64,000 nucleotides of DNA, taken from assembly GCA_965287045.1 (NCBI GenBank), contig OZ336880.1, positions 40,982,001 to 41,046,000 on the forward strand, given 5' to 3'. Shown here one piece after another: positions 1-64,000 of the stretch. Within the stretch, counting starts at the first letter, position 1. Each line of letters begins with the position of its first letter. Source of the DNA: Carcharhinus amblyrhynchos. Its lineage: Eukaryota. The notes under the pieces were generated by a model. The model saw only the letters and a program-made list of their open reading frames with translations. It was not told the DNA's origin and ran no database searches. The position numbers and the translations under genes were made by a program.

Positions 1-134
1 GTTGTGTATTTTATGTCTTGATCTGTCTGTTGTTATGTTATTGTACAGTTGTGTTTTGGAGAATATTTTGATGTGTTGTAAGTGTCTGTAATATTCACTA
101 AATTAACTTGAATGTATAATTTTGAGCCATAACA

Positions 135-830
135 AGCACCTGCAAGACATCTTTAAAGTTCTGAAATGTCCCAAGCCACATTTCAAATAGGAATCAGGAA
201 AATAACCGGAAAAGAAGGAGGAGTGGAAGCAAACAAATGACAAGTTGGTTGAAGTGATGGGATTCTCAGACAGTTTTCATGAGAAGAGATAGAATGTAAG
301 AGGAGGGAATTCCAGACAATAGGATTTGAGTGGCTGAACATTCAGGAACTGGCTGGGTCAGGGGAGAAATGGATGTAAAAAAAATTCTATAATCAGAGGA
401 ATTGGGCACTAAGGTGGGGAGAGTAGAGAGCTGAAAGGGATTAGAGAGATGGGATTGAGATCATGATGAGCTTTGGAGACAAACATGTGAGAGTTGTATC
501 TCCTTAGAGTATTTTTTCATCAGCTGCCATTACAGTGACAGGCATTCAGCTGAAACTTCAAGATGTACAGAGCAGGAGAAATTCTAAAGACATTTTCCCA
601 ATTGGATTTTAAATTAAACACTTTGCAATTGGAAAAGAATGTAAACATAGGGACATATGTACTGGATAAGTGAGAATTTGTATGAGCAGGATATTTGCAG
701 CATAGTTTTGTACAATTAGCAGCAGTAGAGGGTGGAGAAAGGAAAGTCCGTAAAGAGAACTTTGGAGTAGTTGAATGTGTTGAGTGGAGAAGATGTGTAT
801 TTGAAACTCAACTGAAAGTAAAATCAGCCT
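135..830 (-). mobile_element. Decayed L2-like LINE fragment
   Basis: Purine-rich tract with remnants such as 'gtcccaagcc' and 'gggaattccagacaatagg' resembling antisense L2 3' regions; boundaries approximate. Confidence 0.4.
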
Positions 831-907
831 GAATCTATGTTAAATATATTTTTTTAACAAGAGACAGTCGCTTCATTGCAATTTTATTTTTGGACACTTG
901 GTTGTTC

Positions 908-975
908 GAGAAAATACTTGAAAATCTCAGCAGGTCTGACAGCATCTGTGAAGAGAGATGTAGAAGTAATAATTC
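908..975 (+). mobile_element. Short Penelope-associated repeat fragment
   Basis: 'ctcagcaggtctgacagcatctgtgaagagaga'; a reverse-oriented relative lies at 4751-4850. Confidence 0.5.
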
Positions 976-1002
976 GCTGTTATGGATTCTAAACATTAAC
1001 TC

Positions 1003-1400
1003 TGGGCTGAATTTTCTGGCCCTCTAACAGCAGGCGAGGGAAACAGTGCAGTGGCAGTTTCCCACCAGTGTAAAATGATGGTGGGATCTTCTGCACGTCA
1101 TGGTGGGTTAAAATTTCCACCAGAAATTGGCGTAAAACTGATTTGCATTGCGCTAATGGAATCCAGATGAAGCCACAATTGGAATTGCTCTCCCTGCCTG
1201 ATCTGTGGTGCTGCCAATGGGAAATCTCGCCGATATACAGAACACATCTGGACCAACATGGTGTACATGTCAGCATTTACCTGAAGGCAGTCTGGGGCAG
1301 CTCGCTGTGACCTGAAGAGGAGACAAAGGCCTCTAGCAACCAGACCCCAGAACACCAGGTGCAGCAGTGGAAGGGGTGGGGAATATCAACCATGTGAATC
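1003..1400. mobile_element. Non-autonomous DNA transposon (Harbinger-like MITE) relic
   Basis: Starts 'gggctgaattttc', a terminus also seen in other GC-richer intronic inserts in this window; right end uncertain. Confidence 0.35.
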
Positions 1401-1978
1401 TTCTCCATATAGCAGCTTCCAGGAAGTGGTTGTTCTCGGTGAAGCAACTCCTCCCAGGATTTGGATCTACAAGCTGCAGGTGAAAGGCTGCAGGAGGTAC
1501 TGGTCTGTGCTAAGAATGGGAGACATTAGACAGGGAGGAAAGGAGTGAAGTGGTGGAGTGGTGGCAGGTATTAGGGGAAAAGGAGAGATTCTGCAACGGT
1601 TCTGGAATGGGTGAGCTGGTATGGAACAGGAGAGTGGGAAAGGTCCTGCTGGAGTGCAGGTGGGGGAGCATGTTGTGCATATATGAAAGGGCAGGGAGGT
1701 GGTGTAGAGGTGTGAATGGACTTGGGCGAGAAGAAAGAGAAGGTTTTAAAGGGAGAGGTCAGTAGAGTCAATGGAGAATTCCTGGAGGGCACATGAGGGT
1801 ATCAATGATAAGATGGAATGATGACATTTAAAGGGGCACTAGAAGCCAATAGGATAAGGATGCGGTGAAATGGAATGAAGGGGTGCTGAGGATTGTTGGA
1901 AGGAATGGGGAAAGTGATGCGGATTTTGGGGTTGGCAAGATAAGGGGGCATGAGAGGATTAGGGGAAGATAAGGGGGC

Positions 1979-3685
1979 ATGAGGGCATTAGAGGATGAGA
2001 AAGGGGACCTAGTGGTAGGGGATGGGGATATGGCTAAGGTATTGAATAACTTTTTTGTTTCTGTCTTCACGGAGGAGGACGTGAATAATTTGCCGGGTGT
2101 TAGCGATGGAAAGGTGGTAGGACTGAAGGGTCTCGATGACGTTACTGTTACTAGAGAGGCGGTGCTCGACAGACTGGAGGGGCTGATTGTGGACAAGTCC
2201 CCAGGACCGGATGGAATGCATCCGAGGGTTCTGAAAGAAATGGCGGAGGTGATAGTGGATGCCTTGGTGGTTATTTTCCAGACGTTGCTGGATTCCGGGG
2301 AAGTGCCGGATGATTGGAAAACGGCTAATGTTACGCCGTTGTTTAAGAAGGGTGCCAGGCAAAAGGCGGGGAATTATAGGCCGGTTAGTTTAACGTCTGT
2401 GGTAGGTAAAATGTTAGAATCTGTCATTAAGGAGGAAATTGCAAGGCATCTTGAAGGGAATTGCTTGATAGAGCAGACGCAGCACGGTTTCATTAAAGGG
2501 AAGTCGTGTCTGACAAATTTACTGGAGTTCTATGAGGATGTGTCTAGGGCAGTGGATAGAGGAGAGCCGGTGGATGTGGTCTTTCTAGATTTTCAGAAGG
2601 CGTTTGACAAAGTACCTCACAAGAGGTTATTGCAGAAGGTCGAGGGACATGGAGTTGGGGGTAGGGTGTTAACGTGGATAGAGGATTGGTTGTCAAATAG
2701 GAGGCAGAGAGTGGGGGTCAACGGGTGCTATTCGGATTGGCGGATGGTGACTAGTGGAGTGCCCCAGGGATCGGTGCTGGGGCCTCAGCTTTTTACCATT
2801 TATATAGATGATCTGGAGGAGGGAACCGAGTGTAGGGTGTCGAAATTTGCTGATGACACCAAGATTGGGGGAACGGCAAATTGTGCGGAGGGTGTGGAGA
2901 GTCTGCAGAAGGATCTAGATAGGCTGGGCGAATGGGCCAGGAAATGGCAAATGGAATTTAATGTTGGCAAGTGTGAGGTGGTCCACTTTGGTAGGAAGAA
3001 TGGTAGGAAGGACTATTACTTACGGGGCGAAAAACTGCAGCAGGCGACGGTGCAGAGGGACCTCGGGGTCCTTGTGCATGAGTCGCAAAAACCCAGCTTG
3101 CAGGTGCAGCAGGTGGTCAGGAAGGCGAATGGGATGCTGGCCTTCATAGCGAGGGGGATTGAATATAAAAGTAGGGAGGTCTTGCTGCAGCTGTATAGGG
3201 TATTGGTGAGGCCGCAGCTGGAGTACTGTGTGCAGTTTTGGGCGCCGCACCTGCGCAAAGATATTTTGGCCTTGGAGGGAGTGCAGAGGAGGTTTACTAG
3301 GCTGATACCGGAGTTGAGGGGGTTGAGCTATGAGGAGAGGCTGAATAAACTAGGCTTGTACTCATTAGAGTTTAGAAGAATGAGGGGAGATCTCATTGAG
3401 ACGTATAAGATGATGAATGGGATGGATAGGATAGAGGTGGAGAGACTCTTCCTGCTCAAAAAAGACAGTAGGACTAGGGGGCACAGCCTCAGGATAAAGG
3501 GGGGGCGGTTTAGAACGGAGTTGAGGAGGAACTTCTTCACTCAAAGGGTGGTGAATCTCTGGAATTCTCTGCCCGTTGAAGTGGTGGAGGCTGCCTCGCT
3601 AAATATTTTTAAGACGCGGGTTGATGGGTTTTTGATAAGAGAGGGGATTAAGGGTTATGGGGAGAGGGTGGGAAAGTGGAACTGA
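1979..3685 (+). CDS. CR1 ORF2 reverse transcriptase (truncated, no endonuclease), 568 aa
   Basis: Uninterrupted ORF in the track with non-LTR RT motifs. Confidence 0.85.
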   Translation: MRALEDEKGDLVVGDGDMAKVLNNFFVSVFTEEDVNNLPGVSDGKVVGLKGLDDVTVTREAVLDRLEGLIVDKSPGPDGMHPRVLKEMAEVIVDALVVIFQTLLDSGEVPDDWKTANVTPLFKKGARQKAGNYRPVSLTSVVGKMLESVIKEEIARHLEGNCLIEQTQHGFIKGKSCLTNLLEFYEDVSRAVDRGEPVDVVFLDFQKAFDKVPHKRLLQKVEGHGVGGRVLTWIEDWLSNRRQRVGVNGCYSDWRMVTSGVPQGSVLGPQLFTIYIDDLEEGTECRVSKFADDTKIGGTANCAEGVESLQKDLDRLGEWARKWQMEFNVGKCEVVHFGRKNGRKDYYLRGEKLQQATVQRDLGVLVHESQKPSLQVQQVVRKANGMLAFIARGIEYKSREVLLQLYRVLVRPQLEYCVQFWAPHLRKDILALEGVQRRFTRLIPELRGLSYEERLNKLGLYSLEFRRMRGDLIETYKMMNGMDRIEVERLFLLKKDSRTRGHSLRIKGGRFRTELRRNFFTQRVVNLWNSLPVEVVEAASLNIFKTRVDGFLIREGIKGYGERVGKWN

Positions 3686-3778
3686 TCCACGACAGATCAG
3701 CCATGATCTCATTGAATGGCGGGGCAGGCTCGAAGGGCTAGATGGCCTACTCCTGCTCCTATTTCCTATTTCTTATGT
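1979..3778 (+). mobile_element. CR1 LINE copy 1, 5'-truncated, with intact RT region and 3' UTR
   Basis: RT motifs KSPGPDG, DFQKAFDKV, GVPQGSVLGP, FADD; 3' end 'gatggcctactcctgctcctatttc...ttcttatg'. Confidence 0.95.
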
Positions 3779-4750
3779 CACTCATAACAGAGGGGATTTT
3801 CAAGAAGGTAGAGAACTTTTACATTGACCTATACAGACTGGAAGTCAATAGGGGAGGGATGACCATGGGGTGATCAAAAGTGAATCCTGGAAAGTCAGTT
3901 GCAATGGGAGGAAAGATATGGGTGATGAGGGAAGGAGAAAAGGTATTAGACTCAACTTTGAAGCCATCGACAATCATGGCTGCCAACTATTATTCAGAGC
4001 CTCGTGGCGGAGACCTCATGATGCTGCATGAGGGTTGTCAGGTCAGGGTAGAGCGGAGCTACTGGTCAGCTCAACTGGACAACTGAAGGTGAACCCCAGT
4101 ACATAGTGCTTACAATGCTAGGGCCTCAACGCAGATAAGAGTGTGAAGGTAAAAAGCTCAGTATGAATGGGAGACTTCTTACATATGACTCACAAGGATC
4201 CTGGCAAAAACTTTTTTGTCTCCCTGCTTGATTCTGGAAAATGTTGGGTATTTCACTCTCAAGTTTGAGGACTATCACTCTCAAACCATGTCAGCCATGA
4301 TTAAAATGCAAGTAAACTAAATTTTTAAAAAGTACACTGAGCGTAACATCACAGTCACCTGTGCAACACTTGTGAACTCTGAACTTCTTAATTATTCTTT
4401 CCCCAATACTTCTATTTACTCCCTCAACATCTGCAGCAGGGGTGGCAGCAGCCTGCTGATCACTTGGCTCTGTTGTCTTGGATGGCTTTGTCACTTTTTG
4501 GGCATTGCCCTCTTTCTGACACCTGTAAGTGAAAGAGGTGAAAATGGGTGACTGCATGAGCTACCTCCAACCTGGAAGCACTCTTGACCCTGAGCTTTTT
4601 ATAACACATATTGATCATTATCCAATGGAGGCTGCAAGCCAGTCTCTCCATCTCAAATTGATCTAACCTGTCTGGCCCTGCCAGTTGGGTTGCCTACTCC
4701 TTGACGTTGATCAATTAATTTGTGGCCAACCCAGAAGGAAAAGTTCCACC

Positions 4751-4850
4751 CTGTTTCTCTCTCCATATGTGCTGCCAGACCTGCTGAGTTTTTCCTGTAT
4801 TTTGTTTTATTTCGGATTTCTAACACCCACTGTATTTTGCTTTTATTTTA
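4751..4850 (-). mobile_element. Short Penelope-associated repeat fragment
   Basis: 'ctgtttctctctccatatgtgctgccagacctgctgagttttt', reverse-complement relative of 908-975. Confidence 0.5.
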
Positions 4851-5004
4851 TATTAATTACTGGCCTAGATAATCTGCCTGTAGCTATTAAAAATTTGTAT
4901 GTAGCAATAAGAAAATAATTATTAGTTAGTTGGGAACAGTGCCTGAAGCCATAAAAATACAAACAATTCCTTTTCTGAAGGAATTGAATTGAAAAACATT
5001 TATG

Positions 5005-5535
5005 CTAAACTTGCATTGAACTTTGCTCAAATACCCATGGAGTACTGTGCACAGTTCTAGTCTCCAAATTACTAAAGAATACAAAATGAAAATAAAATAC
5101 CAAGCATGATACCAGAACTGAGAGGTCATATATATAAAAAAAAACTGAACTGGTCAGACTCTTTTCCCTAGAAAACAGAAAGTCGAGCGATGACCTGATG
5201 GAGGATTTTATAATTATGAAGTGAATTGATGGGGTAAATAAAGTGAAACATTTTTCACTTATGGGAGAGTCAAAAACCAAAGGAAACAAATAAGACATAG
5301 TCATTAATAAATCCAATGGGGAATTTAGGAGAAATGTCTTTATTCATAGAATGATTAGAATGTGGAATTTGCCACCACATGGAATAGATCAATAGCATAA
5401 GATATTGAAAAGGGCAGCAAGTTAAGTACCTGAAGAAGAAAGATATAGAAATTTATGCAGGTGGAATTAGATGAAATAGAGTGGGAAGTGGCTGAGACAT
5501 AAATAGCAGCTGAATGGCTTGTTTTTCTATTGTTG
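5005..5535 (+). mobile_element. Old decayed CR1 3' fragment
   Basis: Remnants 'gagtactgtgcacagttctagtctcc', 'gaatttaggagaaatgtcttt', 'agaatgtggaatttgccacc' parallel the CR1 C-terminus, with stops and frameshifts. Confidence 0.7.
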
Positions 5536-5649
5536 TTTTGTTACATGAAAATTGCTTTTATCATTATCAAAAACTGTAGGTTCTTGTTTTGCTCTTCAAG
5601 AAAAAAATCTTTAATGTGGCTTACAACAGTTTTAATAATGTCTTTAAAG

Positions 5650-5733
5650 TGCCTGAGATTGCCAAGAAACTTGTGCCTGAAAAAGTTACTCCAATCACAC
5701 TTACAGAAAGCAAGGAAATAGCTTCAGTAAAAG
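5650..5733 (+). CDS. TTN: TTN PEVK exon, 84 nt (VPEIAKKLVPEKVTPITLTESKEIASVK)
   Basis: tttaaag|TGCCTGAG...AAAAG|gtacag, phase 1-1, canonical 28-aa PEVK module. Confidence 0.9.
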
Positions 5734-8700
5734 GTACAGAAGTGAGAGTACTTTCACCTGTATGGTTTTCTCATATATGTTACTAATGGTAACTTTAATG
5801 TTCCACGGGCTTTTTCCAATAACAAATAATGTCATCTCTGTTTTTTGTTTTTTCATTGTTTTATGTGGTTTGTTCTGGTGATAATCTTGTGTGGTTTTAT
5901 CTTTACATTCTGATTTTTGTACCAGTCTTTGTAGTAGTGTTTTTGTATTTTATGTGTTAATATTTGTGTCATCTTATTCATCTTATTCTACACTCTTTTT
6001 AAACTTAAACTTATATGTTTTTGACCTTTATCTAAAATTCTAAAACTTTTTCTTCAACCTCTGAAGCTTTCAAGAAGATTTTACATGAAGAGACTATTGA
6101 AGTTGACAAGACTGTTCCGTATGAGAAAATTATTGAGCACGATGAGATGATCTTACCTGAAGAAACAATTCAAACTGATGAGACAATTTTACCTGAGGAA
6201 ATTGAGCATGATGAGATATTATATGAGGAAAGTGCTGAGTACGATGAGATGATATCTGAAGAAACTGTGCAGGATGCTGATAGGATTTTACCTGAGGAAA
6301 TTGTTGAGGCAGATGAGGAGATTTTAGATAAAGAAATTGTTGAACCTGACAAGGTGACTTCATACGAACAAAGTGTTGAGTTCTATATGGGTTTACCTGA
6401 GGACACTGCTCAGCTTGAGGAGATTATTTTACCCAAGAAAATTATTGAGGCTGGTGAGAAGACTTTACATGAAGAAATTGTTGAAGCAACACTTCCAGAA
6501 AAAAAGAAATTTATTTCAGAGAAAGGTATAGAACTATTTATTAGAGGATTATACTTTAATCAGCTGCAACATCTCATAACCAATGGAAATGTCTGTGATT
6601 TTTAAAATTTTATTTATATTCTCTGTGGGCCCTCTGTTTACTCACAGTACTGCTGTCTACAATATTGACACCTATATTTCAGATGTTCTCTAGTTACACT
6701 GGCTCTATTATTTCCTGTCTTTTAATTTTAATACCGTATTGTAATAGTTATTGAGTAGTGAAAGAGTTTGTGAGTTCAGTCATTTTTACAAATTCCCCAG
6801 CAAACCTAAACTTTGCCTAACTAGCTAACTAAAAATTCACATAAGTAACAGTTTAATATTTGCCAGATGAAGCAAACAGTCTCTTCCAGTAGGGACATCC
6901 TCCCATTATCTGAGCTTAGAGAATTTAAACCCTGACTTCCAAGAGCCAAAATTGGAGACTAATCAACTAAAACTGTGCAGTGTAACGTAAAGAAGTATTA
7001 GGAATCGTCTACCCGCTCTGAGATCATTTCACATGGTACAGTATTGACTTTCTGAGTACAAATGAAAAAATTCCATGGAGTAACTAGCACTCAAAGGTTA
7101 TTTGTTTAACATTTTTTGAATGAAGTTAAAGAAATATGTTTACTGTTTCTTAAGTATCTCACATGTTCAGTTGCCTGTTTTTGATAATAATAGAAATTTT
7201 GTATACATTCACTAAATATTTAAACAAAATATTTTTTGAAGTGGCTCCAATTACTGAGAAGATTGAACCTAAAGGTGATGTTCTAGTCACTGCTCCAGTG
7301 AAGCAAGATTTGGAACCAGTAGAAGGTATACAAATCAATGTCACTCATTGGCTTGTGTCATTGGTGCAAAATCCATGAAACTTTCAACATTTCAATGTCT
7401 TTCACTTCCATTACATCTCTTCATCTGCATTTCATCTTTCTTGTGGTTCATTATTTCATTGCTTAATTGTCTATGCTTGCTTTCAACTGTTCTTCATTTT
7501 AATTCTGTCACTCAGGCCTTGTTCTTACAATCTAATTAGTAAAGGAGCATTTGTACTGAAAGAAAAATTTTCTGGCCACATACAAGATACGACTATGAAA
7601 AATGAAGTTCAAACCCCCAACCTATCCAATTACTTATTTTGGTTTGTTTGTCATGAACAATAGTTAGCAGGTTACGCAATTTTAATGTGAGTAATATTTC
7701 CTCCACGACAGCAAAGAATAAACAAGAATTTTAACTGTCCAAGGACTCTATCAAGACCATTGCACAATTGACCAATCATGTGGCATGCTTAAACCCTAAG
7801 GAAAAGTGTACTTCCCAAGTTTTTCATCCCTCTGACCTGGGTAAACTGGCAAAATTCAGCATCAAGTGGAAAGTTGGGAAACAAATGCTTGTCAAAATTA
7901 GACTGATGCTGAACTCTAATAGTTTGATGCACTCTAGCTGTTGAACCAGGGAATAATTTGGGATAATATTCCATGTAATTATGCTTTTCAAGAGTTGACT
8001 TTAATGGTAATAAAATCTTTGAATTGTTTTTAAAGTGCCTGAAACTGAAGAGGTACCTGCTACAACACTTCCTATTTCTGCTCCAGGACCAGTCAAGAAA
8101 CCCCTTAAAGGTACAATTTATCAAAAGCTTGAACCTTAATTTACAATGGCAAATTTTAAAATACCTTACTACATAATATGTTGATATACAGTTTAGTATT
8201 TTTTTTCCTGAATGTTAAATGGTAAAGTTATGCAGAATTTAATTGCACAGATTTCTAAATGTTGTGTATTGGTTGTATCAAATTGTCTTCAGTCTATTTA
8301 AAAAGTTACAATTCATGTATCTTGTCTCTTGTGATCCCTTCTGTTAATGTGTTTATTTGGAAATTTTGCTGTCTATGGGTATGTTTTACAATGTGTTTAA
8401 TTTGGTGAACTCACCAATTTAGTTTGGAGATGATGACATTGTTTGGTTTTGTTTAAATGTTAGACTGTTCTTTTACGGAATTGCAAAAAAAGTCCTTTTT
8501 GATGTGTCACTAAATTATATATGAAACCTTTATAGCTGCAGAACAATTCAAGCCATCTTTGAAACTAAAACCTACAGTCAAAGTTCCAAAGGAAGTAGAA
8601 GATATAGAAATTTCAGTACTGAAGAAAATTAGTAAGCTTCCCAAGGAAGAGAAAGATGAAGATGAGGGCATTATATTAAAAAAGGTGGATAGCTCTCCTA

Positions 8701-11700
8701 AAGAAGAAGACAAGTACATAGGGGTAGAACTTAGGAAACCGATTAAAGGTCCTGAGGAAGTGGAAGATGAAGAACATGTACCACGAAAGAAACCAGATGT
8801 AATCTTAAAAGAGAAAGAAACAGAAAGAGAAATAATATTGCAGTTGGTTGATGAGATTCCTAAAATAGATAAAGATTATGGAAAAGGTGTATCAATAAAG
8901 AAATTAGATAAAATTTCTATTGAACAAGATGATGCATACAAAATGTTACCAAGGAAAGGTACCAAAGTACAATCCAAAGAAATGGAGGAGGAGCCAGGTA
9001 CACCACTGAAGAAACCTGATAAGATCACTAAGCAAAAGGAAGAAGCGGAAAAGATATCACTAAAAAAGCGTGACACAGTCCCTAAAAAAGAAACATTAAA
9101 AGAAAAACGCATAATATCAAAGAAACTACCCAGTGATGAAGAAGATAGAAAAAAGCAAATAATATTGGAAACAGTTGGTGAAGTGCCTAAAATTGAAAGA
9201 GGCATAGAAAAGACTGTGCATTTAACCAGAACAGAACCAGTTCCTATGAAGGTAGAAGACAGAGAAAAGATATCTGTGAAGCGTACCCTAGTTGCTGATA
9301 CAGAGAAGGATAAGGAGAAGATAATCCCATTGAAGGAACCTAGTCAAAGCCCTATAGAACAGAAAGATGAAGACAAACATTTGGCACTGAGAAAAGATAG
9401 GACATCGCCTCAGCTTGCGGAGGAAAAGGAACACCCTAGTCTCAAGAAAGTTGACCTTCCTAAAATTATTCATGAAAAGACCAGGATTGCACCATCTCTT
9501 GAAGAAGAGGCACCCAAAAGTATAGAAATTTACCCAGTCGATAGGATACCCAGGAAGACTGCTCCTGAAGAGCCTGCATCAAAATTGGTACGAGAGGTTA
9601 CTGCAGAAGAGGCTGCCGATATTACCAAGACAACATATGAAAAGAAAATGGTACCCTCCAAAGAAAAACCTCATGAAACATCTTTAAAGATTGGAAAAGG
9701 GAAAGTTCTGGTTTCAAAAGAAGAACAGGAAACAGCTTTACTGAAAAAAATTCCCTCAAAAGGAAGTGCATTTGATGCAAAAGAACCACAAAAGATTCAC
9801 AAATTACCTGAAAAGGATGTGGCAGCTTATAAAGAGAAAACACAAATTATCCCTACTAAAATGGATAAAGGGAAAGTATCTGACGAACAGGAACCAGTGC
9901 AGTTAGAAAAATTCCCCTCGAAAGAAATTCTGTTTGAAGATAAGGAATCAGAAAAACTAAAAAAAGTTCCTGAAAAGACATCAGTGATCCCTACAGCGAA
10001 AGTTGATGAAACACATTTTAAAATTGCAAAAGGAAAAATTCCTGTTTTGGAAGAACAGAAAGATCACATAGAGCTGAAGAAAGTTCCTTCAAAGGAAGTT
10101 GTAATAGAAGAAAAGCCACAGAAAGTACCAGTAAAGAAAGAACTGACACCCAGGGATATATCTGATATTGCACATCCTAAAATTAGAAAGGGAAAAGTAC
10201 CAGTGTCAGAAGAAAGAGATCAAGCACAGGTGAAGAAGATTCCTTCAAAAGAAGCTGCAGTAGAAGAAAAGCCACAGAAAATACCAATAAAGAAAGTACT
10301 GACACCCAGGGATATACCTGATACTGCACATCTTAAAATTGGGAAGGGAAAAGTACCAGTATCAGAAGAAGAAAAAGATCAAGCACAGATAAAGAAAATT
10401 CCTTCAAAAGAACCTGCAGTGGAAGAAAAGCCACAGAAAATACCAATAAAGAAAGTCCTGACACCCAGGGATATACCTGATGCTGCACATCTTAAAATTG
10501 GAAAAGGAAAAGTGCCAGTGTCAGAAGAAGAAAAAGATCATGTACAACTGAAAAAGATTCCTTCAAAAGAACTTCCGGTGGAAGAAAAGCCACAGAAAAT
10601 ACCAGTAAAGAAAATACTGACACCCAGGGATATACCTGATACTGCACTTCCTAAAATTGGAAAGGGAAAAGTACCAGTGTCAGAAGAAGAAAAAGATCAA
10701 ATACAGCTAAAAAAGATTCCTTCAAAAGAACTTGTGATGGAAGAAAAGCCACAGAAAATACCAGTAAAGAAAGTACTGACCCCTAGAGATGTGGCACACC
10801 TTAAAGCAGGCAAAGGGATTCCATCAGCTGTTGAAAAAGATTTGGAACTAACACAAATTAAAAAAGTTCCCTCTGAAAGCATCTCAACAGAAGATGACTA
10901 CGAAGTAGAATCAGAAGAAATGTCAATAGAAGAATTACGGGACAAAGGAGACTGGGAATGGGAATTAACTGAAGAAGAGGAGGAATATGGCTCATCTGTT
11001 GACTGGGAGCATGAAGATGATGAAGAGTTTGAGGGTGCAGTTGAGACTCCTTCAAAGCCTTACAAACAACGAGGTGAGATGGCTGCTGCACATCTACCAA
11101 ACTGATTGTTCATATCTTGTGCTTTGGAAAATAGATCAGTGTTCTTTGTTTTTGTTTGTGTTCATCTTTTGTCAAACATCTTTGTTTGTCCTCGCAATGC
11201 AGCTTGTGTTTATGTGCATGATGTATCATGGTTGTCAAAAGTCTGTCAAAAGGTTGTTAAAATTCATGTCTGTTTCTTGTGTTTGGTCCATGTGGTCCTA
11301 TGCTTCCCAAAGAAAAATTGTCTTAATTTGCTTTGTCGTTTGCTATTAACAGAGCTATGGGTGAATTAAAATCATTTTTCATTTACATCATTGAAGGCAC
11401 AGGCTTCAGCAGACCTTCCAAATAGTCTGGTTTCACATTTTTCATTCAAAACTAATTATGTCTTTTTCTTCATTTTACATCTCCTCTGGCCGCATGAGTA
11501 AACCTTTGTTTAGTGTATTAAACAAGTGGTAGTGCCATTTTTGATTTTTCTTTTGCCTGTATTACAGATTATCAATATGTAAATATATTTTTCCATCTAA
11601 ATACAATACACTTTCTGAGCCTCATTGTTTCCACCCTAAGGTTATAACAGAAGCATCTTAACATATAATAATTTGGAAGGATAGTCTTGACATGCCGATA

Positions 11701-14700
11701 ATTATGTTACTATCTCACTACAGATGCTAAGACACCAGCAGATGAAGCCGGCAGGGGTAGAGGCTTCCTCAGAGGTGAGAGGGGATATCAAGCACTTAGT
11801 CACAACTAAGGATCCATGCATGATTGTACACATATATTTGTTTCACAAGCACTACCAAACATTAAGTTGCAAACACATGCAATATTCCAACATAACATGC
11901 CAATTTAAGACAAATCATTGAATTATACTGCTGTTAAACAGAACTTTATTTAAATTTAATTCATATATTAGTAAAAAGAAATCCATTAAGTGTTATGGTA
12001 CATTTCAGTTACTTTAGAACTTAATTTGTCATATCAATTTGCATGCTCTTCCGATTACAAAAATGATTGTGGCTGCGTAGACTCGATAGCAGACCCTAGA
12101 TTAATATTGCATTGCTTACTTTTGCATGAACTGTCCTCTCTTTATATGCTTGCAGCTCCAAAGAGTAATAATTGAAGTTTAAATATACCTATTTACCAAG
12201 CATGAGTAATCAGTTTGTATACTGCACCTGATTATTGGCCAGAACTGATGTTGGTGGAGGAGAACTTAGCATGAAAGCTAAGTGAAGAAACATACACAAT
12301 GTTTCAATGTCCTGATCGCCTTACTAGAATCTAAAACTTTAATGCATGCATTTCATTTTCTATTTGCGTGAAAACTTGTGTTTCTGGCTGTATTGAGTAG
12401 TTCCTACTTGAATAAAATTATGCTGCCTGAAGACTGATTATGAATCATTGGTGCTCCTTGGCAAATAGCAAATATGCCAGTGCTGAAATTATATTGGCTG
12501 TATATTATGCAAATCTTACAACCTGAAAGCATGATGAAATGCGTAGACTTTGAAGGATGAGTTTCAATGCACCATTTTACCTCAGAAAACCAAGTTTACA
12601 GAGTTTGATCTCTTAGTCAGTCAGTCACATTGCTCTGCTTGCATCACTCTTTTCTTTTCCAACTGAAAATGGCACATGGCATCTAAATGTCTGGTTCGCA
12701 TCAAACCATCTTCAGAAGCATGCAAAAAAAAGCAACAAGTAAAACTGAATATATTTATGTTCAACTCTAAATTTTAGCAAAAAAGACACCATCGCCTGGA
12801 GAGGGAGACAAGAAGCCACTTAAACCGGGTGGAGGAAGGCCACCCTCAGAGGAACCACCTTTTGCAGGATTCCAGCTCAAAGCGGTCCCACTGAAATTTG
12901 TCAAAGAGTTGAAAGATATTGTGCTGGAGGAAGCTGAGTCTATAGGGTCTTCTGCCGTCTTTGAATGCCAGATCTCCCCATCTACAGCATTAACATCATG
13001 GATGAAGGATGGAAGCACTGTGAGAGAAAGTCCTAAATACAAATTTACCTCCGATGGCAAAGATAGAAAGTTACAGATTATTGACGTGCAGCTTTCAGAT
13101 ACTGGTGAATATTGCTGTGTTGGTCGCCTTGGCAAACAAGAAAAGACATCCACAGCAAAACTAATTGTTGAAGGTACTGAGCATTGCTGTTTGAGATATT
13201 TCACAGCATAAACCATGAGCAAGACTGTGCAATGTATTAAAGTTGTGCAACTTAGGAACCCTGCTGAATAGTTACTTTCAGTCTAATTACTAAGGTCAAA
13301 AGGTCATATACACTGTTACCATGTTATTTCACAAGATTCATCAATTCAGTGTAATCCAAGTACTAGATTTGGATCTTTTAGATGTTATGAAAAGCTTTTG
13401 CCATTTTGTATAATATGAATACTTTGGTTTTTTTATCAAAAATTAATTGATATTTTCCCAAAACATTTTAGAATTGCCAGTGGCATTCTTTAAAACATTG
13501 GATGAGGAAGTAACTGTCTTCAAAGGACAGCCCCTGTACTTGACCTGTGAGCTGACCAAAGAAAAACCAGTGGTTTGGAAGAAGGATGGTGAACCTCTTG
13601 AACCCACATCTGACAGATACACAATTAGCGTCATTGGGCTGCAGCATTCGATTACCATTCCAAGTTCAGATTTTGAGGATGCTGGAGTGTATTCTGTTGA
13701 GACTGCTAACATAAGATGTGAGGGAAAAGTTAATGTACAAGGTTAGTATGTACGTCTTCATATATTTGAAGCAGCAGTAAAGGGATTTGAGGATTTGGTT
13801 TTAGCTTACATATTTTTGTCCATTGTAGAGATTGTGAGGAAGTGGTTTGTTAAACCTGTTCGGGACCAGCGGGTCAAACAGAAAGAAAATGCCGTTTTTC
13901 AATGCGAAATTGCAAAAGACACACCAAATATTAAGTGGTTCAAAGGAGATGAGGAGATTCCAATGGAACCAAATGCAAAAACTGAAATTAAGAAAGTTGG
14001 CAAAATTCTTACTCTCACTGTGAAAAATGCAACACCTGAAGATATGGCTGAATACACAGTGGAGGTGGAAGGACAAGCTTCTACAGCCAACCTGTTTGTT
14101 GATGGTAGGTATTCTATTACTTGGAGAAATGTGCACTCCTTTGCCCTACCAAGCACTGATGATCAGTATTAGAAATAATTTTAGGTGGGGCACACACCAC
14201 TTGTTCATATGTTTAATCTCTACTGTCATAATGTTTAGTCACCATTGTAAATCTCTGTCAGGATTTTCTGTTCTTTTCCTACATGGACTAAAGGAATGTA
14301 GCAGCAGGCTTTAGTCACAAGTGGCCTTTTGAGCTAGATCCTGAACTTCATAGGTACTGACTTGTAGGTAACACTACAGTCAAGTTACTAGTTTAATAAA
14401 ATGTTTCCTATGTTGCTTATCATCATGAAATAGAAATCGCTGATAATTTTTTGACATTCCAATTCTAAAATTAAGTAATTTTACAACCAATGGAAAATTT
14501 CAACCTTTACCTACACAATTAAACCAAATCCGATCTACCCTAGTCCAGTCTTTTCCAGCAATATCCATGACTCTTTCAATGCCCACAGTCACTTTAACAG
14601 TCTCCAATTTTCTAGTGCTAATCATCTTCCCTTCACCATGGACATATATTCTCGCAATATCTCCATCCTCCACCAGAGTAGCTTACATTAACACTGCAAT

Positions 14701-17700
14701 GAAGTTACTGTGAAAATCCCCACACTCTGTTCAGACCAATGCACCTAATCAGCATGTCTTTCAAACTGTGGGAAGAAACCAGAGCATCGGGAGGAAACCC
14801 ACGCAGACACAGGGAGAACACACAAACTCCACGCGGACAGTGACCCAGGCCAGGCAAATCTGGGATCCTGGCGCTGTGGGGCAGCAGTGTTAACCAGTGT
14901 GCCACCATGCCACCCCCTGAAACCCACTGGATCTCACAGCTACCTTGGTCATACTGCCTCATTCCCTGTTTCGATAAGGACAGCATTCTATTTCCCAAGA
15001 TTCCCTGTCTCAGTTGCACCTGATGATGCAACTTGACATGGTTACCACTTCTATGCCATCAACCTTCATATTCAGTGGATCATCCACTGCTGTTTGCACT
15101 ACCTCCACTCACCAAACACCTCTATCCTCCTCTCAGCTTTCACCACTTCGCAGGAACCCTACCCTTCATTACATTCCTAATTCTAATTGCAGATTGTTGT
15201 TGCCAAGTCTGGTATATGTTTTGCAAAACAAGTGGAAATCATACAAATCAGAAATTCACAATCAAGAAAACTTGTGTAGACTTTTCAAGTCTGCTTTTGA
15301 TGGTATTACTTGTGATTGGATATTTTCAGCCTGCTATTCTAATGGGAAAATGACATTGAATGTTCTATTTTAGAACGGGAGATAGACATACTTTCAGAAT
15401 TGCAAAGCGTGGAAGTGTATGAGAAAGAGACAGCCACTTTTGAAACTGAGATCTCTCAAGACGTTCCAGTTGAGTGGAAGCTCAAGGGAGAAATCCTCCG
15501 CCCATCACCTGTAAGCTTTTCTTCAAAGCTTGAATCTTTGTCATTAAAAAAGTGGAATTCAAGATTGTAATACTGTTTTGTAAAAATGTACCTAAATTAT
15601 GATGTTTTTAAAAATTTCAGACCTGTGAAATGAAAGCAGAAGGTGCAAAACGTTTCTTGATCCTTCACGATGTCAAGCTGGACCAAGCTGGTGAAGTTGT
15701 CTTCAAGGCACGCAATGCCACATCCATTGCTTACCTAAGAGTTAAAGGTAACTAATAATCCTTAAAGAAAATGTCAGCGCAGTTTTATTTATGATGAAAA
15801 AAGATGAGAAATTTTAAAGTAGTTTGTTTTTTGTTTGATTAAAATGTAATTTTGCTTGCAGAAATTGAACTTGACTTTGAGGCACCACTAAAAGATGTGA
15901 CTGTTCCTGAAAAGCACCAGGCACGATTTGAGTGTGTGCTTAACAAGGAGGTTCCCAAAATTCTGTGGTCAAAAGGTACCGACATTCTTAAGGCTGGTGA
16001 TAAGTATGATTTAGTTGCTGATGGAAAGAAACACATCCTTGTTATCAATAAGTCAACCTTTGATGACGAAGGAGATTATAGCGCTGAAATTGTGGACAAG
16101 AAATCGACTGCAAAGCTCACTGTAACTGGTGAGTCCTTTTAATTAATTACATTTCATAGTTAAACAATTTGCTGATTTAATGTGTTGGTAATATTTAATT
16201 GATCTGACCTCAGTTTGGCTTATGGTTTGGTAATGTGATAATGTATTTGTGAAGCCTTACTTAAATATTCTGTTGATGATTTTTACATTGTCTCTAGCTG
16301 ACTTAACTTTTGTTTTTCTGAAGCACTGAGAAACCTGTATAATTAAAGATGGAGATCCATCATTCAGAATATCACATACGTAGTATCCTTCTTGTGCAAC
16401 ATGAGGCCATTGAGTTTGCACTGACCCTCCAACAGGGCATCTTACCCAGGCCAACCCCTGTAACCCGGCATATTTAGCGTGGCTAATCTACCTAACCTGC
16501 ACGTCTTGGGACTGTGGAAGGGAACTAGAGCACCCAGAGGAAATTCATGCAGACATGAGGAAAATATGCAACATGCAAACTACATGCATATAGTGACCCA
16601 AGGCCAAAATCAAACACGGGTCCCTGGTGCTGTGAGGCAGTAGTGCTAACCACTGCACCACAGTGCTGCCATATTAGATCAAAGCCCAGGACTGATCCGG
16701 GTTTGGGGAGTTCCCTTACTCTAATGGCAGGCTAGTTAGGCCACTTAAAAAGTACTATATTAAAGAAAGAACTTGTATTTATTTCATCGCTTTCTTCATA
16801 GTTTAGATGTATCAAAGCTCAATGAAATACTTTTGAAGTGTAGCTCCTGTTGGAATGGAGGGAAATAGCAGGGTATAAAAATGTCAATTTCAGTTGATTT
16901 ATTAGTTACACGATTTTGAACTGTACAGTAACCGATCCATGCATTACTTCATATTTCAGGCATGAGGTTGAAGTTCATTACGCCACTGAAAGATCAGACA
17001 GTCAAAGAAGGTAACACAGCTCATTTTGAATTTGAGCTTTCGCATGAAAATCTCCCAGTGACCTGGTACCGGAATGAAGACAAAATTCACCCAAGCAGAA
17101 CAGTTCTGATCTCCACTGATGGGAAGAAGCATGTATTAGAAATTAAAGAAGCAACTCTTGATGATACATGTCAGATACGAGCAGAAGTTGCTCAACTATC
17201 CACAAAAGGACAACTGAATGTCATTGGTAAGAATTTAGTAAAACAATGGTTTGGAATTCTGTTGTGCAGAATGCAATACCAACTGAGGGTGCAGAGAATA
17301 AGGCTGAGGGGGCTCAGGCATTGACATGAACAGGAAGTTCATGTCTGACCTCCAGCATTGGGATCAAAGGTCCAAATTATTCTGGCAGTTGAGGGAAGCA
17401 AGCCAGCAAAACTGACACCAAACAGCAAGAGGGTAATTTTACTGGTTTAGCACATCCTTATAACTCATTAACATGGAAATTTTTGTGATTGAATAGTAGC
17501 TTTAAAATTAACTGTGAACCACATGGGATCACGGGTCTTCAGTTGCCCGGTTGTTTAAACTTGAAAGTGAGCAGGCAGTTTAGTCTATGAGAGGAAGGTG
17601 AGCCACTTAGACCCGCCTGCCATTTTCAGAACAAAGAGGAGGCTATGATGCATCACAGGGAAGATGCAGTCATTATAGAGAAGGTGAGAATCTTTGCAAG

Positions 17701-20700
17701 AATCTGAAGGTCTTTTGAAGAGGATGAGAGTCATTGTGGGGAGGTGAAAGGACATCTCAGGAAGGGAGAAGAGTCACTGTGGGAGGACAAGGGCCATCTC
17801 TTGGTGGTGGGGAAGGGAACAAGAGCAGATTAAATTGCCCGCAGGACCTTGGTGACACATTTCAAACACAGGTACCAGGTGTTTCCTGAAGACTAGGGAC
17901 ACAATGAAGGACTTATCTTTGCCAGGGCAGCGTTGCAACATTTGTGGAGTTTTTAGACCTTACCATGGTCTTGGCCTCTCGGTGTTCCTGGAACCCTTAG
18001 TGAAGAAGTAGCGGTAGTCTGGAACTTCAAAGGAACAAATGGTAGGAGGCCATTGTAAAGTGACTCAGCCTGTGGTTGGATCAAACAGTAAGAACTGTTA
18101 ACAGGAAGCCCAAAGTGATGCAGTCAGGTGACAATCATTGCTGCGTTTCACAGTATACAGGCCTTGCCTGAATTATCTTCAAATATCAGAGGAATGATGC
18201 CAACAAAAGTTCTGAATGTCTTGGGAAGCCATTATGTACCAGTGCGTCCTGCTACAGAATGATCTGCAGCACCTGGAACTTTGAAGAGACCCAATGCCTG
18301 TGACTTTGATGGGCTGGTATCATTAAACTTTTACGCCAATGGCTGTTTCCAGGGTGTCACTGGAGATGTGTGGCATTTATGAGGCAGCTGCTCACCACTG
18401 CGTCATCAAAGTGATCAGTTCCCTGTTGAAGAGAGCCAGAGAGTTAGTGCAATATACGACTGAGAAAGAGAGACATGCCAACAATCTGTGGGCTTCAGGA
18501 CCAGTGCAGGATGTTATCCATCGAATCCATATGGTAATTAGGGCTCCCTGGGAGCAGCCTGTGCTATTTATCACCAGAAGTGGTCCAGCCCATTCACTTG
18601 CAAATGGTGTGGGACCCAGAGGAAACAAATCTTCAGCTTTGTGCTTCAGGTTTCCAGAAATTTCACAAGATGCATACATTCCACACCCCAACCAGATGCC
18701 ACAGATCTTCAAGATCACTACATGCCTACACACATATATAATCACAGAAACAATGCACCATTCCAGCCAAGGAGCATTATAATGAATGCCATTGATCAAC
18801 AAGAGCAATGGCTGAGTAGACCATTGGCTTGTTAAAAATAAAGTATCTGGACTGCTCTTGCAGGACTCTACAATTGGTATCTCAGTGTGTCTCTGGGATT
18901 AATGGCACCTGTGTGCATTGCATAACCTTGCAGCAAAGGGAGGCGGCCTTTGCTGATTCAGGAGCTTGGGGAGTCACACTCCTCATCTGATGATTAAGAT
19001 GGGGAACAGGGAGCAGAACAGGCAGATCATCAGATTGAAGCTCCTTCACCACGTGCAAAGGCAATGAAAAGACCCACAAGAGAAATCCATGAGCTCCACA
19101 CTGACACCAGATTCAAGCAGGCAAAATGCTTTGACAAGCCTTCTGCTTTAGATCTTATGCTCATGCGACCTCCAAATGTCCTTCCAACAGCAACCATTAT
19201 CCATCAAGAAGTAACGTCATTCTTGTCACTCCAACCATGGAGAAGTCAATACTCTGCTTTCACTGATATATACATGCAACTTATTCTGCAAGTACCCATA
19301 TGGCTAACCAGGGGACAACATTAGCATCATCCAAAATACAGAAATAATGGAAATAAGAATACTTAATCACATGCTATTATAAGCTATCAACATGGTGCAT
19401 CTACATGTGGTCTCTCATGCTATCATGCGTGCTCTGACTTGGTATCACTTCAATGTCAACAGCTGAGGTGGAGAGAGAATGGTTGTGCTCATTCTTGTTG
19501 CTCTCTCTGCTTGTTTCTGCCAAGTTCTGAATTCTCTATAGTGATTCCACTGTGCGATGCCCCATGCCTGCGATGACCTTGGTGACCATCCTTTGATTGC
19601 CCGAGCCTAGAAGATCCTGGCAAGCTGAGGGACTCCTGCCTGGATGCTGATGTTTCTTTCATTGCCATGGTTACTGGAGGCGCTAGAGCCAGTGATTGAG
19701 GAGCGGCTGCTCACCTTCTGAGAGCCCTGAGAAGAGCTTCTAGGAGAGGGAGCCTGGTGCTTCTCCTTCATCTCTCTGCTTGACAGCAGCTCCCTATCCA
19801 CTTGAGGAAGAGGGAGACTTCGAGGAATGTCCAGTCATCTCATCCCCCTCTTGCCTGGTCCCTGTTGCAAAGAGCTCATGGCCAATGCAGCAATGACCAG
19901 GTCCTGCAATGTCTGCCGGTCCGAGTACATACCCAGCAGCAACTGAATGGTCTGCTGAATCTGACTCTGCCTGATGGTCACAGCCTCTCCATGGAGAAAA
20001 TCATGCCTGAGACATGGGCAGAATGCTTGGTCAGAATAGACTCCTCCATCATCTGCATATGCCTATACATGGCAGTTCTACTAGATGTTCCTCTGTCTGT
20101 TTTTCCATCACCAGAAGGTTTTTATTGCCTGTCACCAGAGACCCATCATCTGCTAGATGCCCTGTTTGGACCTGGCTTCCAACAATCCTCTGACTATCAG
20201 GTCCCTCAGCTGTTGAAGCTTCTATCAGCTGTTCAGGCATGTCTGGTATGTTCATTCAGTCTGATTCTGAATGGTTATCACATTCATCGAGGTGAATGTA
20301 TCTGCACTGATACATGCACCCCTGAGTCTTCAATGTTATCCTCCTCAAAACTGAAGGGACATGAATGACAGAGCAGTTCCCTCCAGAATTCAAAGAACAC
20401 CAGTGGAGAACACAAAGAATTAGATTCACATTTTGTTCAGGTGTGAAGGGCCAAATGACCTACTCCTGCTCCAATTTTCTGTGTTTTTTATAATCTCACT
20501 TCTCATCCCTTTCTGATACATGTCTCCTTTCTGTCCATTGATGGACACCAACTGGAGACTTCTTCTGTCTCTTCAGTCCCATTTCACTGTCTTCTATTGT
20601 TCAGCTGCCCTGCTCTCTGTCCAGGCTCATTGTCTCCTCCTGTGCTGATATGTGATCTAATGTTAGCCACTGCTCCACCCACCTTTTTTTGTTCTTTGCT

Positions 20701-23700
20701 GTGTGTACTATGTTTTCCTGAGGACAGAAGGGGAACAAATCTCTGCCTAATGGACATCTGACCCCCTGATCATCACGCATTCCTCTGGCAAGGTAATGGG
20801 GCCTGCTGGTTGTCCATTCTCATGACATTTGGACAACAGTGGAAGCATGAACCTTAAACTTGGCGGCCACAGGCATTCAAGCCTCATCTTGTATCTGATG
20901 CTGGGCCTTACACTTCTTTCACCTGTCTTCCTACTCCTTCCTCTCACTGGGGCACATTGCATGTTGCACTCATGAGAGCGATTTTGTTCCAAACATTCAG
21001 TGATGCTCACCCTGGAAACATGGAAGAGGTAGTTGACCCTCTTTCTTCATTCACCTTTGTTCATGTGAGCCATGTGCCACTCCCTGCATGATGCTGATCG
21101 CTGATGAGGCTAGAAGTCTGAAGCATGAACTTGAGATGCTGTTGCAAGAGAGAAAGTTGAGGCTGAAGGCATTGTCAGGATTCCCTTTTGCCTCTGCTAC
21201 ATTGAAGCTTCTGCCTTGTAGTCACTGTCACTCAGAAACGGTTCCTGGACCCCTGACTCTATCAGCTGGTTGGCGTCTTCCTTCCAGCTCCCATTGCAGA
21301 ATTGGCTGGGCCTGGACACCATTGCTTTCATTATCCAAAGCCACCATGTAATTATAGTTGGCCAGTTATCCCTGCCAGTAATGACAATGCCACCCACTCC
21401 AGGTCTGTCACTGGTTGGCACACTACGATGACTAAATTCTGCCTGATATGTTGTGTACAATCCTCTGTGTAACAGAACAGATAAAGAAATGATTTTAAAA
21501 AAGAGGGCATCAGGTATTCCTGATGATTCACTTCTTGAAATGTTTTAACTGTTAACAGGTGTGAGACTCTTTCTCTTCAGGCAGTAAATTAGCTGTTTGT
21601 CTCTCATCCACAGAGGCTGATCCTTATTTCACTGTGAAACTCCAAGATTATACAGCTATCGAGAAAGATGAAGTAATTCTCGAATGTGAACTCAGCAAGG
21701 ACGTGCCTGTAAAATGGATGAAGGATGGCAAGGACATCATAGCTTCAAAGAAAGTTTCAATGAAGGCTGTTGATAAACGCCGTATTGTGACGATCAAAAA
21801 AGTTGACAATAAAGACAAGGGTGACTATGAATGTGACTGTGGAACGGACAAGACAAAAGCCACTTTGAATATTGAAGGTATCGAACTTCTGATTGAGTAC
21901 AAGTAGATTCTTCAACAATTATAAAGTAACATTCTTTCCAGATGTTCAGTTTAAACATCCATTTTTAACATTGTCTGCAGCTCGCATCATCAAGATAGTG
22001 CATCCATTGCATGGTGTAGAAATCTTTGAAGGTGAAACTGCGCACTTTGAAGTGGAGATCTCAGAAACAGATGTGCATCCTCAATGGAAGCTGAAGGGCG
22101 AAAGTTTGTTTATGTCACCTGTAAGTTGTTTCCTTCATTTATCTCAAAGTTAAGCATTCCTACCTCAATGTTGGAATTATTTGGTAATAAGTGATTTCAC
22201 TTCAGAATTATGTTAATTTAATTAAACATTATAAAATCAACTTCCTAATAATGTTCAGTAGAACTCAAGGCCCTGAATATTTGTTCCTCAAGAAAGTTTT
22301 GGGGTAAATTTTCTACAAATAAACATCAACCTAAAATATCTTGGGTGATTTTGTATTGGCAGCAATGTGAGATTATCGAGGATGGCAAGAAACATCTCCT
22401 TACCCTCTACAATTGCAAGCTAAGTGATTCTGGAGAAGTTTTCTTCCAGGCTGCTAATGCTAAGTGCGCAGCTAATCTGAAAGTCAAAGGTAATTTTTAA
22501 TACATTTGGAAGAATTTGTTACTTTTTTCTGAAATTTGAATAATTGTAATTCAGGCTCGTAATGTAGTACTATTGTTCCATTAATTGTATGTGTGATTTA
22601 CATATGTTATATCAGCATATTAAAATATATATATAGGTATGTAATACATATTGTATATATCTATTTGAATAATTGGTCATTTTTTACTTCCTGCACTCCC
22701 ATTCAGAAATTCCACTCACTTTCATTGTACCACTTAATGATGTGAAAGTATATGAGAAAGATGAAGCGAAGTTTGAGTGTGAAGTGTCCAGAGTGCCCAA
22801 GACTTTCCGTTGGCTAAAAGGAATTGAGGAGCTTAAACCTGATGAGAAATTTGAAATTCTATCAGATGGGACAAAACATATGTTGACTGTTAAACAGGCT
22901 GCATATGATGATGAGGCAAAATATATGTTTGAAGCAGAGGACAAGAGGACAAGTGGCAAACTGATTATCCAAGGCAAGAGAATGGAGCAAAAACAATGTC
23001 TGAATTCCTTAGTTAGTTTTCTTGGTGAGACGGCTTGCATTTGATTAAAAATTCCTTTCTTCATAGGCATTCGACTTGAATTTACCAAACCTCTTGAAGA
23101 CCAGACTGTGAAAGAGCGTGAAAGTGCAGAATTTGTCACTGAACTTTCTCATGACAACATACCGGTTGTGTGGTACAAAAATGACAAACGACTGCATCCA
23201 AGTAGGTCCGTGACTATGAAAGATGAGGGTAAAGTCCACTCCATTACATTCAAAGATGTGACTATTGATGATACTTCCCTCATCAAAGTCGAAGCTATGG
23301 CTAAAAGTTCGGAGGCCAAGCTTACTGTAATCGGTAGGTATTGCATATGGAAACGTGTGAATGAATTTTGCTCACCAAATTTTGACACATTACATTTGTT
23401 GTTTGACTTTTTCTCTAATTTGCCTTTTTTTCTGGTTTTCTTAGAGGGTGACCCATACTTTATAAACAAACTGCAGGATTATACAGCTGTAGAAAAGGAT
23501 GATGTTATCTTCCAGTGTGAGATCAGTAAATCTGCTGCTCCAGTTAAGTGGTTTAAGGATGGAAAAGAACTGATTCCTTCAAAGAATATTCAGATTAAAA
23601 CGGATGGGAAGAAGCGTATACTGATTATTAAACGGGCTCAGAAGAGTGACCAGGGACAATATTCATGTGACTGTGGCACTGATAACACATCAGCCAAACT

Positions 23701-26700
23701 AAACATTGAGGGTAAGAGTTTATTGATAGCATTTAGATACCCAATATCCTTTGCCCTTTGTATCTGTTTATTGTGGTGAGTGAACTTGCATTTTTAGTAA
23801 ATTAGATGAAATTATTTTTAGTTACTAGTAATGTACTTTTCCAGGAAAATAACATTTGCACGTTATTTTGCTTCAGAACGTGATATTAAGATATTACGTC
23901 CACTGTACAGTGTTGAAGTCACAGAAACAGAAACTGCTCGTTTCGAGACTGAAATTTCTGAAGAAGATGTACATGGCAATTGGATGTTGAAGGGGGAGAA
24001 ATTGCATCCATCTCCTGTAAGTTTTAAACATTAGACAAGCGCTGAGATTTCTCTTGTCTTCTTTCTCTCTTTCTTTCTTGCTGTCTTCCTTCCTTAAAAG
24101 TTTTTCTTTTTTTTCCTTAATTTAGGATATTGAGATTAAAAAGGAAGGCACAAAACATTTTCTTACACTGTACAATGTGCACATGGATCAAGCTGGTCAA
24201 GTTGAATTCCAGGCTGCCAATGCCAAAACCGATGCCCATTTGAGAGTTAAAGGTAAAGCTGCTGAATATCATAGATTAAGAATGTTAATAGCCAAGAAAT
24301 ATGCACTTCTGAAATTCTTAAGACATTTTGGCATTTTATGAGGGATCTATATTTCTCTGCATGTTATGAATATCCAGAGCAATCTACAATGATGTTTTCC
24401 ATTATAAACCACTACAGGTTTCCAAAATTATTGACCACCTCAATAAACCCTTGATAAAGGGTTACATTGTTGGCAGCTTAAAGCAGAGAGCTGCCATATT
24501 TATTGTTTTGTTATTGAATAATCCCCTTTTTGGCAGCTGCTAAACTGCTGGTGGATGGAATTGGGCAATTGCCAAGCACACAGCTGTTTAACTAAACAGA
24601 TCTGCCAGTACTCTTGGATGGGTTGTTCCTCAAGTAGAAATTGGGGGGAACGACCACGGTAAGCAGTTTGAGTGTGATGTAGGTCAGGTTTACTGTAAAA
24701 TTCTTCAGAAAGTAAAATGTCGCGATACAGATTTTGAATTCACCCGTTGTTTTTATGGCCAGGCCTTGGTCATCTGGGTGGTTGAATAGTCACACTCTGT
24801 TGGGACAGCTGAAATGCATCTTTCATTTTCTTGAGACTAATGGGCACACCCATCTCTTTTGCATTTAAAGCTCGGGTGATTGGTTTACTTCGGCCCCTCA
24901 AGGATGTGACTGTAACCGCTGGAGATTCAGCTACTTTTGAATGTGAACTCTCATACGAAGGAATTGAAGTGCAATGGTTCTTGAAGAACAAGTTACTTGA
25001 GCCCAGTGAAAAGGTATGATGAAAAATACTAAAACAAAAATAATATCCATGAGTTACCGTGTGAATGTGCATGGTTGGCTACACTATGCAAAGCAACCTT
25101 TGTTTTAGAGTTTAGAAAAAAAACTTGAGCTATTAATGCCTGACTACCGAAACCATGATTTTGCAAACCAAATATCCTTAACGTAAATACCCATGACAAA
25201 CTTATTCCACTTTCAATTATCTGAACTTTATATTATCTAGAAAAATAAGGCAAGGCTGAACTATAGTTGAAATAAAGCATTAGAAATTTAAACAATGTTA
25301 AATTGATGATAATTTCTTAGTATTTTGCAACAGTTGAATTACATCAATATCTTTTCAGGTGTCTGATAATCCCCCATTGTTTTGAAAGTTGGAAAAGATA
25401 GTTTGTATGAAACCGTGATTGTTATTTGAACTGGACAGTTGCCTACTTTAAACATGACTTGAATAATCATAAAGTGAATCTATTAATTATATAAAATTCT
25501 TATTTTGGATCAGGTTGTTACACGCGCTGAAGGCAGAGTGCACACTTTCACCCTCAGAGACGTCCAGTTGGAGGAGGCTGGTCAAGTCAAACTCACTGCT
25601 AAGGACTTCGCAACATCCGCTAAACTTATTGTTAAAGGTGCGTAATGCATTATGCCAATTATTTTCTTTCCAAAATGATATACTCGGCAATGTACTTTAA
25701 GACTGATGTGCTGAATTTTCATTTACATCTTTTACAGAGCCACCAGTTGAATTCACTAAACCTCTGGAGGACCAGACAGTTGAAGAAGAAGCCACTGCTA
25801 TATTGGAATGTGAAGTCTCCAGAGAGAATGCCAATGTTATATGGCTTAAGGATGGAAAAGAAATTCATAAAGGCAAGAAGTATGATATAATTGCTGATGG
25901 AAAAGTTAGAAAGCTTATTATCCACGACTGCAAGCCTGAAGATGCCAAAACATATACATGTGATGCCAAAGACTTCAAAACTTCCTGCTTCCTCACTGTG
26001 GAACGTAAGTAGAATGGTGTCCAACGTTCATCCTCTCACATTCAGAGTTACATTAATGAAAATGCGTATGTGGCTATTTCTCGACCAGTAAGACTTTGTT
26101 TCTTTCACAGCTCCTCGTGTTGAATTTATAAAGCCTCTCACTGATCTTGAGGTGAAAGAAAAAGAAGTGGCCAGATTTGTATGTGAAGTCTCACGTGAAA
26201 ATGCAAAGGTTTGCTTTTTTGCTTATGTCATTCTATCAGTATTTATTTTTTAAGTTTACTTCTTTGATGAAAATTAAAACGCAATTATTTTAATTTAAAC
26301 AAACTTATGGGTTAAATAACAATCTCACCTGCTGCGAGACACATATGCTTTCATTTCTTTATCAATTGCAGAGTGAGGTTACAATTAATGAGACTTCATG
26401 GTGAAACAGATGTTTTTGTATATGTTCCTGTATAATGGTCTCTTCCACCCTTTCGGGTCTCAAAATTAATAAATTATCAGCATTTCCATTTTTCTTGGGG
26501 TTGCATATATGTTCAAGGTCATTTACTAATCCTCATTTTTCCTGCACATGTGCAGGTGGTGAGCGCTAAATTATACATTCTAGACCTGGTAATAGCCCTG
26601 GGACACTCCTGAATCCAACCTTCTTGCCAAGTGCCATCAACAAGCTCCCCCCACTCCCCCGCCACCAGTCCAGGCCTTCTTTGCCAGCTCCATCCCGTAT

Positions 26701-29700
26701 ACTAACCCCACTCCCATACTGCCTCATCCCAGTACCCCAATTGTCAATTTGCATGTTATATTGCATTTTCAGTACCTTTATAGGAGCCTGGGAATTCCAG
26801 GCTTCCCCAAGAGTACAGGATATAATTTCCCTGCTCTTGTAACTACAAGACACTCAGATTTGAATGTGCCTTGCAGTGCTGTCCATCAGTAGCCTGAATG
26901 CCCAGATGTTTGTGACAAACAGCACAACCTCAGATTTCTTAGGCCTTATACGCAAATTTAACATTCTGGAATATGTCTCCAAATGTAACTAACCGAACAG
27001 AAACCTTCCTTTTTAAGCATATTCTGTCACCAGAATTGCATGATTGTTTCCAGGAGTTTAATCAATCAACATTCATGAAAATTAGAATTTCTATTAGAAC
27101 TTGTAGTCATATTTGTAAAATTGAGTGTTCACTTTACTCCATGCATTTATAGGTAGATATAAAAAAAGAACCAGTTCAGTAAAGCCATTCAGAGGTGAAA
27201 ACCAATTTTCCTATTCCACTCTCACAAAATGATGTTAATTCTTAATACTCTCTGAAATGACCTTGCAAGCCTTTTAGCTATAAAACAACCACAACGAAGC
27301 AGACCAATAAGGGACAAACAAGAAATATTTGCCTAGACCCAGTCAGTAGGTTAGGCCAAAGCTCAGACAACCCAAGCCATTCAACCCTAGGAAAAGAAAA
27401 CATTTTGCTGATCTCTGGGAACTGAGTGTTCCTGGGTATGTCTTATCACATTTATTGAAGAGATCTACGTAATAGAGACTACTGGGAGCAGAGGCATAGT
27501 TGTAATACTTCTGGATTGGTAATCCACAGTCTTGGACTGATGTTCCAGAGATATGGGGCTGGATTTCCCAAATAGTACATGGTCCCATTTCTGGGACAGG
27601 AAACAGTTTCCAAGCCCATGCATCAACCGAGCCACCAGAAACAAGAAACGCACACCCCCTTCCCAGTCCTCCTCAATAACATCTGACAACTTAAGAATTG
27701 GAAGAGCTATCTCAATGACTGACCTATGCTACAGAAAGAGGAAATTCAGCTCATCAAGCCCGCATGCCAACAACAATCCCACCCAAACGCTATCCCCATA
27801 ACCCCACGTATTTACCCTGCTAATCCCCCTGACACTCAGGGTAATTTAGCATGGCCAATCGACATAACCCACGCATCTTTGGACTCTGGGAGGAAACCAG
27901 AGCACCCAGAGGAAACCCAAGCAGACACAGGGAAAATGTGCAAAATCCACACAGTCATCCAAGACTGGAATTGAACCCAGGCCCCTTGCACTATGAAGCA
28001 GCAGCGCTAACCATCGTGCCACCATGCCACCCATGGTCATTCTCAGAGAATCATACCTTACAGCCAATGTCCGAGACTCCTCCACTATCATCCATGGGCA
28101 TGTCCTGCCCCACCAACAGAACAGACCCATCAGAGATAACAGCACAGTGGTTTAGAGTCAGGAGGGAGCAGCCCTCAGATCCTCAATATTGACTCCAGAT
28201 TGAAAGACATCATGGACAAGGAAACCTCTTGCTGATTACCACCTAGTGCCCTCTCTCAACTGAGAGATCAATGCTCCTTGATGTTGAAGATCAATTCAAA
28301 GAAGCACTGGGGTTGCAAGTGTACAGGATAAATCTAAAAATGTAACCTAGCCCATATTGTATTTCTTTTCAAATTATATAGCAGCTGATGATTTCCTCAG
28401 GGCATGGTGTAGAATTACACAGAATCTACAGCACAGAAACAATCTTACACTGGCGTTCGTATTCCATACAAACCTCCTCTCACCCTGTTTAGTCTATCTA
28501 ATCCTCATCTCACTAGATCATATCCTACTGTCCTCTTCACCCTAATAAACTTATCTAGTCTCCCTTTAATTGCATCTGTGCCATTCAAGTACTTCACTGT
28601 ATAAACAGAAAAAGTATCTTCCACACACTGAAGTAGACATATAGGCTTGTGGGTTGTCAGACACGACCACTAATAGTACTACTGCAGATCAATGATTATA
28701 TTCCACAGGACCTGTCTGGAAGTATTTAGCACCTGGCCACATTCATCTCTGTAACTGCAACAATCTGTGCTCAATGAAAAAATTAACATGACATCTGAGG
28801 CGGAATTTTCCCATCCCACCTACCATGGGAATTGGAGTGAGCAGAATAGGACCATGCAAAGGATATTGGGCAGGATGTTCTGGTCTTGGGGTGGACATGG
28901 ATGGAAAATCCCACCCTTGCTGTTATTTTGTTAAGGAAATTACAGGGACTTGTGTACTTCTGTGTACACCTGTGTCTCTTTCAGGATCAATAATTCATAT
29001 AGTACCAGCATGTTAGATTCTAACTTCCCATGATTAGATTTGCCAAATGATTCTCTAGTAAATAATCTGTATTTTGAAAACACTGCTTTAAATATTTTGA
29101 AAATGTTTCACATGGTGTTTTAAATAAAGGATTTGTTAAATTATCCTGAATAAGGCATTGTGGATTTTCTTTCATTTTAGGTTCGTTGGTTTAAGGACGG
29201 TGTTGAAGTGAGAAAAGGCAAGAAGTATGACATTGTTGCTAAAGGCAAGGAGAGGATGCTTATCATTCACAAAAGCAGCTTTGATGATGAAGCTGAATAT
29301 GAATGTGATGCAAGGACAGCTAAAACCTCAGGATTGCTTACAGTTTTAGGTAATCAATCAGATCAGAGCGGTACATAGTTTTATCTTTCAGGAACATGTT
29401 TTAGACATTATTGATCCATTTGTACTGACATATGATGCCATGTTTTGCAGAAGAGGACGCTGTCTTCACAAAGAACCTTACAGATGCAGATGTTACCGAG
29501 ACAGATAGCATTAAATTAATTTGTGAAGTTTCGAAACCAAATGCTGATGTAAGATGGTATAAGGGAGACACAGAGTTGCCTGAAATTGGTCAATATGAAC
29601 AACTTACAGATGGCAAAAAGCGCATTTTAGTAATTCAGAACACCAACCTAGATAATTCTGGGGAATATAATTGCAGACTTCCAACTGCTCGGACTTCATG

Positions 29701-32700
29701 TGAACTGAAAGTTCATGGTATGTATGGTGGTCTATTGTGTTATGAGTTTGTTTAATACGGCCATGTCGTAACTTTATCCAATGTTAATTATCCTCTTGTC
29801 TTTATTACAGAATTGGCAGCAGAGTTTATTTCTCGACCACAGAATCTGGAGGTAGTAGAAGGAGACAAAGCAGAGTTTGTCTGTTCGGTATCAAAGGAGA
29901 CCTACGAAGTGAAATGGCTTAAAGGTGGCAAAGAGCTTGTATCAGATGATAAATATGAAATCGCACCTGATGGCAAAAAGCGAATGCTCATTATAAAGGA
30001 CTCCATACCAAAAGATGAAGGAACTTATGTTGCCATGATTGGTACCTCAAAAGCACCAGCAGAACTGACAGTTATTGGTAGGTCATGTGAACTAAATTGT
30101 ATACGTACAAACAGGTTCACAGGAAATAGAAGCATTGCATGTGCACTGTCAAATTACATTGAATGTTGCTGAAAAGACAGACAAGTTACTGAAGCATTTT
30201 GTTCATCAAGAATAAATGCAAAAGTGACAAATTTCAAAAAGTCATTTGAAATTTGGCATTCTTGTGTTTGTTCTGATGAGTGCAAAACAAAATGCTTCAG
30301 CATTATGTTTCTCTTTTCAGCAATATTCACATTCTGTACTATCAAACAATATATCAAATTATATTACTTTAATTAAATAATTAAAAAGAGAAACCTATAA
30401 ACAGGTATGTTAACTCCCATCATCTTGCAAAAGCAGGAGCAGTAATGGATTAGGGTGGTGCATGTAATGCTCCATTTGCATGTTGTATCACCTCACACAC
30501 CCCCCGCCCCCCTCACCCCAAGCTTCCTGCTGGGTGGCTGAGGCATATTGTCTAAATCAAACAGAAGCCATGTTTGTTTTACTAAATCTGCACACTATTT
30601 CTTGCAGGGGCTGATTAGCCCAGTTGGCTAGATGGCTAATGTGTGATTCAGAATAATGCCAATGGCACTGGCTTGATTCTCATTCTGCCCGAAGTTGATT
30701 TGGGGGACCTGTCTCCTTGTTCCACTCCTGAGAGCGGAAAGCAAACCATGATTGGCAAAAAGTACCAAGAAAATGGGTCAGGTGAAGCACCAGCAGACAT
30801 GAGCCAATGACTTGCCTTTGGGCAGAGCATACATCTTGACAATTTTCTCTGTAGGACACTGATGCCATTTTAACTGCCTGCTGACAGAGCAATGGATGCT
30901 CTATTTAACTTCATTTTGACTTGACAAGCTGCATCGAGATGGCAATTTAAAGCTTGCAAGTCACTGCATGCATCTTGGTGAAATCAGGCCCTGGAAATGG
31001 GCACTATCAGATGATCAGACAATAGTCAGCTACCAGATTTTTAAAAGCAGCCCTTGATGTAAAATTCCTGGTGTGTTTCTATTTTCCTGACGGAACTTAA
31101 ATAATTCAAGAATGTGAAAATATCAGGTCAAAGGAAGTTAATTTTGAGTTTGAAATGCAATTAAGGGTGATATTAATGCTACATATCCAGGCGTTCTTGG
31201 TTCCCTGTCTGAGATTTTTAAGGCGCTGGAATTAGAGGCTAAGGTCAGCAGGGGATTGATTATTAGTCATGATGTGGATGTGCCGGCATTGGACTGGGGT
31301 AAACACAGTAAAAAGTCTGACAACACCAGGTTTTAGTCCAACCGATTTATTTGATAGTAAATGCACAAGCTTTCGAGGTTTCCCTCTTCGTCAGGTGAAT
31401 GGAGAGTTCTGGCCTCAGACAGAGCATATAAAGCACAGATCTAATCAGTAATCTCTAAACTGTCTGTGCTTTATATGCTCTGTCTGAGGCCAGAACTCTC
31501 CATTCACCTGACGAAGGGACTAACCCAAAAGCTTGTGCGTTTACTATCAAATAAATCGGTTGGACTAAAACCTGGTGTTGTCAGACTTTTTACATTGATT
31601 ATTAGCACAGTGCTTTTTTTTGTCTTTCTTGGAGTAGTAAGTTTAATTTCAAGCTTATGAACATTGTAAGTCACCGAGACTAGCCCAAGGCCCCAAGTTA
31701 GGAAATGTCACTTCAATTATTGGTGTATCCCACCCCTAATAATAATGTTGAGGGAAAGTTTGCTTTCCCCAAATAGACAACTTCATGCAGAAGTATGTAG
31801 ACTTCAACTATTTTATTGTTTTGAATAAACTTGTTTCCTTTCTCAGAACGTCTTAGGATAATAACTCCGATCAAAGACCAGCTCGTCACAGAAGGACAAG
31901 AAATTGTGTTTAATTGTGAAGTTAACACGGAAGGTGCCAGAGCAAAATGGTTCAGAAATGACGAAACTATCTTTGATAGTCCAAAATATATCATGGTCCA
32001 GAAAGACTTGGTCTTTACTCTCAGAGTCAGGGATTCACAAAAGGAGGATCAAGGAACGTACTCAATTGCACTAACAAATAATAGAGCTGAACATGCAAAA
32101 TGTTCAGCAACATTAGAAGTACAAGGTAAGTGCAATTTCTTGGATGTTAAACAGTTGCACGTACATTATGTTAAGTAAAGTGGCACAAATATTACATAAC
32201 TCTTCTTCATCTTTGCAGAGGAGGAACTGAAAATCATTGAACCTCTTGAAGATTGTGAAACAATGGAGAAGAAGTCTGTAACTTTCTGCTGCAAAGTGAA
32301 CCGTGAAAATGCGACACTAAAATGGATGAAAAATGGAGAGGAAATCACACTTGACAAACAATTTGTGTACAAAATTGACAAGAAAAAGCATTCTCTTACA
32401 ATTAGAAACTGTGCATTCAAAGATGAAGGTGAATACACTGTAATTGCCGGACATGACAAATCAGTTGCTGAACTTCTTATCACAGAAGCACCAGCAGATT
32501 TCGTAGAGCATATTCAAGATCAGACTGTCATTGAGTTTGAAGATGCAATCTTTTCATGTCAACTGTCTAAGGAAAAAGCTGCAGTGAAATGGTACAGGAA
32601 TGGCAGAGAGCTCAGGGAAAGCAAGAAGTATGTTTTGTTCCTTTTTACTTTCATTCATAAGAGTTTCATATATGATATATGCATAATATATAACATATGT

Positions 32701-35700
32701 ATCATTCATAATCTTGTCATGTTGCCAGGTATCAGTTTGAAAAGGATGGTAGTTTGCGCAGACTTATTATAAGGGAATGTCGACCAGAAGATGAATGTGA
32801 ATATTCCTGTGGTGTTGAAGACAGACGTTCAAGGGCTAGATTGTTTGTTGAAGGCAAGTGCTGATTTAGAAAAACAAGCATACTATGATTTTAATAATTC
32901 AGGAAATGTGAGCTAATTATTATTTTTCTCTTTCCAGAAATCCCAGTTGAGATCATTAGGCCGCCACTGGATGTCTTTGAAGCTCCAGAATCAGATGTTA
33001 TTTTTGAAGCTGAATTGAACAAAGACAAAGTTGAAGTCAAATGGCTCAGGAACAATATGATAATTGTTCAGGGTGATAAACATCAAATGATGAGTGAAGG
33101 AAAGATACACCGACTGCAGGTTTGTGACATCAGACCACGTGACCAGGGTGAATACAGATTCATTGCCAAGGATAAAGATGCAAGAGCTAAACTGGAACTT
33201 GCAGGTAAGTTAGTTTAAATTCTTTGAGCATTCTTGAGACATATTTTCTATCACTAGGAGCTGTGCTGAGAATTTGACATATTCGCAACTTGTGAATCTT
33301 TTCATTGTAGCGGTACCAGTAATCAAGCTGACAGATCTCAACCTTGTGATCGATGCTGGAAAGCCGTTCACGATGACACTGCCATATGATGCTTACCCAC
33401 GTGGTGAAGCTGAATGGTTCAAGGAAGACACTGCTACTGCTGAGTATGTCAGTCTGCCCAAACGGAACATTGACACAACTGCAGAAATCACTAATTATAG
33501 ACTTTTTGATCCAAAGAGAACTGACAGAGGAAGATACAAGATTGTGATTCAGAATAAACATGGAAAGGGTGAAGCATTTATAAATTTGGATGTTATTGGT
33601 AAGTATTCTTTGTTACACATATGTTTTATCACTGTGTTATTGTGAAAACTATTCTTAAATTTTTTTCTAAAATGTGCTTCCTGAAACAATATCACCTTTC
33701 CGAATTTACAGATGTGCCTGGCCCAGTCAAGAATTTGAATGTAGTAGACACTTGCGATGGTGAGGTCAGCCTTGCTTGGGATGAACCTGACACTGATGGT
33801 GGTAGCAAAATCCTTGGCTATGTAGTAGAACGACGTGATGTGTTGCGCAAAACATGGACCTTAGTTACTGATCGTGCTGACAACACTGAATTTACCGTGA
33901 CTGGTCTCCAAAAAGGAGTAGAGTATCTATTCCGTGTCAGTGCAAGGAACAGAATAGGCACAGGTGAACCTGTGGAAACTGATAAACCTGTTGAAGCTAA
34001 GAATAAGTTTAGTAAGTATCAGATTGTCTTCATTCACTAATTTAAGCTCTGAAATCCAATTCATTGCTATGGGTCAGTGTCAGAAAATAAGAATATTACT
34101 ACCTTTTTCCACCAGGTGTACCTGATGCACCACTGAACGTCCAAGTGAAAAACGTGAACAAATTTGGTGCCACCATTACATGGGAACCACCAGAATATGA
34201 TGGTGGATCAGAAATCACAAACTATGTTATTGAGTTACGTGACAGGACCTCTGTCAAATGGGAACCAGCCATGACAACCAGAGCAGATGAACTCACCGCT
34301 CAGCTGAATGATGTAGTAGAAAACAGAGAGTATATATTCCGTGTCAGAGCAGAAAACAAAGCCGGTGTAGGAAAGCCCAGCGCAGTTTCACATCCTGTGA
34401 AGATCATGGATCCAATATGTTAGTATCAGATCAGAAATATGTGTAGTAAATGTTCTTCAATTTTTATGTTTGTACGTTCCCTCATATGATTTCTCCTTTT
34501 TTTCAGACAAGCCAAGTCCACCTATTGAATTTGCTCATTCAAAGCAAACCAAAGAATCTGTGCAGTTGAAATGGGAACCTCCTCTAAAGGATGGTGGAAG
34601 TCCAATACAGGGCTACATTGTTGAATTATGTGAAGAGGGCACGGATAAATGGAAACCCTGCAATATAAGACTTATTCCTGAAACAACTTTCAAGGTTATT
34701 ATCTCTCATGTAATTAATTTGTTAAGAATACCCCTGATGACCTAATAAGAGCTAGAGGCAACTGCTTTCCTAATGGTTATTTTAGAGGTGCAATTCACCC
34801 ACAATCCATCACCAAGTCACAGTTTAATTGTCAGCTGATGGTAATAGTCCCTGGGCAGCTGATTTTCCTGGACCTGTGATGTGCTCGGTGAGATTCATGA
34901 AATAGTGTTTCAAGTAGGAGGTGTTAGTCAGCATTAAGTTTCATTCACAACTTCAGTGCAGATTTTTTGTGAATGGATTTGCAAATTTGGTACATGGTAT
35001 CTGTACCATTCAATGCAGCATTGGACTAACTGATGGGTCACATGTTTAGGGGACATCAAGGACATGCTTTCTCTTCACATGATTGTGCGTAGGAACTCAG
35101 CCAGAGAATATGTGCTTTGTTGCTAGGTCATATGGAGAGTTTAAAAATCAATGGTTTTAAGTTTATTTATCATTGTCACAAGTAGGCTTACATTAATACT
35201 GCAATGAAGTTACTGTGAAAATTCCCCAGTTGCTACACTCCAGCATCTGTTTGGGTACACTGAGGGAGAGATAGCACGGCCAATGCACTTAACCAGCATG
35301 TCTTTCGTACTGCGGGAAGAAACTGGAGCACCCAGAAACGCATGCAGACACAGGGAGAATGTGCAGGCTCCACACAGACAGTGACCCAAGCTGGGAATCG
35401 AACCTGGGTCCCTGGCACCGTGAGGCAGTAGTGCTAACCACTGGTTCTTGAGTTCTGAGCAATACCATTGATAATCTTGAATCAACCACATGGTACAGGA
35501 CTGGATTGACAGAAGCCAGACTAGGTAGGGTTGCAGGTTCACAAATATTTGAAGATGAGATTTTTTTGAAATCATTTCTTCAGGAATAAAGATTTACAGG
35601 ATTTTATGTAGGATAGGATGTAGGTCAGAAAATTCTGGAAGAACTGAGGTTTATCAAGGATGGACTTCAGGGAATTAGTGAAGAAAGCGTTAGAGAAATG

Positions 35701-38700
35701 AAGGCTTGAGGTGTTGAAGGATTTCGCAATAATTTTATTACTGATATGGATGATAAGATAGACAAGATAGAAATTAGACTCTATACTCTATCTGGGAGTG
35801 AGTGGATGAAGAGACAGACAGAGAACTGGATATTGATAACTTCTGAAGAGAAAATGGAGATAGATGGTGGAGAGACTGGAGGGGCTGATTGTGGACAAGT
35901 CCCCAGGACCGGATGGAATGCATCCGAGGGTTCTGAAAGAAATGGCGGAGGTGATAGTGGATGCCTTGGTGGTTATTTTCCAGACGTCGCTGGATTCCGG
36001 GGAAGTGCCGGAAGATTGGAAAACGGCTAATGTTACGCCGTTGTTTAAGAAGGGTGCCAGGCAAAAGGCGGGGAATTATAGGCCGGTTAGTTTAACGTCT
36101 GTGGTAGGTAAAATGTTAGAATCCATCATTAAGCAGGAAATTGCGAGGCATCTTGAAGGGAATTGCTTGATAGGGCGGACGCAACACGGTTTCATTAAAG
36201 GGAAGTCGTGTCTGACAAATTTACTGGAGTTCTATGAGGATGTGTCTAGGGCAGTGGATAGAGGAGAGCCGGTGGATGTGGTCTTTCTGGATTTTCAGAA
36301 GGCGTTTGACAAGGTACCTCACAAGAGGTTATTGCAGAAGGTCAGGGGACATGGAGTTGGGGGTAGGGTGTTAGCGTGGATAGAGGATTGGTTGTCAAAT
36401 AGGAGGCAGAGAGTGGGGGTCAATGGGTGCTATTCGGATTGGCGGATGGTGACTAGTGGGGTGCCCCAGGGGTCGGTGCTGGGGCCTCAGCTATTTACCA
36501 TTTATATAGATGATCTGGAGGAGGGAACCGAGTGCAGGGTGTCGAAATTTGCTGATGACACCAAGATTGGGGGAACGGCAAATTGTGCGGAGGGTGTGGA
36601 GAGTCTGCAGAAGGATCTAGATAGGCTGGGCGAATGGGCCAGGAAATGGCAAATGGAATTTAATGTTGGCAAGTGTGAGGTGGTCCACTTTGGTAGGAAG
36701 AATGGTAGGAAGGACTATTACTTACGTGGCGAAAAACTGCAGCAGGCGACGGTGCAGAGGGACCTCGGGGTCCTTGTGCATGAATCGCAAAAACCCAGCT
36801 TGCAGGTGCAGCAGGTGGTCAGGAAGGCGAATGGGATGCTGGCCTTCATAGCGAGGGGGATTGAATATAAAAGTAGGGAGGTCTTGCTGCAGCTGTATAG
36901 GGCATTGGTGAGGCCGCAGCTGGAGTACTGTGTGCAGTTTTGGGCGCCGCACCTGCGCAAGGATATTTTGGCCCTGGAGGGAGTGCAGAGGAGGTTTACT
37001 AGGCTGATACCGGAGTTGAGGGGATTGAGCTATGAGGAGAGGCTGAATAAACTAGGCTTGTACTCGTTAGAGTTTAGAAGAATGAGGGGAGATCTCATTG
37101 AGACGTATAAGATGATGAATGGGATGGATAGGATAGAGGTGGAGAGACTCTTCCCGCTCAAAAAAGACAGTAGGACTAGGGGGCACAGCCTCAAGATAAA
37201 GGGGAGGCGGTTTAGAACGGAGTTGAGGAGGAACTTCTTCACTCAAAGGGTGGTGAATCTCTGGAATTCTCTGCCCGTTGAAGTGGTGGAGGCTGCCTCG
37301 CTAAATATTTTTAAGAAGCGGGTTGATGGGTTTTTGATAAGAGAAGGGATTAAGGGTTATGGGGAGAGGGCGGGAAAGTGGAACTGAGCCACGACAGATC
37401 AGCCATGATCTTATTGAATGGCGGGGCAGGCTCGAAGGGCTAGATGGCCTACTCCTGCTCCTATTTCTTATGTTCTTATGTTCTTATGAAAGTTCAGAGG
37501 AATCAAGATAGGTTGAGTTTTGATAGATATTTATTGTTTTAACTCTAAAATATTTGTGACCGTATACTTGCTGATGGTTGAAAAAATGTGCTCAGAATAC
37601 TTGTACTGTTTTATATTACACAGCTTTTCATTTTTGTCATTCCAGGTTACTGGTCTGAAACCAGGAGTGAAATATTATTATCGGGTATCGGCAGAAAATG
37701 CAGCAGGTGTTTCAGATCCAGCTGATGCCCTTGGCCCACTAACAGCTGATGATCCTCATGGTAATGGAAGTCCTTTTCTAAATACAAATATATTAAAGGC
37801 TACAAAATTGAGCTTTTTAAAAAAATTATGATATTTATAGCTTTTCAAGACTGATTGCACTTATCTCTTTCAGTGGCTCCTACCCTTGACCTGAGTGCAT
37901 TCAAAGATGGTCTTGAGGTCATTGTTCCAGAACCACTTAAGATTCGCGTTCCTATCACTGGCTACCCTATACCCACTGCAAAGTGGGCTAAGGATGAAAC
38001 ACCTATTGAAAGTAGTGATCGTGCGAAGATGCAAACAACTGCTGCATATACACTATTGGTCATTTCTCCCAGTGAGCGCCCTGATAAGGGACTATACAGC
38101 TTGACACTGGAAAACGATGTGTCGTCTGTCTCAGGAGAAATTAAAGTGAATGTAATTGGTAAGTATCTGAATATTTTCAAAAAAATAAACATTTTAATTA
38201 ATTGTTCCAAGAGAATTTCACGATAGTTTGTATTTATATATCACCTTTAACACTGAAAACATCTCAAGACTCTTAACAAAGACAGGAAGAAAATAAATAC
38301 ATTATGTGGGCATGTGCCATGCCTTCAACCTGCAAGTCAGGAGAAGTTATTGAAAACGTAATTAAAAGGACGGGTTTTGAAAAGGTTTTTAAAGATCGGG
38401 AAAAAAAGCAAAGACGAGAAAAGATTTAAGGAAAGCATTTCAGAAAGTGGGGTTAAACCACCTGAAGGTGCTGAAAGTAATGATGAACTAAAGGGACTTC
38501 AAAAAAAGGAGAAAGCGAGATACAAATGGTCAGCGAGAACGACTGACTGATATAGAAAGAGTTCTAATCCTTGGAGAAATTGCAGAATCGGACATGCAAA
38601 GCTGTGGAAGAATTTGAAAAATGGGATCATTATTTTAAATTGCATGCATAATACAATCATGGAATCAGAGTTTGTCAGAAATGCTGTGGTTGATGGAAGA

Positions 38701-41700
38701 GTGCAGTTGATTACTGGATAGGAAGTTGTTTTTCACAAGTTGGATTGTACAGAGGGTGAGGAGTGGAAGACTGGCATAAAGAGATCATCAAAAGAGTGAG
38801 CCTAGAAGTATGGTGAAGGAGTTCAACAGGAGTAAATAGACGTGGAGATAAGCAATGTTGAATCAAGTGGTCTTGCTGGCATTGTAAGAATGGATACTGG
38901 TATGAAGCTCAGCTCCAGATCAAATGTGATGGTGGCTTTTCACAGCCAAGGTGCCTTGAGAGGAGAAGGGAATCAGTAACAAGGGTGTTTATGACATGGT
39001 TATAAAACAACAAAACTATAAGACATTTAATTCTTCACTGTTTTAACTTCACAGAACGCCCAAGTGCACCAAAAGACTTGAAAGTGTCAGAAATTGGTCG
39101 AAATACCGTACATTTGATGTGGGAGATACCAGATAATGATGGTGGAAGTCCATTGACTGGATATCTTGTTGAAAAACGTGAAGTTAACCGCAAGACTTGG
39201 ACCAAAGTAAGTCATGAACCACACTGGTCTAATTTTACATTTCGTACAAACCCACAAATATTGAACTTGTGGTTCAAAATTGTCACCCACTATCATTAAA
39301 GTTGCTAATTTAGACTGAAAACAAAGTAATTGCTGCCTATTTGGAAAAATGATTTTTGTAAGTTATAAGTTCAGAGACTGAGATACTGAAGGAAACAAAC
39401 AAGAATAGAGCTGTTCAGATGTCAGTACAAGTGCTGCTCCATTATTACAAAGAACAAATAACAATACAGCACAAGAACGGCCCACCAAACCTGCACCAAT
39501 TCCTAGTCCTTACATAGACACTATTGCCCATATTGCTATGTAGTATATGTAACTAAACATAGACGTCAATCCTATGTCCATACCATTCTGCACAGTAAAT
39601 GTTCACTATAGATTTAAGCCGTTCATTCAAATTCTTATGCAGAATTTTCTGTTTTCTTTGAGTCCTTGTATTACGTTTCTCCAGTCAAATCAGTTTTCAA
39701 AACTCCTTGGGAGCACTAATTTCCCCAGTGATGTGGGAAGGAGAGGACAGGCAAGTCAGGCTTTTTCCCTTTCAGTTTGTTTTGGAATGTCTCAGGTTCT
39801 TCATACAGGCAATGCTAAGCCTATACTTACTGTCATCAGAGGATCAGATCAAGCCATGGCAATGAGGTGGGTGCTAACAGCCCACTTACCTCATTTTTTT
39901 CTAAAAAGAAAATCAGTTTTATGCTGGTGTGAATTTCCCACGGGATCTTCCACTGCTGCCCACCATGGCAGATCGGGAAGCCTGCTGGTGGCTGGCATGA
40001 AACGGATTTGTGTCCTGCTAATGGGATGTATATGAAGCCCTGACCAGAGTCTTCTCGCCCACTCTCGACTCTCCGTGAAGCTAATGGGAAAGCAGGCCAG
40101 TTTAGAACGTGACTGAAATAATGTGGAGTGCAGAAGTTGGGAATTACCTGAAAAATGATTGGTGTGATCCCTGGAGTTTGGGGTGGAGGCCATCAGCGAC
40201 CCTGGACCCTGGAGTACCACAGCAGTGGGTGGGAGGAAGCATCTATTAGGGGGATCATCCAGCTTCAGTGTTATTGAGAAGGTCCATCTTCTCGCCTCAG
40301 CATCTGCCTGAAGATCCATCTTCTTTCTCAGGAGGTCCATCTTCTTTGTTCAATGATGGGTCAGTGCTTTTGGATGTCTTTTAAATATGGCATCCAGGTA
40401 TAATAGCGGGACACATACAATCAAGCACATTCAGCCATGGACTATGGTGCAAAACGTTGGATGCATATGTAATGAGATCAGGGCTGAAAGATATGGTGTG
40501 GTTTCCCACCAGCCTTTGCAATGGGAATCACTCCCCATCCCCGCCTCCACCATGGAATTTAGTCCCAGATTGGAGAATTCTCCCTTTGTCTTTACCAGCC
40601 TCTCACTGCCTGGAACCCTTCTCATGGCTGTTCCCCAATGGCCTCTCCAGGGGCTAATGCAAGATCTGCAGTTAAGATATGTGATGAAGCTGCTTTTCAA
40701 ACAAGTTCTTCAATCTTTTATACATAATTGATGATAGGAAAAAGAGGATTTTGCTGTGTTTAAGAAAGAGGTGGCAGTATTTTTATATTTTGGATTTATT
40801 AACATTAATGGATCATCATATTCTCCCATTTCTAGGTTATTGCGGGAGTGCAAGATTTGGAATTTACTGTCCCTGACCTCTTCCAAGGAAGAGACTACCT
40901 ATTTAGAGTTTCTGCCTGTAACAAGTGTGGTCCAGGGGAACCTGCATATATTGATGAACCTGTTAATGTGTCTGCACCAGCAAGTAAGTATTTAGCTATG
41001 TTAATCATCCAGCTGGAATGGTAGCTTATTTCCTTTGTAAATAAAGCCAAATAGACCTATTTGATTCATTTTTAAATGTATGCAGTATAGTTACTCTTTA
41101 AATATTTCATAGTGTTTCACTAGTCACATGCTAAAATATATCATGTTAAAACATTTGTAGTGAAAGAATTTGCATTGCAAGCTCAGATCTTTCCAAAAAT
41201 GACTTAGCAAGCATTTTCATAGAACAGCTGTATAAAGTTGAGATCTAATTTAAGCTAAGCATGTTTTCTTCTCCACTCTCTTAATGGATGAATTTTTCTG
41301 GTTTTTTTCCAATATTGTCTCAGGTGAGGAAATCAGTATGCATCCTGTCAGCTGCATTGCTGGTTTTTCCTGCCAAACTTTTAAATATTTGGGGAACAAA
41401 AATGTTAGCAGCATATCCCATGCCGTCATGCTGGTGGAGCAGGCTCTGAATGAACCCGCAGTGTCTCCCCAATCTAAAAAAACAATAAGGAAAGGATCCC
41501 CGTAATGCACATGGGACCCCCGCCCACAGACACATTCCCCCCCCATACCTCTGGGAACACTCCCTCCTGAACCTCCCCAATGGAAGCACTTCTGGGCACT
41601 GCCCCTGCATTCATGGGCAGTCCCAGGGTACTGCCCAGGCATGACCCTCTCCCCACTGGGGACACTTCTCACCTGAGTGCCCCCAGCAGAGACTATTTGC

Positions 41701-44700
41701 CAGGATCCTGTTTTACAAAAGCTGTGGTAGACGTTGGCATGAGTGGAGTCCTAATTTGGGGGATAATAGAGCGGGGAAGCCTGCTAATGGTATTAAAATG
41801 TATGGTAATGGGTTTCCCATCATTGCATGACGGGAACCTTGTTACATTGTTGGTGGGGAGGCAGGGACAATCCAATTAGGAAATCCCACTGGTGTGAAAG
41901 CCATTTTGGGGTTCCTGCTGGATTTTCTGACCCGCCAAGATTCCTGCCTGCAGAAAACAGGGGAAGAAAATCCCAGGTGATGTTTTCCCATCTGGATCAT
42001 CTGTGGATTTCCTTTGGCTGGCATCAATTATTCTTTCAGTCAGGTACCTTCCCCTATTTTGGGGAAGATGCCTGTGCAAACACAAAGTTTTTCAATGATG
42101 GGCATTCAACTACTCGACTTCTCTTTTTCACTTCCCTTCCCTTTCCCTTCTCGTGTAGGTCTCAGTCACCGCTGAGGTCTAACAGGGTGCCAATATTCTA
42201 CCTTCTTTAGCAGCCTCTGGGGCTGTGGCAGTAGCCCTACCATGAACCTGCCATAATTTGACTTGTGAAATCACTTTGGTGGTGATGATGGATGGAGCTT
42301 AAGTCATGTCCTACTGCAACATTGACTGGAAGGAAAATCCCACCTTTTAAACAGGATTTGCCAGCCCTGCCTGCCTCCAGGATTGTCTGCCAAACCTTAT
42401 GGCTAGGCCACTGAATCTCCTGCAGATGCCCCCCCACAATGAAGTGGGAAAGTCCCAGCCTGTTGTGACTCACATTCATTAATACTACCAATCCCCATAT
42501 ATTTCATAAAATTATCATTCAGAGAATCGAACATCATTTGCATTGAACCATTTGAGCTGTATTAGCATCAAACATAAACTGATTTAGACCCTTTGAGGAA
42601 ATTTGTCTTAAGTATGTTTGATGAGTTTTTTTTTAATTTTTGGACTGTAGGTTTTAATTTGTAATTCTGCACTTCACAGCTGTTCCAGATCCTCCAGAAA
42701 ATGTCAGATGGAGGAACCCATCTTCCAAAGGAATCTTCCTTACATGGGAGCCACCGAAATATGATGGAGGCTCCAGAATTAAAGGATATATGGTAGAAAA
42801 ATGTCAACGTGGTGCTGAGAAGTGGGAGCTCTGTGGAGACTCAGTCAATGAATTGAAGTGAGTTTTGTATTTAATTTTCTGATGTTTTCCATGTTTTCAA
42901 TAGTACACAGTAAATACTTAAACTGCTGATATGTTAAACAGGATGGAAGTGACCGGTCTCAATGAAGGGGAATGGTATTCATACCGTGTTAAAGCTTTGA
43001 ACAAACAAGGGGCCAGCAAACCAAGTAAACCCACAGATGATGTACAAGCAATCGATCCAAAAGGTGCATTGTTATTGATATAAATGTATTGTTCCAAAGC
43101 TGTATCATTTTAACAAGCTTTATTCAAATACTTCAGACCTATTGAAAATGTTGATAGATTTATTTCACAAATATGCTCATTGTGTTAAACTTTGTCACTG
43201 CTGCAAGTTTAATTGCTTTATAAGGAAATAGAATGTTAGTTTTTCAGTAACTTACTATAATGCATTTACAGCTGAGATATATTAATAAATTCAGTGAGCT
43301 TGTGCAACAAACAATTCTAATTTCCCCATTAATTCTTATTAATATTTGGGAGCCACAAATCAGGCATGCAGTTTTCAATGCCTGATTCTCCAATCAGTAA
43401 TCTGTCAAATGTGGCTTTACAATGGAAGCAGAGCCTTACTGAATTGAAACTATATTTTCTATTTTAATTACACAACTTTTTGACTAAAATTATAACATTT
43501 CCCCCCCACCCCCCCAACAGAGGCCCCGGAGATTCAGCTTGATGTTAAGCTATTGGCCGGCATTACTGTGAAGGCTGGGACAAAGATTGAGCTCCCAGCT
43601 TTTATCTCTGGCAAACCTACTCCAAAAATTACGTGGACAAAAGCTGAGCACTTGCTGAAGCCTGATGACAGACTAACTATCGAGACAAAGCCTGATAGTT
43701 CCACTGTGACAGTCGTAAACACCAAAAGGAGTGACAGCGGTCCTTATCTTATTGAAGCAGTAAACACCAGTGGCCGTGCCACTGCTGTTGTTGAAGTCAA
43801 TATTCTAGGTAATTCAAATGTTAAGATTCCTTTTATCAACTTAAGTAAAGCTTGAAATAAATTAATTCTCTTAAACATGTACTGACTGGTTCCTTTGTTT
43901 ACAGACAAACCTGGACCACCAGCTGCATTTGATATCACTGATATTACAAATGAAACCTGCACCTTGACGTGGAATCCACCCAGAGATGATGGTGGTTCAC
44001 GCGTTACAAATTATATCATGGAATGTAAGGCAGGAACTAGTGAAATATGGAATAAGCTCTCATCCACCATCAAAGAAACCAAATTCAAGGCAACAAACCT
44101 TACACCATTGAAAGAATATACATTTAGAGTTAGTGCTGAAAACATGTATGGTGTTGGAGAACCATCTCAGCATGCTCCAATTATAGCTAAATATAGTTTT
44201 GGTAAGGAAAATATAATTTTCTGTATTATAATTGTAACATTTGTTACATAATTTGCACATAGTATGTCATTTTGATTTTTTAAATTCCCGGGAAATGTGA
44301 TTGTCTGTTAGATCCACCTGGTCCTCCAACACGTCTACAAGGTTCAGATATTGCCAAGGATTCTCTTACATTGACATGGTATGAACCAGATGATGATGGT
44401 GGCAGCCCAATCACTGGATATTTTGTTGAAAGATTTGATCCAGAGACTGACAAATGGATTAGATGTAATAAGGTTCCTGTCAAAGATACAACTTTCAGGT
44501 ATTTATGACAATGATTTACACATGAACCAAATTTTATAAAGCTCAATAATAGGTTATGATAAATGTCATATTATAATAATGATTTGATTAGAGGTAGTTA
44601 ATCTCCCATGGCAGTTCTCTTGGTGAAACTTAAAAAAAACTTCCTCTATAAAGGGCTTTTTGTTTCACATGTTAAAGTCTCTCTTTTTCTCTTCACTTTG

Positions 44701-47700
44701 ATGCATGCTTATTGCCTTGTCTATCACCCCAAATTCAAAGCGGAGGCACCTACTTGGAATCTTAATGGCTGAGCTACTCATATGATCTGACAGGTGTTAA
44801 TTGTTGCACAAACCAAATCTCATAGGAAAACTTGGCTCTGGTAATAAGATGATAAATTTACTGAATTCAGAAGCCACAAATTCCAGCTACCCTTTCCGAA
44901 TTTAAAATATCTTATCAACAGAAGAATTCTTATCAACAGAAGAAAAAGAAAACTTAACACTCAAGATTACTTTTACACGGTTACAATTATTCGTATAAAA
45001 CATTCTCCCAAAAAGACTTCTGACTTGGTCAGGCTCACAAGTAAACACTCTTTGCATAACAATCTCTTTTAACTATAAACATTTCAGTAGTATTACTATA
45101 AACCAAACCCGCAATTACTGTAGGAAATATATATCTCAGGGCTTCTCACTCACTCCCACTCTACTGTGGAAATCCAAGAAACTTCAAAACAAAGCCCTGC
45201 TTTCTGAGAAACAGGCACTGGCTGGAATGGTTCCTTTAGCTCTTTTCCCAACACAGAGCAGCACCCCAGTACGTCTCATACAGCCACTTCAGTTATGCTC
45301 TCAAAAAGTCTACTCAAATATTACTTTTTCTTCTTTCATTTTTTTTGCCCTGTTAATGCACCTTGGGACATTTTACTTTATTAAATACATTATACAAATA
45401 TAAACTGTTTCTAAGTGATCTTCTGATTAATTGCTGAACTTATGAATGGTGACTTATGATTGATTAGTTTTATTAAGGCACGAAAGGAAGAAAGGTTTAG
45501 TTGGAATGTGACTGATCAGAATTGTTTGCGCAGCGGTGGAATGTAATTGCTGAAAGCTGCCAACAATTAACCAGTTAGCAAGAACAAAGACAATCTTGCC
45601 ATTATAGTCATTGCAGATGTCAAAGAATTAGATAGATATTGTGAGACAAACTAATGTGCGCCCATACATTTTTGCAACCAACAGAGTGAAAGGACTAACT
45701 CCGAAGAAGAAGTATAAGTTCCGTGTTTTGGCAGAGAACCTAGCAGGCACTGGCAAACCTAGCAATGAAACAGACCCAATCCTAGTGAAGGATCCTATAG
45801 GTATGTATACAATTGGCTTATCAAATGAAGTCTCATAACATTTTATGTTAGGGTAAATTTTGCCAGACCCTTCGCCAGCAACATGCAACCAGCCAAATCA
45901 GAAATTCACGTAGTTTTTCATTATGCATTGGCTCTGTGCAAGGCCTGATAGAATTGACCAATATTTTTCCTGTAAATTCATTTATAGACCCACCATGGCC
46001 CCCTGGAAAGCCTAATGTTAAAGATGTCATGAAGACTTCAGCGTTCTTAACTTGGAATAGGCCAGAACATGATGGAGGGGCAAAGATTGAGTCTTACGTT
46101 GTTGAATTGCTGAAGAGTGGAACAGACGAATGGGTGAGAGTAGCTGACGGCATTCCCAGCACTGAATATTTCTTGAAAGGGCTTATGGATAAACAAGAAT
46201 ACTCATTCCGTGTTAGAGCTGTTAACAAAGTTGGGGAAAGCGAACCCAGTGAACCCAGCGATCCTGTGCTGTGCAAGGACAGATTGAGTAAGTTCCACTC
46301 AATTTATGTATTTTGTATATCACATAGCAGCCTTCAATTACCAAATTAATGCAAAAAGTCATAATCTTTTGAGTGTGAGGATTGTTTTCTTCTCCACAGA
46401 TCCTCCTTCGCCTCCACGCTGGCTTCAAGTTGTTAATATCACAAAAAATACTGCGGATCTTAAATGGACAGCTCCAGAAAAGGATGGTGGTTCTCCAATA
46501 ACAAACTATATTGTGGAAAAAAGAGATGTAAGAAGAAAGGGTTGGCAGACTGTTGACACAACGATAAAAGACACCAACGCTACAGTTACACCTCTTTCAG
46601 AAGGTTCCCTGTATGTATTCAGGGTCGCTGCAGAAAATGCAGTTGGACAGAGTGAATACTGTGAACTGGAAGATTCAGTACTTGCCAAAGATACCTTCAG
46701 TAAGCTAATTTATGCATATTATTTCCCTGTGTATAATAATTTATTTCTTTGAATTATTTTTATCTTACATATACATTTTGATTTTTCTCAAGCAACACCT
46801 GGACCACCTTATGCTCTTACGGTTGTTGATGTAACCAAGAGGCATGTTGAACTGAAATGGGAAGCTCCCAAAAATGATGGTGGAAGACCAATACAGAGGT
46901 CAATATCATTTTTTTATCCAGTGCATTTTCTGAAAATCTCTTTCTTTCCGATAATGTGCATTAATGAATGCTATTGAATGTTCATATAGGTATGTAATTG
47001 AAAAGAAAGAGAAGTTAGGAACTCGCTGGGTTAAAGCTGGGAGGACTCCAGGACCAGAATGCAACTTTAGAGTCACTGATGTTATTGAGGGCACTGAAGT
47101 ACAATTCCAAGTCCGTGCTGAAAATGAAGCTGGCTGTGGGCATCCAAGTGAACCAACTGATATGCTTACAGTTGAAGACCCAACTAGTAAGTAGAAAGTG
47201 ATATTAAGAATGTTACAATATGAGTCCCCTTAGTTTGAAAACAAATAGCAGATAACATTTAATTTTTATTTTGTGTCTAGGTCCTCCATCTCCGCCTCTT
47301 GAATTACATGTTACAGATGCAAGCAGAGAACACATATCGATTGAATGGAAGCCACCAGATAAAAATGGTGGCAGCCCTATTATTGGTTATCATGTTGAAA
47401 TTTGCGAAGCAGGAACAGAGAAGTGGATGAGAATTAATTCTCGCCCAGTAAAGGAACTGAAATACAAAGCAGTAGAAGGCATTATCCCTGATAAGGAATA
47501 TGTCTTGAGAGTTAGAGCTGTTAATGCCATTGGAGCAAGTGATCCATCAGAAATTTCAGAAAATGTCATAGCAAAGGATTCTGACTGTAAGTACAGCTTT
47601 CTTTTGAAATTATCCCTTTTTTGGTCTTAAAATGTTGATTTTCCATAAATAGAATTAACTTTTCCAATAGACTTAAAAATATACTTATTTTGATAGGTAA

Positions 47701-50700
47701 TCCAAGTATCGAACTACAGACTCAAGATATAACTGTTGTGGAGGGTGAGAAATTGAACATCCATGTACCTTTTAGAGCTGTACCAACACCAACAATTTCA
47801 TGGTTTAAGGATGGAAAGGAATTCAAAACAGATGACAGAATGACCATGAAGAGCGCCTATACTCTTGCATCCCTTGAGATTACAAAGAGTGTTCATGCTG
47901 ATGCTGGTGTCTATACTGTTACTTTGGAGAACAAACTGGGTTCAACGACAGGAACCATTCATGTTAAAGTCATCGGTAATAATCTGAAGTGAAACGGAGG
48001 GAAACTTCCTTATTTATTACCTGGTCTGAAAAGTTTATTTTCTGATTAAAATATGTTTTCCTTTGTTTTAATTCAGGATTGCCTGGTCAGTGTAAAGATA
48101 TCAAAGCAAGTGATGTCACCAAGAGTTCTTGCAAAATCACTTGGGATCCTCCAGACTATGATGGCGGCAGTCCAATTTTGCACTATGTTCTTCAACGTCG
48201 GGAGGCTGGTAGAAGAACATATACACCAGTAATGTCGGGTGAGAATAAACTGAGCTGGCCAGTAAAGGACCTTATTCCAAATAGTGAATACTATTTCCGT
48301 GTAAAGGCTGTTAACAAAATTGGTGGTGGTGAATACACTGAGCTTCGCAACCCAGTAATTGCAGAGGATCAAAAGCGTAAGTATTTTGGGGGAAAAAGTC
48401 ATCGCTTAACAACATGTATCTATTTAGCCTGCAGTCATTGTCACATTTTGAATCTGATTAATTGATGCTTTAAATTTTCCACAGAACGCCCTGATCCACC
48501 AGTTGATCTTGAGGTCCAGGATCCAACATCAAAATCAGCAACATTGACGTGGAAACCACCTCTTTATGATGGTGGCTGTAAGATCACAGGCTATATCATA
48601 GAAAAGATAGCTAAAGGAGGTGAAAAATGGGAGAGATGCAATGAGTACTTGGTTCCAGTTCTGTCATATACTGTAAAAAATCTTGAGAAAGGAAATGAAT
48701 ATCAGTTCCGTGTGCGTGCTGAGAATATTGCTGGAATTAGTGATCCTTCAAGAATTACACCAGGAATCAAAGCTGTAGATCCGGTTGGTGAGTATTTTTT
48801 TCATGTGAAGCTTTGGAAAATCATTAACTGGATCAAAACTTGATTCCTTCATTTTTATAAATGACCAGCTGAGAAAACAATGTGCACCAATTTCAAGGCT
48901 GAACAATTAAATAATGGGAAATCAATATTATTTACAATTATTCTGCTTTTCTGTACAGATCCACCAAAGGTCTTCCTCGTTGGAAACCTTCAGTTTGGAT
49001 TAAATGTCAGAAGGGGTGATGAGATTAATCTTCTAGCCCGTATATCTGGTTCTCCTTATCCAACTGTGACATGGCTTCGAAATGATATAGAAATCAAACC
49101 TGAAGAAATCAAAAAGAGAGTAACAAGAATATTTCCAGTTAAGAAGAAGGAAGATGTCGTAGAGGAGGAGGTCTTTTCTCTCAGTTTACCAGAACGTTTA
49201 ACTGTTGATAACAGCAGAACAGGAGAGTCTGAAATTATGGTTCGGGATTCCATCAGGAAAGATTATGGAAAGTTTACAGTCAAAGTAGAAAATGATCATG
49301 GTGTTGCCCATGCTAGTTGTGATGTTAATGTCCTCGGTAAGACCTTACACAAATTCTTTCATGGACGTAACAATATTATTTTTACAAGATATTGAAAAGA
49401 TGCAAACATTTACTGCTGTTTCTGCGAATGTAATTTATGAATTTTGTATTTGGCGTTCTAGACACACCTGGCCCACCAGTCAACTTCATATTTGAGGAAG
49501 TCAGAAAAGATTCAGTCATCTGTAAGTGGGAGCCTCCTTTGGACAATGGTGGCAGTGAGATTCTTAACTATATCTTGGAGAAGAAAGATAATTCCAAACC
49601 TGGAATCAGCTGGATTACTGCAACAACAACTCTTAGACACTGCATGTATCACGTAACAAAACTTATTGAAGGAAAAGAGTACCTTTTCCGTGTGGCAGCT
49701 GAAAATAAATATGGTCCTGGTCCATTTTGTGTTACAAAGCCTCTTTTGGCCAAAAATCCATTTGGTAAGCTTTTCCTGTTATTTGTCAAAATCAACATAG
49801 TATAAGATGCAATACTTAAATGTTATGTTAAAATTTTATTTGTCACAAACTTTGTTTAAAAAATGACCTTATTGATGTTATATAGCTTACAACTACATTG
49901 CCAATGATATTTGATGTTAGGTTGTTAATACCTGTACAGCGGTATACATATCCTTGTCATTCCTTATTTAGAACCTCCTGAAGCACCTGATAAACCTGAA
50001 GTGGTGGATACTACTAGAAATAGTATGGTTGTTACATGGAAAGAACCAAAAGATAACGGTAGTCCTATTATAGGCTACTGGATTGAAAAAAGAGAAATTA
50101 ACAGCACACACTGGACTCGTGTTAATAAAAACTTGATAAATGCTCTAGAAGCAAAGGCAGAAGGCCTCATGGAGGGGTTAACGTATCTATTCAGAGTCTG
50201 TGCAGAAAATGCAGCTGGTCCTGGAAAATTCAGTTTACCTTCAGATCCCAAGATAGCACGGGACCCGATTTGTAAGTATTGGTTCAACAATAGCTGATAA
50301 ACTAAAAAGCACATTTTAATGCATCTCTTATTTATTTTACAATTAATAATTTTTTTTCACTTTTAAGTGCCACCTGGGCCACCAGTACCAAGTATCCTAG
50401 ATACAAGCGCAACATCAATAGATGTAACCTGGGTTCCTCCTATCTATGATGGTGGTGGTGACATCATTGGTTATTTCGTCGACAAGCAACTTGTTGGATC
50501 AAAGGAATGGTCACGCTGCACAGAAAGACCAGTTAAAGATTGCAAGTTTACAGTCTTTGGGGTTAGAGAAGATGCAGATTATATTATTCGCGTGACAGCA
50601 GTCAATAATGCTGGGGAAGGAGCTCCTGGCCTCACTCAACCTGTAACTGTAATGGATCCAAAAGGTATTAAAAATTAAGCAATTATCTAGTAACTAGTTT

Positions 50701-53700
50701 ATATCTTTCGGTTTTCTCTCTGTTTTTAATAAAACACATCTTGTTTTAATAGAGCCTCCAGTGGTAGAGTTTGATGAAAGCGTAAGAGCAGGCGTCCTAA
50801 AACAAGCTGGAGAAGTACTCAGACTTCCTGCCACTGTAACAGGCCGACCAACTCCAGAAATTAAGTGGACCAAGGATGAAGAAAAAGTTGATGAAAATCA
50901 TGTTGTTATTGAAACAGTTGGTACCAGGACAGAGTTAATTATAAAAAATGCACAAAGAAGCGATTTTGGCAGATATGTGGTCAGTGGAACAAATAGTAGT
51001 GGCTCCAAATCTGCATGGGCTCGAGTGGACATCGTAGGTAAGTCACATGCTAAAGAAACAGACATAAAATAGATTGGAATTCTATGTAGATACCTTCATT
51101 AAATCTAAATGGTATCCCACCTTTTTCTTTCAGATGTGCCTGGCCCTATACTGGATCTAAAACCTGTTGTTGTTACAAGAAAGATGATGTTACTTAACTG
51201 GTCTGAACCTATTGATGATGGTGGTAGTGATATCATTGGCTATGTTATTGAGAAAAAGGATGCTAAAATGCACTCTTGGAGACAACCGATGGAGACAGAG
51301 AAATCCAAATGCGATATTGTTGGTCTTCTTGAAGGACAGGAATATATGTTCCGTATTTGTGCTAAAAATAAATATGGCTGTGGTCCTGCTTCTATACTTG
51401 GACCTATTGCTGCAGTTGATCCACTAAGTAAGATATAAGAAAAGTAGGAAAATTAAATAATTTTTGTTCATTAATGTCACATGTTTGAATTGAAAATGTA
51501 TTTTGATTATAGGTCCACCAACGTCTCCTGAGAAATTTACATACACAGACAGGACAAAGTCAACAGTCACACTTCAGTGGAAGCCTCCAAGAAATGATGG
51601 TGGCCGACCTGTTTTAGGGTACTACGTTGAAAAGAAAAGACATGACCAGCCTAAATTTGAGAGAGTTAACCAAATAGCTTGCCCTGATACAAATTTTGTG
51701 GTTGAAGATCTAGAGGATCTAAACATGTATGATTTCCGTGTCAGAGCTGTCAATGAAATTGGAGAAAGTGAACCATCAATTACTATTAATGTAATTGTGC
51801 AAGATGACGAAAGTACGTGCATTTAGTTGTTATGTCTTGTGCTATTGACCTTTTCATGTATGATTTTCTTCCAAATTTTAATACTTTTGTAACATTTTTG
51901 TTCATATTTGATTTGCTTAACAGTGCCGCCAATTGTGAGACTGCAACTGAAAGGTAAGAAAACCGTTATAACTGTGAAAGCTGGTGAACCAATTGACATT
52001 CCAGCTGAAGTGGAAGGCCTTCCTTTACCCAAAATTGAATGGAGTAAAGCAGAGACTGTAATAGAGAAACCAACTGACCGACAGAAGATAGAAACTAAAG
52101 TAGTATCAAGAACGAATGCGCTGACCAAGTTTAGTATTCCTGCCACTGATCGAAAGGATACAGCTACTTACACTATTACAGCCTCCAACCGCCTAGGAAC
52201 AGCATCCCAGTCTGTGGATGTTAATATTCTAGGTGAGAAAGCAAAGCAATTGCAACAAAGAACTTGAGAAAATATTATGAAGCTTGTATAATAAATTCCC
52301 CAAAATGTACTACTTTGTTTAAATATTGATTTACTTGGCACTTTTCTTAACTTTAGATAAACCTACACCACCAAGAAACCTTAAAGTTTCGGATATCAAA
52401 GCAGAATCCTGCCATCTGACCTGGGATGCCCCTGAGGACAATGGTGGTAGTGAAATAACTAACTACATTGTTGACAAGCGTGATGCAAGCAAGAAGAAAT
52501 CTGAATGGGAGGAGATCACAAACTATATTATTGAAAGACGATATGGGGTAATGTTTCTTTTTCATATTACTGCATTAAACCAACATTTTAATAAGCTTCT
52601 TAATTGAATTTGGTGAATTTTATATGTGTAACCAAAGCTTTCTTCTATTTAGGTATGGAAACTAACTACAGATGGAGAATATCAGTTCAGAGTTAGGGCG
52701 GAGAACAAATATGGAATTAGTGATGGTTGTATGTCTGATAAAGTGACAATAAAAGATCCATTTGGCCTCCCAGGACCACCAAGTAAACCAAAAGTGTCTG
52801 ATGTTACAAGAGCCTCGATGCTTGTATCTTGGGATCCTCCAATGGACAATGGTGGTTCTCCAATCACAGGTTACTACATTGAGAAGAGAGAGGTCGGTGG
52901 CGTGTATTGGTCACGCGTCAACAGAGCTCCTCTGACAAAACCAGCTGTAAAAGGCCTAAACTTCAATGTCCTTCATTTGATTGAAGATGTTGAGTATCAG
53001 TTTAGAGTCATGGCAATAAATGCTGCTGGAATTGGACCTCCAAGTGAACCTTCTGATCCTGTTTTGGCAAGTGATCCTAAAAGTAAGTTTCACTCTGAGA
53101 TATGTGTGTCTGTGTGTCTCAGTTAAAGAAGTAGCTGTTGATCAAAACTTTGGTTGAAACAAAACTATCCTAAAATAATCCATATACAGTAATAAATATG
53201 GTCATATTTTAATAAATTTAAACAAGATGAATCTGTAACATGGTAAGATATATTTGACATTTTGCTACACTGCTTAAAGCAAGCAAGTAGCACAAAGGCA
53301 TATTCAAACATACTAAAGAAAATAGATCAACCCAAGTATGATTTTGTTTTTCTTTGAAGATCCACCAAGTGCTCCATCCTGTCCTGAAGTCACTGACAAA
53401 ACCAAGGATACCATATCGCTTAAATGGAATAGCCCAGCTAAAGATGGTCATAGCCCAATTCAAGGTTACATTGTTGAGATGCAGGAGGAGGGTTCACCTG
53501 ATTGGACAAGAGCATCAGATCCTGATAAATTAGTTCCCAACTGTGAATATGTGGTGCCCAAACTAAAGGCTCTGAAGAAGTACAGGTTCCGTATTAAAGC
53601 TGTTAATGCTGCTGGGGAATCTGAACCAAGCTTACCAACTTCAGAAATAATTATGAAGGAAATTCTAGGTATGTACCTCTACATTTAGAATTTCAGAATA

Positions 53701-56700
53701 TCAGAATACATTTTGTAAGTTATGATTAACATATTTTTCTTCATGATTTACAGAGGAACCAGATGTTACATTGGAAGTCGGTGCACCAGATTTTCTCAAT
53801 TGCTATGCTGGTAAACCTTTGAGAATTCCAACTGTTGTCACTGGCCGTCCTACTCCAAAGATTACTTGGGAGTTTGAAGGATTAGCTAAGACAGTGATGA
53901 AGGTATGAAGTATCCTAATTATATTTAGATATGTATGTCTGTTCCAGGAAGAATTTTTTTCAAAAATTTACTTATTGGATGTGGGCATCGCTGGCTGGGC
54001 CAGCAGCTATTACTCATCCCTAATTGCCCTCTAAGCTATCCAAATTTAAAATGCCTTGGACATGTGGGGCTGATGATGATCGTACTTGGTGAATGTGCTC
54101 TAGAAGGTTACAATAGAGAATTGCATTTCAAAGCTCTGGTATGACGAAATAATAATTGGCTGGCATGGTGGCACAGTGGTTAGCACTGCTGCCTCACAGC
54201 ACCAAGGAGCCGGGTTCAATTCCAGCCTTGGGTGACTGTGTGGAGTTTGCATGTTTTCCCCAAATATGGGTTTCCTCTGGGTGCTCCAGTTTCCTCCCAC
54301 AGTCCAAAAATGTGCGGGTTAGGTTAATTAGTCATGCTCAATTGCCCTTTGGTGTCAGGGGGATTAGCTGGGTAAATACATGGGGTTATGGCCTGGGTGG
54401 AATTGTTGGTGCAGGATTGATATGGGCCAAAAGGCCTCTTTCTGCACTGTAAGGATTCTATGATTTTAGGAATATACTGCTACAATGGAAGAATTGTTTA
54501 ATTCTGTTCGGTGTTCCTTGATAACTGTTGTCTTTTTATTTGTGAGGCTGGTGAAGTTGATTTGATTTTTGCTCCATCTGGCTTGCACTTATAAGACTGC
54601 TATGAGTGGCATGAGAGGTTCTCGACCTACTGATGCTTCCCGTGGAAATGTTTTGTTCACAAACTCTGTACCAAAACATGAAGAATTGTGCCAATTCATA
54701 CAAAACCTTGGGTGACCAGTAAAGAATATCCTTAGGGTAGATTTCATCGGTACCACCAAGTTGTGAACCATCCCAGGTGCAGGAAGGCAAATATGTGTAA
54801 TGCAGTTTACCTTAATTTTTCTTCCAATTAAATTAAAGGAGAAAAATTAGACAGACTCCATCTATGAGCCTCCCAGCTCAGTTCTTCTCCCTGAAAGAAC
54901 ATCCTGATCTCCACATGTACCCCAAAGTTCATTGAGCAACATTTATCCATCTCAGTTATACAGTTGCAGACTGACCGGGTCTAAGTAGATACCTTTCTAA
55001 TGGCTGTTTTTGTCACTAATTACCACTAATATAGTATCAGATATTGGTTCACAGAAATGCAACAATACATTATGTTACATATATCAAATATTAGAATATG
55101 ATACTATCTTGCATACAACACTGCTCCCCATATTTTTGGTTCTGCTCACACTGTAAACTACTGCAAGAGCTATTCTAATTACTCCATATACTAATTTTGG
55201 AAGTCAAGTGGAAAGTTAACTAAAGGTTTTCAATGTAACAATTGAACATGTCAGATTTAAAGTTAATTGAAATGTACAAATTAGCATACATAATTCAAAT
55301 GAAAATTCCTAATTTTGAAAGATTTCAGGTATCAGAGGTGATTAAGTGCATTCACAATTGGCAGAAATTGAGGGATATTACTCCAGTTATTTAAGGTGAT
55401 ACCAGATGAAATGATTTCTATGATTGTTGGCCCGATTATACAGAGAATTATCTCCAACAAAGGACTCTGAAATGCAGATGTGCCTGATAGTTCACTTCTT
55501 CTTTTGGTGTTCATGTGCAATCATGTACAAAACAAAGGGGAAAATGTCAACAATTGTATTGCATTACGTTTGGGTGATGTGCCTGCGGTGAATATCTGGA
55601 AGTATATGGAAGCTATGAGGCGTGGGTATGGGGTTGGCTGTATTGGTCAGTGTGTGAGGGAGGATTTGGAGCATCTAAATGTTAGGTACGTGTCCCAATG
55701 GGTCAGTGAGAAGCCTGTGAAACATTGAGCAGCATGAGAAGTTGCTAGTACAATGGATAAGGATTTAATGTGAAGATGCATTTGCTGACCTTAACCACCT
55801 GCGTAAAATCATTGAACTTTTTGTGGCACTGAGCCGGGTTGTCAGACAGACTCTGGGAATTGACATCCATGGCCACATATTCAGAAGGTAGACCAAGAAG
55901 GCCTCCTAACCTCCAATAGAGACACCACTTTCTCCTGTCTACTTTCAACACCAACGCCTTCACCGTTTAACAACCCAGTAGTCTCTCTCTCTGGCCTGTT
56001 GTCCCATTTGCAATCTTCCTTCTTCCAAAGAAAGACTTTGGTGGGGATTTTAATGCAGCTTGCAAGAGCAGGGACCATGGCATGTGGGTGATTCAATTAA
56101 AGATTTCAAAGAGGCATTAAACTGTTATCTGAAAAGGATGAATGTGCAGGGTTACAGGAAAGACAGGAGAATGACATTCAGTGAATTGCTGATTTGGAGA
56201 GTTGGTGTAAACACCATGAGTGTACCATCTGGAGGAGGGAACTGAGTGTATGGTGTTGAAATTTGCTGATGACACCAAGATTGGTGGAAAGGCAAATTGC
56301 GCGGAGGGTGTGGAGAGTCTGCAGAAGGATCTAGATAGGCTGGGCGAATGGGCCAGGAACTGGCAAATGGAATTTAATGTTGGCAAGTGCAAGGTGGTCC
56401 ACTTTGGTAGGAATAATGGTAGGAAGGACTATTACTTATGTGGCGAAAAACTGCAGCATGCAACGGTGCAGAGGGACCTCGGGGTCCTTGTGCATGAGTC
56501 ACAAAAACCCAGCCTGCAGGTGCAGCAGGTGGTCAGGAAGGCTAATGGGATGCTGGCCTTCATAGCGAGGGGGATTGAATATAAAAGTAGGGAGGTCTTG
56601 CTGCAGCTGTATAGGGCATTGGTGAGGCCGCAGCTGGAGTACTGTGTGCAGTTTTGGTCGCTGCACTTACGCAAGGATATTTTGGCCTTGGAGGGAGTGC

Positions 56701-59700
56701 AGAGGAGGTTTACTAGACTGATACCGGAGCTGAGGGGGTTGAGCTATGAGGAGAGGCTGAATAAACTAGGCTTGTACTCGTTAGAGTTTAGAAGAATGAG
56801 GGGAGATCTCATTGAGACATATAAGATGATGAATGGGATGGATAGGATAGAGGTGGAGAGACTCTTCCCGCTCAGAAAGGACAGTAGGACTAGGGGGCAC
56901 AGCCTCAAGATAAAGCGGGGGGGGGGGGGGGGGGGGGGGTGGTTTAGAATGGAGTTGAGGAGGAACTTCTTCACTCAAAGGGTGGTGAATCTCTGGACTT
57001 CTCTGCCCGTTGAAGTGGTGGAGGCTGCCTCGCTCAATATTTTTAAGACACGGGTTGAAGGGTTTTTGATAAGCGAGGGGATTAAGGGTTATTGGGAGAG
57101 GGCGGGAATGCGTAACTGAGCCACGACAGATCAGCCATGATCTTATTGAATGGCGGGGCAGGCTCGAAGGGCTAGATGGCCTACTCCTGCTCCTATTTCT
57201 TATGTTCTTATGTAATGGTCTCCTTCCTCATTGTAACAATTCTGTGATTTGTAAGTTAGTTTTCATTTTTTAAATCCTCAATGTCTTCCACAAACAATGA
57301 TCCCTCCAAATTATCATCTCCAACTGGCAGCATTTGCGTTTTTGGCCAGATAAGTTATTTTCATGTATGAAGTTGATTTTAAGTTGAGTAAAAATGAATG
57401 GAACCAATATACAAGCCCAGGCTGAAATTGATGTGTGGACTCATCCAGTATGGCATCATGAACAAAATAGTTGGGGGGAAAGTTTAACTTGAACAAATAA
57501 AATATCAATGATCATAGTTTTTCCTAAATAAGGATTAGACAGATTTTGTAACATTTGATGTTTTACTGTTTTGTGTAGGAGGAAGGACATAATCTCCCAG
57601 CTGATGCCCAGGTAATAATATGGTTAATGATTATTTTAAAGTATCATTTTGGAATCTAAAAATGGAATTTGAATATTACATGCTGCTTAATTATTAATCT
57701 TCTTGTCTTTAATAGGTTGAAAGCATCAAAAATAAGTCAACTGTGATTATTCCAGAATGTAATAGAGGTCATTCTGGTCGATATAGTATTACTGTGAAAA
57801 ACAAAGCTGGACAAAAAACATTAAATGTCAGAGTAAATGTTCTTGGTATGTAATCATTTTATTTGATTGTATTTGATAAAGAATGAATTGTAGTAGTTTA
57901 ATGTGATTATTAAATGAATTATTTTTGGTTACAGATATGCCAGGACCACCAAAAGACCTCAAAGTAAGTGACATCACAAGGAGTTCCTGCAGACTCTCAT
58001 GGAAGCCCCCAGACAATGATGGTGGAGATAGAATTAAAAGTTATGTTGTGGAGAAAAAGACTGTAGAAGGAAAGGCTTGGGTAAAAGCGAACGCTGCCTG
58101 TGCAGGCACAACATTTGTTGTGCCTGATCTTATTGAAGGGCAAGAGTACTTCTTCCGCATCCGGGCAGAAAACCGATTTGGTGTTGGTCCGCCAGTAGAA
58201 ACCATTCAGAGGACCAAAGCTAGAGATCCAATTCGTAAGTTTATAGTTTTAAAAGCGTATACCTATCTAGTTCAGAGATCAGTATTATTTATTTCAGTGA
58301 AGATGCTTCTTGATCGCAACTTTTTTTGATGACTACTTTTATATTTCAGATGCTCCTGAGCCTCCAACAAAACTCCGAGTTGGTTTGGTTACTAAGAATT
58401 CTGTTTCACTTACTTGGAAGCCACCAAAGAAAGATGGCGGGGCTCCAGTATCACATTACATTATTGAAAGTCTTCTCGTGGATCCAACTGGCCAAAAGAA
58501 GGAAACTTGGAAGCAATGCAATAGACGTGATGTGGAAGAAACCAAATTTACCGTAGAAGATCTTATTGAGGGTGCACAATATGAATTCCGTGTGAAAGCT
58601 GTAAATGAAGCTGGTGTGAGTAAACCATGTAACTCTGTTGGACCCGTCACTGTGAAAGATCAAACATGTAAGTGTTGACACAATTATGGCATAACACAAT
58701 GTAACAATTGAACATATCAAATTTAAACCTAATTGAAATGTACTAAATTTTCGCATGCCCAGGTGCACCTGAAATTGAACTTCAAGAATTTTTGGAGGCA
58801 GAACAAAATACAGATATCAGCATTATAGCCAAAGTTAAGGGCACACCATTCCCAACTTTGACATGGTATAAAGCACCTGCTCATAAACCAGAGGAAAAAT
58901 CTAAAGTAGAATATGATCAACACGTCAACAAAATTGTGACTGAGGATGGGTGCACTTTACTAATTCACCAGTCCCTCCGAAAAGACACCGGTCTTTACAC
59001 CCTCACTGCGACAAACAATTTGGGAACCGCTTCTAAGGAAATGAGGCTCAATGTTCTTGGTAATTATTTTTATTAGCTATCTCATTAAATTCCTAATTTT
59101 GGCAATGCAATTATAATTGCAATCCTGTCACTTGCTATAGTGAGTGCAACGGAAAATATTTATATTTTGACTTGTTTTAATACTTAGGTCCCCCGGGTCC
59201 TCCAGTTGGTCCTATTAAGTTTGAAGAAATTAGTGCTGAACAGATGACTATATCATGGCTCCCTCCAAAAGATGATGGTGGTGCCAAGATCACTAACTAT
59301 GTTGTTGAAAAGAAAGAAGCGAGTAGGAGGACTTGGATTCAAGTTTCCAATGATGTTAAAGAGTGCATTTGCACAGTGCCCAAGTTGTTGGAAGGACATG
59401 AATATGTATTCCGCATCATGGCTCAGAATAAATATGGTGTTGGGGCACCTCTTGACAGTGAACCAGAGACAGCAAGGAATCTGTTTAGTAAGTATTGAAA
59501 TATACAATTCCTCCTGCTATTCCATAATTTGTTATTTCTGATCTTATGAATCCGTGCTGTCCAATTCTATATGATCTTACACCTGATATTTAAACGTTCT
59601 ACCTGTAATTTCAAAGTGACTGTCAGAATATAATTAGGTTACCTTCTTTTGTAGATTTAGAAAATACTAATGAAATATATATTTTGTTTTAAAGCTGTAC

Positions 59701-62700
59701 CTGGAGCTTGTGACAAACCAACTATCGGTAGTGTGACTCGTGATTCAATGGTTGTCAATTGGGAAGAGCCAGAATATGATGGTGGTTCTCCAGTAACTGG
59801 CTACTGGTTAGAGCGTAAAGAGACTACTGGAAAGAGATGGAATAGAGTAAATCGTGATCCAATTAGGATTATGCCACTTGGAGTATCCCATCAAGTAGCT
59901 GGTCTTATTGAAGGCTCATATTATCAATTCCGTGTGTTTGCCATCAATGCAGCAGGCATTGGACCCCCAAGCGTGCCTTCTGACCCAATGGTAGCAAGAG
60001 ATCCCATTGGTAGGTATACATTTTTGCTTGGAGTTTTCAAACTTTTATGTGTGAGAAACATCTGCGAACAACAACAAACCAGTATAACTATTTTCACATT
60101 CCTTGGGACCAAATATACTAACTTCTAACACTATTGACTACCCATAAGTAAAGCAATGTAATATTGCAAACAATATCTTTATTAGTATAAAGTAACAGAA
60201 GCAACAAACAGGTTATGTGCATTGAACCGAACAGGCACCAGAGTATGGCAACTAAGGGAATTTCACTGTAACTTCATTGCAGTGTTAATGTAAAGCCTAC
60301 TTGTGACTAATAAATAAACTTTAAAGTGAGTCAGCAAAGAAATCTAATTACTACATTCTATGAGGAACTACTCATTCTCAGTTTTAAAACTTGTGTTTTA
60401 TGATGCATCTAGATTAACAAGATGTTGGTGATAGCTTGTTCTGAATTTTCCTTTTTTCTTTCTAAACAGCGCCACCTGGTCCTCCATTCCCTAAGGTAAC
60501 AGACTGGACTAGGTCAACTGTAGATCTTGAATGGGCTCCACCAACAAAAGATGGTGGATCCAGGATTACTGGATATTTTGTTGAATTTAAGGAGGAAGGA
60601 AAAGAAGAATGGGAAAAGGTAAATTAATCAGTAATGGTTTGGTACATGTTAAGTATAGGACTGATTTTCTAGTTCCTGTCCTATGCCTTTACCAAGTTCA
60701 GGATAGACAGAGCAAAATTGAAGTGCAGTCTGCTGGGACTGTGCCCAAATATGCTGGGCCAAGTCATTAAATGGATCCCACTGCAGCTTCTTCCCTTGGC
60801 AGGGCCATACAGTGAGGGTGAAACAAAAGTGCAGATGAAGTCACTCAGACCTACAGTGGCACTCCTGCTCCATTAGCCCTCAAATTCCACTGGCTTTTGT
60901 TAAAGAACAGCTCCTGAAGGCCCCAGCAACCTAAAGGCCTGTCACCTTTCTTTTGGCCTGCCTTTGTCACATGCCTCTGTCAAACCCTCCCATATGAGAA
61001 GACCCAAACTCAAAATCCAGCTACCGCTGAATTTGGTTCCCCTTTTTCAAAGCAATGAGAGAAATTTGAGATTGTCATGTTTGAAATGTACTTCATTTCC
61101 AGAAGAACTGGCAATGTACATGCTAGTCCAAGTATTGTAGGCACAGGACTTACTTCACCTTCCAAGCAAAGCAGAAATTTTCAGGCAGTATGAAAAGGCC
61201 AGAAATCTGGTATCAGAGTTTTCTTGTTCCAATTTCTGTTGCTCAATCTTGGCTAATATTTTTGCCTTTTGTGCCGTTTATTCATAGGTAAAAGACAAAG
61301 AAATTAGAGGCACAAAGTTTGTTGTACCAGATCTGAAGGAAGGAGGACTGTACAGATTTAGAGTAAGGGCAGTGAACGCTGCTGGAGTTGGTGAACCAGG
61401 AGAGGCTTCTGATGTCATTGAAGTCAAGGATAGAACAGGTAAAAAAGTGAAGACTTTGGTTGCATTTCTTCTGTATGACTTAGACAAAGATATTAATTTA
61501 CATCATGTCTTTATTTACTCTAGTCGTTCCAGACATTAGCTTGGATGCCAGCATGAGAGACAGAATTGTAGTGCATGCCGGTGGTGTCATTCGCATGTTG
61601 GCATACGTATCAGGTAAACCACCTCCAGAGATCACATGGCAAAGAGATGATAAACCAATACCAGGAGAAGCTGAAATTGAAACCACAGCTATTAGTTCGG
61701 CTCTTGTCATTAAGAATTGTCAGAGAAAGCATCAAGGTGTGTACAATCTCATCGCAAAGAATGCAGGAGGTGAAAGAAGAAAGACAATTATTGTTGATGT
61801 TTTGGGTAAATATTCTTACTTTTTGATTTTACACTTAGTGCAGTCAACTTTTCTTAAGACCTTAAGTAAAATCAATTAATATTTTTTAATTGCAGATGTT
61901 CCTGGGCCAGTTGGTGAACCTTTCCGCTGTGAAAACCTGACAAATGATTCGTGCAAATTGACCTGGTTCCTTCCAGATGATGATGGTGGATCTACTGTCA
62001 CCAATTATATCATTGAAAAACGTGAAGCTGACCGACGAGGCTGGTCCCCTGTCTCATACACAGTCACAAGACAGAATGCTATTGTTCAGGATCTAATTCA
62101 AGGAAATAGTTATTTCTTCAGAATTGCAGCTGAAAATATCATAGGCATGGGCCCCTGGGTGCAGACAGCACAAGAAATTGTGGTTAAAGAACCAATGTGT
62201 AAGTAATGCTTCTAGTTGCATGTTTTTCTTCACATCTTTGCGTCTTAAAGAAATCAATTGTAACCACTGAATACATTAATTTTATTATATTCTTCCTAAC
62301 TTGCAGCTGTCCCTGAACGCCCTGAAGATCTTGAAGTGGCAGCAGTCACGAAGCAATCAGTTAGCTTGAAATGGAACCCTCCTAAATACGACGGAGGCTC
62401 AGACATTACAATGTATGTTCTTGAGGGCCGTCTTATTGGCAAAGAGAAGTTCATCAAGCTTACTAAAGAGAAGTTGTTAAATCGGGTTTACAACCATAGT
62501 GGATTAAAGGAAGGTGACACTTACGAGTACCGTGTCAGTGCAGTGAATGAAGTTGGACAGGGCAAACCATCATTCTGCACAAAACCAATCACCTGCAAGG
62601 ATCAACTTGGTAAGACTTCTTTCAAAAATGTTTTAGGAAATATCGCTTTTCTTCTGGAAAGGCAATAATTGTATTATTATCTTTAGAACCACCGACACTT

Positions 62701-63349
62701 GACTTGGATTTCCGCGACAAATTTGTTGTGCGCGTTGGTGAATCTTTCAGCCTGACTGGAACATACAAAGGGAAACCTGCTCCAAAGGTTTCTTGGCTGA
62801 AGGATGATGATGTAGTTGAAGAAACCAAACGCTTAAAGATAAACACTACACCGTCAAAACTGTGTCTGGGAATCCTGAAAGGTGTTCGTGATGACTCTGG
62901 TAAATACTGTGTGGTTGTGGAGAACAGCACAGGGGTACGAAAGGGTCTCTGTCAAGTGACTGTTGTTGGTAAGTTAGTTATTTTTCTTCTTTTTCCATTT
63001 AAAATCTTATAAGCAGGAAACAGAATTGAAACCAACTTTTTTTTTTCAGATCGTCCACTACCTCCAGTTGGCCCAGTTGTGTTCCATGAAGTTCATAAAG
63101 ATCACATGGTTGTTTCCTGGAAACCGCCACTTGATGACGGAGGCAGTATGATCACTAATTATATTGTTGAGAAAAGAGATACAAACCGAGAACTTTGGAT
63201 GCCTGTTACTTCTTCAACTACTAAAACAACTTGCAAAGTTCCAAAATTAATTGAGGGCAGAGAGTATATTATCCGCATCTATGCTGAAAACATGTATGGA
63301 ATCAGTGATCCATTGCTTTCAGAAGAAATGAAAGCCAAAGATCGTTTTA
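5650..63349 (+). CDS. TTN: Titin, partial multi-exon gene (PEVK end, distal I-band Ig, I/A junction, D-zone A-band); extends beyond both window edges
   Basis: About 80 phase-compatible exons encoding PEVK, Ig and Fn3 domains in the same order as human titin, e.g. KKTPSP...QLKAVPLKFVKE and DVPGPVKNL...DGGSKI. Confidence 0.98.
6067..6525 (+). CDS. TTN: TTN E-rich PEVK exon, 459 nt, 11-12-aa acidic repeats
   Basis: ctgaag|CTTTC...GAAAG|gtatag, phase 1-1, open frame. Confidence 0.8.
7242..7325 (+). CDS. TTN: TTN PEVK exon, 84 nt (VAPITEKIEPKGDVLVTAPVKQDLEPVE)
   Basis: ttgaag|TGGCT...AGAAG|gtatac, phase 1-1. Confidence 0.85.
8036..8110 (+). CDS. TTN: TTN PEVK exon, 75 nt (VPETEEVPATTLPISAPGPVKKPLK)
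   Basis: tttaaag|TGCCTGAA...TAAAG|gtacaa, phase 1-1; not in the ORF track. Confidence 0.85.
8536..11073 (+). CDS. TTN: TTN giant PEVK-like exon, 2538 nt
   Basis: tatag|CTGCAG...CGAG|gtgaga, phase 1-1, 846 open codons rich in K/E/P/V/I; an in-frame alternative acceptor gives a start at 8542. Confidence 0.9.
9690..10875 (+). repeat. Coding tandem repeat, 156-159-nt unit (52-53 aa)
   Basis: 'gaaaagccacagaaa' at 10110, 10266, 10425, 10584, 10743, with degenerate units on both sides. Confidence 0.95.
11724..11774 (+). CDS. TTN: TTN small exon, 51 nt (DAKTPADEAGRGRGFLR)
   Basis: ctacag|ATGCT...CAGAG|gtgaga, phase 1-1, GC-rich island in an AT-rich intron. Confidence 0.75.
12156..12164 (+). CDS. 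TTN: Candidate 9-nt TTN microexon (A-P-K)
   Basis: Pyrimidine tract, then tgcttgcag|CTCCAAAGA|gtaata; frame-preserving phase 1-1. Confidence 0.35.
12778..13173 (+). CDS. TTN: TTN exon: PEVK end + Ig I84
   Basis: KKTPSPGEGDKKPLKPGGG...LKFVKELKD...TAKLIVE; ag/gt bounded. Confidence 0.95.
13472..13741 (+). CDS. TTN: TTN Ig I85
   Basis: ELPVAFFKTLDEEVTV; ag/gt bounded. Confidence 0.95.
13829..14104 (+). CDS. TTN: TTN Ig I86
   Basis: EIVRKWFVKPVRDQ; ag/gt bounded. Confidence 0.95.
14520..15180 (+). pseudogene. Decayed Penelope-like RT fragments interrupted by a SINE
   Basis: 'ttcaccatggac...ctccatcctccaccag' (FTMD...SI.HQ) before the SINE and 'aaacccactggatctcacagctacctt' (KPT.SHSYL) after it. 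Confidence 0.6.
14677..14916 (-). mobile_element. tRNA-derived SINE (HE1/V-SINE-like), tail type B
   Basis: Reverse complement of 'ggtggcacactggttaacactgctgcc...ctcccgtgtctgcgtgggtttcctcc'; tail 'cacagtaacttcattgcagtgttaatgtaagc'. Confidence 0.85.
15374..15510 (+). CDS. TTN: TTN Ig I87, first half
   Basis: EREIDILSELQSVEVYEKETATF...LRPSP|gtaagc. Confidence 0.93.
15621..15747 (+). CDS. TTN: TTN Ig I87, second half
   Basis: TCEMKAEGAKRFLIL...YLRVK. Confidence 0.93.
15862..16128 (+). CDS. TTN: TTN Ig I88
   Basis: EIELDFEAPLKDVTVPE. Confidence 0.95.
16395..16670 (-). mobile_element. tRNA-derived SINE (HE1-like), CR1-type tail
   Basis: 'gagcacccagaggaaa...tccctggtgctgtgaggcagtagtgctaaccactgcaccac'. 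Confidence 0.8.
16960..17226 (+). CDS. TTN: TTN Ig I89
   Basis: GMRLKFITPLKDQTVKEG. Confidence 0.95.
17265..21445. mobile_element. Decayed PIF/Harbinger DNA transposon (~4 kb)
   Basis: HARBI1-like nuclease remnants on + and Myb/SANT-partner remnants on -; right end 'aaattctgcc'; boundaries approximate. Confidence 0.7.
18150..18940 (+). pseudogene. Harbinger DDE transposase pseudogene
   Basis: LNFYANG.FQG...CGI..AAAHHC...VQDVIHRIHMVIRAP...RFP..SQDAYI...TIGLLK...LHNL, spread across frameshifts. Confidence 0.8.
21614..21877 (+). CDS. TTN: TTN Ig I90
   Basis: EADPYFTVKLQDYTAIEKDE. Confidence 0.95.
21981..22120 (+). CDS. TTN: TTN Ig I91 (I27), first half
   Basis: ARIIKIVHPLHGVEIFEGETAHFEVEISETDVHPQWKLKG. 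Confidence 0.95.
22363..22489 (+). CDS. TTN: TTN Ig I91 (I27), second half
   Basis: QCEIIEDGKKHLLTLYNCKLSDSGEVFFQAANAKCAANLKVK. Confidence 0.95.
22707..22973 (+). CDS. TTN: TTN Ig I92 (GC donor)
   Basis: EIPLTFIVPLNDVKVYEKDE...LIIQ; CAAG|gcaaga. Confidence 0.93.
23067..23333 (+). CDS. TTN: TTN Ig I93
   Basis: GIRLEFTKPLEDQTVKE. Confidence 0.95.
23445..23711 (+). CDS. TTN: TTN Ig I94
   Basis: EGDPYFINKLQDYTAVEKD. Confidence 0.95.
23877..24016 (+). CDS. TTN: TTN Ig I95, first half
   Basis: ERDIKILRPLYSVEVTETE. Confidence 0.93.
24126..24252 (+). CDS. TTN: TTN Ig I95, second half
   Basis: DIEIKKEGTKHFLTL...HLRVK. Confidence 0.93.
24440..24870 (+). promoter_or_regulatory. Candidate Cronos-type internal titin promoter / 5' extension
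   Basis: Intron position matches human 239-240 by exon count; CAGCTG E-boxes at 24534, 24581, 24806; TGATAA at 24452; in-frame ATG at 24840. Confidence 0.55.
24871..25013 (+). CDS. TTN: TTN Ig I96, first half
   Basis: ARVIGLLRPLKDVTVTAG. Confidence 0.95.
25514..25637 (+). CDS. TTN: TTN Ig I96, second half
   Basis: VVTRAEGRVHTFTLRDVQLE. Confidence 0.93.
25738..26004 (+). CDS. TTN: TTN Ig I97
   Basis: EPPVEFTKPLEDQTVEE. Confidence 0.95.
26111..26208 (+). CDS. TTN: TTN Ig I98, first half
   Basis: PPRVEFIKPLTDLEVKEKE...ENAK. Confidence 0.92.
27400..28330 (+). mobile_element. Decayed LINE (endonuclease-region) fragments interrupted by a SINE
   Basis: 'catgtcctgccccaccaacagaacagaccc' and 'ctgattaccacctagtgccctctctcaactga' resemble a CR1/L2-group APE region. 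Confidence 0.45.
27722..28032 (-). mobile_element. tRNA-derived SINE (HE1-like), CR1-type tail
   Basis: Reverse complement of 'ggtggcatggtggcacgatggttagcgctgctgc...tttcctctgggtgctctggtttcctccc'. Confidence 0.85.
28797..28916. mobile_element. Short MITE with imperfect terminal inverted repeats
   Basis: Left end 'gaggcggaattttcccatcc', right end 'ggatggaaaatcccaccc'. Confidence 0.6.
29181..29349 (+). CDS. TTN: TTN Ig I98, second half
   Basis: VRWFKDGVEVRKGKKYDI...LLTVL. Confidence 0.93.
29451..29717 (+). CDS. TTN: TTN Ig I99
   Basis: EEDAVFTKNLTD. Confidence 0.95.
29811..30077 (+). CDS. TTN: TTN Ig I100
   Basis: ELAAEFISRPQNLEV. Confidence 0.95.
30607..30830 (+). mobile_element. Old tRNA-headed SINE
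   Basis: 'ggggctgattagcccagttggctagatggc...gcttgattctc' resembles A/B-box head; end approximate. Confidence 0.5.
31267..31593. mobile_element. Penelope-derived palindromic element with 12-bp TSD
   Basis: Inverted arms 31308-31439 and 31463-31593; ATTGATTATTAG at 31255-31266 and 31594-31605. Confidence 0.85.
31361..31400 (-). ncRNA. Minimal type I hammerhead ribozyme motif
   Basis: AUUCAC-CUGACGA-A-GAGG(GAAA)CCUC-GAAA-GC-UU-GUGCAU. Confidence 0.65.
31847..32125 (+). CDS. TTN: TTN Ig I101
   Basis: ERLRIITPIKDQLV. Confidence 0.95.
32219..32627 (+). CDS. TTN: TTN Ig I102 + first half of I103
   Basis: EEELKIIEPLED...EAPADFVEH...RESK. Confidence 0.95.
32729..32853 (+). CDS. TTN: TTN Ig I103, second half (GC donor)
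   Basis: YQFEKDGSLRRLII...RLFVE; GAAG|gcaagt. Confidence 0.92.
32938..33204 (+). CDS. TTN: TTN Ig I104
   Basis: EIPVEIIRPP...AKLELA. Confidence 0.95.
33311..33598 (+). CDS. TTN: TTN Ig I105
   Basis: AVPVIKLTDLNLVIDAGKP. Confidence 0.95.
33712..34011 (+). CDS. TTN: TTN Fn3 I106
   Basis: DVPGPVKNLNV...DGGSKILGY. Confidence 0.95.
34116..34418 (+). CDS. TTN: TTN Fn3 I107
   Basis: VPDAPLNVQV...DGGSEITNY. Confidence 0.95.
34507..34694 (+). CDS. TTN: TTN Fn3 I108, first half
   Basis: KPSPPIEFAHS...ETTFK. Confidence 0.92.
35155..35442 (-). mobile_element. tRNA-derived SINE, tail type B
   Basis: Same head and core as 14677-14916; tail 'gtaagcctacttgtgacaatgataaataaac'. Confidence 0.85.
35873..37488 (+). 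mobile_element. CR1 LINE copy 2, 5'-truncated, open RT frame to 37387
   Basis: Near-identical to copy 1 from 'agactggaggggctgatt'; ends in (TTCTTATG)3. Confidence 0.95.
37646..37760 (+). CDS. TTN: TTN Fn3 I108, second half
   Basis: VTGLKPGVKYYYRVSAEN. Confidence 0.93.
37874..38158 (+). CDS. TTN: TTN Ig I109
   Basis: VAPTLDLSAFKDGLEVIVP. Confidence 0.95.
38225..38990 (-). mobile_element. Decayed L2-like LINE fragment
   Basis: Starts 'tttgtatttatatatcacctttaac...catctcaag', followed by a purine-rich tract like 135-830. Confidence 0.45.
39055..39206 (+). CDS. TTN: TTN Fn3 I110, first half
   Basis: ERPSAPKDLKVSE...KTWTK. Confidence 0.93.
40836..40983 (+). CDS. TTN: TTN Fn3 I110, second half
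   Basis: VIAGVQDLEFTVPDLFQGRDYLFRVSACNKCGPGEP; frame not shown in the ORF track. Confidence 0.93.
41285..41975. mobile_element. Non-autonomous DNA transposon (Harbinger-like MITE)
   Basis: GC-rich insert with ends 'ggatgaatttttc' and 'gaagaaaatccc' and internal inverted pieces ('ggggacac', 'gggcagtccc'). Confidence 0.5.
42680..42857 (+). CDS. TTN: TTN Fn3 I111, first half
   Basis: TVPDPPENVRWRNPSSKGIFLTWEPP. Confidence 0.93.
42942..43063 (+). CDS. TTN: TTN Fn3 I111, second half
   Basis: MEVTGLNEGEWYSYRVKALN. Confidence 0.93.
43521..43808 (+). CDS. TTN: TTN Ig I112
   Basis: EAPEIQLDVKLLAGITVKAG. Confidence 0.95.
43905..44201 (+). CDS. TTN: TTN Fn3 I113
   Basis: DKPGPPAAFDITDI. Confidence 0.95.
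44312..44498 (+). CDS. TTN: TTN Fn3 I114, first half
   Basis: DPPGPPTRLQGSDIAKD. Confidence 0.93.
45685..45800 (+). CDS. TTN: TTN Fn3 I114, second half
   Basis: VKGLTPKKKYKFRVLAEN. Confidence 0.93.
45988..46287 (+). CDS. TTN: TTN Fn3 I115
   Basis: DPPWPPGKPNVKDV. Confidence 0.95.
46400..46699 (+). CDS. TTN: TTN Fn3 I116
   Basis: PPSPPRWLQVVNI. Confidence 0.95.
46793..46898 (+). CDS. TTN: TTN Fn3 I117, first half
   Basis: TTPGPPYALTVVDVTKRHV. Confidence 0.92.
46990..47186 (+). CDS. TTN: TTN Fn3 I117, second half
   Basis: YVIEKKEKLGTRWVKAG. Confidence 0.93.
47281..47586 (+). CDS. TTN: TTN Fn3 I118
   Basis: PPSPPLELHVTDAS. Confidence 0.95.
47697..47975 (+). CDS. TTN: TTN Ig A1
   Basis: CNPSIELQTQDITVVEG. 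Confidence 0.95.
48077..48376 (+). CDS. TTN: TTN Fn3 A2
   Basis: GLPGQCKDIKASDV. Confidence 0.95.
48485..48787 (+). CDS. TTN: TTN Fn3 A3
   Basis: RPDPPVDLEVQDP. Confidence 0.95.
48959..49336 (+). CDS. TTN: TTN Ig A4
   Basis: DPPKVFLVGNLQFG...CDVNVL. Confidence 0.95.
49462..49764 (+). CDS. TTN: TTN Fn3 A5
   Basis: DTPGPPVNFIFEEV. Confidence 0.95.
49972..50271 (+). CDS. TTN: TTN Fn3 A6
   Basis: PPEAPDKPEVVDTT. Confidence 0.95.
50368..50664 (+). CDS. TTN: TTN Fn3 A7
   Basis: PPGPPVPSILDTS. Confidence 0.94.
50753..51037 (+). CDS. TTN: TTN Ig A8
   Basis: EPPVVEFDESVRAG. Confidence 0.95.
51134..51427 (+). CDS. TTN: TTN Fn3 A9
   Basis: DVPGPILDLKPVVV. Confidence 0.95.
51513..51812 (+). CDS. 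TTN: TTN Fn3 A10
   Basis: PPTSPEKFTYTDRT. Confidence 0.95.
51924..52232 (+). CDS. TTN: TTN Ig A11
   Basis: PPIVRLQLKGKKTVITVKAG. Confidence 0.95.
52357..52547 (+). CDS. TTN: TTN Fn3 A12, first part
   Basis: DKPTPPRNLKVSDI...ERRYG. Confidence 0.93.
52653..53082 (+). CDS. TTN: TTN Fn3 A12 end + A13
   Basis: VWKLTTDGEYQFRV...GLPGPPSKPKV. Confidence 0.95.
53360..53668 (+). CDS. TTN: TTN Fn3 A14
   Basis: PPSAPSCPEVTDKT. Confidence 0.95.
53754..53902 (+). CDS. TTN: TTN Ig A15, part 1
   Basis: EEPDVTLEVGAPDFL...AKTVMK. Confidence 0.92.
54158..54465 (+). mobile_element. tRNA-derived SINE (HE1-like), apparently full length, CR1-type tail
   Basis: A-box 'tggcacagtggtt', B-box 'ggttcaattcc', tail 'gggccaaaaggcctctttctgcactgtaaggattctatga'. 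Confidence 0.9.
55740..55970 (-). pseudogene. Harbinger Myb/SANT-like DNA-binding gene fragment
   Basis: ORF 55745-55963 contains VA.DVNSQS....AQCHKKFND, resembling the QCRKKFNDL trihelix motif. Confidence 0.55.
56094..57250 (+). mobile_element. Older CR1 3' end split by the copy-3 insertion
   Basis: 'ttcaaagaggcattaaac...gcagggttacagg...catgag' resumes after copy 3 as 'taatggtctccttcct...attctgtgatt'. Confidence 0.6.
56227..57212 (+). mobile_element. CR1 LINE copy 3, heavily 5'-truncated
   Basis: Matches copies 1 and 2 from 'atctggaggagggaac'; ends in (TTCTTATG)2; G23 run at 56917-56939. Confidence 0.95.
57579..57611 (+). CDS. TTN: TTN Ig A15, part 2, 33-nt exon (EEGHNLPADAQ)
   Basis: tgtag|GAG...CAG|gtaata, phase 0-0; resembles human DGVHDIPEDAQ as recalled. 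Confidence 0.85.
57716..57845 (+). CDS. TTN: TTN Ig A15, part 3
   Basis: VESIKNKSTVIIPEC...RVNVL. Confidence 0.92.
57935..58234 (+). CDS. TTN: TTN Fn3 A16
   Basis: DMPGPPKDLKVSDI. Confidence 0.95.
58350..58667 (+). CDS. TTN: TTN Fn3 A17
   Basis: APEPPTKLRVGLVT. Confidence 0.95.
58763..59059 (+). CDS. TTN: TTN Ig A18
   Basis: CAPEIELQEFLEAEQ. Confidence 0.95.
59188..59487 (+). CDS. TTN: TTN Fn3 A19
   Basis: GPPGPPVGPIKFEEI. Confidence 0.95.
59695..60009 (+). CDS. TTN: TTN Fn3 A20
   Basis: VPGACDKPTIGSVT. Confidence 0.95.
60210..60325 (+). mobile_element. 5'-truncated SINE, tail type B only
   Basis: 'ttcactgtaacttcattgcagtgttaatgtaaagcctacttgtgactaataaataaact'. Confidence 0.8.
60470..60618 (+). 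CDS. TTN: TTN Fn3 A21, first half
   Basis: APPGPPFPKVTDWT. Confidence 0.93.
61288..61438 (+). CDS. TTN: TTN Fn3 A21, second half
   Basis: VKDKEIRGTKFVVPDLKEG. Confidence 0.93.
61524..61805 (+). CDS. TTN: TTN Ig A22
   Basis: VPDISLDASMRDRIVVHAG. Confidence 0.95.
61896..62198 (+). CDS. TTN: TTN Fn3 A23
   Basis: DVPGPVGEPFRCENL. Confidence 0.95.
62307..62609 (+). CDS. TTN: TTN Fn3 A24
   Basis: VPERPEDLEVAAVT. Confidence 0.95.
62687..62968 (+). CDS. TTN: TTN Ig A25
   Basis: EPPTLDLDFRDKFVVRVG. Confidence 0.95.
63050..63349 (+). CDS. TTN: TTN Fn3 A26
   Basis: DRPLPPVGPVVFHEV. Confidence 0.95.
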
Positions 63350-63423
63350 GTAAGTACTGGACTTCTCATTAATATATTAAGTGAAACAAAAAAAACAAAC
63401 AAATGCTCAATAAAGCAAATTAA

Positions 63424-64000
63424 GGGCCTTATTTTCTCATTGCCTCGCGTCCGTTTTCAGGCGTGAAAATATGGTAAAGTCGGGTCTGAGGCCATCAATG
63501 CGATCTGCACCCGCGCCCACACAGATACCCACTTTACCGACACCCTGGAATGGCTGCGATCCGATTCACGCCCAAAACAGGCACAATGGCAATTTAAATG
63601 CATTTGCATGTATTTAAATTGAATTAATGCCCTCCCAACTTTACCAGCATTTCCCTCTTTACCACCACACTCGCCGATCCGGAATCACGCCGAAATGAAT
63701 ATACTGAATAAAAGTCTCAGTCGGGTGCTCCAGCTGCTGAAGAAGCGAGTTCAGAGCTTCCAGTGGTTCTCTGAGTCAGACCGGTGGTCGGGGGGAGGTC
63801 AAATCATATTCTGGGGGGGTGCGGGGTTGGGGGGGGTGGGAGAGTGAAGCCAGATTGATATCTGGTTGGGTGAGGGGGAGGGCCAGTCTTGTCTGGTGTG
63901 GTGGGGGGGGTGCAAGATTGTTGTCTGGTTGTAGGGGGAAGGAAGGCCAGATCATTGTCTGATTAAGGAGGGGTAGGGCTGATCGTTGTCTGGTGGCGGG
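63424..64000. mobile_element. GC/CpG-rich DNA transposon (Harbinger-like), left part, runs off the window
   Basis: Abrupt start 'gggccttattttc', many retained CpGs, G-rich 'tctggtgg' tandem-like tail. Confidence 0.5.

Follow-up and report, generated by a model that had tools for sequence, protein, structure and literature searches.

Cronos is a short titin isoform (about 2.2-2.3 MDa, with a unique N-terminus) of relevance to heart disease. In the portions of the literature available, it has been shown just in zebrafish, mouse and human, its cardiac importance is disputed, and one proposal attributes the greater severity of titin truncations beyond exon 240 to its position. Zebrafish Cronos has its transcription start site (TSS) 110 nt upstream of exon e116 and its Met 7 residues upstream, while the mammalian TSS lies 256-257 nt upstream of human exon 240 (mouse exon 223) and the Met 12 residues upstream; the published leaders are contiguous with the exon (PMC4720518, available sections). 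For mammalian Cronos, the TSS, chromatin marks and protein have been demonstrated (PMC4720518 and PMC7478974, available sections). The isoform is named solely in zebrafish and mammals in the available sections of PMC12854356, PMC7912658, PMC11033294, PMC13031707, PMC5068190 and PMC11128207; the word Cronos is absent from the accessible main text of the elephant-shark titin paper (PMC12241362) and of PMC12198301, and it does not occur in the supplements of PMC12854356. An earlier report of Cronos in a cartilaginous fish was not found in the open literature searched, and mapped control elements of the Cronos promoter were not found in the available parts of the literature searched.

We analyzed a 64,000-nt stretch of DNA, hereafter the window, which carries part of the titin gene:

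Whole window, + strand: titin, beginning at the end of its PEVK region and reaching into the A-band

A gene model curated by hand, with 73 exons (12778-63349), gave 5,928 codons with 0 stops, i.e., a reading frame uninterrupted across the distal I-band and A-band of the window, with the 3' end of titin lying beyond it. Donors were GT in 70 of 72 introns and GC in two (the GC-AG introns at 22974 and 32854), and acceptors were CAG (42), TAG (25) or AAG (5). An open frame at 8514-11102 (863 codons, Lys/Glu-rich, PEVK-like, without a Pfam match), inside which a 159-nt (53-residue) unit is tandemly repeated 4.6 times at 10051-10780, is a candidate for a very large spring exon immediately ahead of the distal Ig block, and a second frame at 6036-6602 (189 codons, Glu-rich, repetitive, without a Pfam match) is a possible additional PEVK-type exon.

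A first-pass annotation of the sequence had assigned the window to a probable cartilaginous fish, and both titin and a LINE element support that assignment. In a titin tree built from 130 columns around the junction and 6 rows, with Callorhinchus milii as the sole chondrichthyan reference, the window and C. milii were grouped (support 97/95) apart from two teleosts, a frog and a bird. Identity to C. milii titin around the junction was 82% (130 residues), so the window species differs from C. milii. For the LINE reverse transcriptase at 1973-3682, the closest named animal entries among the best 120 of 7,955 matches were mostly elasmobranchs, namely Chiloscyllium (66%), Hypanus (65% and 61%) and Mobula (60%), with birds, turtles and coelacanth at 42-55%; two entries labelled as bacterial, at 58-61%, probably stem from contamination. 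The window very probably belongs to a cartilaginous fish, and a shark or ray is the probable source. Three pieces of a CR1-like LINE lie in titin introns (2168-3778, 35870-37481 and 56227-57213) and are 93-98% identical, which indicates recent activity, and SINE-like copies of ~170-240 nt, 72-82% alike, occur at 14736, 16442, 27796, 35257 and 54157.

The part of the gene that corresponds to the known Cronos start comprises the following features:

24126..24252, + strand: exon orthologous to human exon 239 and zebrafish e115; ends ...AHLRVK, with a phase-1 donor at 24253
24253..24870, + strand: intron orthologous to the Cronos-promoter intron; GT at 24253, AAG at 24868-24870, 618 nt
24871..25013, + strand: exon orthologous to human exon 240 and zebrafish e116; Pfam I-set, with a zebrafish e116 guide match
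25514..25637, + strand: equivalent of exon 241, completing the first Ig domain of Cronos

The exon at 24126..24252 we take to be the second half of Ig domain I95, and that at 24871..25013 presumably forms the first half of I96, five domains past I27/I91. The whole first Cronos Ig domain is 84% identical to elephant-shark model P0094, and a PDB search with the first exon returned solely other titin and MyBP-C Ig domains and no structure for its own domain. At 618 nt, the intron at 24253-24870 compares with a median of 110 nt in the window; the phase-1 introns that follow exons 229 and 234, which split a domain in a similar way, measure 114 and 217 nt and lack an in-frame ATG. The intron after the exon-240 orthologue (25014-25513) is 500 nt long, 29% G+C and without a repeat; introns 228, 233 and 238, at the corresponding mid-domain position, span 109-242 nt.

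Since published Cronos primers and guides (supplement of PMC4720518; Zou et al., 2015) map to the flanking exons, the identity of this intron is independent of exon counting. The zebrafish e113, e114 and e116 guides had their best protein-level matches at 23477, 23894 and 24939 (ECELSY), in consecutive exons, and the e115/e116 junction primer, which translates as QLRVKAR, matched best to HLRVKAR across 24252/24871; the e115 guide failed to map to the matching exon, giving a mapping score of 4/5 guides and primers. Read by eye, the human/mouse e239 primer encodes SAHLRVK and the mouse junction primer KPRVIGL. The first-pass annotation had reached intron 239-240 by counting from the I84 exon as exon 225, and this count, whose anchor we assume to be I84, holds in the curated 73-exon model, where it makes the target exon 240 and puts the Ig/Fn3 junction block on exons 251-269. 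The junction block is described at exons 251-269 in the available part of PMC11040099. Primer and guide mapping, exon count and the I27 anchor (exon 21981-22120 matches titin I27 in PDB 1TIT, at 21983-22120) all confirm the correspondence. By these sequence comparisons, the intron at 24253-24870 is orthologous to human TTN intron 239-240, with the same phase in mouse and human, and to the zebrafish ttna (ttn.2) e115-e116 intron.

Like its zebrafish counterpart, this intron holds an in-frame Met just upstream of the exon:

24840..24870, + strand: candidate N-terminus specific to Cronos, MGTPISFAFK followed by the first base of an Ala codon, ending in the AAAG acceptor

The ATG at 24840 was verified to read stop-free into the exon as MGTPISFAFK-ARVIGLLRP, as the first-pass annotation had it. 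It stands 10 codons upstream, a distance between the 7 of zebrafish and the 12 of mammals. The zebrafish primers encode MSSPESK and then A, Lates calcarifer model P0006 reads MSSPQSK-ARVIGL, and the C. milii UniRef model P0094 begins MFSPTSK-ARVIGLLRP. The latter two are automatic gene models that run into introns, with generic names and without a Cronos description, and they stand for genomic ATGs and frames, not transcripts; each has the form of an unannotated Cronos-type start directly before ARVIG(L). All four, in a comparison of named protein models from which 58/66 and 81/82 matches without an organism name were left out, follow the pattern M-x-[S/T]-P-x-S...K then A-R, and the window carries three extra residues (FAF). 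Gly at position 2 is absent from the other species' peptides. MGTPIS (24840-24857) matches what we take to be the N-myristoylation pattern, M-G-x-x-x-S, a fit that is probably incidental.

Scored against the zebrafish, Lates and elephant-shark peptides, the window peptide reached 8.7, a value attained by 0 of 1,580 stop-free five-codon strings drawn from the remaining 71 acceptors; in-frame ATG peptides elsewhere in the window, 13 in all, scored -1.3 to -12, and none resembles the Cronos peptides. Pro at position 4 is found in intron 239 alone among the 14 introns with an in-frame ATG, and AAAG ends just 2 of the 72 introns. Because Lys followed by a phase-1 Ala at the acceptor forces AAAG, the AAG acceptor of the window is shared with zebrafish and mouse. 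The human Cronos peptide was reportedly given by Zaunbrecher et al. in 2019. The mouse peptide, SNTRHFVSSRKA (Swist et al., 2020; PMC7478974 supplement, available part), likewise ends K-A and otherwise agrees only in its start Met and final Lys; it has 12 residues (SNTRHFVSSRK after Met), without P4 or S6. Mouse and human Cronos peptides are just 58% alike (PMC7478974, available part), so tight constraint on the peptide is not universal.

The codons for Pro and Ser are rich in pyrimidines, so some of the resemblance between the peptides could be a by-product of constraint on the splice site, and shuffling the last bases of the intron within their own composition, with the pyrimidine bias kept, gave a P of only 0.013. 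Taken to its end, this reasoning would derive the ATG from a CTAAT branch point and the P, S and F codons from the pyrimidine tract, with no internal promoter at all. In-frame ATGs lie within 45 nt of the exon in 10/72 introns, AAG acceptors end 5/72, and the two coincide in 3/72; the first-pass annotation had relied on both features, which are indeed there, yet neither is telling alone, and the acceptor that it called weak is an AAG of just moderately weak overall strength (18th weakest of 72). In addition, half of the CTAAY motifs found close to acceptors of the window (4 of 8) have the form CTAATG, and intron 289 (59488-59694) mimics the layout with a branch-point-like TACTAATG, an in-frame ATG 25 nt upstream and an AAAG acceptor. 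The arrangement in intron 289, whose peptide MKYIFCFK-AVPG scores -9.7, is probably due to chance and serves as a control. We regard an origin of the candidate start by chance and splicing constraint as very improbable, given that the intron was fixed beforehand by orthology, that no control string or peptide came near the observed score, and that the enrichment of E-boxes in the intron (see below) is independent of the acceptor.

Several elements of splicing and translation surround the candidate start:

24835..24841, + strand: branch-point-like GACTAAT, 36-30 nt before the exon and ending on the AT of the start codon
24755..24868, + strand: out-of-frame upstream open reading frame (uORF) of 37 codons, overlapping the candidate start
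24814-24834, + strand: second uORF, 6 codons
24659..24762, + strand: possible 104-nt leader intron, with donor-like ACG/GTAAGC and acceptor-like ...GGCCAG
24537-24658, + strand: 122-nt pseudo-exon with an in-frame stop, following acceptor-like 24536 and closed by donor 24659

The zebrafish Cronos leader primer ends in GACTAAC just upstream of the ATG, a spacing estimated from a 38-nt morpholino distance (PMC4720518, available sections), so that GACTAA[C/T] stands beside the ATG in both species. The Kozak context of the ATG at 24840 is weak, with C at -3 where zebrafish has A. Upstream ATGs are present at 24618, 24677, 24717, 24755 and 24814, five within 256 nt of the exon, and in a long, unspliced leader the uORFs would make efficient initiation at ATG 24840 less likely; the mouse/human leader primer likewise carries an upstream ATG.

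Removal of the 104-nt segment at 24659-24762, a possible leader intron, would eliminate three upstream ATGs, the overlapping one included. Its donor-like site at 24659 scores 8.1 versus 5.5 for the real donor at 24253. With the acceptor-like site at 24536, which also scores like a real site, the same donor delimits the pseudo-exon, which opens with AAKLLVDG, resembling the end of a titin Ig strand. The leader-intron and pseudo-exon configurations, under thresholds set post hoc, each recurred at one other place in ~25 kb of other introns. The possibility of a coding first exon joined from donor 24659 to 24871 was rejected, there being no open ATG in the required frame and the next Met occurring 236 residues into the protein. 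It could be argued that a regulated cassette accounts for the length of the intron, with 24537-24658 acting as a poison exon or as a spliced non-coding first exon joined via donor 24659, instead of or besides an unspliced Cronos leader. As high as these sites score, and as rarely as a comparable pair recurs, we consider such a cassette highly unlikely: besides the post hoc thresholds, a donor like 24659 alone is expected 0.22 times per 618 nt (~20% chance), published Cronos leaders are contiguous with the exon (PMC4720518, available sections), and the conserved peptide would be left unexplained.

A bolder reading, which we think unlikely, combines these elements. The Cronos start codon would have been built into the branch point and acceptor (GACTAA[C/T]-ATG...AAAG) since the jawed-vertebrate ancestor, a 450-million-year dual code in which the non-consensus AAG acceptor and the K-A-R-V junction (equal to the V-K-A-R-V linker of full-length titin) were selected, and a lineage-new leader intron at 24659-24762 would remove the inhibitory upstream ATGs, giving a two-exon leader of a kind not found in the literature consulted.

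Further upstream, the intron carries the following motifs:

24534, 24581 and 24806: three palindromic E-boxes, CAGCTG
24446..24463, no strand given: GATA site in a 7-bp inverted repeat, AACCCTT-GATA-AAGGGTT
24470..24586, no strand given: candidate promoter-proximal motif cluster, with three copies of TGGCAGCT, two E-boxes and an NFI-like palindrome
24802..24825, + strand: third E-box, within a stretch resembling the mouse Cronos 5'-leader primer (16/24 identities)

The three E-boxes lie where the first-pass annotation had placed them and are enriched: P was 0.002 for three CAGCTG in 618 nt (2,000 dinucleotide shuffles), 1 of 33 other 618-nt intron tiles of the window held at least three, which puts P at about 0.002-0.03. 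Any CANNTG was at chance level (P=0.36). In an unbiased k-mer scan, AGCTG was the top 5-mer (9 versus 1.4 expected, family-wise P=0.002), 6 of its 9 occurrences stemming from the three palindromic E-boxes, and TGGCAGCT occurred three times within 24471-24538 (24471; 24489, reverse; 24531; family-wise P=0.046). The NFI-like palindrome at 24561-24575 has no second copy in the window (P=0.014, a post hoc finding); the factor names given here to motifs of the cluster (NFI, bHLH) are our assumption. The GATA site in its inverted repeat, also singled out in the first-pass annotation, is present but has no weight of its own as a promoter cue, since WGATAR (P=0.83) and a 7-bp inverted repeat with a gap of up to 4 nt (P=0.22) are both at chance level. 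MEF2, CArG and MCAT consensus sites were not found in the intron at 24253-24870. The cluster at 24470-24586 lies ~30-145 nt upstream of 24615, the position equivalent to the mammalian TSS, and 290-400 nt upstream of the exon.

Among five leader and peptide primers compared with the intron, only the mouse leader primer matched above background, and this likeness to the E-box-bearing mammalian leader is weak after five tests: 6 window sites on both strands reach at least 16 identities, and the P of ~0.02 alone becomes ~0.1. The three zebrafish leader/peptide primers gave no match above background in the intron, a difference from that species.

The intron contains no recognizable repeat, in agreement with the first-pass annotation. 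Self-BLAST within the window covered 4 of 618 nt and gave one 36-nt, 83% match, to intron 263; a transposon origin of the intron was rejected, as none of the window's SINE and LINE copies matches it. The 36-nt match (24450-24485 versus 45548-45582, reverse strand, E 8e-4) lies over the GATA/TGGCAGCT stretch and may be fortuitous, the relic of an old repeat or a motif that both introns have. An Rfam scan of the intron returned 2 matches (E 0.77-0.85) far below the gathering threshold, and a structured RNA or snoRNA in it was rejected on that basis.

The E-box cluster would be equally suited to an enhancer, and a vestigial Cronos, in which an ancestral start is still recognizable but no longer used or poorly translated and the intron acts mainly as a muscle enhancer, would accommodate it along with the weak Kozak context, the uORF overlapping ATG 24840, the three extra residues and the S-to-G change relative to other fishes. 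Intron sequence without constraint would hardly retain the frame, P4, S6 and the terminal K, and all of these persist in two lineages of cartilaginous fish with just 82% identity between their titin domains. An upstream ATG is, moreover, also found in the mouse/human leader primer, and we judge loss of the start in this lineage to be quite improbable.

We favor, with good confidence, the view that the intron at 24253-24870 holds a working cartilaginous-fish orthologue of the Cronos internal start. Transcription from this intron, the TSS position, the factors, translation and function are extrapolated from zebrafish and mammals, and promoter activity is likewise inferred. In such a working promoter, myogenic bHLH factors, possibly with NFI, would bind the E-box/TGGCAGCT cluster at 24470-24586 in muscle, and transcription would begin within the intron's 3' half, the most likely distance to the exon being ~100-270 nt. 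The leader would run unspliced into the exon-240 orthologue. The last 36 nt would serve twice: full-length titin would draw on them for its branch point, pyrimidine tract and acceptor, and Cronos for its start codon and peptide.

The first-pass annotation had suggested that Cronos may predate the split between bony and cartilaginous fishes, a suggestion supported by the start peptide conserved in zebrafish, Lates and elephant shark. The ancestor of jawed vertebrates probably had Cronos already. With Cronos known from both bony fish and mammals, the step back in time is modest and the surprise moderate. The E-box/TGGCAGCT cluster, the branch-point ATG and the AAAG acceptor are candidate elements for the Cronos promoter, and a cartilaginous-fish Cronos would offer a fish model with a single titin gene (PMC12241362, available sections). 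With its start peptide kept in two cartilaginous-fish lineages as well as in teleosts, selection has probably acted on the isoform from the jawed-vertebrate ancestor onwards, for ~450 million years.

Follow-up and report, generated by a model that had tools for sequence, protein, structure and literature searches.

An inverted pair of hammerhead motifs in an intron of a titin-like shark gene: a probable Penelope-like element insertion with ribozymes predicted to be silent

Two hammerhead ribozyme motifs, one on each strand, lie in a single intron of a titin-like gene of Carcharhinus amblyrhynchos, and the copy read in the sense of the gene carries a change at its catalytic base G12. The locus raises the question of how such a pair comes to sit in an intron and whether the broken sense copy reflects selection for the sake of the gene or ordinary decay. 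We analyzed the window, the whole 64,000-nucleotide stretch of DNA in which the locus lies, using a motif descriptor, family models, folding and comparison with published Penelope-like elements (PLEs). The features needed for the argument are listed in positions of the window.

30078..31846, plus strand: host intron of the titin-like gene (GT-AG, phase 1), flanked by two I-set Ig exons
31255..31266, plus strand: left copy of the 12-bp target-site duplication, beginning with ATT (exact repeat of 31594-31605)
31267..31439, minus strand: left arm, a 173-nt pseudo-LTR-like unit including its tail, antisense to titin
31267..31307, minus strand: 41-nt 3' extension ("tail"), left arm only, with an AC-rich end and a final ATG plus one base
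31361..31400, minus strand: intact minimal type I hammerhead motif (descriptor and folding)
31440..31462, no strand assigned: 23-nt spacer, the head-to-head junction forming the hairpin loop
31463..31593, plus strand: right arm, a 131-nt inverted unit without tail, sense to titin
31502..31540, plus strand: core-mutated hammerhead motif (descriptor)
31594..31605, plus strand: right copy of the target-site duplication (exact repeat)

The pair of hammerhead motifs is real and not a chance match. Both motifs of 39-40 nt named in the original prediction were recovered letter for letter, on the minus strand at 31400-31361 and on the plus strand at 31502-31540. A type I descriptor (helix I of at least 3 bp, CUGANGA, helix II of at least 3 bp, GAAA and a palindromic helix III) matched the 64 kb on both strands once perfectly and once with one mismatch, these being the two motifs, and none of 40 first-order Markov controls of 64 kb each matched with one core mismatch or fewer. 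With positions numbered by hand after the standard hammerhead scheme, the intact motif has C3 at 31394, an unpaired A at 31387, a 4-bp stem II at 31386-31375, G12 at 31374 and a palindromic helix III, and its predicted cut falls between 31367 and 31366. The core-mutated motif has C3 at 31508, a 3-bp stem II at 31516-31526 and a CpG-to-CpA context at the mutated position. The earlier description of an intact antisense and a core-mutated sense motif is borne out by the A found in place of G12 at 31527 (+); against the core CUGANGA/GAAA/UH the left arm shows 0 mismatches and the right arm fails at G12. As isolated motifs, both can form helices I and II, with the G10.1-C11.1 pair and an unpaired base after A9. 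A search with hammerhead models, proposed as a check together with the motifs, gave no support: Rfam returned 0 hammerhead matches at gathering score in the whole window and no hammerhead among 15 matches at E up to 10 in 31200-31700. The ribozyme call thus rests on the descriptor and on consensus motifs from the literature. The miRNA matches that Rfam gave for 31200-31700 were set aside, all being below gathering scores and reflecting the hairpin only.

Both motifs are held by the arms of one 327-bp head-to-head inverted-repeat insertion at 31267-31593. The two motifs are both real but are not independent occurrences. The region first pointed out was the correct one but took in just the centre of the element, whose arms measure 173 and 131 nt and whose flanking duplication measures 12 bp. 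The arms are divergently oriented, the left one being extended by 41 nt at its 3' end, and the spacer between them is probably extra 5' sequence of one of the two arms. The duplicated 12-mer has only two occurrences on both strands of the window, and the chance of a 12-bp duplication is ~1e-4 when 1200 boundary pairs are allowed for.

The insertion and the intron hold no PLE coding remnant: three intronic frames of at least 70 aa belong to no Pfam family, the frames of the arms are without Pfam match, and a search with the left-arm frame gave 0 credible relatives among 4 candidates. A Pfam scan covered 28 frames of the window, drawn from the 139 that reach 90 aa and from shorter frames around the element; the only ones to score were three LINE-type reverse transcriptases and one Ig exon. 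A stop-free frame at 31445-31594 (+) in the right arm passes across the hammerhead. In the left arm this frame is shifted by the 12-nt stem II, and the tail ends in an ATG that is in frame with it, possibly the start of the parent reading frame. We discarded a coding role for the stop-free frame, as its 2 matches (E ~9e-4, 35-36% identity, among 1.84 billion representatives) were taken as chance. No relatives turned up when bacterial and archaeal genomes were scanned for exact patterns and plasmids and phages were searched with blastn, as expected for an animal repeat. A weak blastn match at 19790-19823, considered as another copy in the window, lacks the hammerhead core and was rejected. Two fragments at 911-958 (+) and 4756-4803 (-) are 83% alike and belong to another repeat that ends before any hammerhead core; we take it to be, possibly, a second degenerate PLE-like family.

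By its domain content the host gene is titin-like. On the plus strand, the exons on either side of the intron code for I-set Ig domains, and exons further away for fn3 domains (Pfam, 4 of 4 exons scored). In PDB comparisons myosin-binding protein C (MyBP-C) is the top match of an Ig exon and titin provides the next four, and an fn3 exon finds titin first. These matches and the long series of Ig and fn3 exons in the gene uphold the earlier assignment to titin, as a titin-like gene on the plus strand. The insertion stops ~250 nt before the 3' splice site of the intron, and the element would be spliced out with the intron, being present in titin pre-mRNA as a predicted double-stranded stem of ~130 bp.

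The surroundings contain further repeats. The same intron holds at 30160-30329 an AT-rich, imperfect, MITE-like hairpin of ~170 nt (-79.7 kcal/mol for 30142-30329) without a hammerhead core. An open frame of 863 codons at 8514-11105 (+), without Pfam match and with a tandem repeat of ~159 nt at 9893-10790, is placed where a PEVK-like or a lineage-specific exon of titin would fit. The window also has three young, presumably CR1-like LINE copies, each with an RVT_1 frame, at 1973-3685, 35864-37387 and 56220-57119 (+); they are 93-98% identical and all in sense within the titin-like gene, and in two of them frames of 570 and 507 aa remain open. Among the 120 matches listed for one young LINE reverse transcriptase, the most similar named ones are five from sharks and rays at 63-68% identity, compared with 43-56% for birds, turtles and coelacanth; a Klebsiella-labelled match at 61% is probably contamination, and others among those listed reach up to 78%. 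The pattern points to a probable elasmobranch host. Copies of a SINE-like repeat, which we assume to resemble an elasmobranch SINE, are found in both orientations at 14683-14915, 16472-16666, 27796-28033, 35188-35443, 54157-54391 and 60227-60293.

All structural features of the insertion are already known from the PLE literature. Minimal hammerheads (min-HHR) with an unpaired base after A9, a G10.1-C11.1 pair and a palindromic helix III are described in the pseudo-LTRs (pLTRs) of metazoan PLEs (Cervera and De la Pena, 2014; PMC4209133), and fish, coelacanth, frog and reptiles have them in thousands of copies. According to the same source, dual minimal hammerheads occur on opposite strands 100-700 bp apart, and PLE hammerheads vary extremely within one genome, with covariation. 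The motifs analyzed here share the type I layout, the CUGANGA core followed by one unpaired base, G10.1-C11.1, GAAA, a palindromic GC helix III loop, a short helix I, a U-rich upstream and an AU-rich downstream flank. In Fig. S3 of PMC4209133, compared by eye, the core GAAAGCUU seen here recurs in the rows for Chrysemys (turtle) and Philodina, and the downstream AAAUAAAUC in the turtle row. The original assignment to the PLE-type minimal type I hammerheads with palindromic helix III accordingly agrees with the consensus and the turtle row of that figure. The locus differs in its short stem II (3-4 bp) and in having one copy with G12A, and the rows of Fig. S3 and Table S1 include no cartilaginous fish.

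The architecture points in the same direction. In the elements Adineta Pen2/Pen3 a head-to-head inverted pLTR is reported with 8-10-bp duplications and a 31-bp tail on one arm (PMC3846280), and the general PLE scheme has an inverted, 5'-truncated copy with a 30-40-bp tail at one end (PMC8557442). A PLE protein from Anolis (Poseidon PAc) cuts at ATT and extends both strands; it is a predicted dimer, with two start sites that bound the tail (PMC11167929). Like the PLEs that encode an endonuclease, the insertion has 5'-truncated inverted pLTRs head to head, a tail on one arm with the hammerhead a little upstream of it, and an exact 12-bp duplication that begins with ATT at an AT-rich site. The tail of 41 nt is one base over the quoted range. 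Unlike in those elements, both arms are truncated inside the pLTR and differ in stem II, and neither insertion nor intron contains a linked reverse transcriptase and GIY-YIG frame from which a clade such as Poseidon or Neptune could be read. In a truncated copy the absence of this frame is expected; it weakens the case for an autonomous PLE, not for an element made by a PLE. Membership in the PLEs is thus likely on structure and motif rather than on homology to a named element. Non-LTR retrozymes are likewise non-coding and PLE-related, carry type I hammerheads and are reported in one chondrichthyan (preprint 10.64898/2026.07.22.740005), but theirs are head-to-tail tandems of at least two hammerhead units and here a single inverted pair gives one match per strand. 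MITEs (PMC8969392) share the small size, lack of coding sequence, long inverted arms and target duplication; they differ from the unequal arms, the one-sided 41-nt tail and the internal hammerheads seen here.

The arms are nearly identical except in stem II. Outside it they differ at 2 of 120 positions, both G/A differences in CpG context, one per arm: the right arm is affected at G12, the left arm in helix I. Non-CpG differences outside stem II number 0. The contrast originally drawn between the arms holds for the G12 change in the sense copy but not for an unchanged partner, as the intact arm too has a CpG-type change (31362 vs 31539). Within stem II, five edits in 12 nt separate the left version (4 pairs and a 4-nt loop) from the right one (3 pairs and a 5-nt loop), and at least three independent events in these 12 nt have a probability of at most 0.004 at an upper-bound background rate. 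Five edits beside 0 non-CpG differences elsewhere are not random decay. Among 20,000 random 5-edit variants of stem II, 3-4% keep three Watson-Crick pairs and 2-3% also keep G10.1-C11.1. Stem II had been called covarying, and both versions do pair, as only 2-4% of random 5-edit variants would, but the difference is likely variation of the parent family that is older than the insertion. A local donor for the variant was sought and rejected: the right stem-loop II has a 7-mer match downstream in the arm, and 6.5% of random hairpins have such a match. Given a divergent stem II in otherwise near-identical arms, the arms were likely copied from two pseudo-LTR templates rather than from one cDNA folded back. 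A two-template origin also fits the one-sided tail and is the likeliest reading.

Taken together, these features make the element, in our judgement, probably a recent, dead-on-arrival PLE insertion of two truncated pseudo-LTRs whose hammerheads are predicted to be silenced by pairing of the arms. The endonuclease of the element would have made a nick in each strand of an ATT site, with 12 nt between the two, and reverse transcription would have been primed from both nicks. One priming at the distal start would have produced the arm with the tail and the other, at the proximal start, the arm without it. The templates would have been two pseudo-LTRs, on two RNAs or as two units of one tandem RNA, that were already unlike in the variable stem II, and the two 5'-truncated cDNAs would then have been joined head to head. 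The 41-nt tail and 12-bp duplication, slightly longer than the published 30-40 and 8-10, fit this explanation less well. More generally, single PLE insertions may use two RNA templates, with a dimeric enzyme priming both nicks and stem II acting as a natural barcode, an idea that we put forward tentatively and hold to be possible rather than probable. In the accessible text of PMC4209133 the two arms of single insertions are not compared, and a title search of the literature on twin priming with Penelope, whose coverage leaves subscription papers largely outside, returned nothing on PLE integration.

Other origins of the inverted pair were weighed against this explanation. Self-priming is the published reading of head-to-head pLTRs (PMC3846280), and an unlikely variant of it would have a folded-back cDNA giving identical arms, one stem II being rewritten later by template switching or slippage in the hairpin. 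The 5' ends of the arms, which lie within 23 nt of each other, are more simply explained by such fold-back self-priming than by two independent truncations, and the stem II difference could result from a single complex event, in which case the clustering statistic would not apply; the recurrence of the right stem-loop II 7-mer in the arm would suit it as well. However, plain fold-back would leave identical arms, and the 7-mer loses weight through the frequency of such matches in random hairpins. A rewritten stem II would moreover have had to keep G10.1-C11.1 and three Watson-Crick pairs, a rare outcome among the random variants, and in PLE families the copies already commonly differ in stem II (PMC4209133). 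We also consider it improbable that the palindrome represents a non-autonomous, PLE-derived and MITE-looking family in which the stem II difference, and perhaps G12A, came from a master copy. PLE pLTRs can mobilize other sequence in trans (PMC3846280), and the short unit and clean duplication would suit such a family, but a single PLE integration event accords with the tail on one side and the unequal arms, the window contains no second copy, and a fully paired RNA would presumably template poorly.

A fold-back artefact of assembly or sequencing is extremely improbable. Known read artefacts include inverted repeats that are long and near-perfect, and PLE structures in particular cause assembly trouble. 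The latter is reported in PMC8557442. Against an artefact stand the exact 12-bp duplication, the one-sided tail, two different stems II that are both paired, and one CpG-type change in each arm.

At this locus the hammerheads are predicted to be silent, each paired with the opposite arm. The whole element folds at -241.8 kcal/mol (z -32), a stability that none of 100 shuffles reached, and the arms are predicted to pair into a duplex of ~130 bp in RNA of either strand. For the whole element, the penalty for adopting the hammerhead fold is 46.1 kcal/mol on the plus strand and 45.8 kcal/mol on the minus strand; it is 46 kcal/mol with 300-nt flanks, and 44.3 and 42.3 kcal/mol in nascent fragments ending just past the motif; it is 3.4 and 6.2 kcal/mol in a single arm and 1.3 and 1.9 kcal/mol for the isolated motifs. 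These energies are equilibrium predictions without proteins. With a computed penalty of 42-46 kcal/mol on both strands, the hammerhead fold is predicted to be inaccessible in its own transcript. On each strand the complementary arm is transcribed ahead of the motif, and the sense motif would, by prediction, pair with the other arm during transcription. The minus strand with its intact motif serves as a natural control, the intact core being, in these predictions, equally buried. In the hairpin formed by the plus strand, the A of position 12 (31527) lies opposite a C (31374), as is automatic for any change of this kind between inverted arms. Within long duplexes, A-C mismatches are preferred sites of A-to-I editing.

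The motifs lie on opposite strands as a single inverted pair, so no dimer can form in cis. The palindromic helix III is present and two copies pair through it in silico, with the active fold of the intact-motif dimer at -14.1 kcal/mol vs -18.7 for the minimum-energy dimer and -16.6 for two monomers. Monomers of min-HHR are reported not to cleave and dimers to cleave weakly (PMC4209133; dimer cleavage in PMC5785218, as cited in the review PMC6765202). Eight of nine Xenopus retrozyme dimers were inactive and one was active (preprint 10.64898/2026.07.22.740005), and the Anolis hammerhead cleaves only with protein and is dispensable for insertion in vitro (PMC11167929).

The broken sense copy is likely ordinary decay and not a ribozyme disabled to protect the gene. 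G12 is indeed essential, as first stated: according to PMC2553840, G12A cripples catalysis at least 500-fold and up to ~1e6-fold. A hammerhead active in sense would have cut titin pre-mRNA, and G12A might have been selected or, as the original prediction suggested, have let the insertion persist; we consider this very unlikely. The killing change does sit in the sense arm and at the essential base, a PLE hammerhead cleaves in vitro when assisted by protein (PMC11167929), and Xenopus retrozymes are described as depleted from introns, yet ~42-44% of them overlap introns (10.64898/2026.07.22.740005). The persistence claim nevertheless finds no support here, given a predicted sequestration of 44-46 kcal/mol on both strands, a lone monomer without second sense copy in the 64-kb window, a matching CpG-type change in the other arm and the probability of the pattern under neutrality; as a single case (n=1), selection is not demonstrable from this one locus. 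The predicted burial of the motifs in the duplex removes the motive for selection on G12. A search of titles and abstract beginnings found nothing on sense vs antisense intronic ribozymes.

The other half of the original statement, that a single CpG-type transition can be neutral, is consistent with the numbers. Our neutral model took four CpG sites per arm (16 mutable bases) and two events as given, and at least one event at G8/G12 of the sense arm with none at G8/G12 of the other arm then has a probability of 25/120 = 0.21. CpG columns of the LINE copies in the window differ 6.4 times more often than other columns (27/182 vs 55/2387, from two pairwise comparisons), and with this ratio the probability that both arm differences fall on CpG is ~0.10. 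This value is compatible with decay though not tightly, the arms being slightly more CpG-skewed than the LINE calibration. We infer that the change of G12 to A and the change in helix I of the left arm are neutral CpG-type transitions, their direction being unpolarised by an outgroup, and G12A could also predate the insertion.

The ribozyme side of the locus matters little, as motifs of this type occur by the thousands in genomes of fish, amphibians and reptiles and the two found here are predicted to silence themselves. The locus illustrates that an inverted PLE insertion can bury its hammerheads in a duplex and so be tolerated in an intron without any core mutation. The predicted double-stranded stem of ~130 bp in titin pre-mRNA would be a likely substrate for RNA editing. 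The useful lead is the mismatch in stem II between near-identical arms. Through it, the way in which PLEs produce their inverted ends becomes testable at genome scale: comparing stem II from arm to arm would separate two-template priming from fold-back self-priming.
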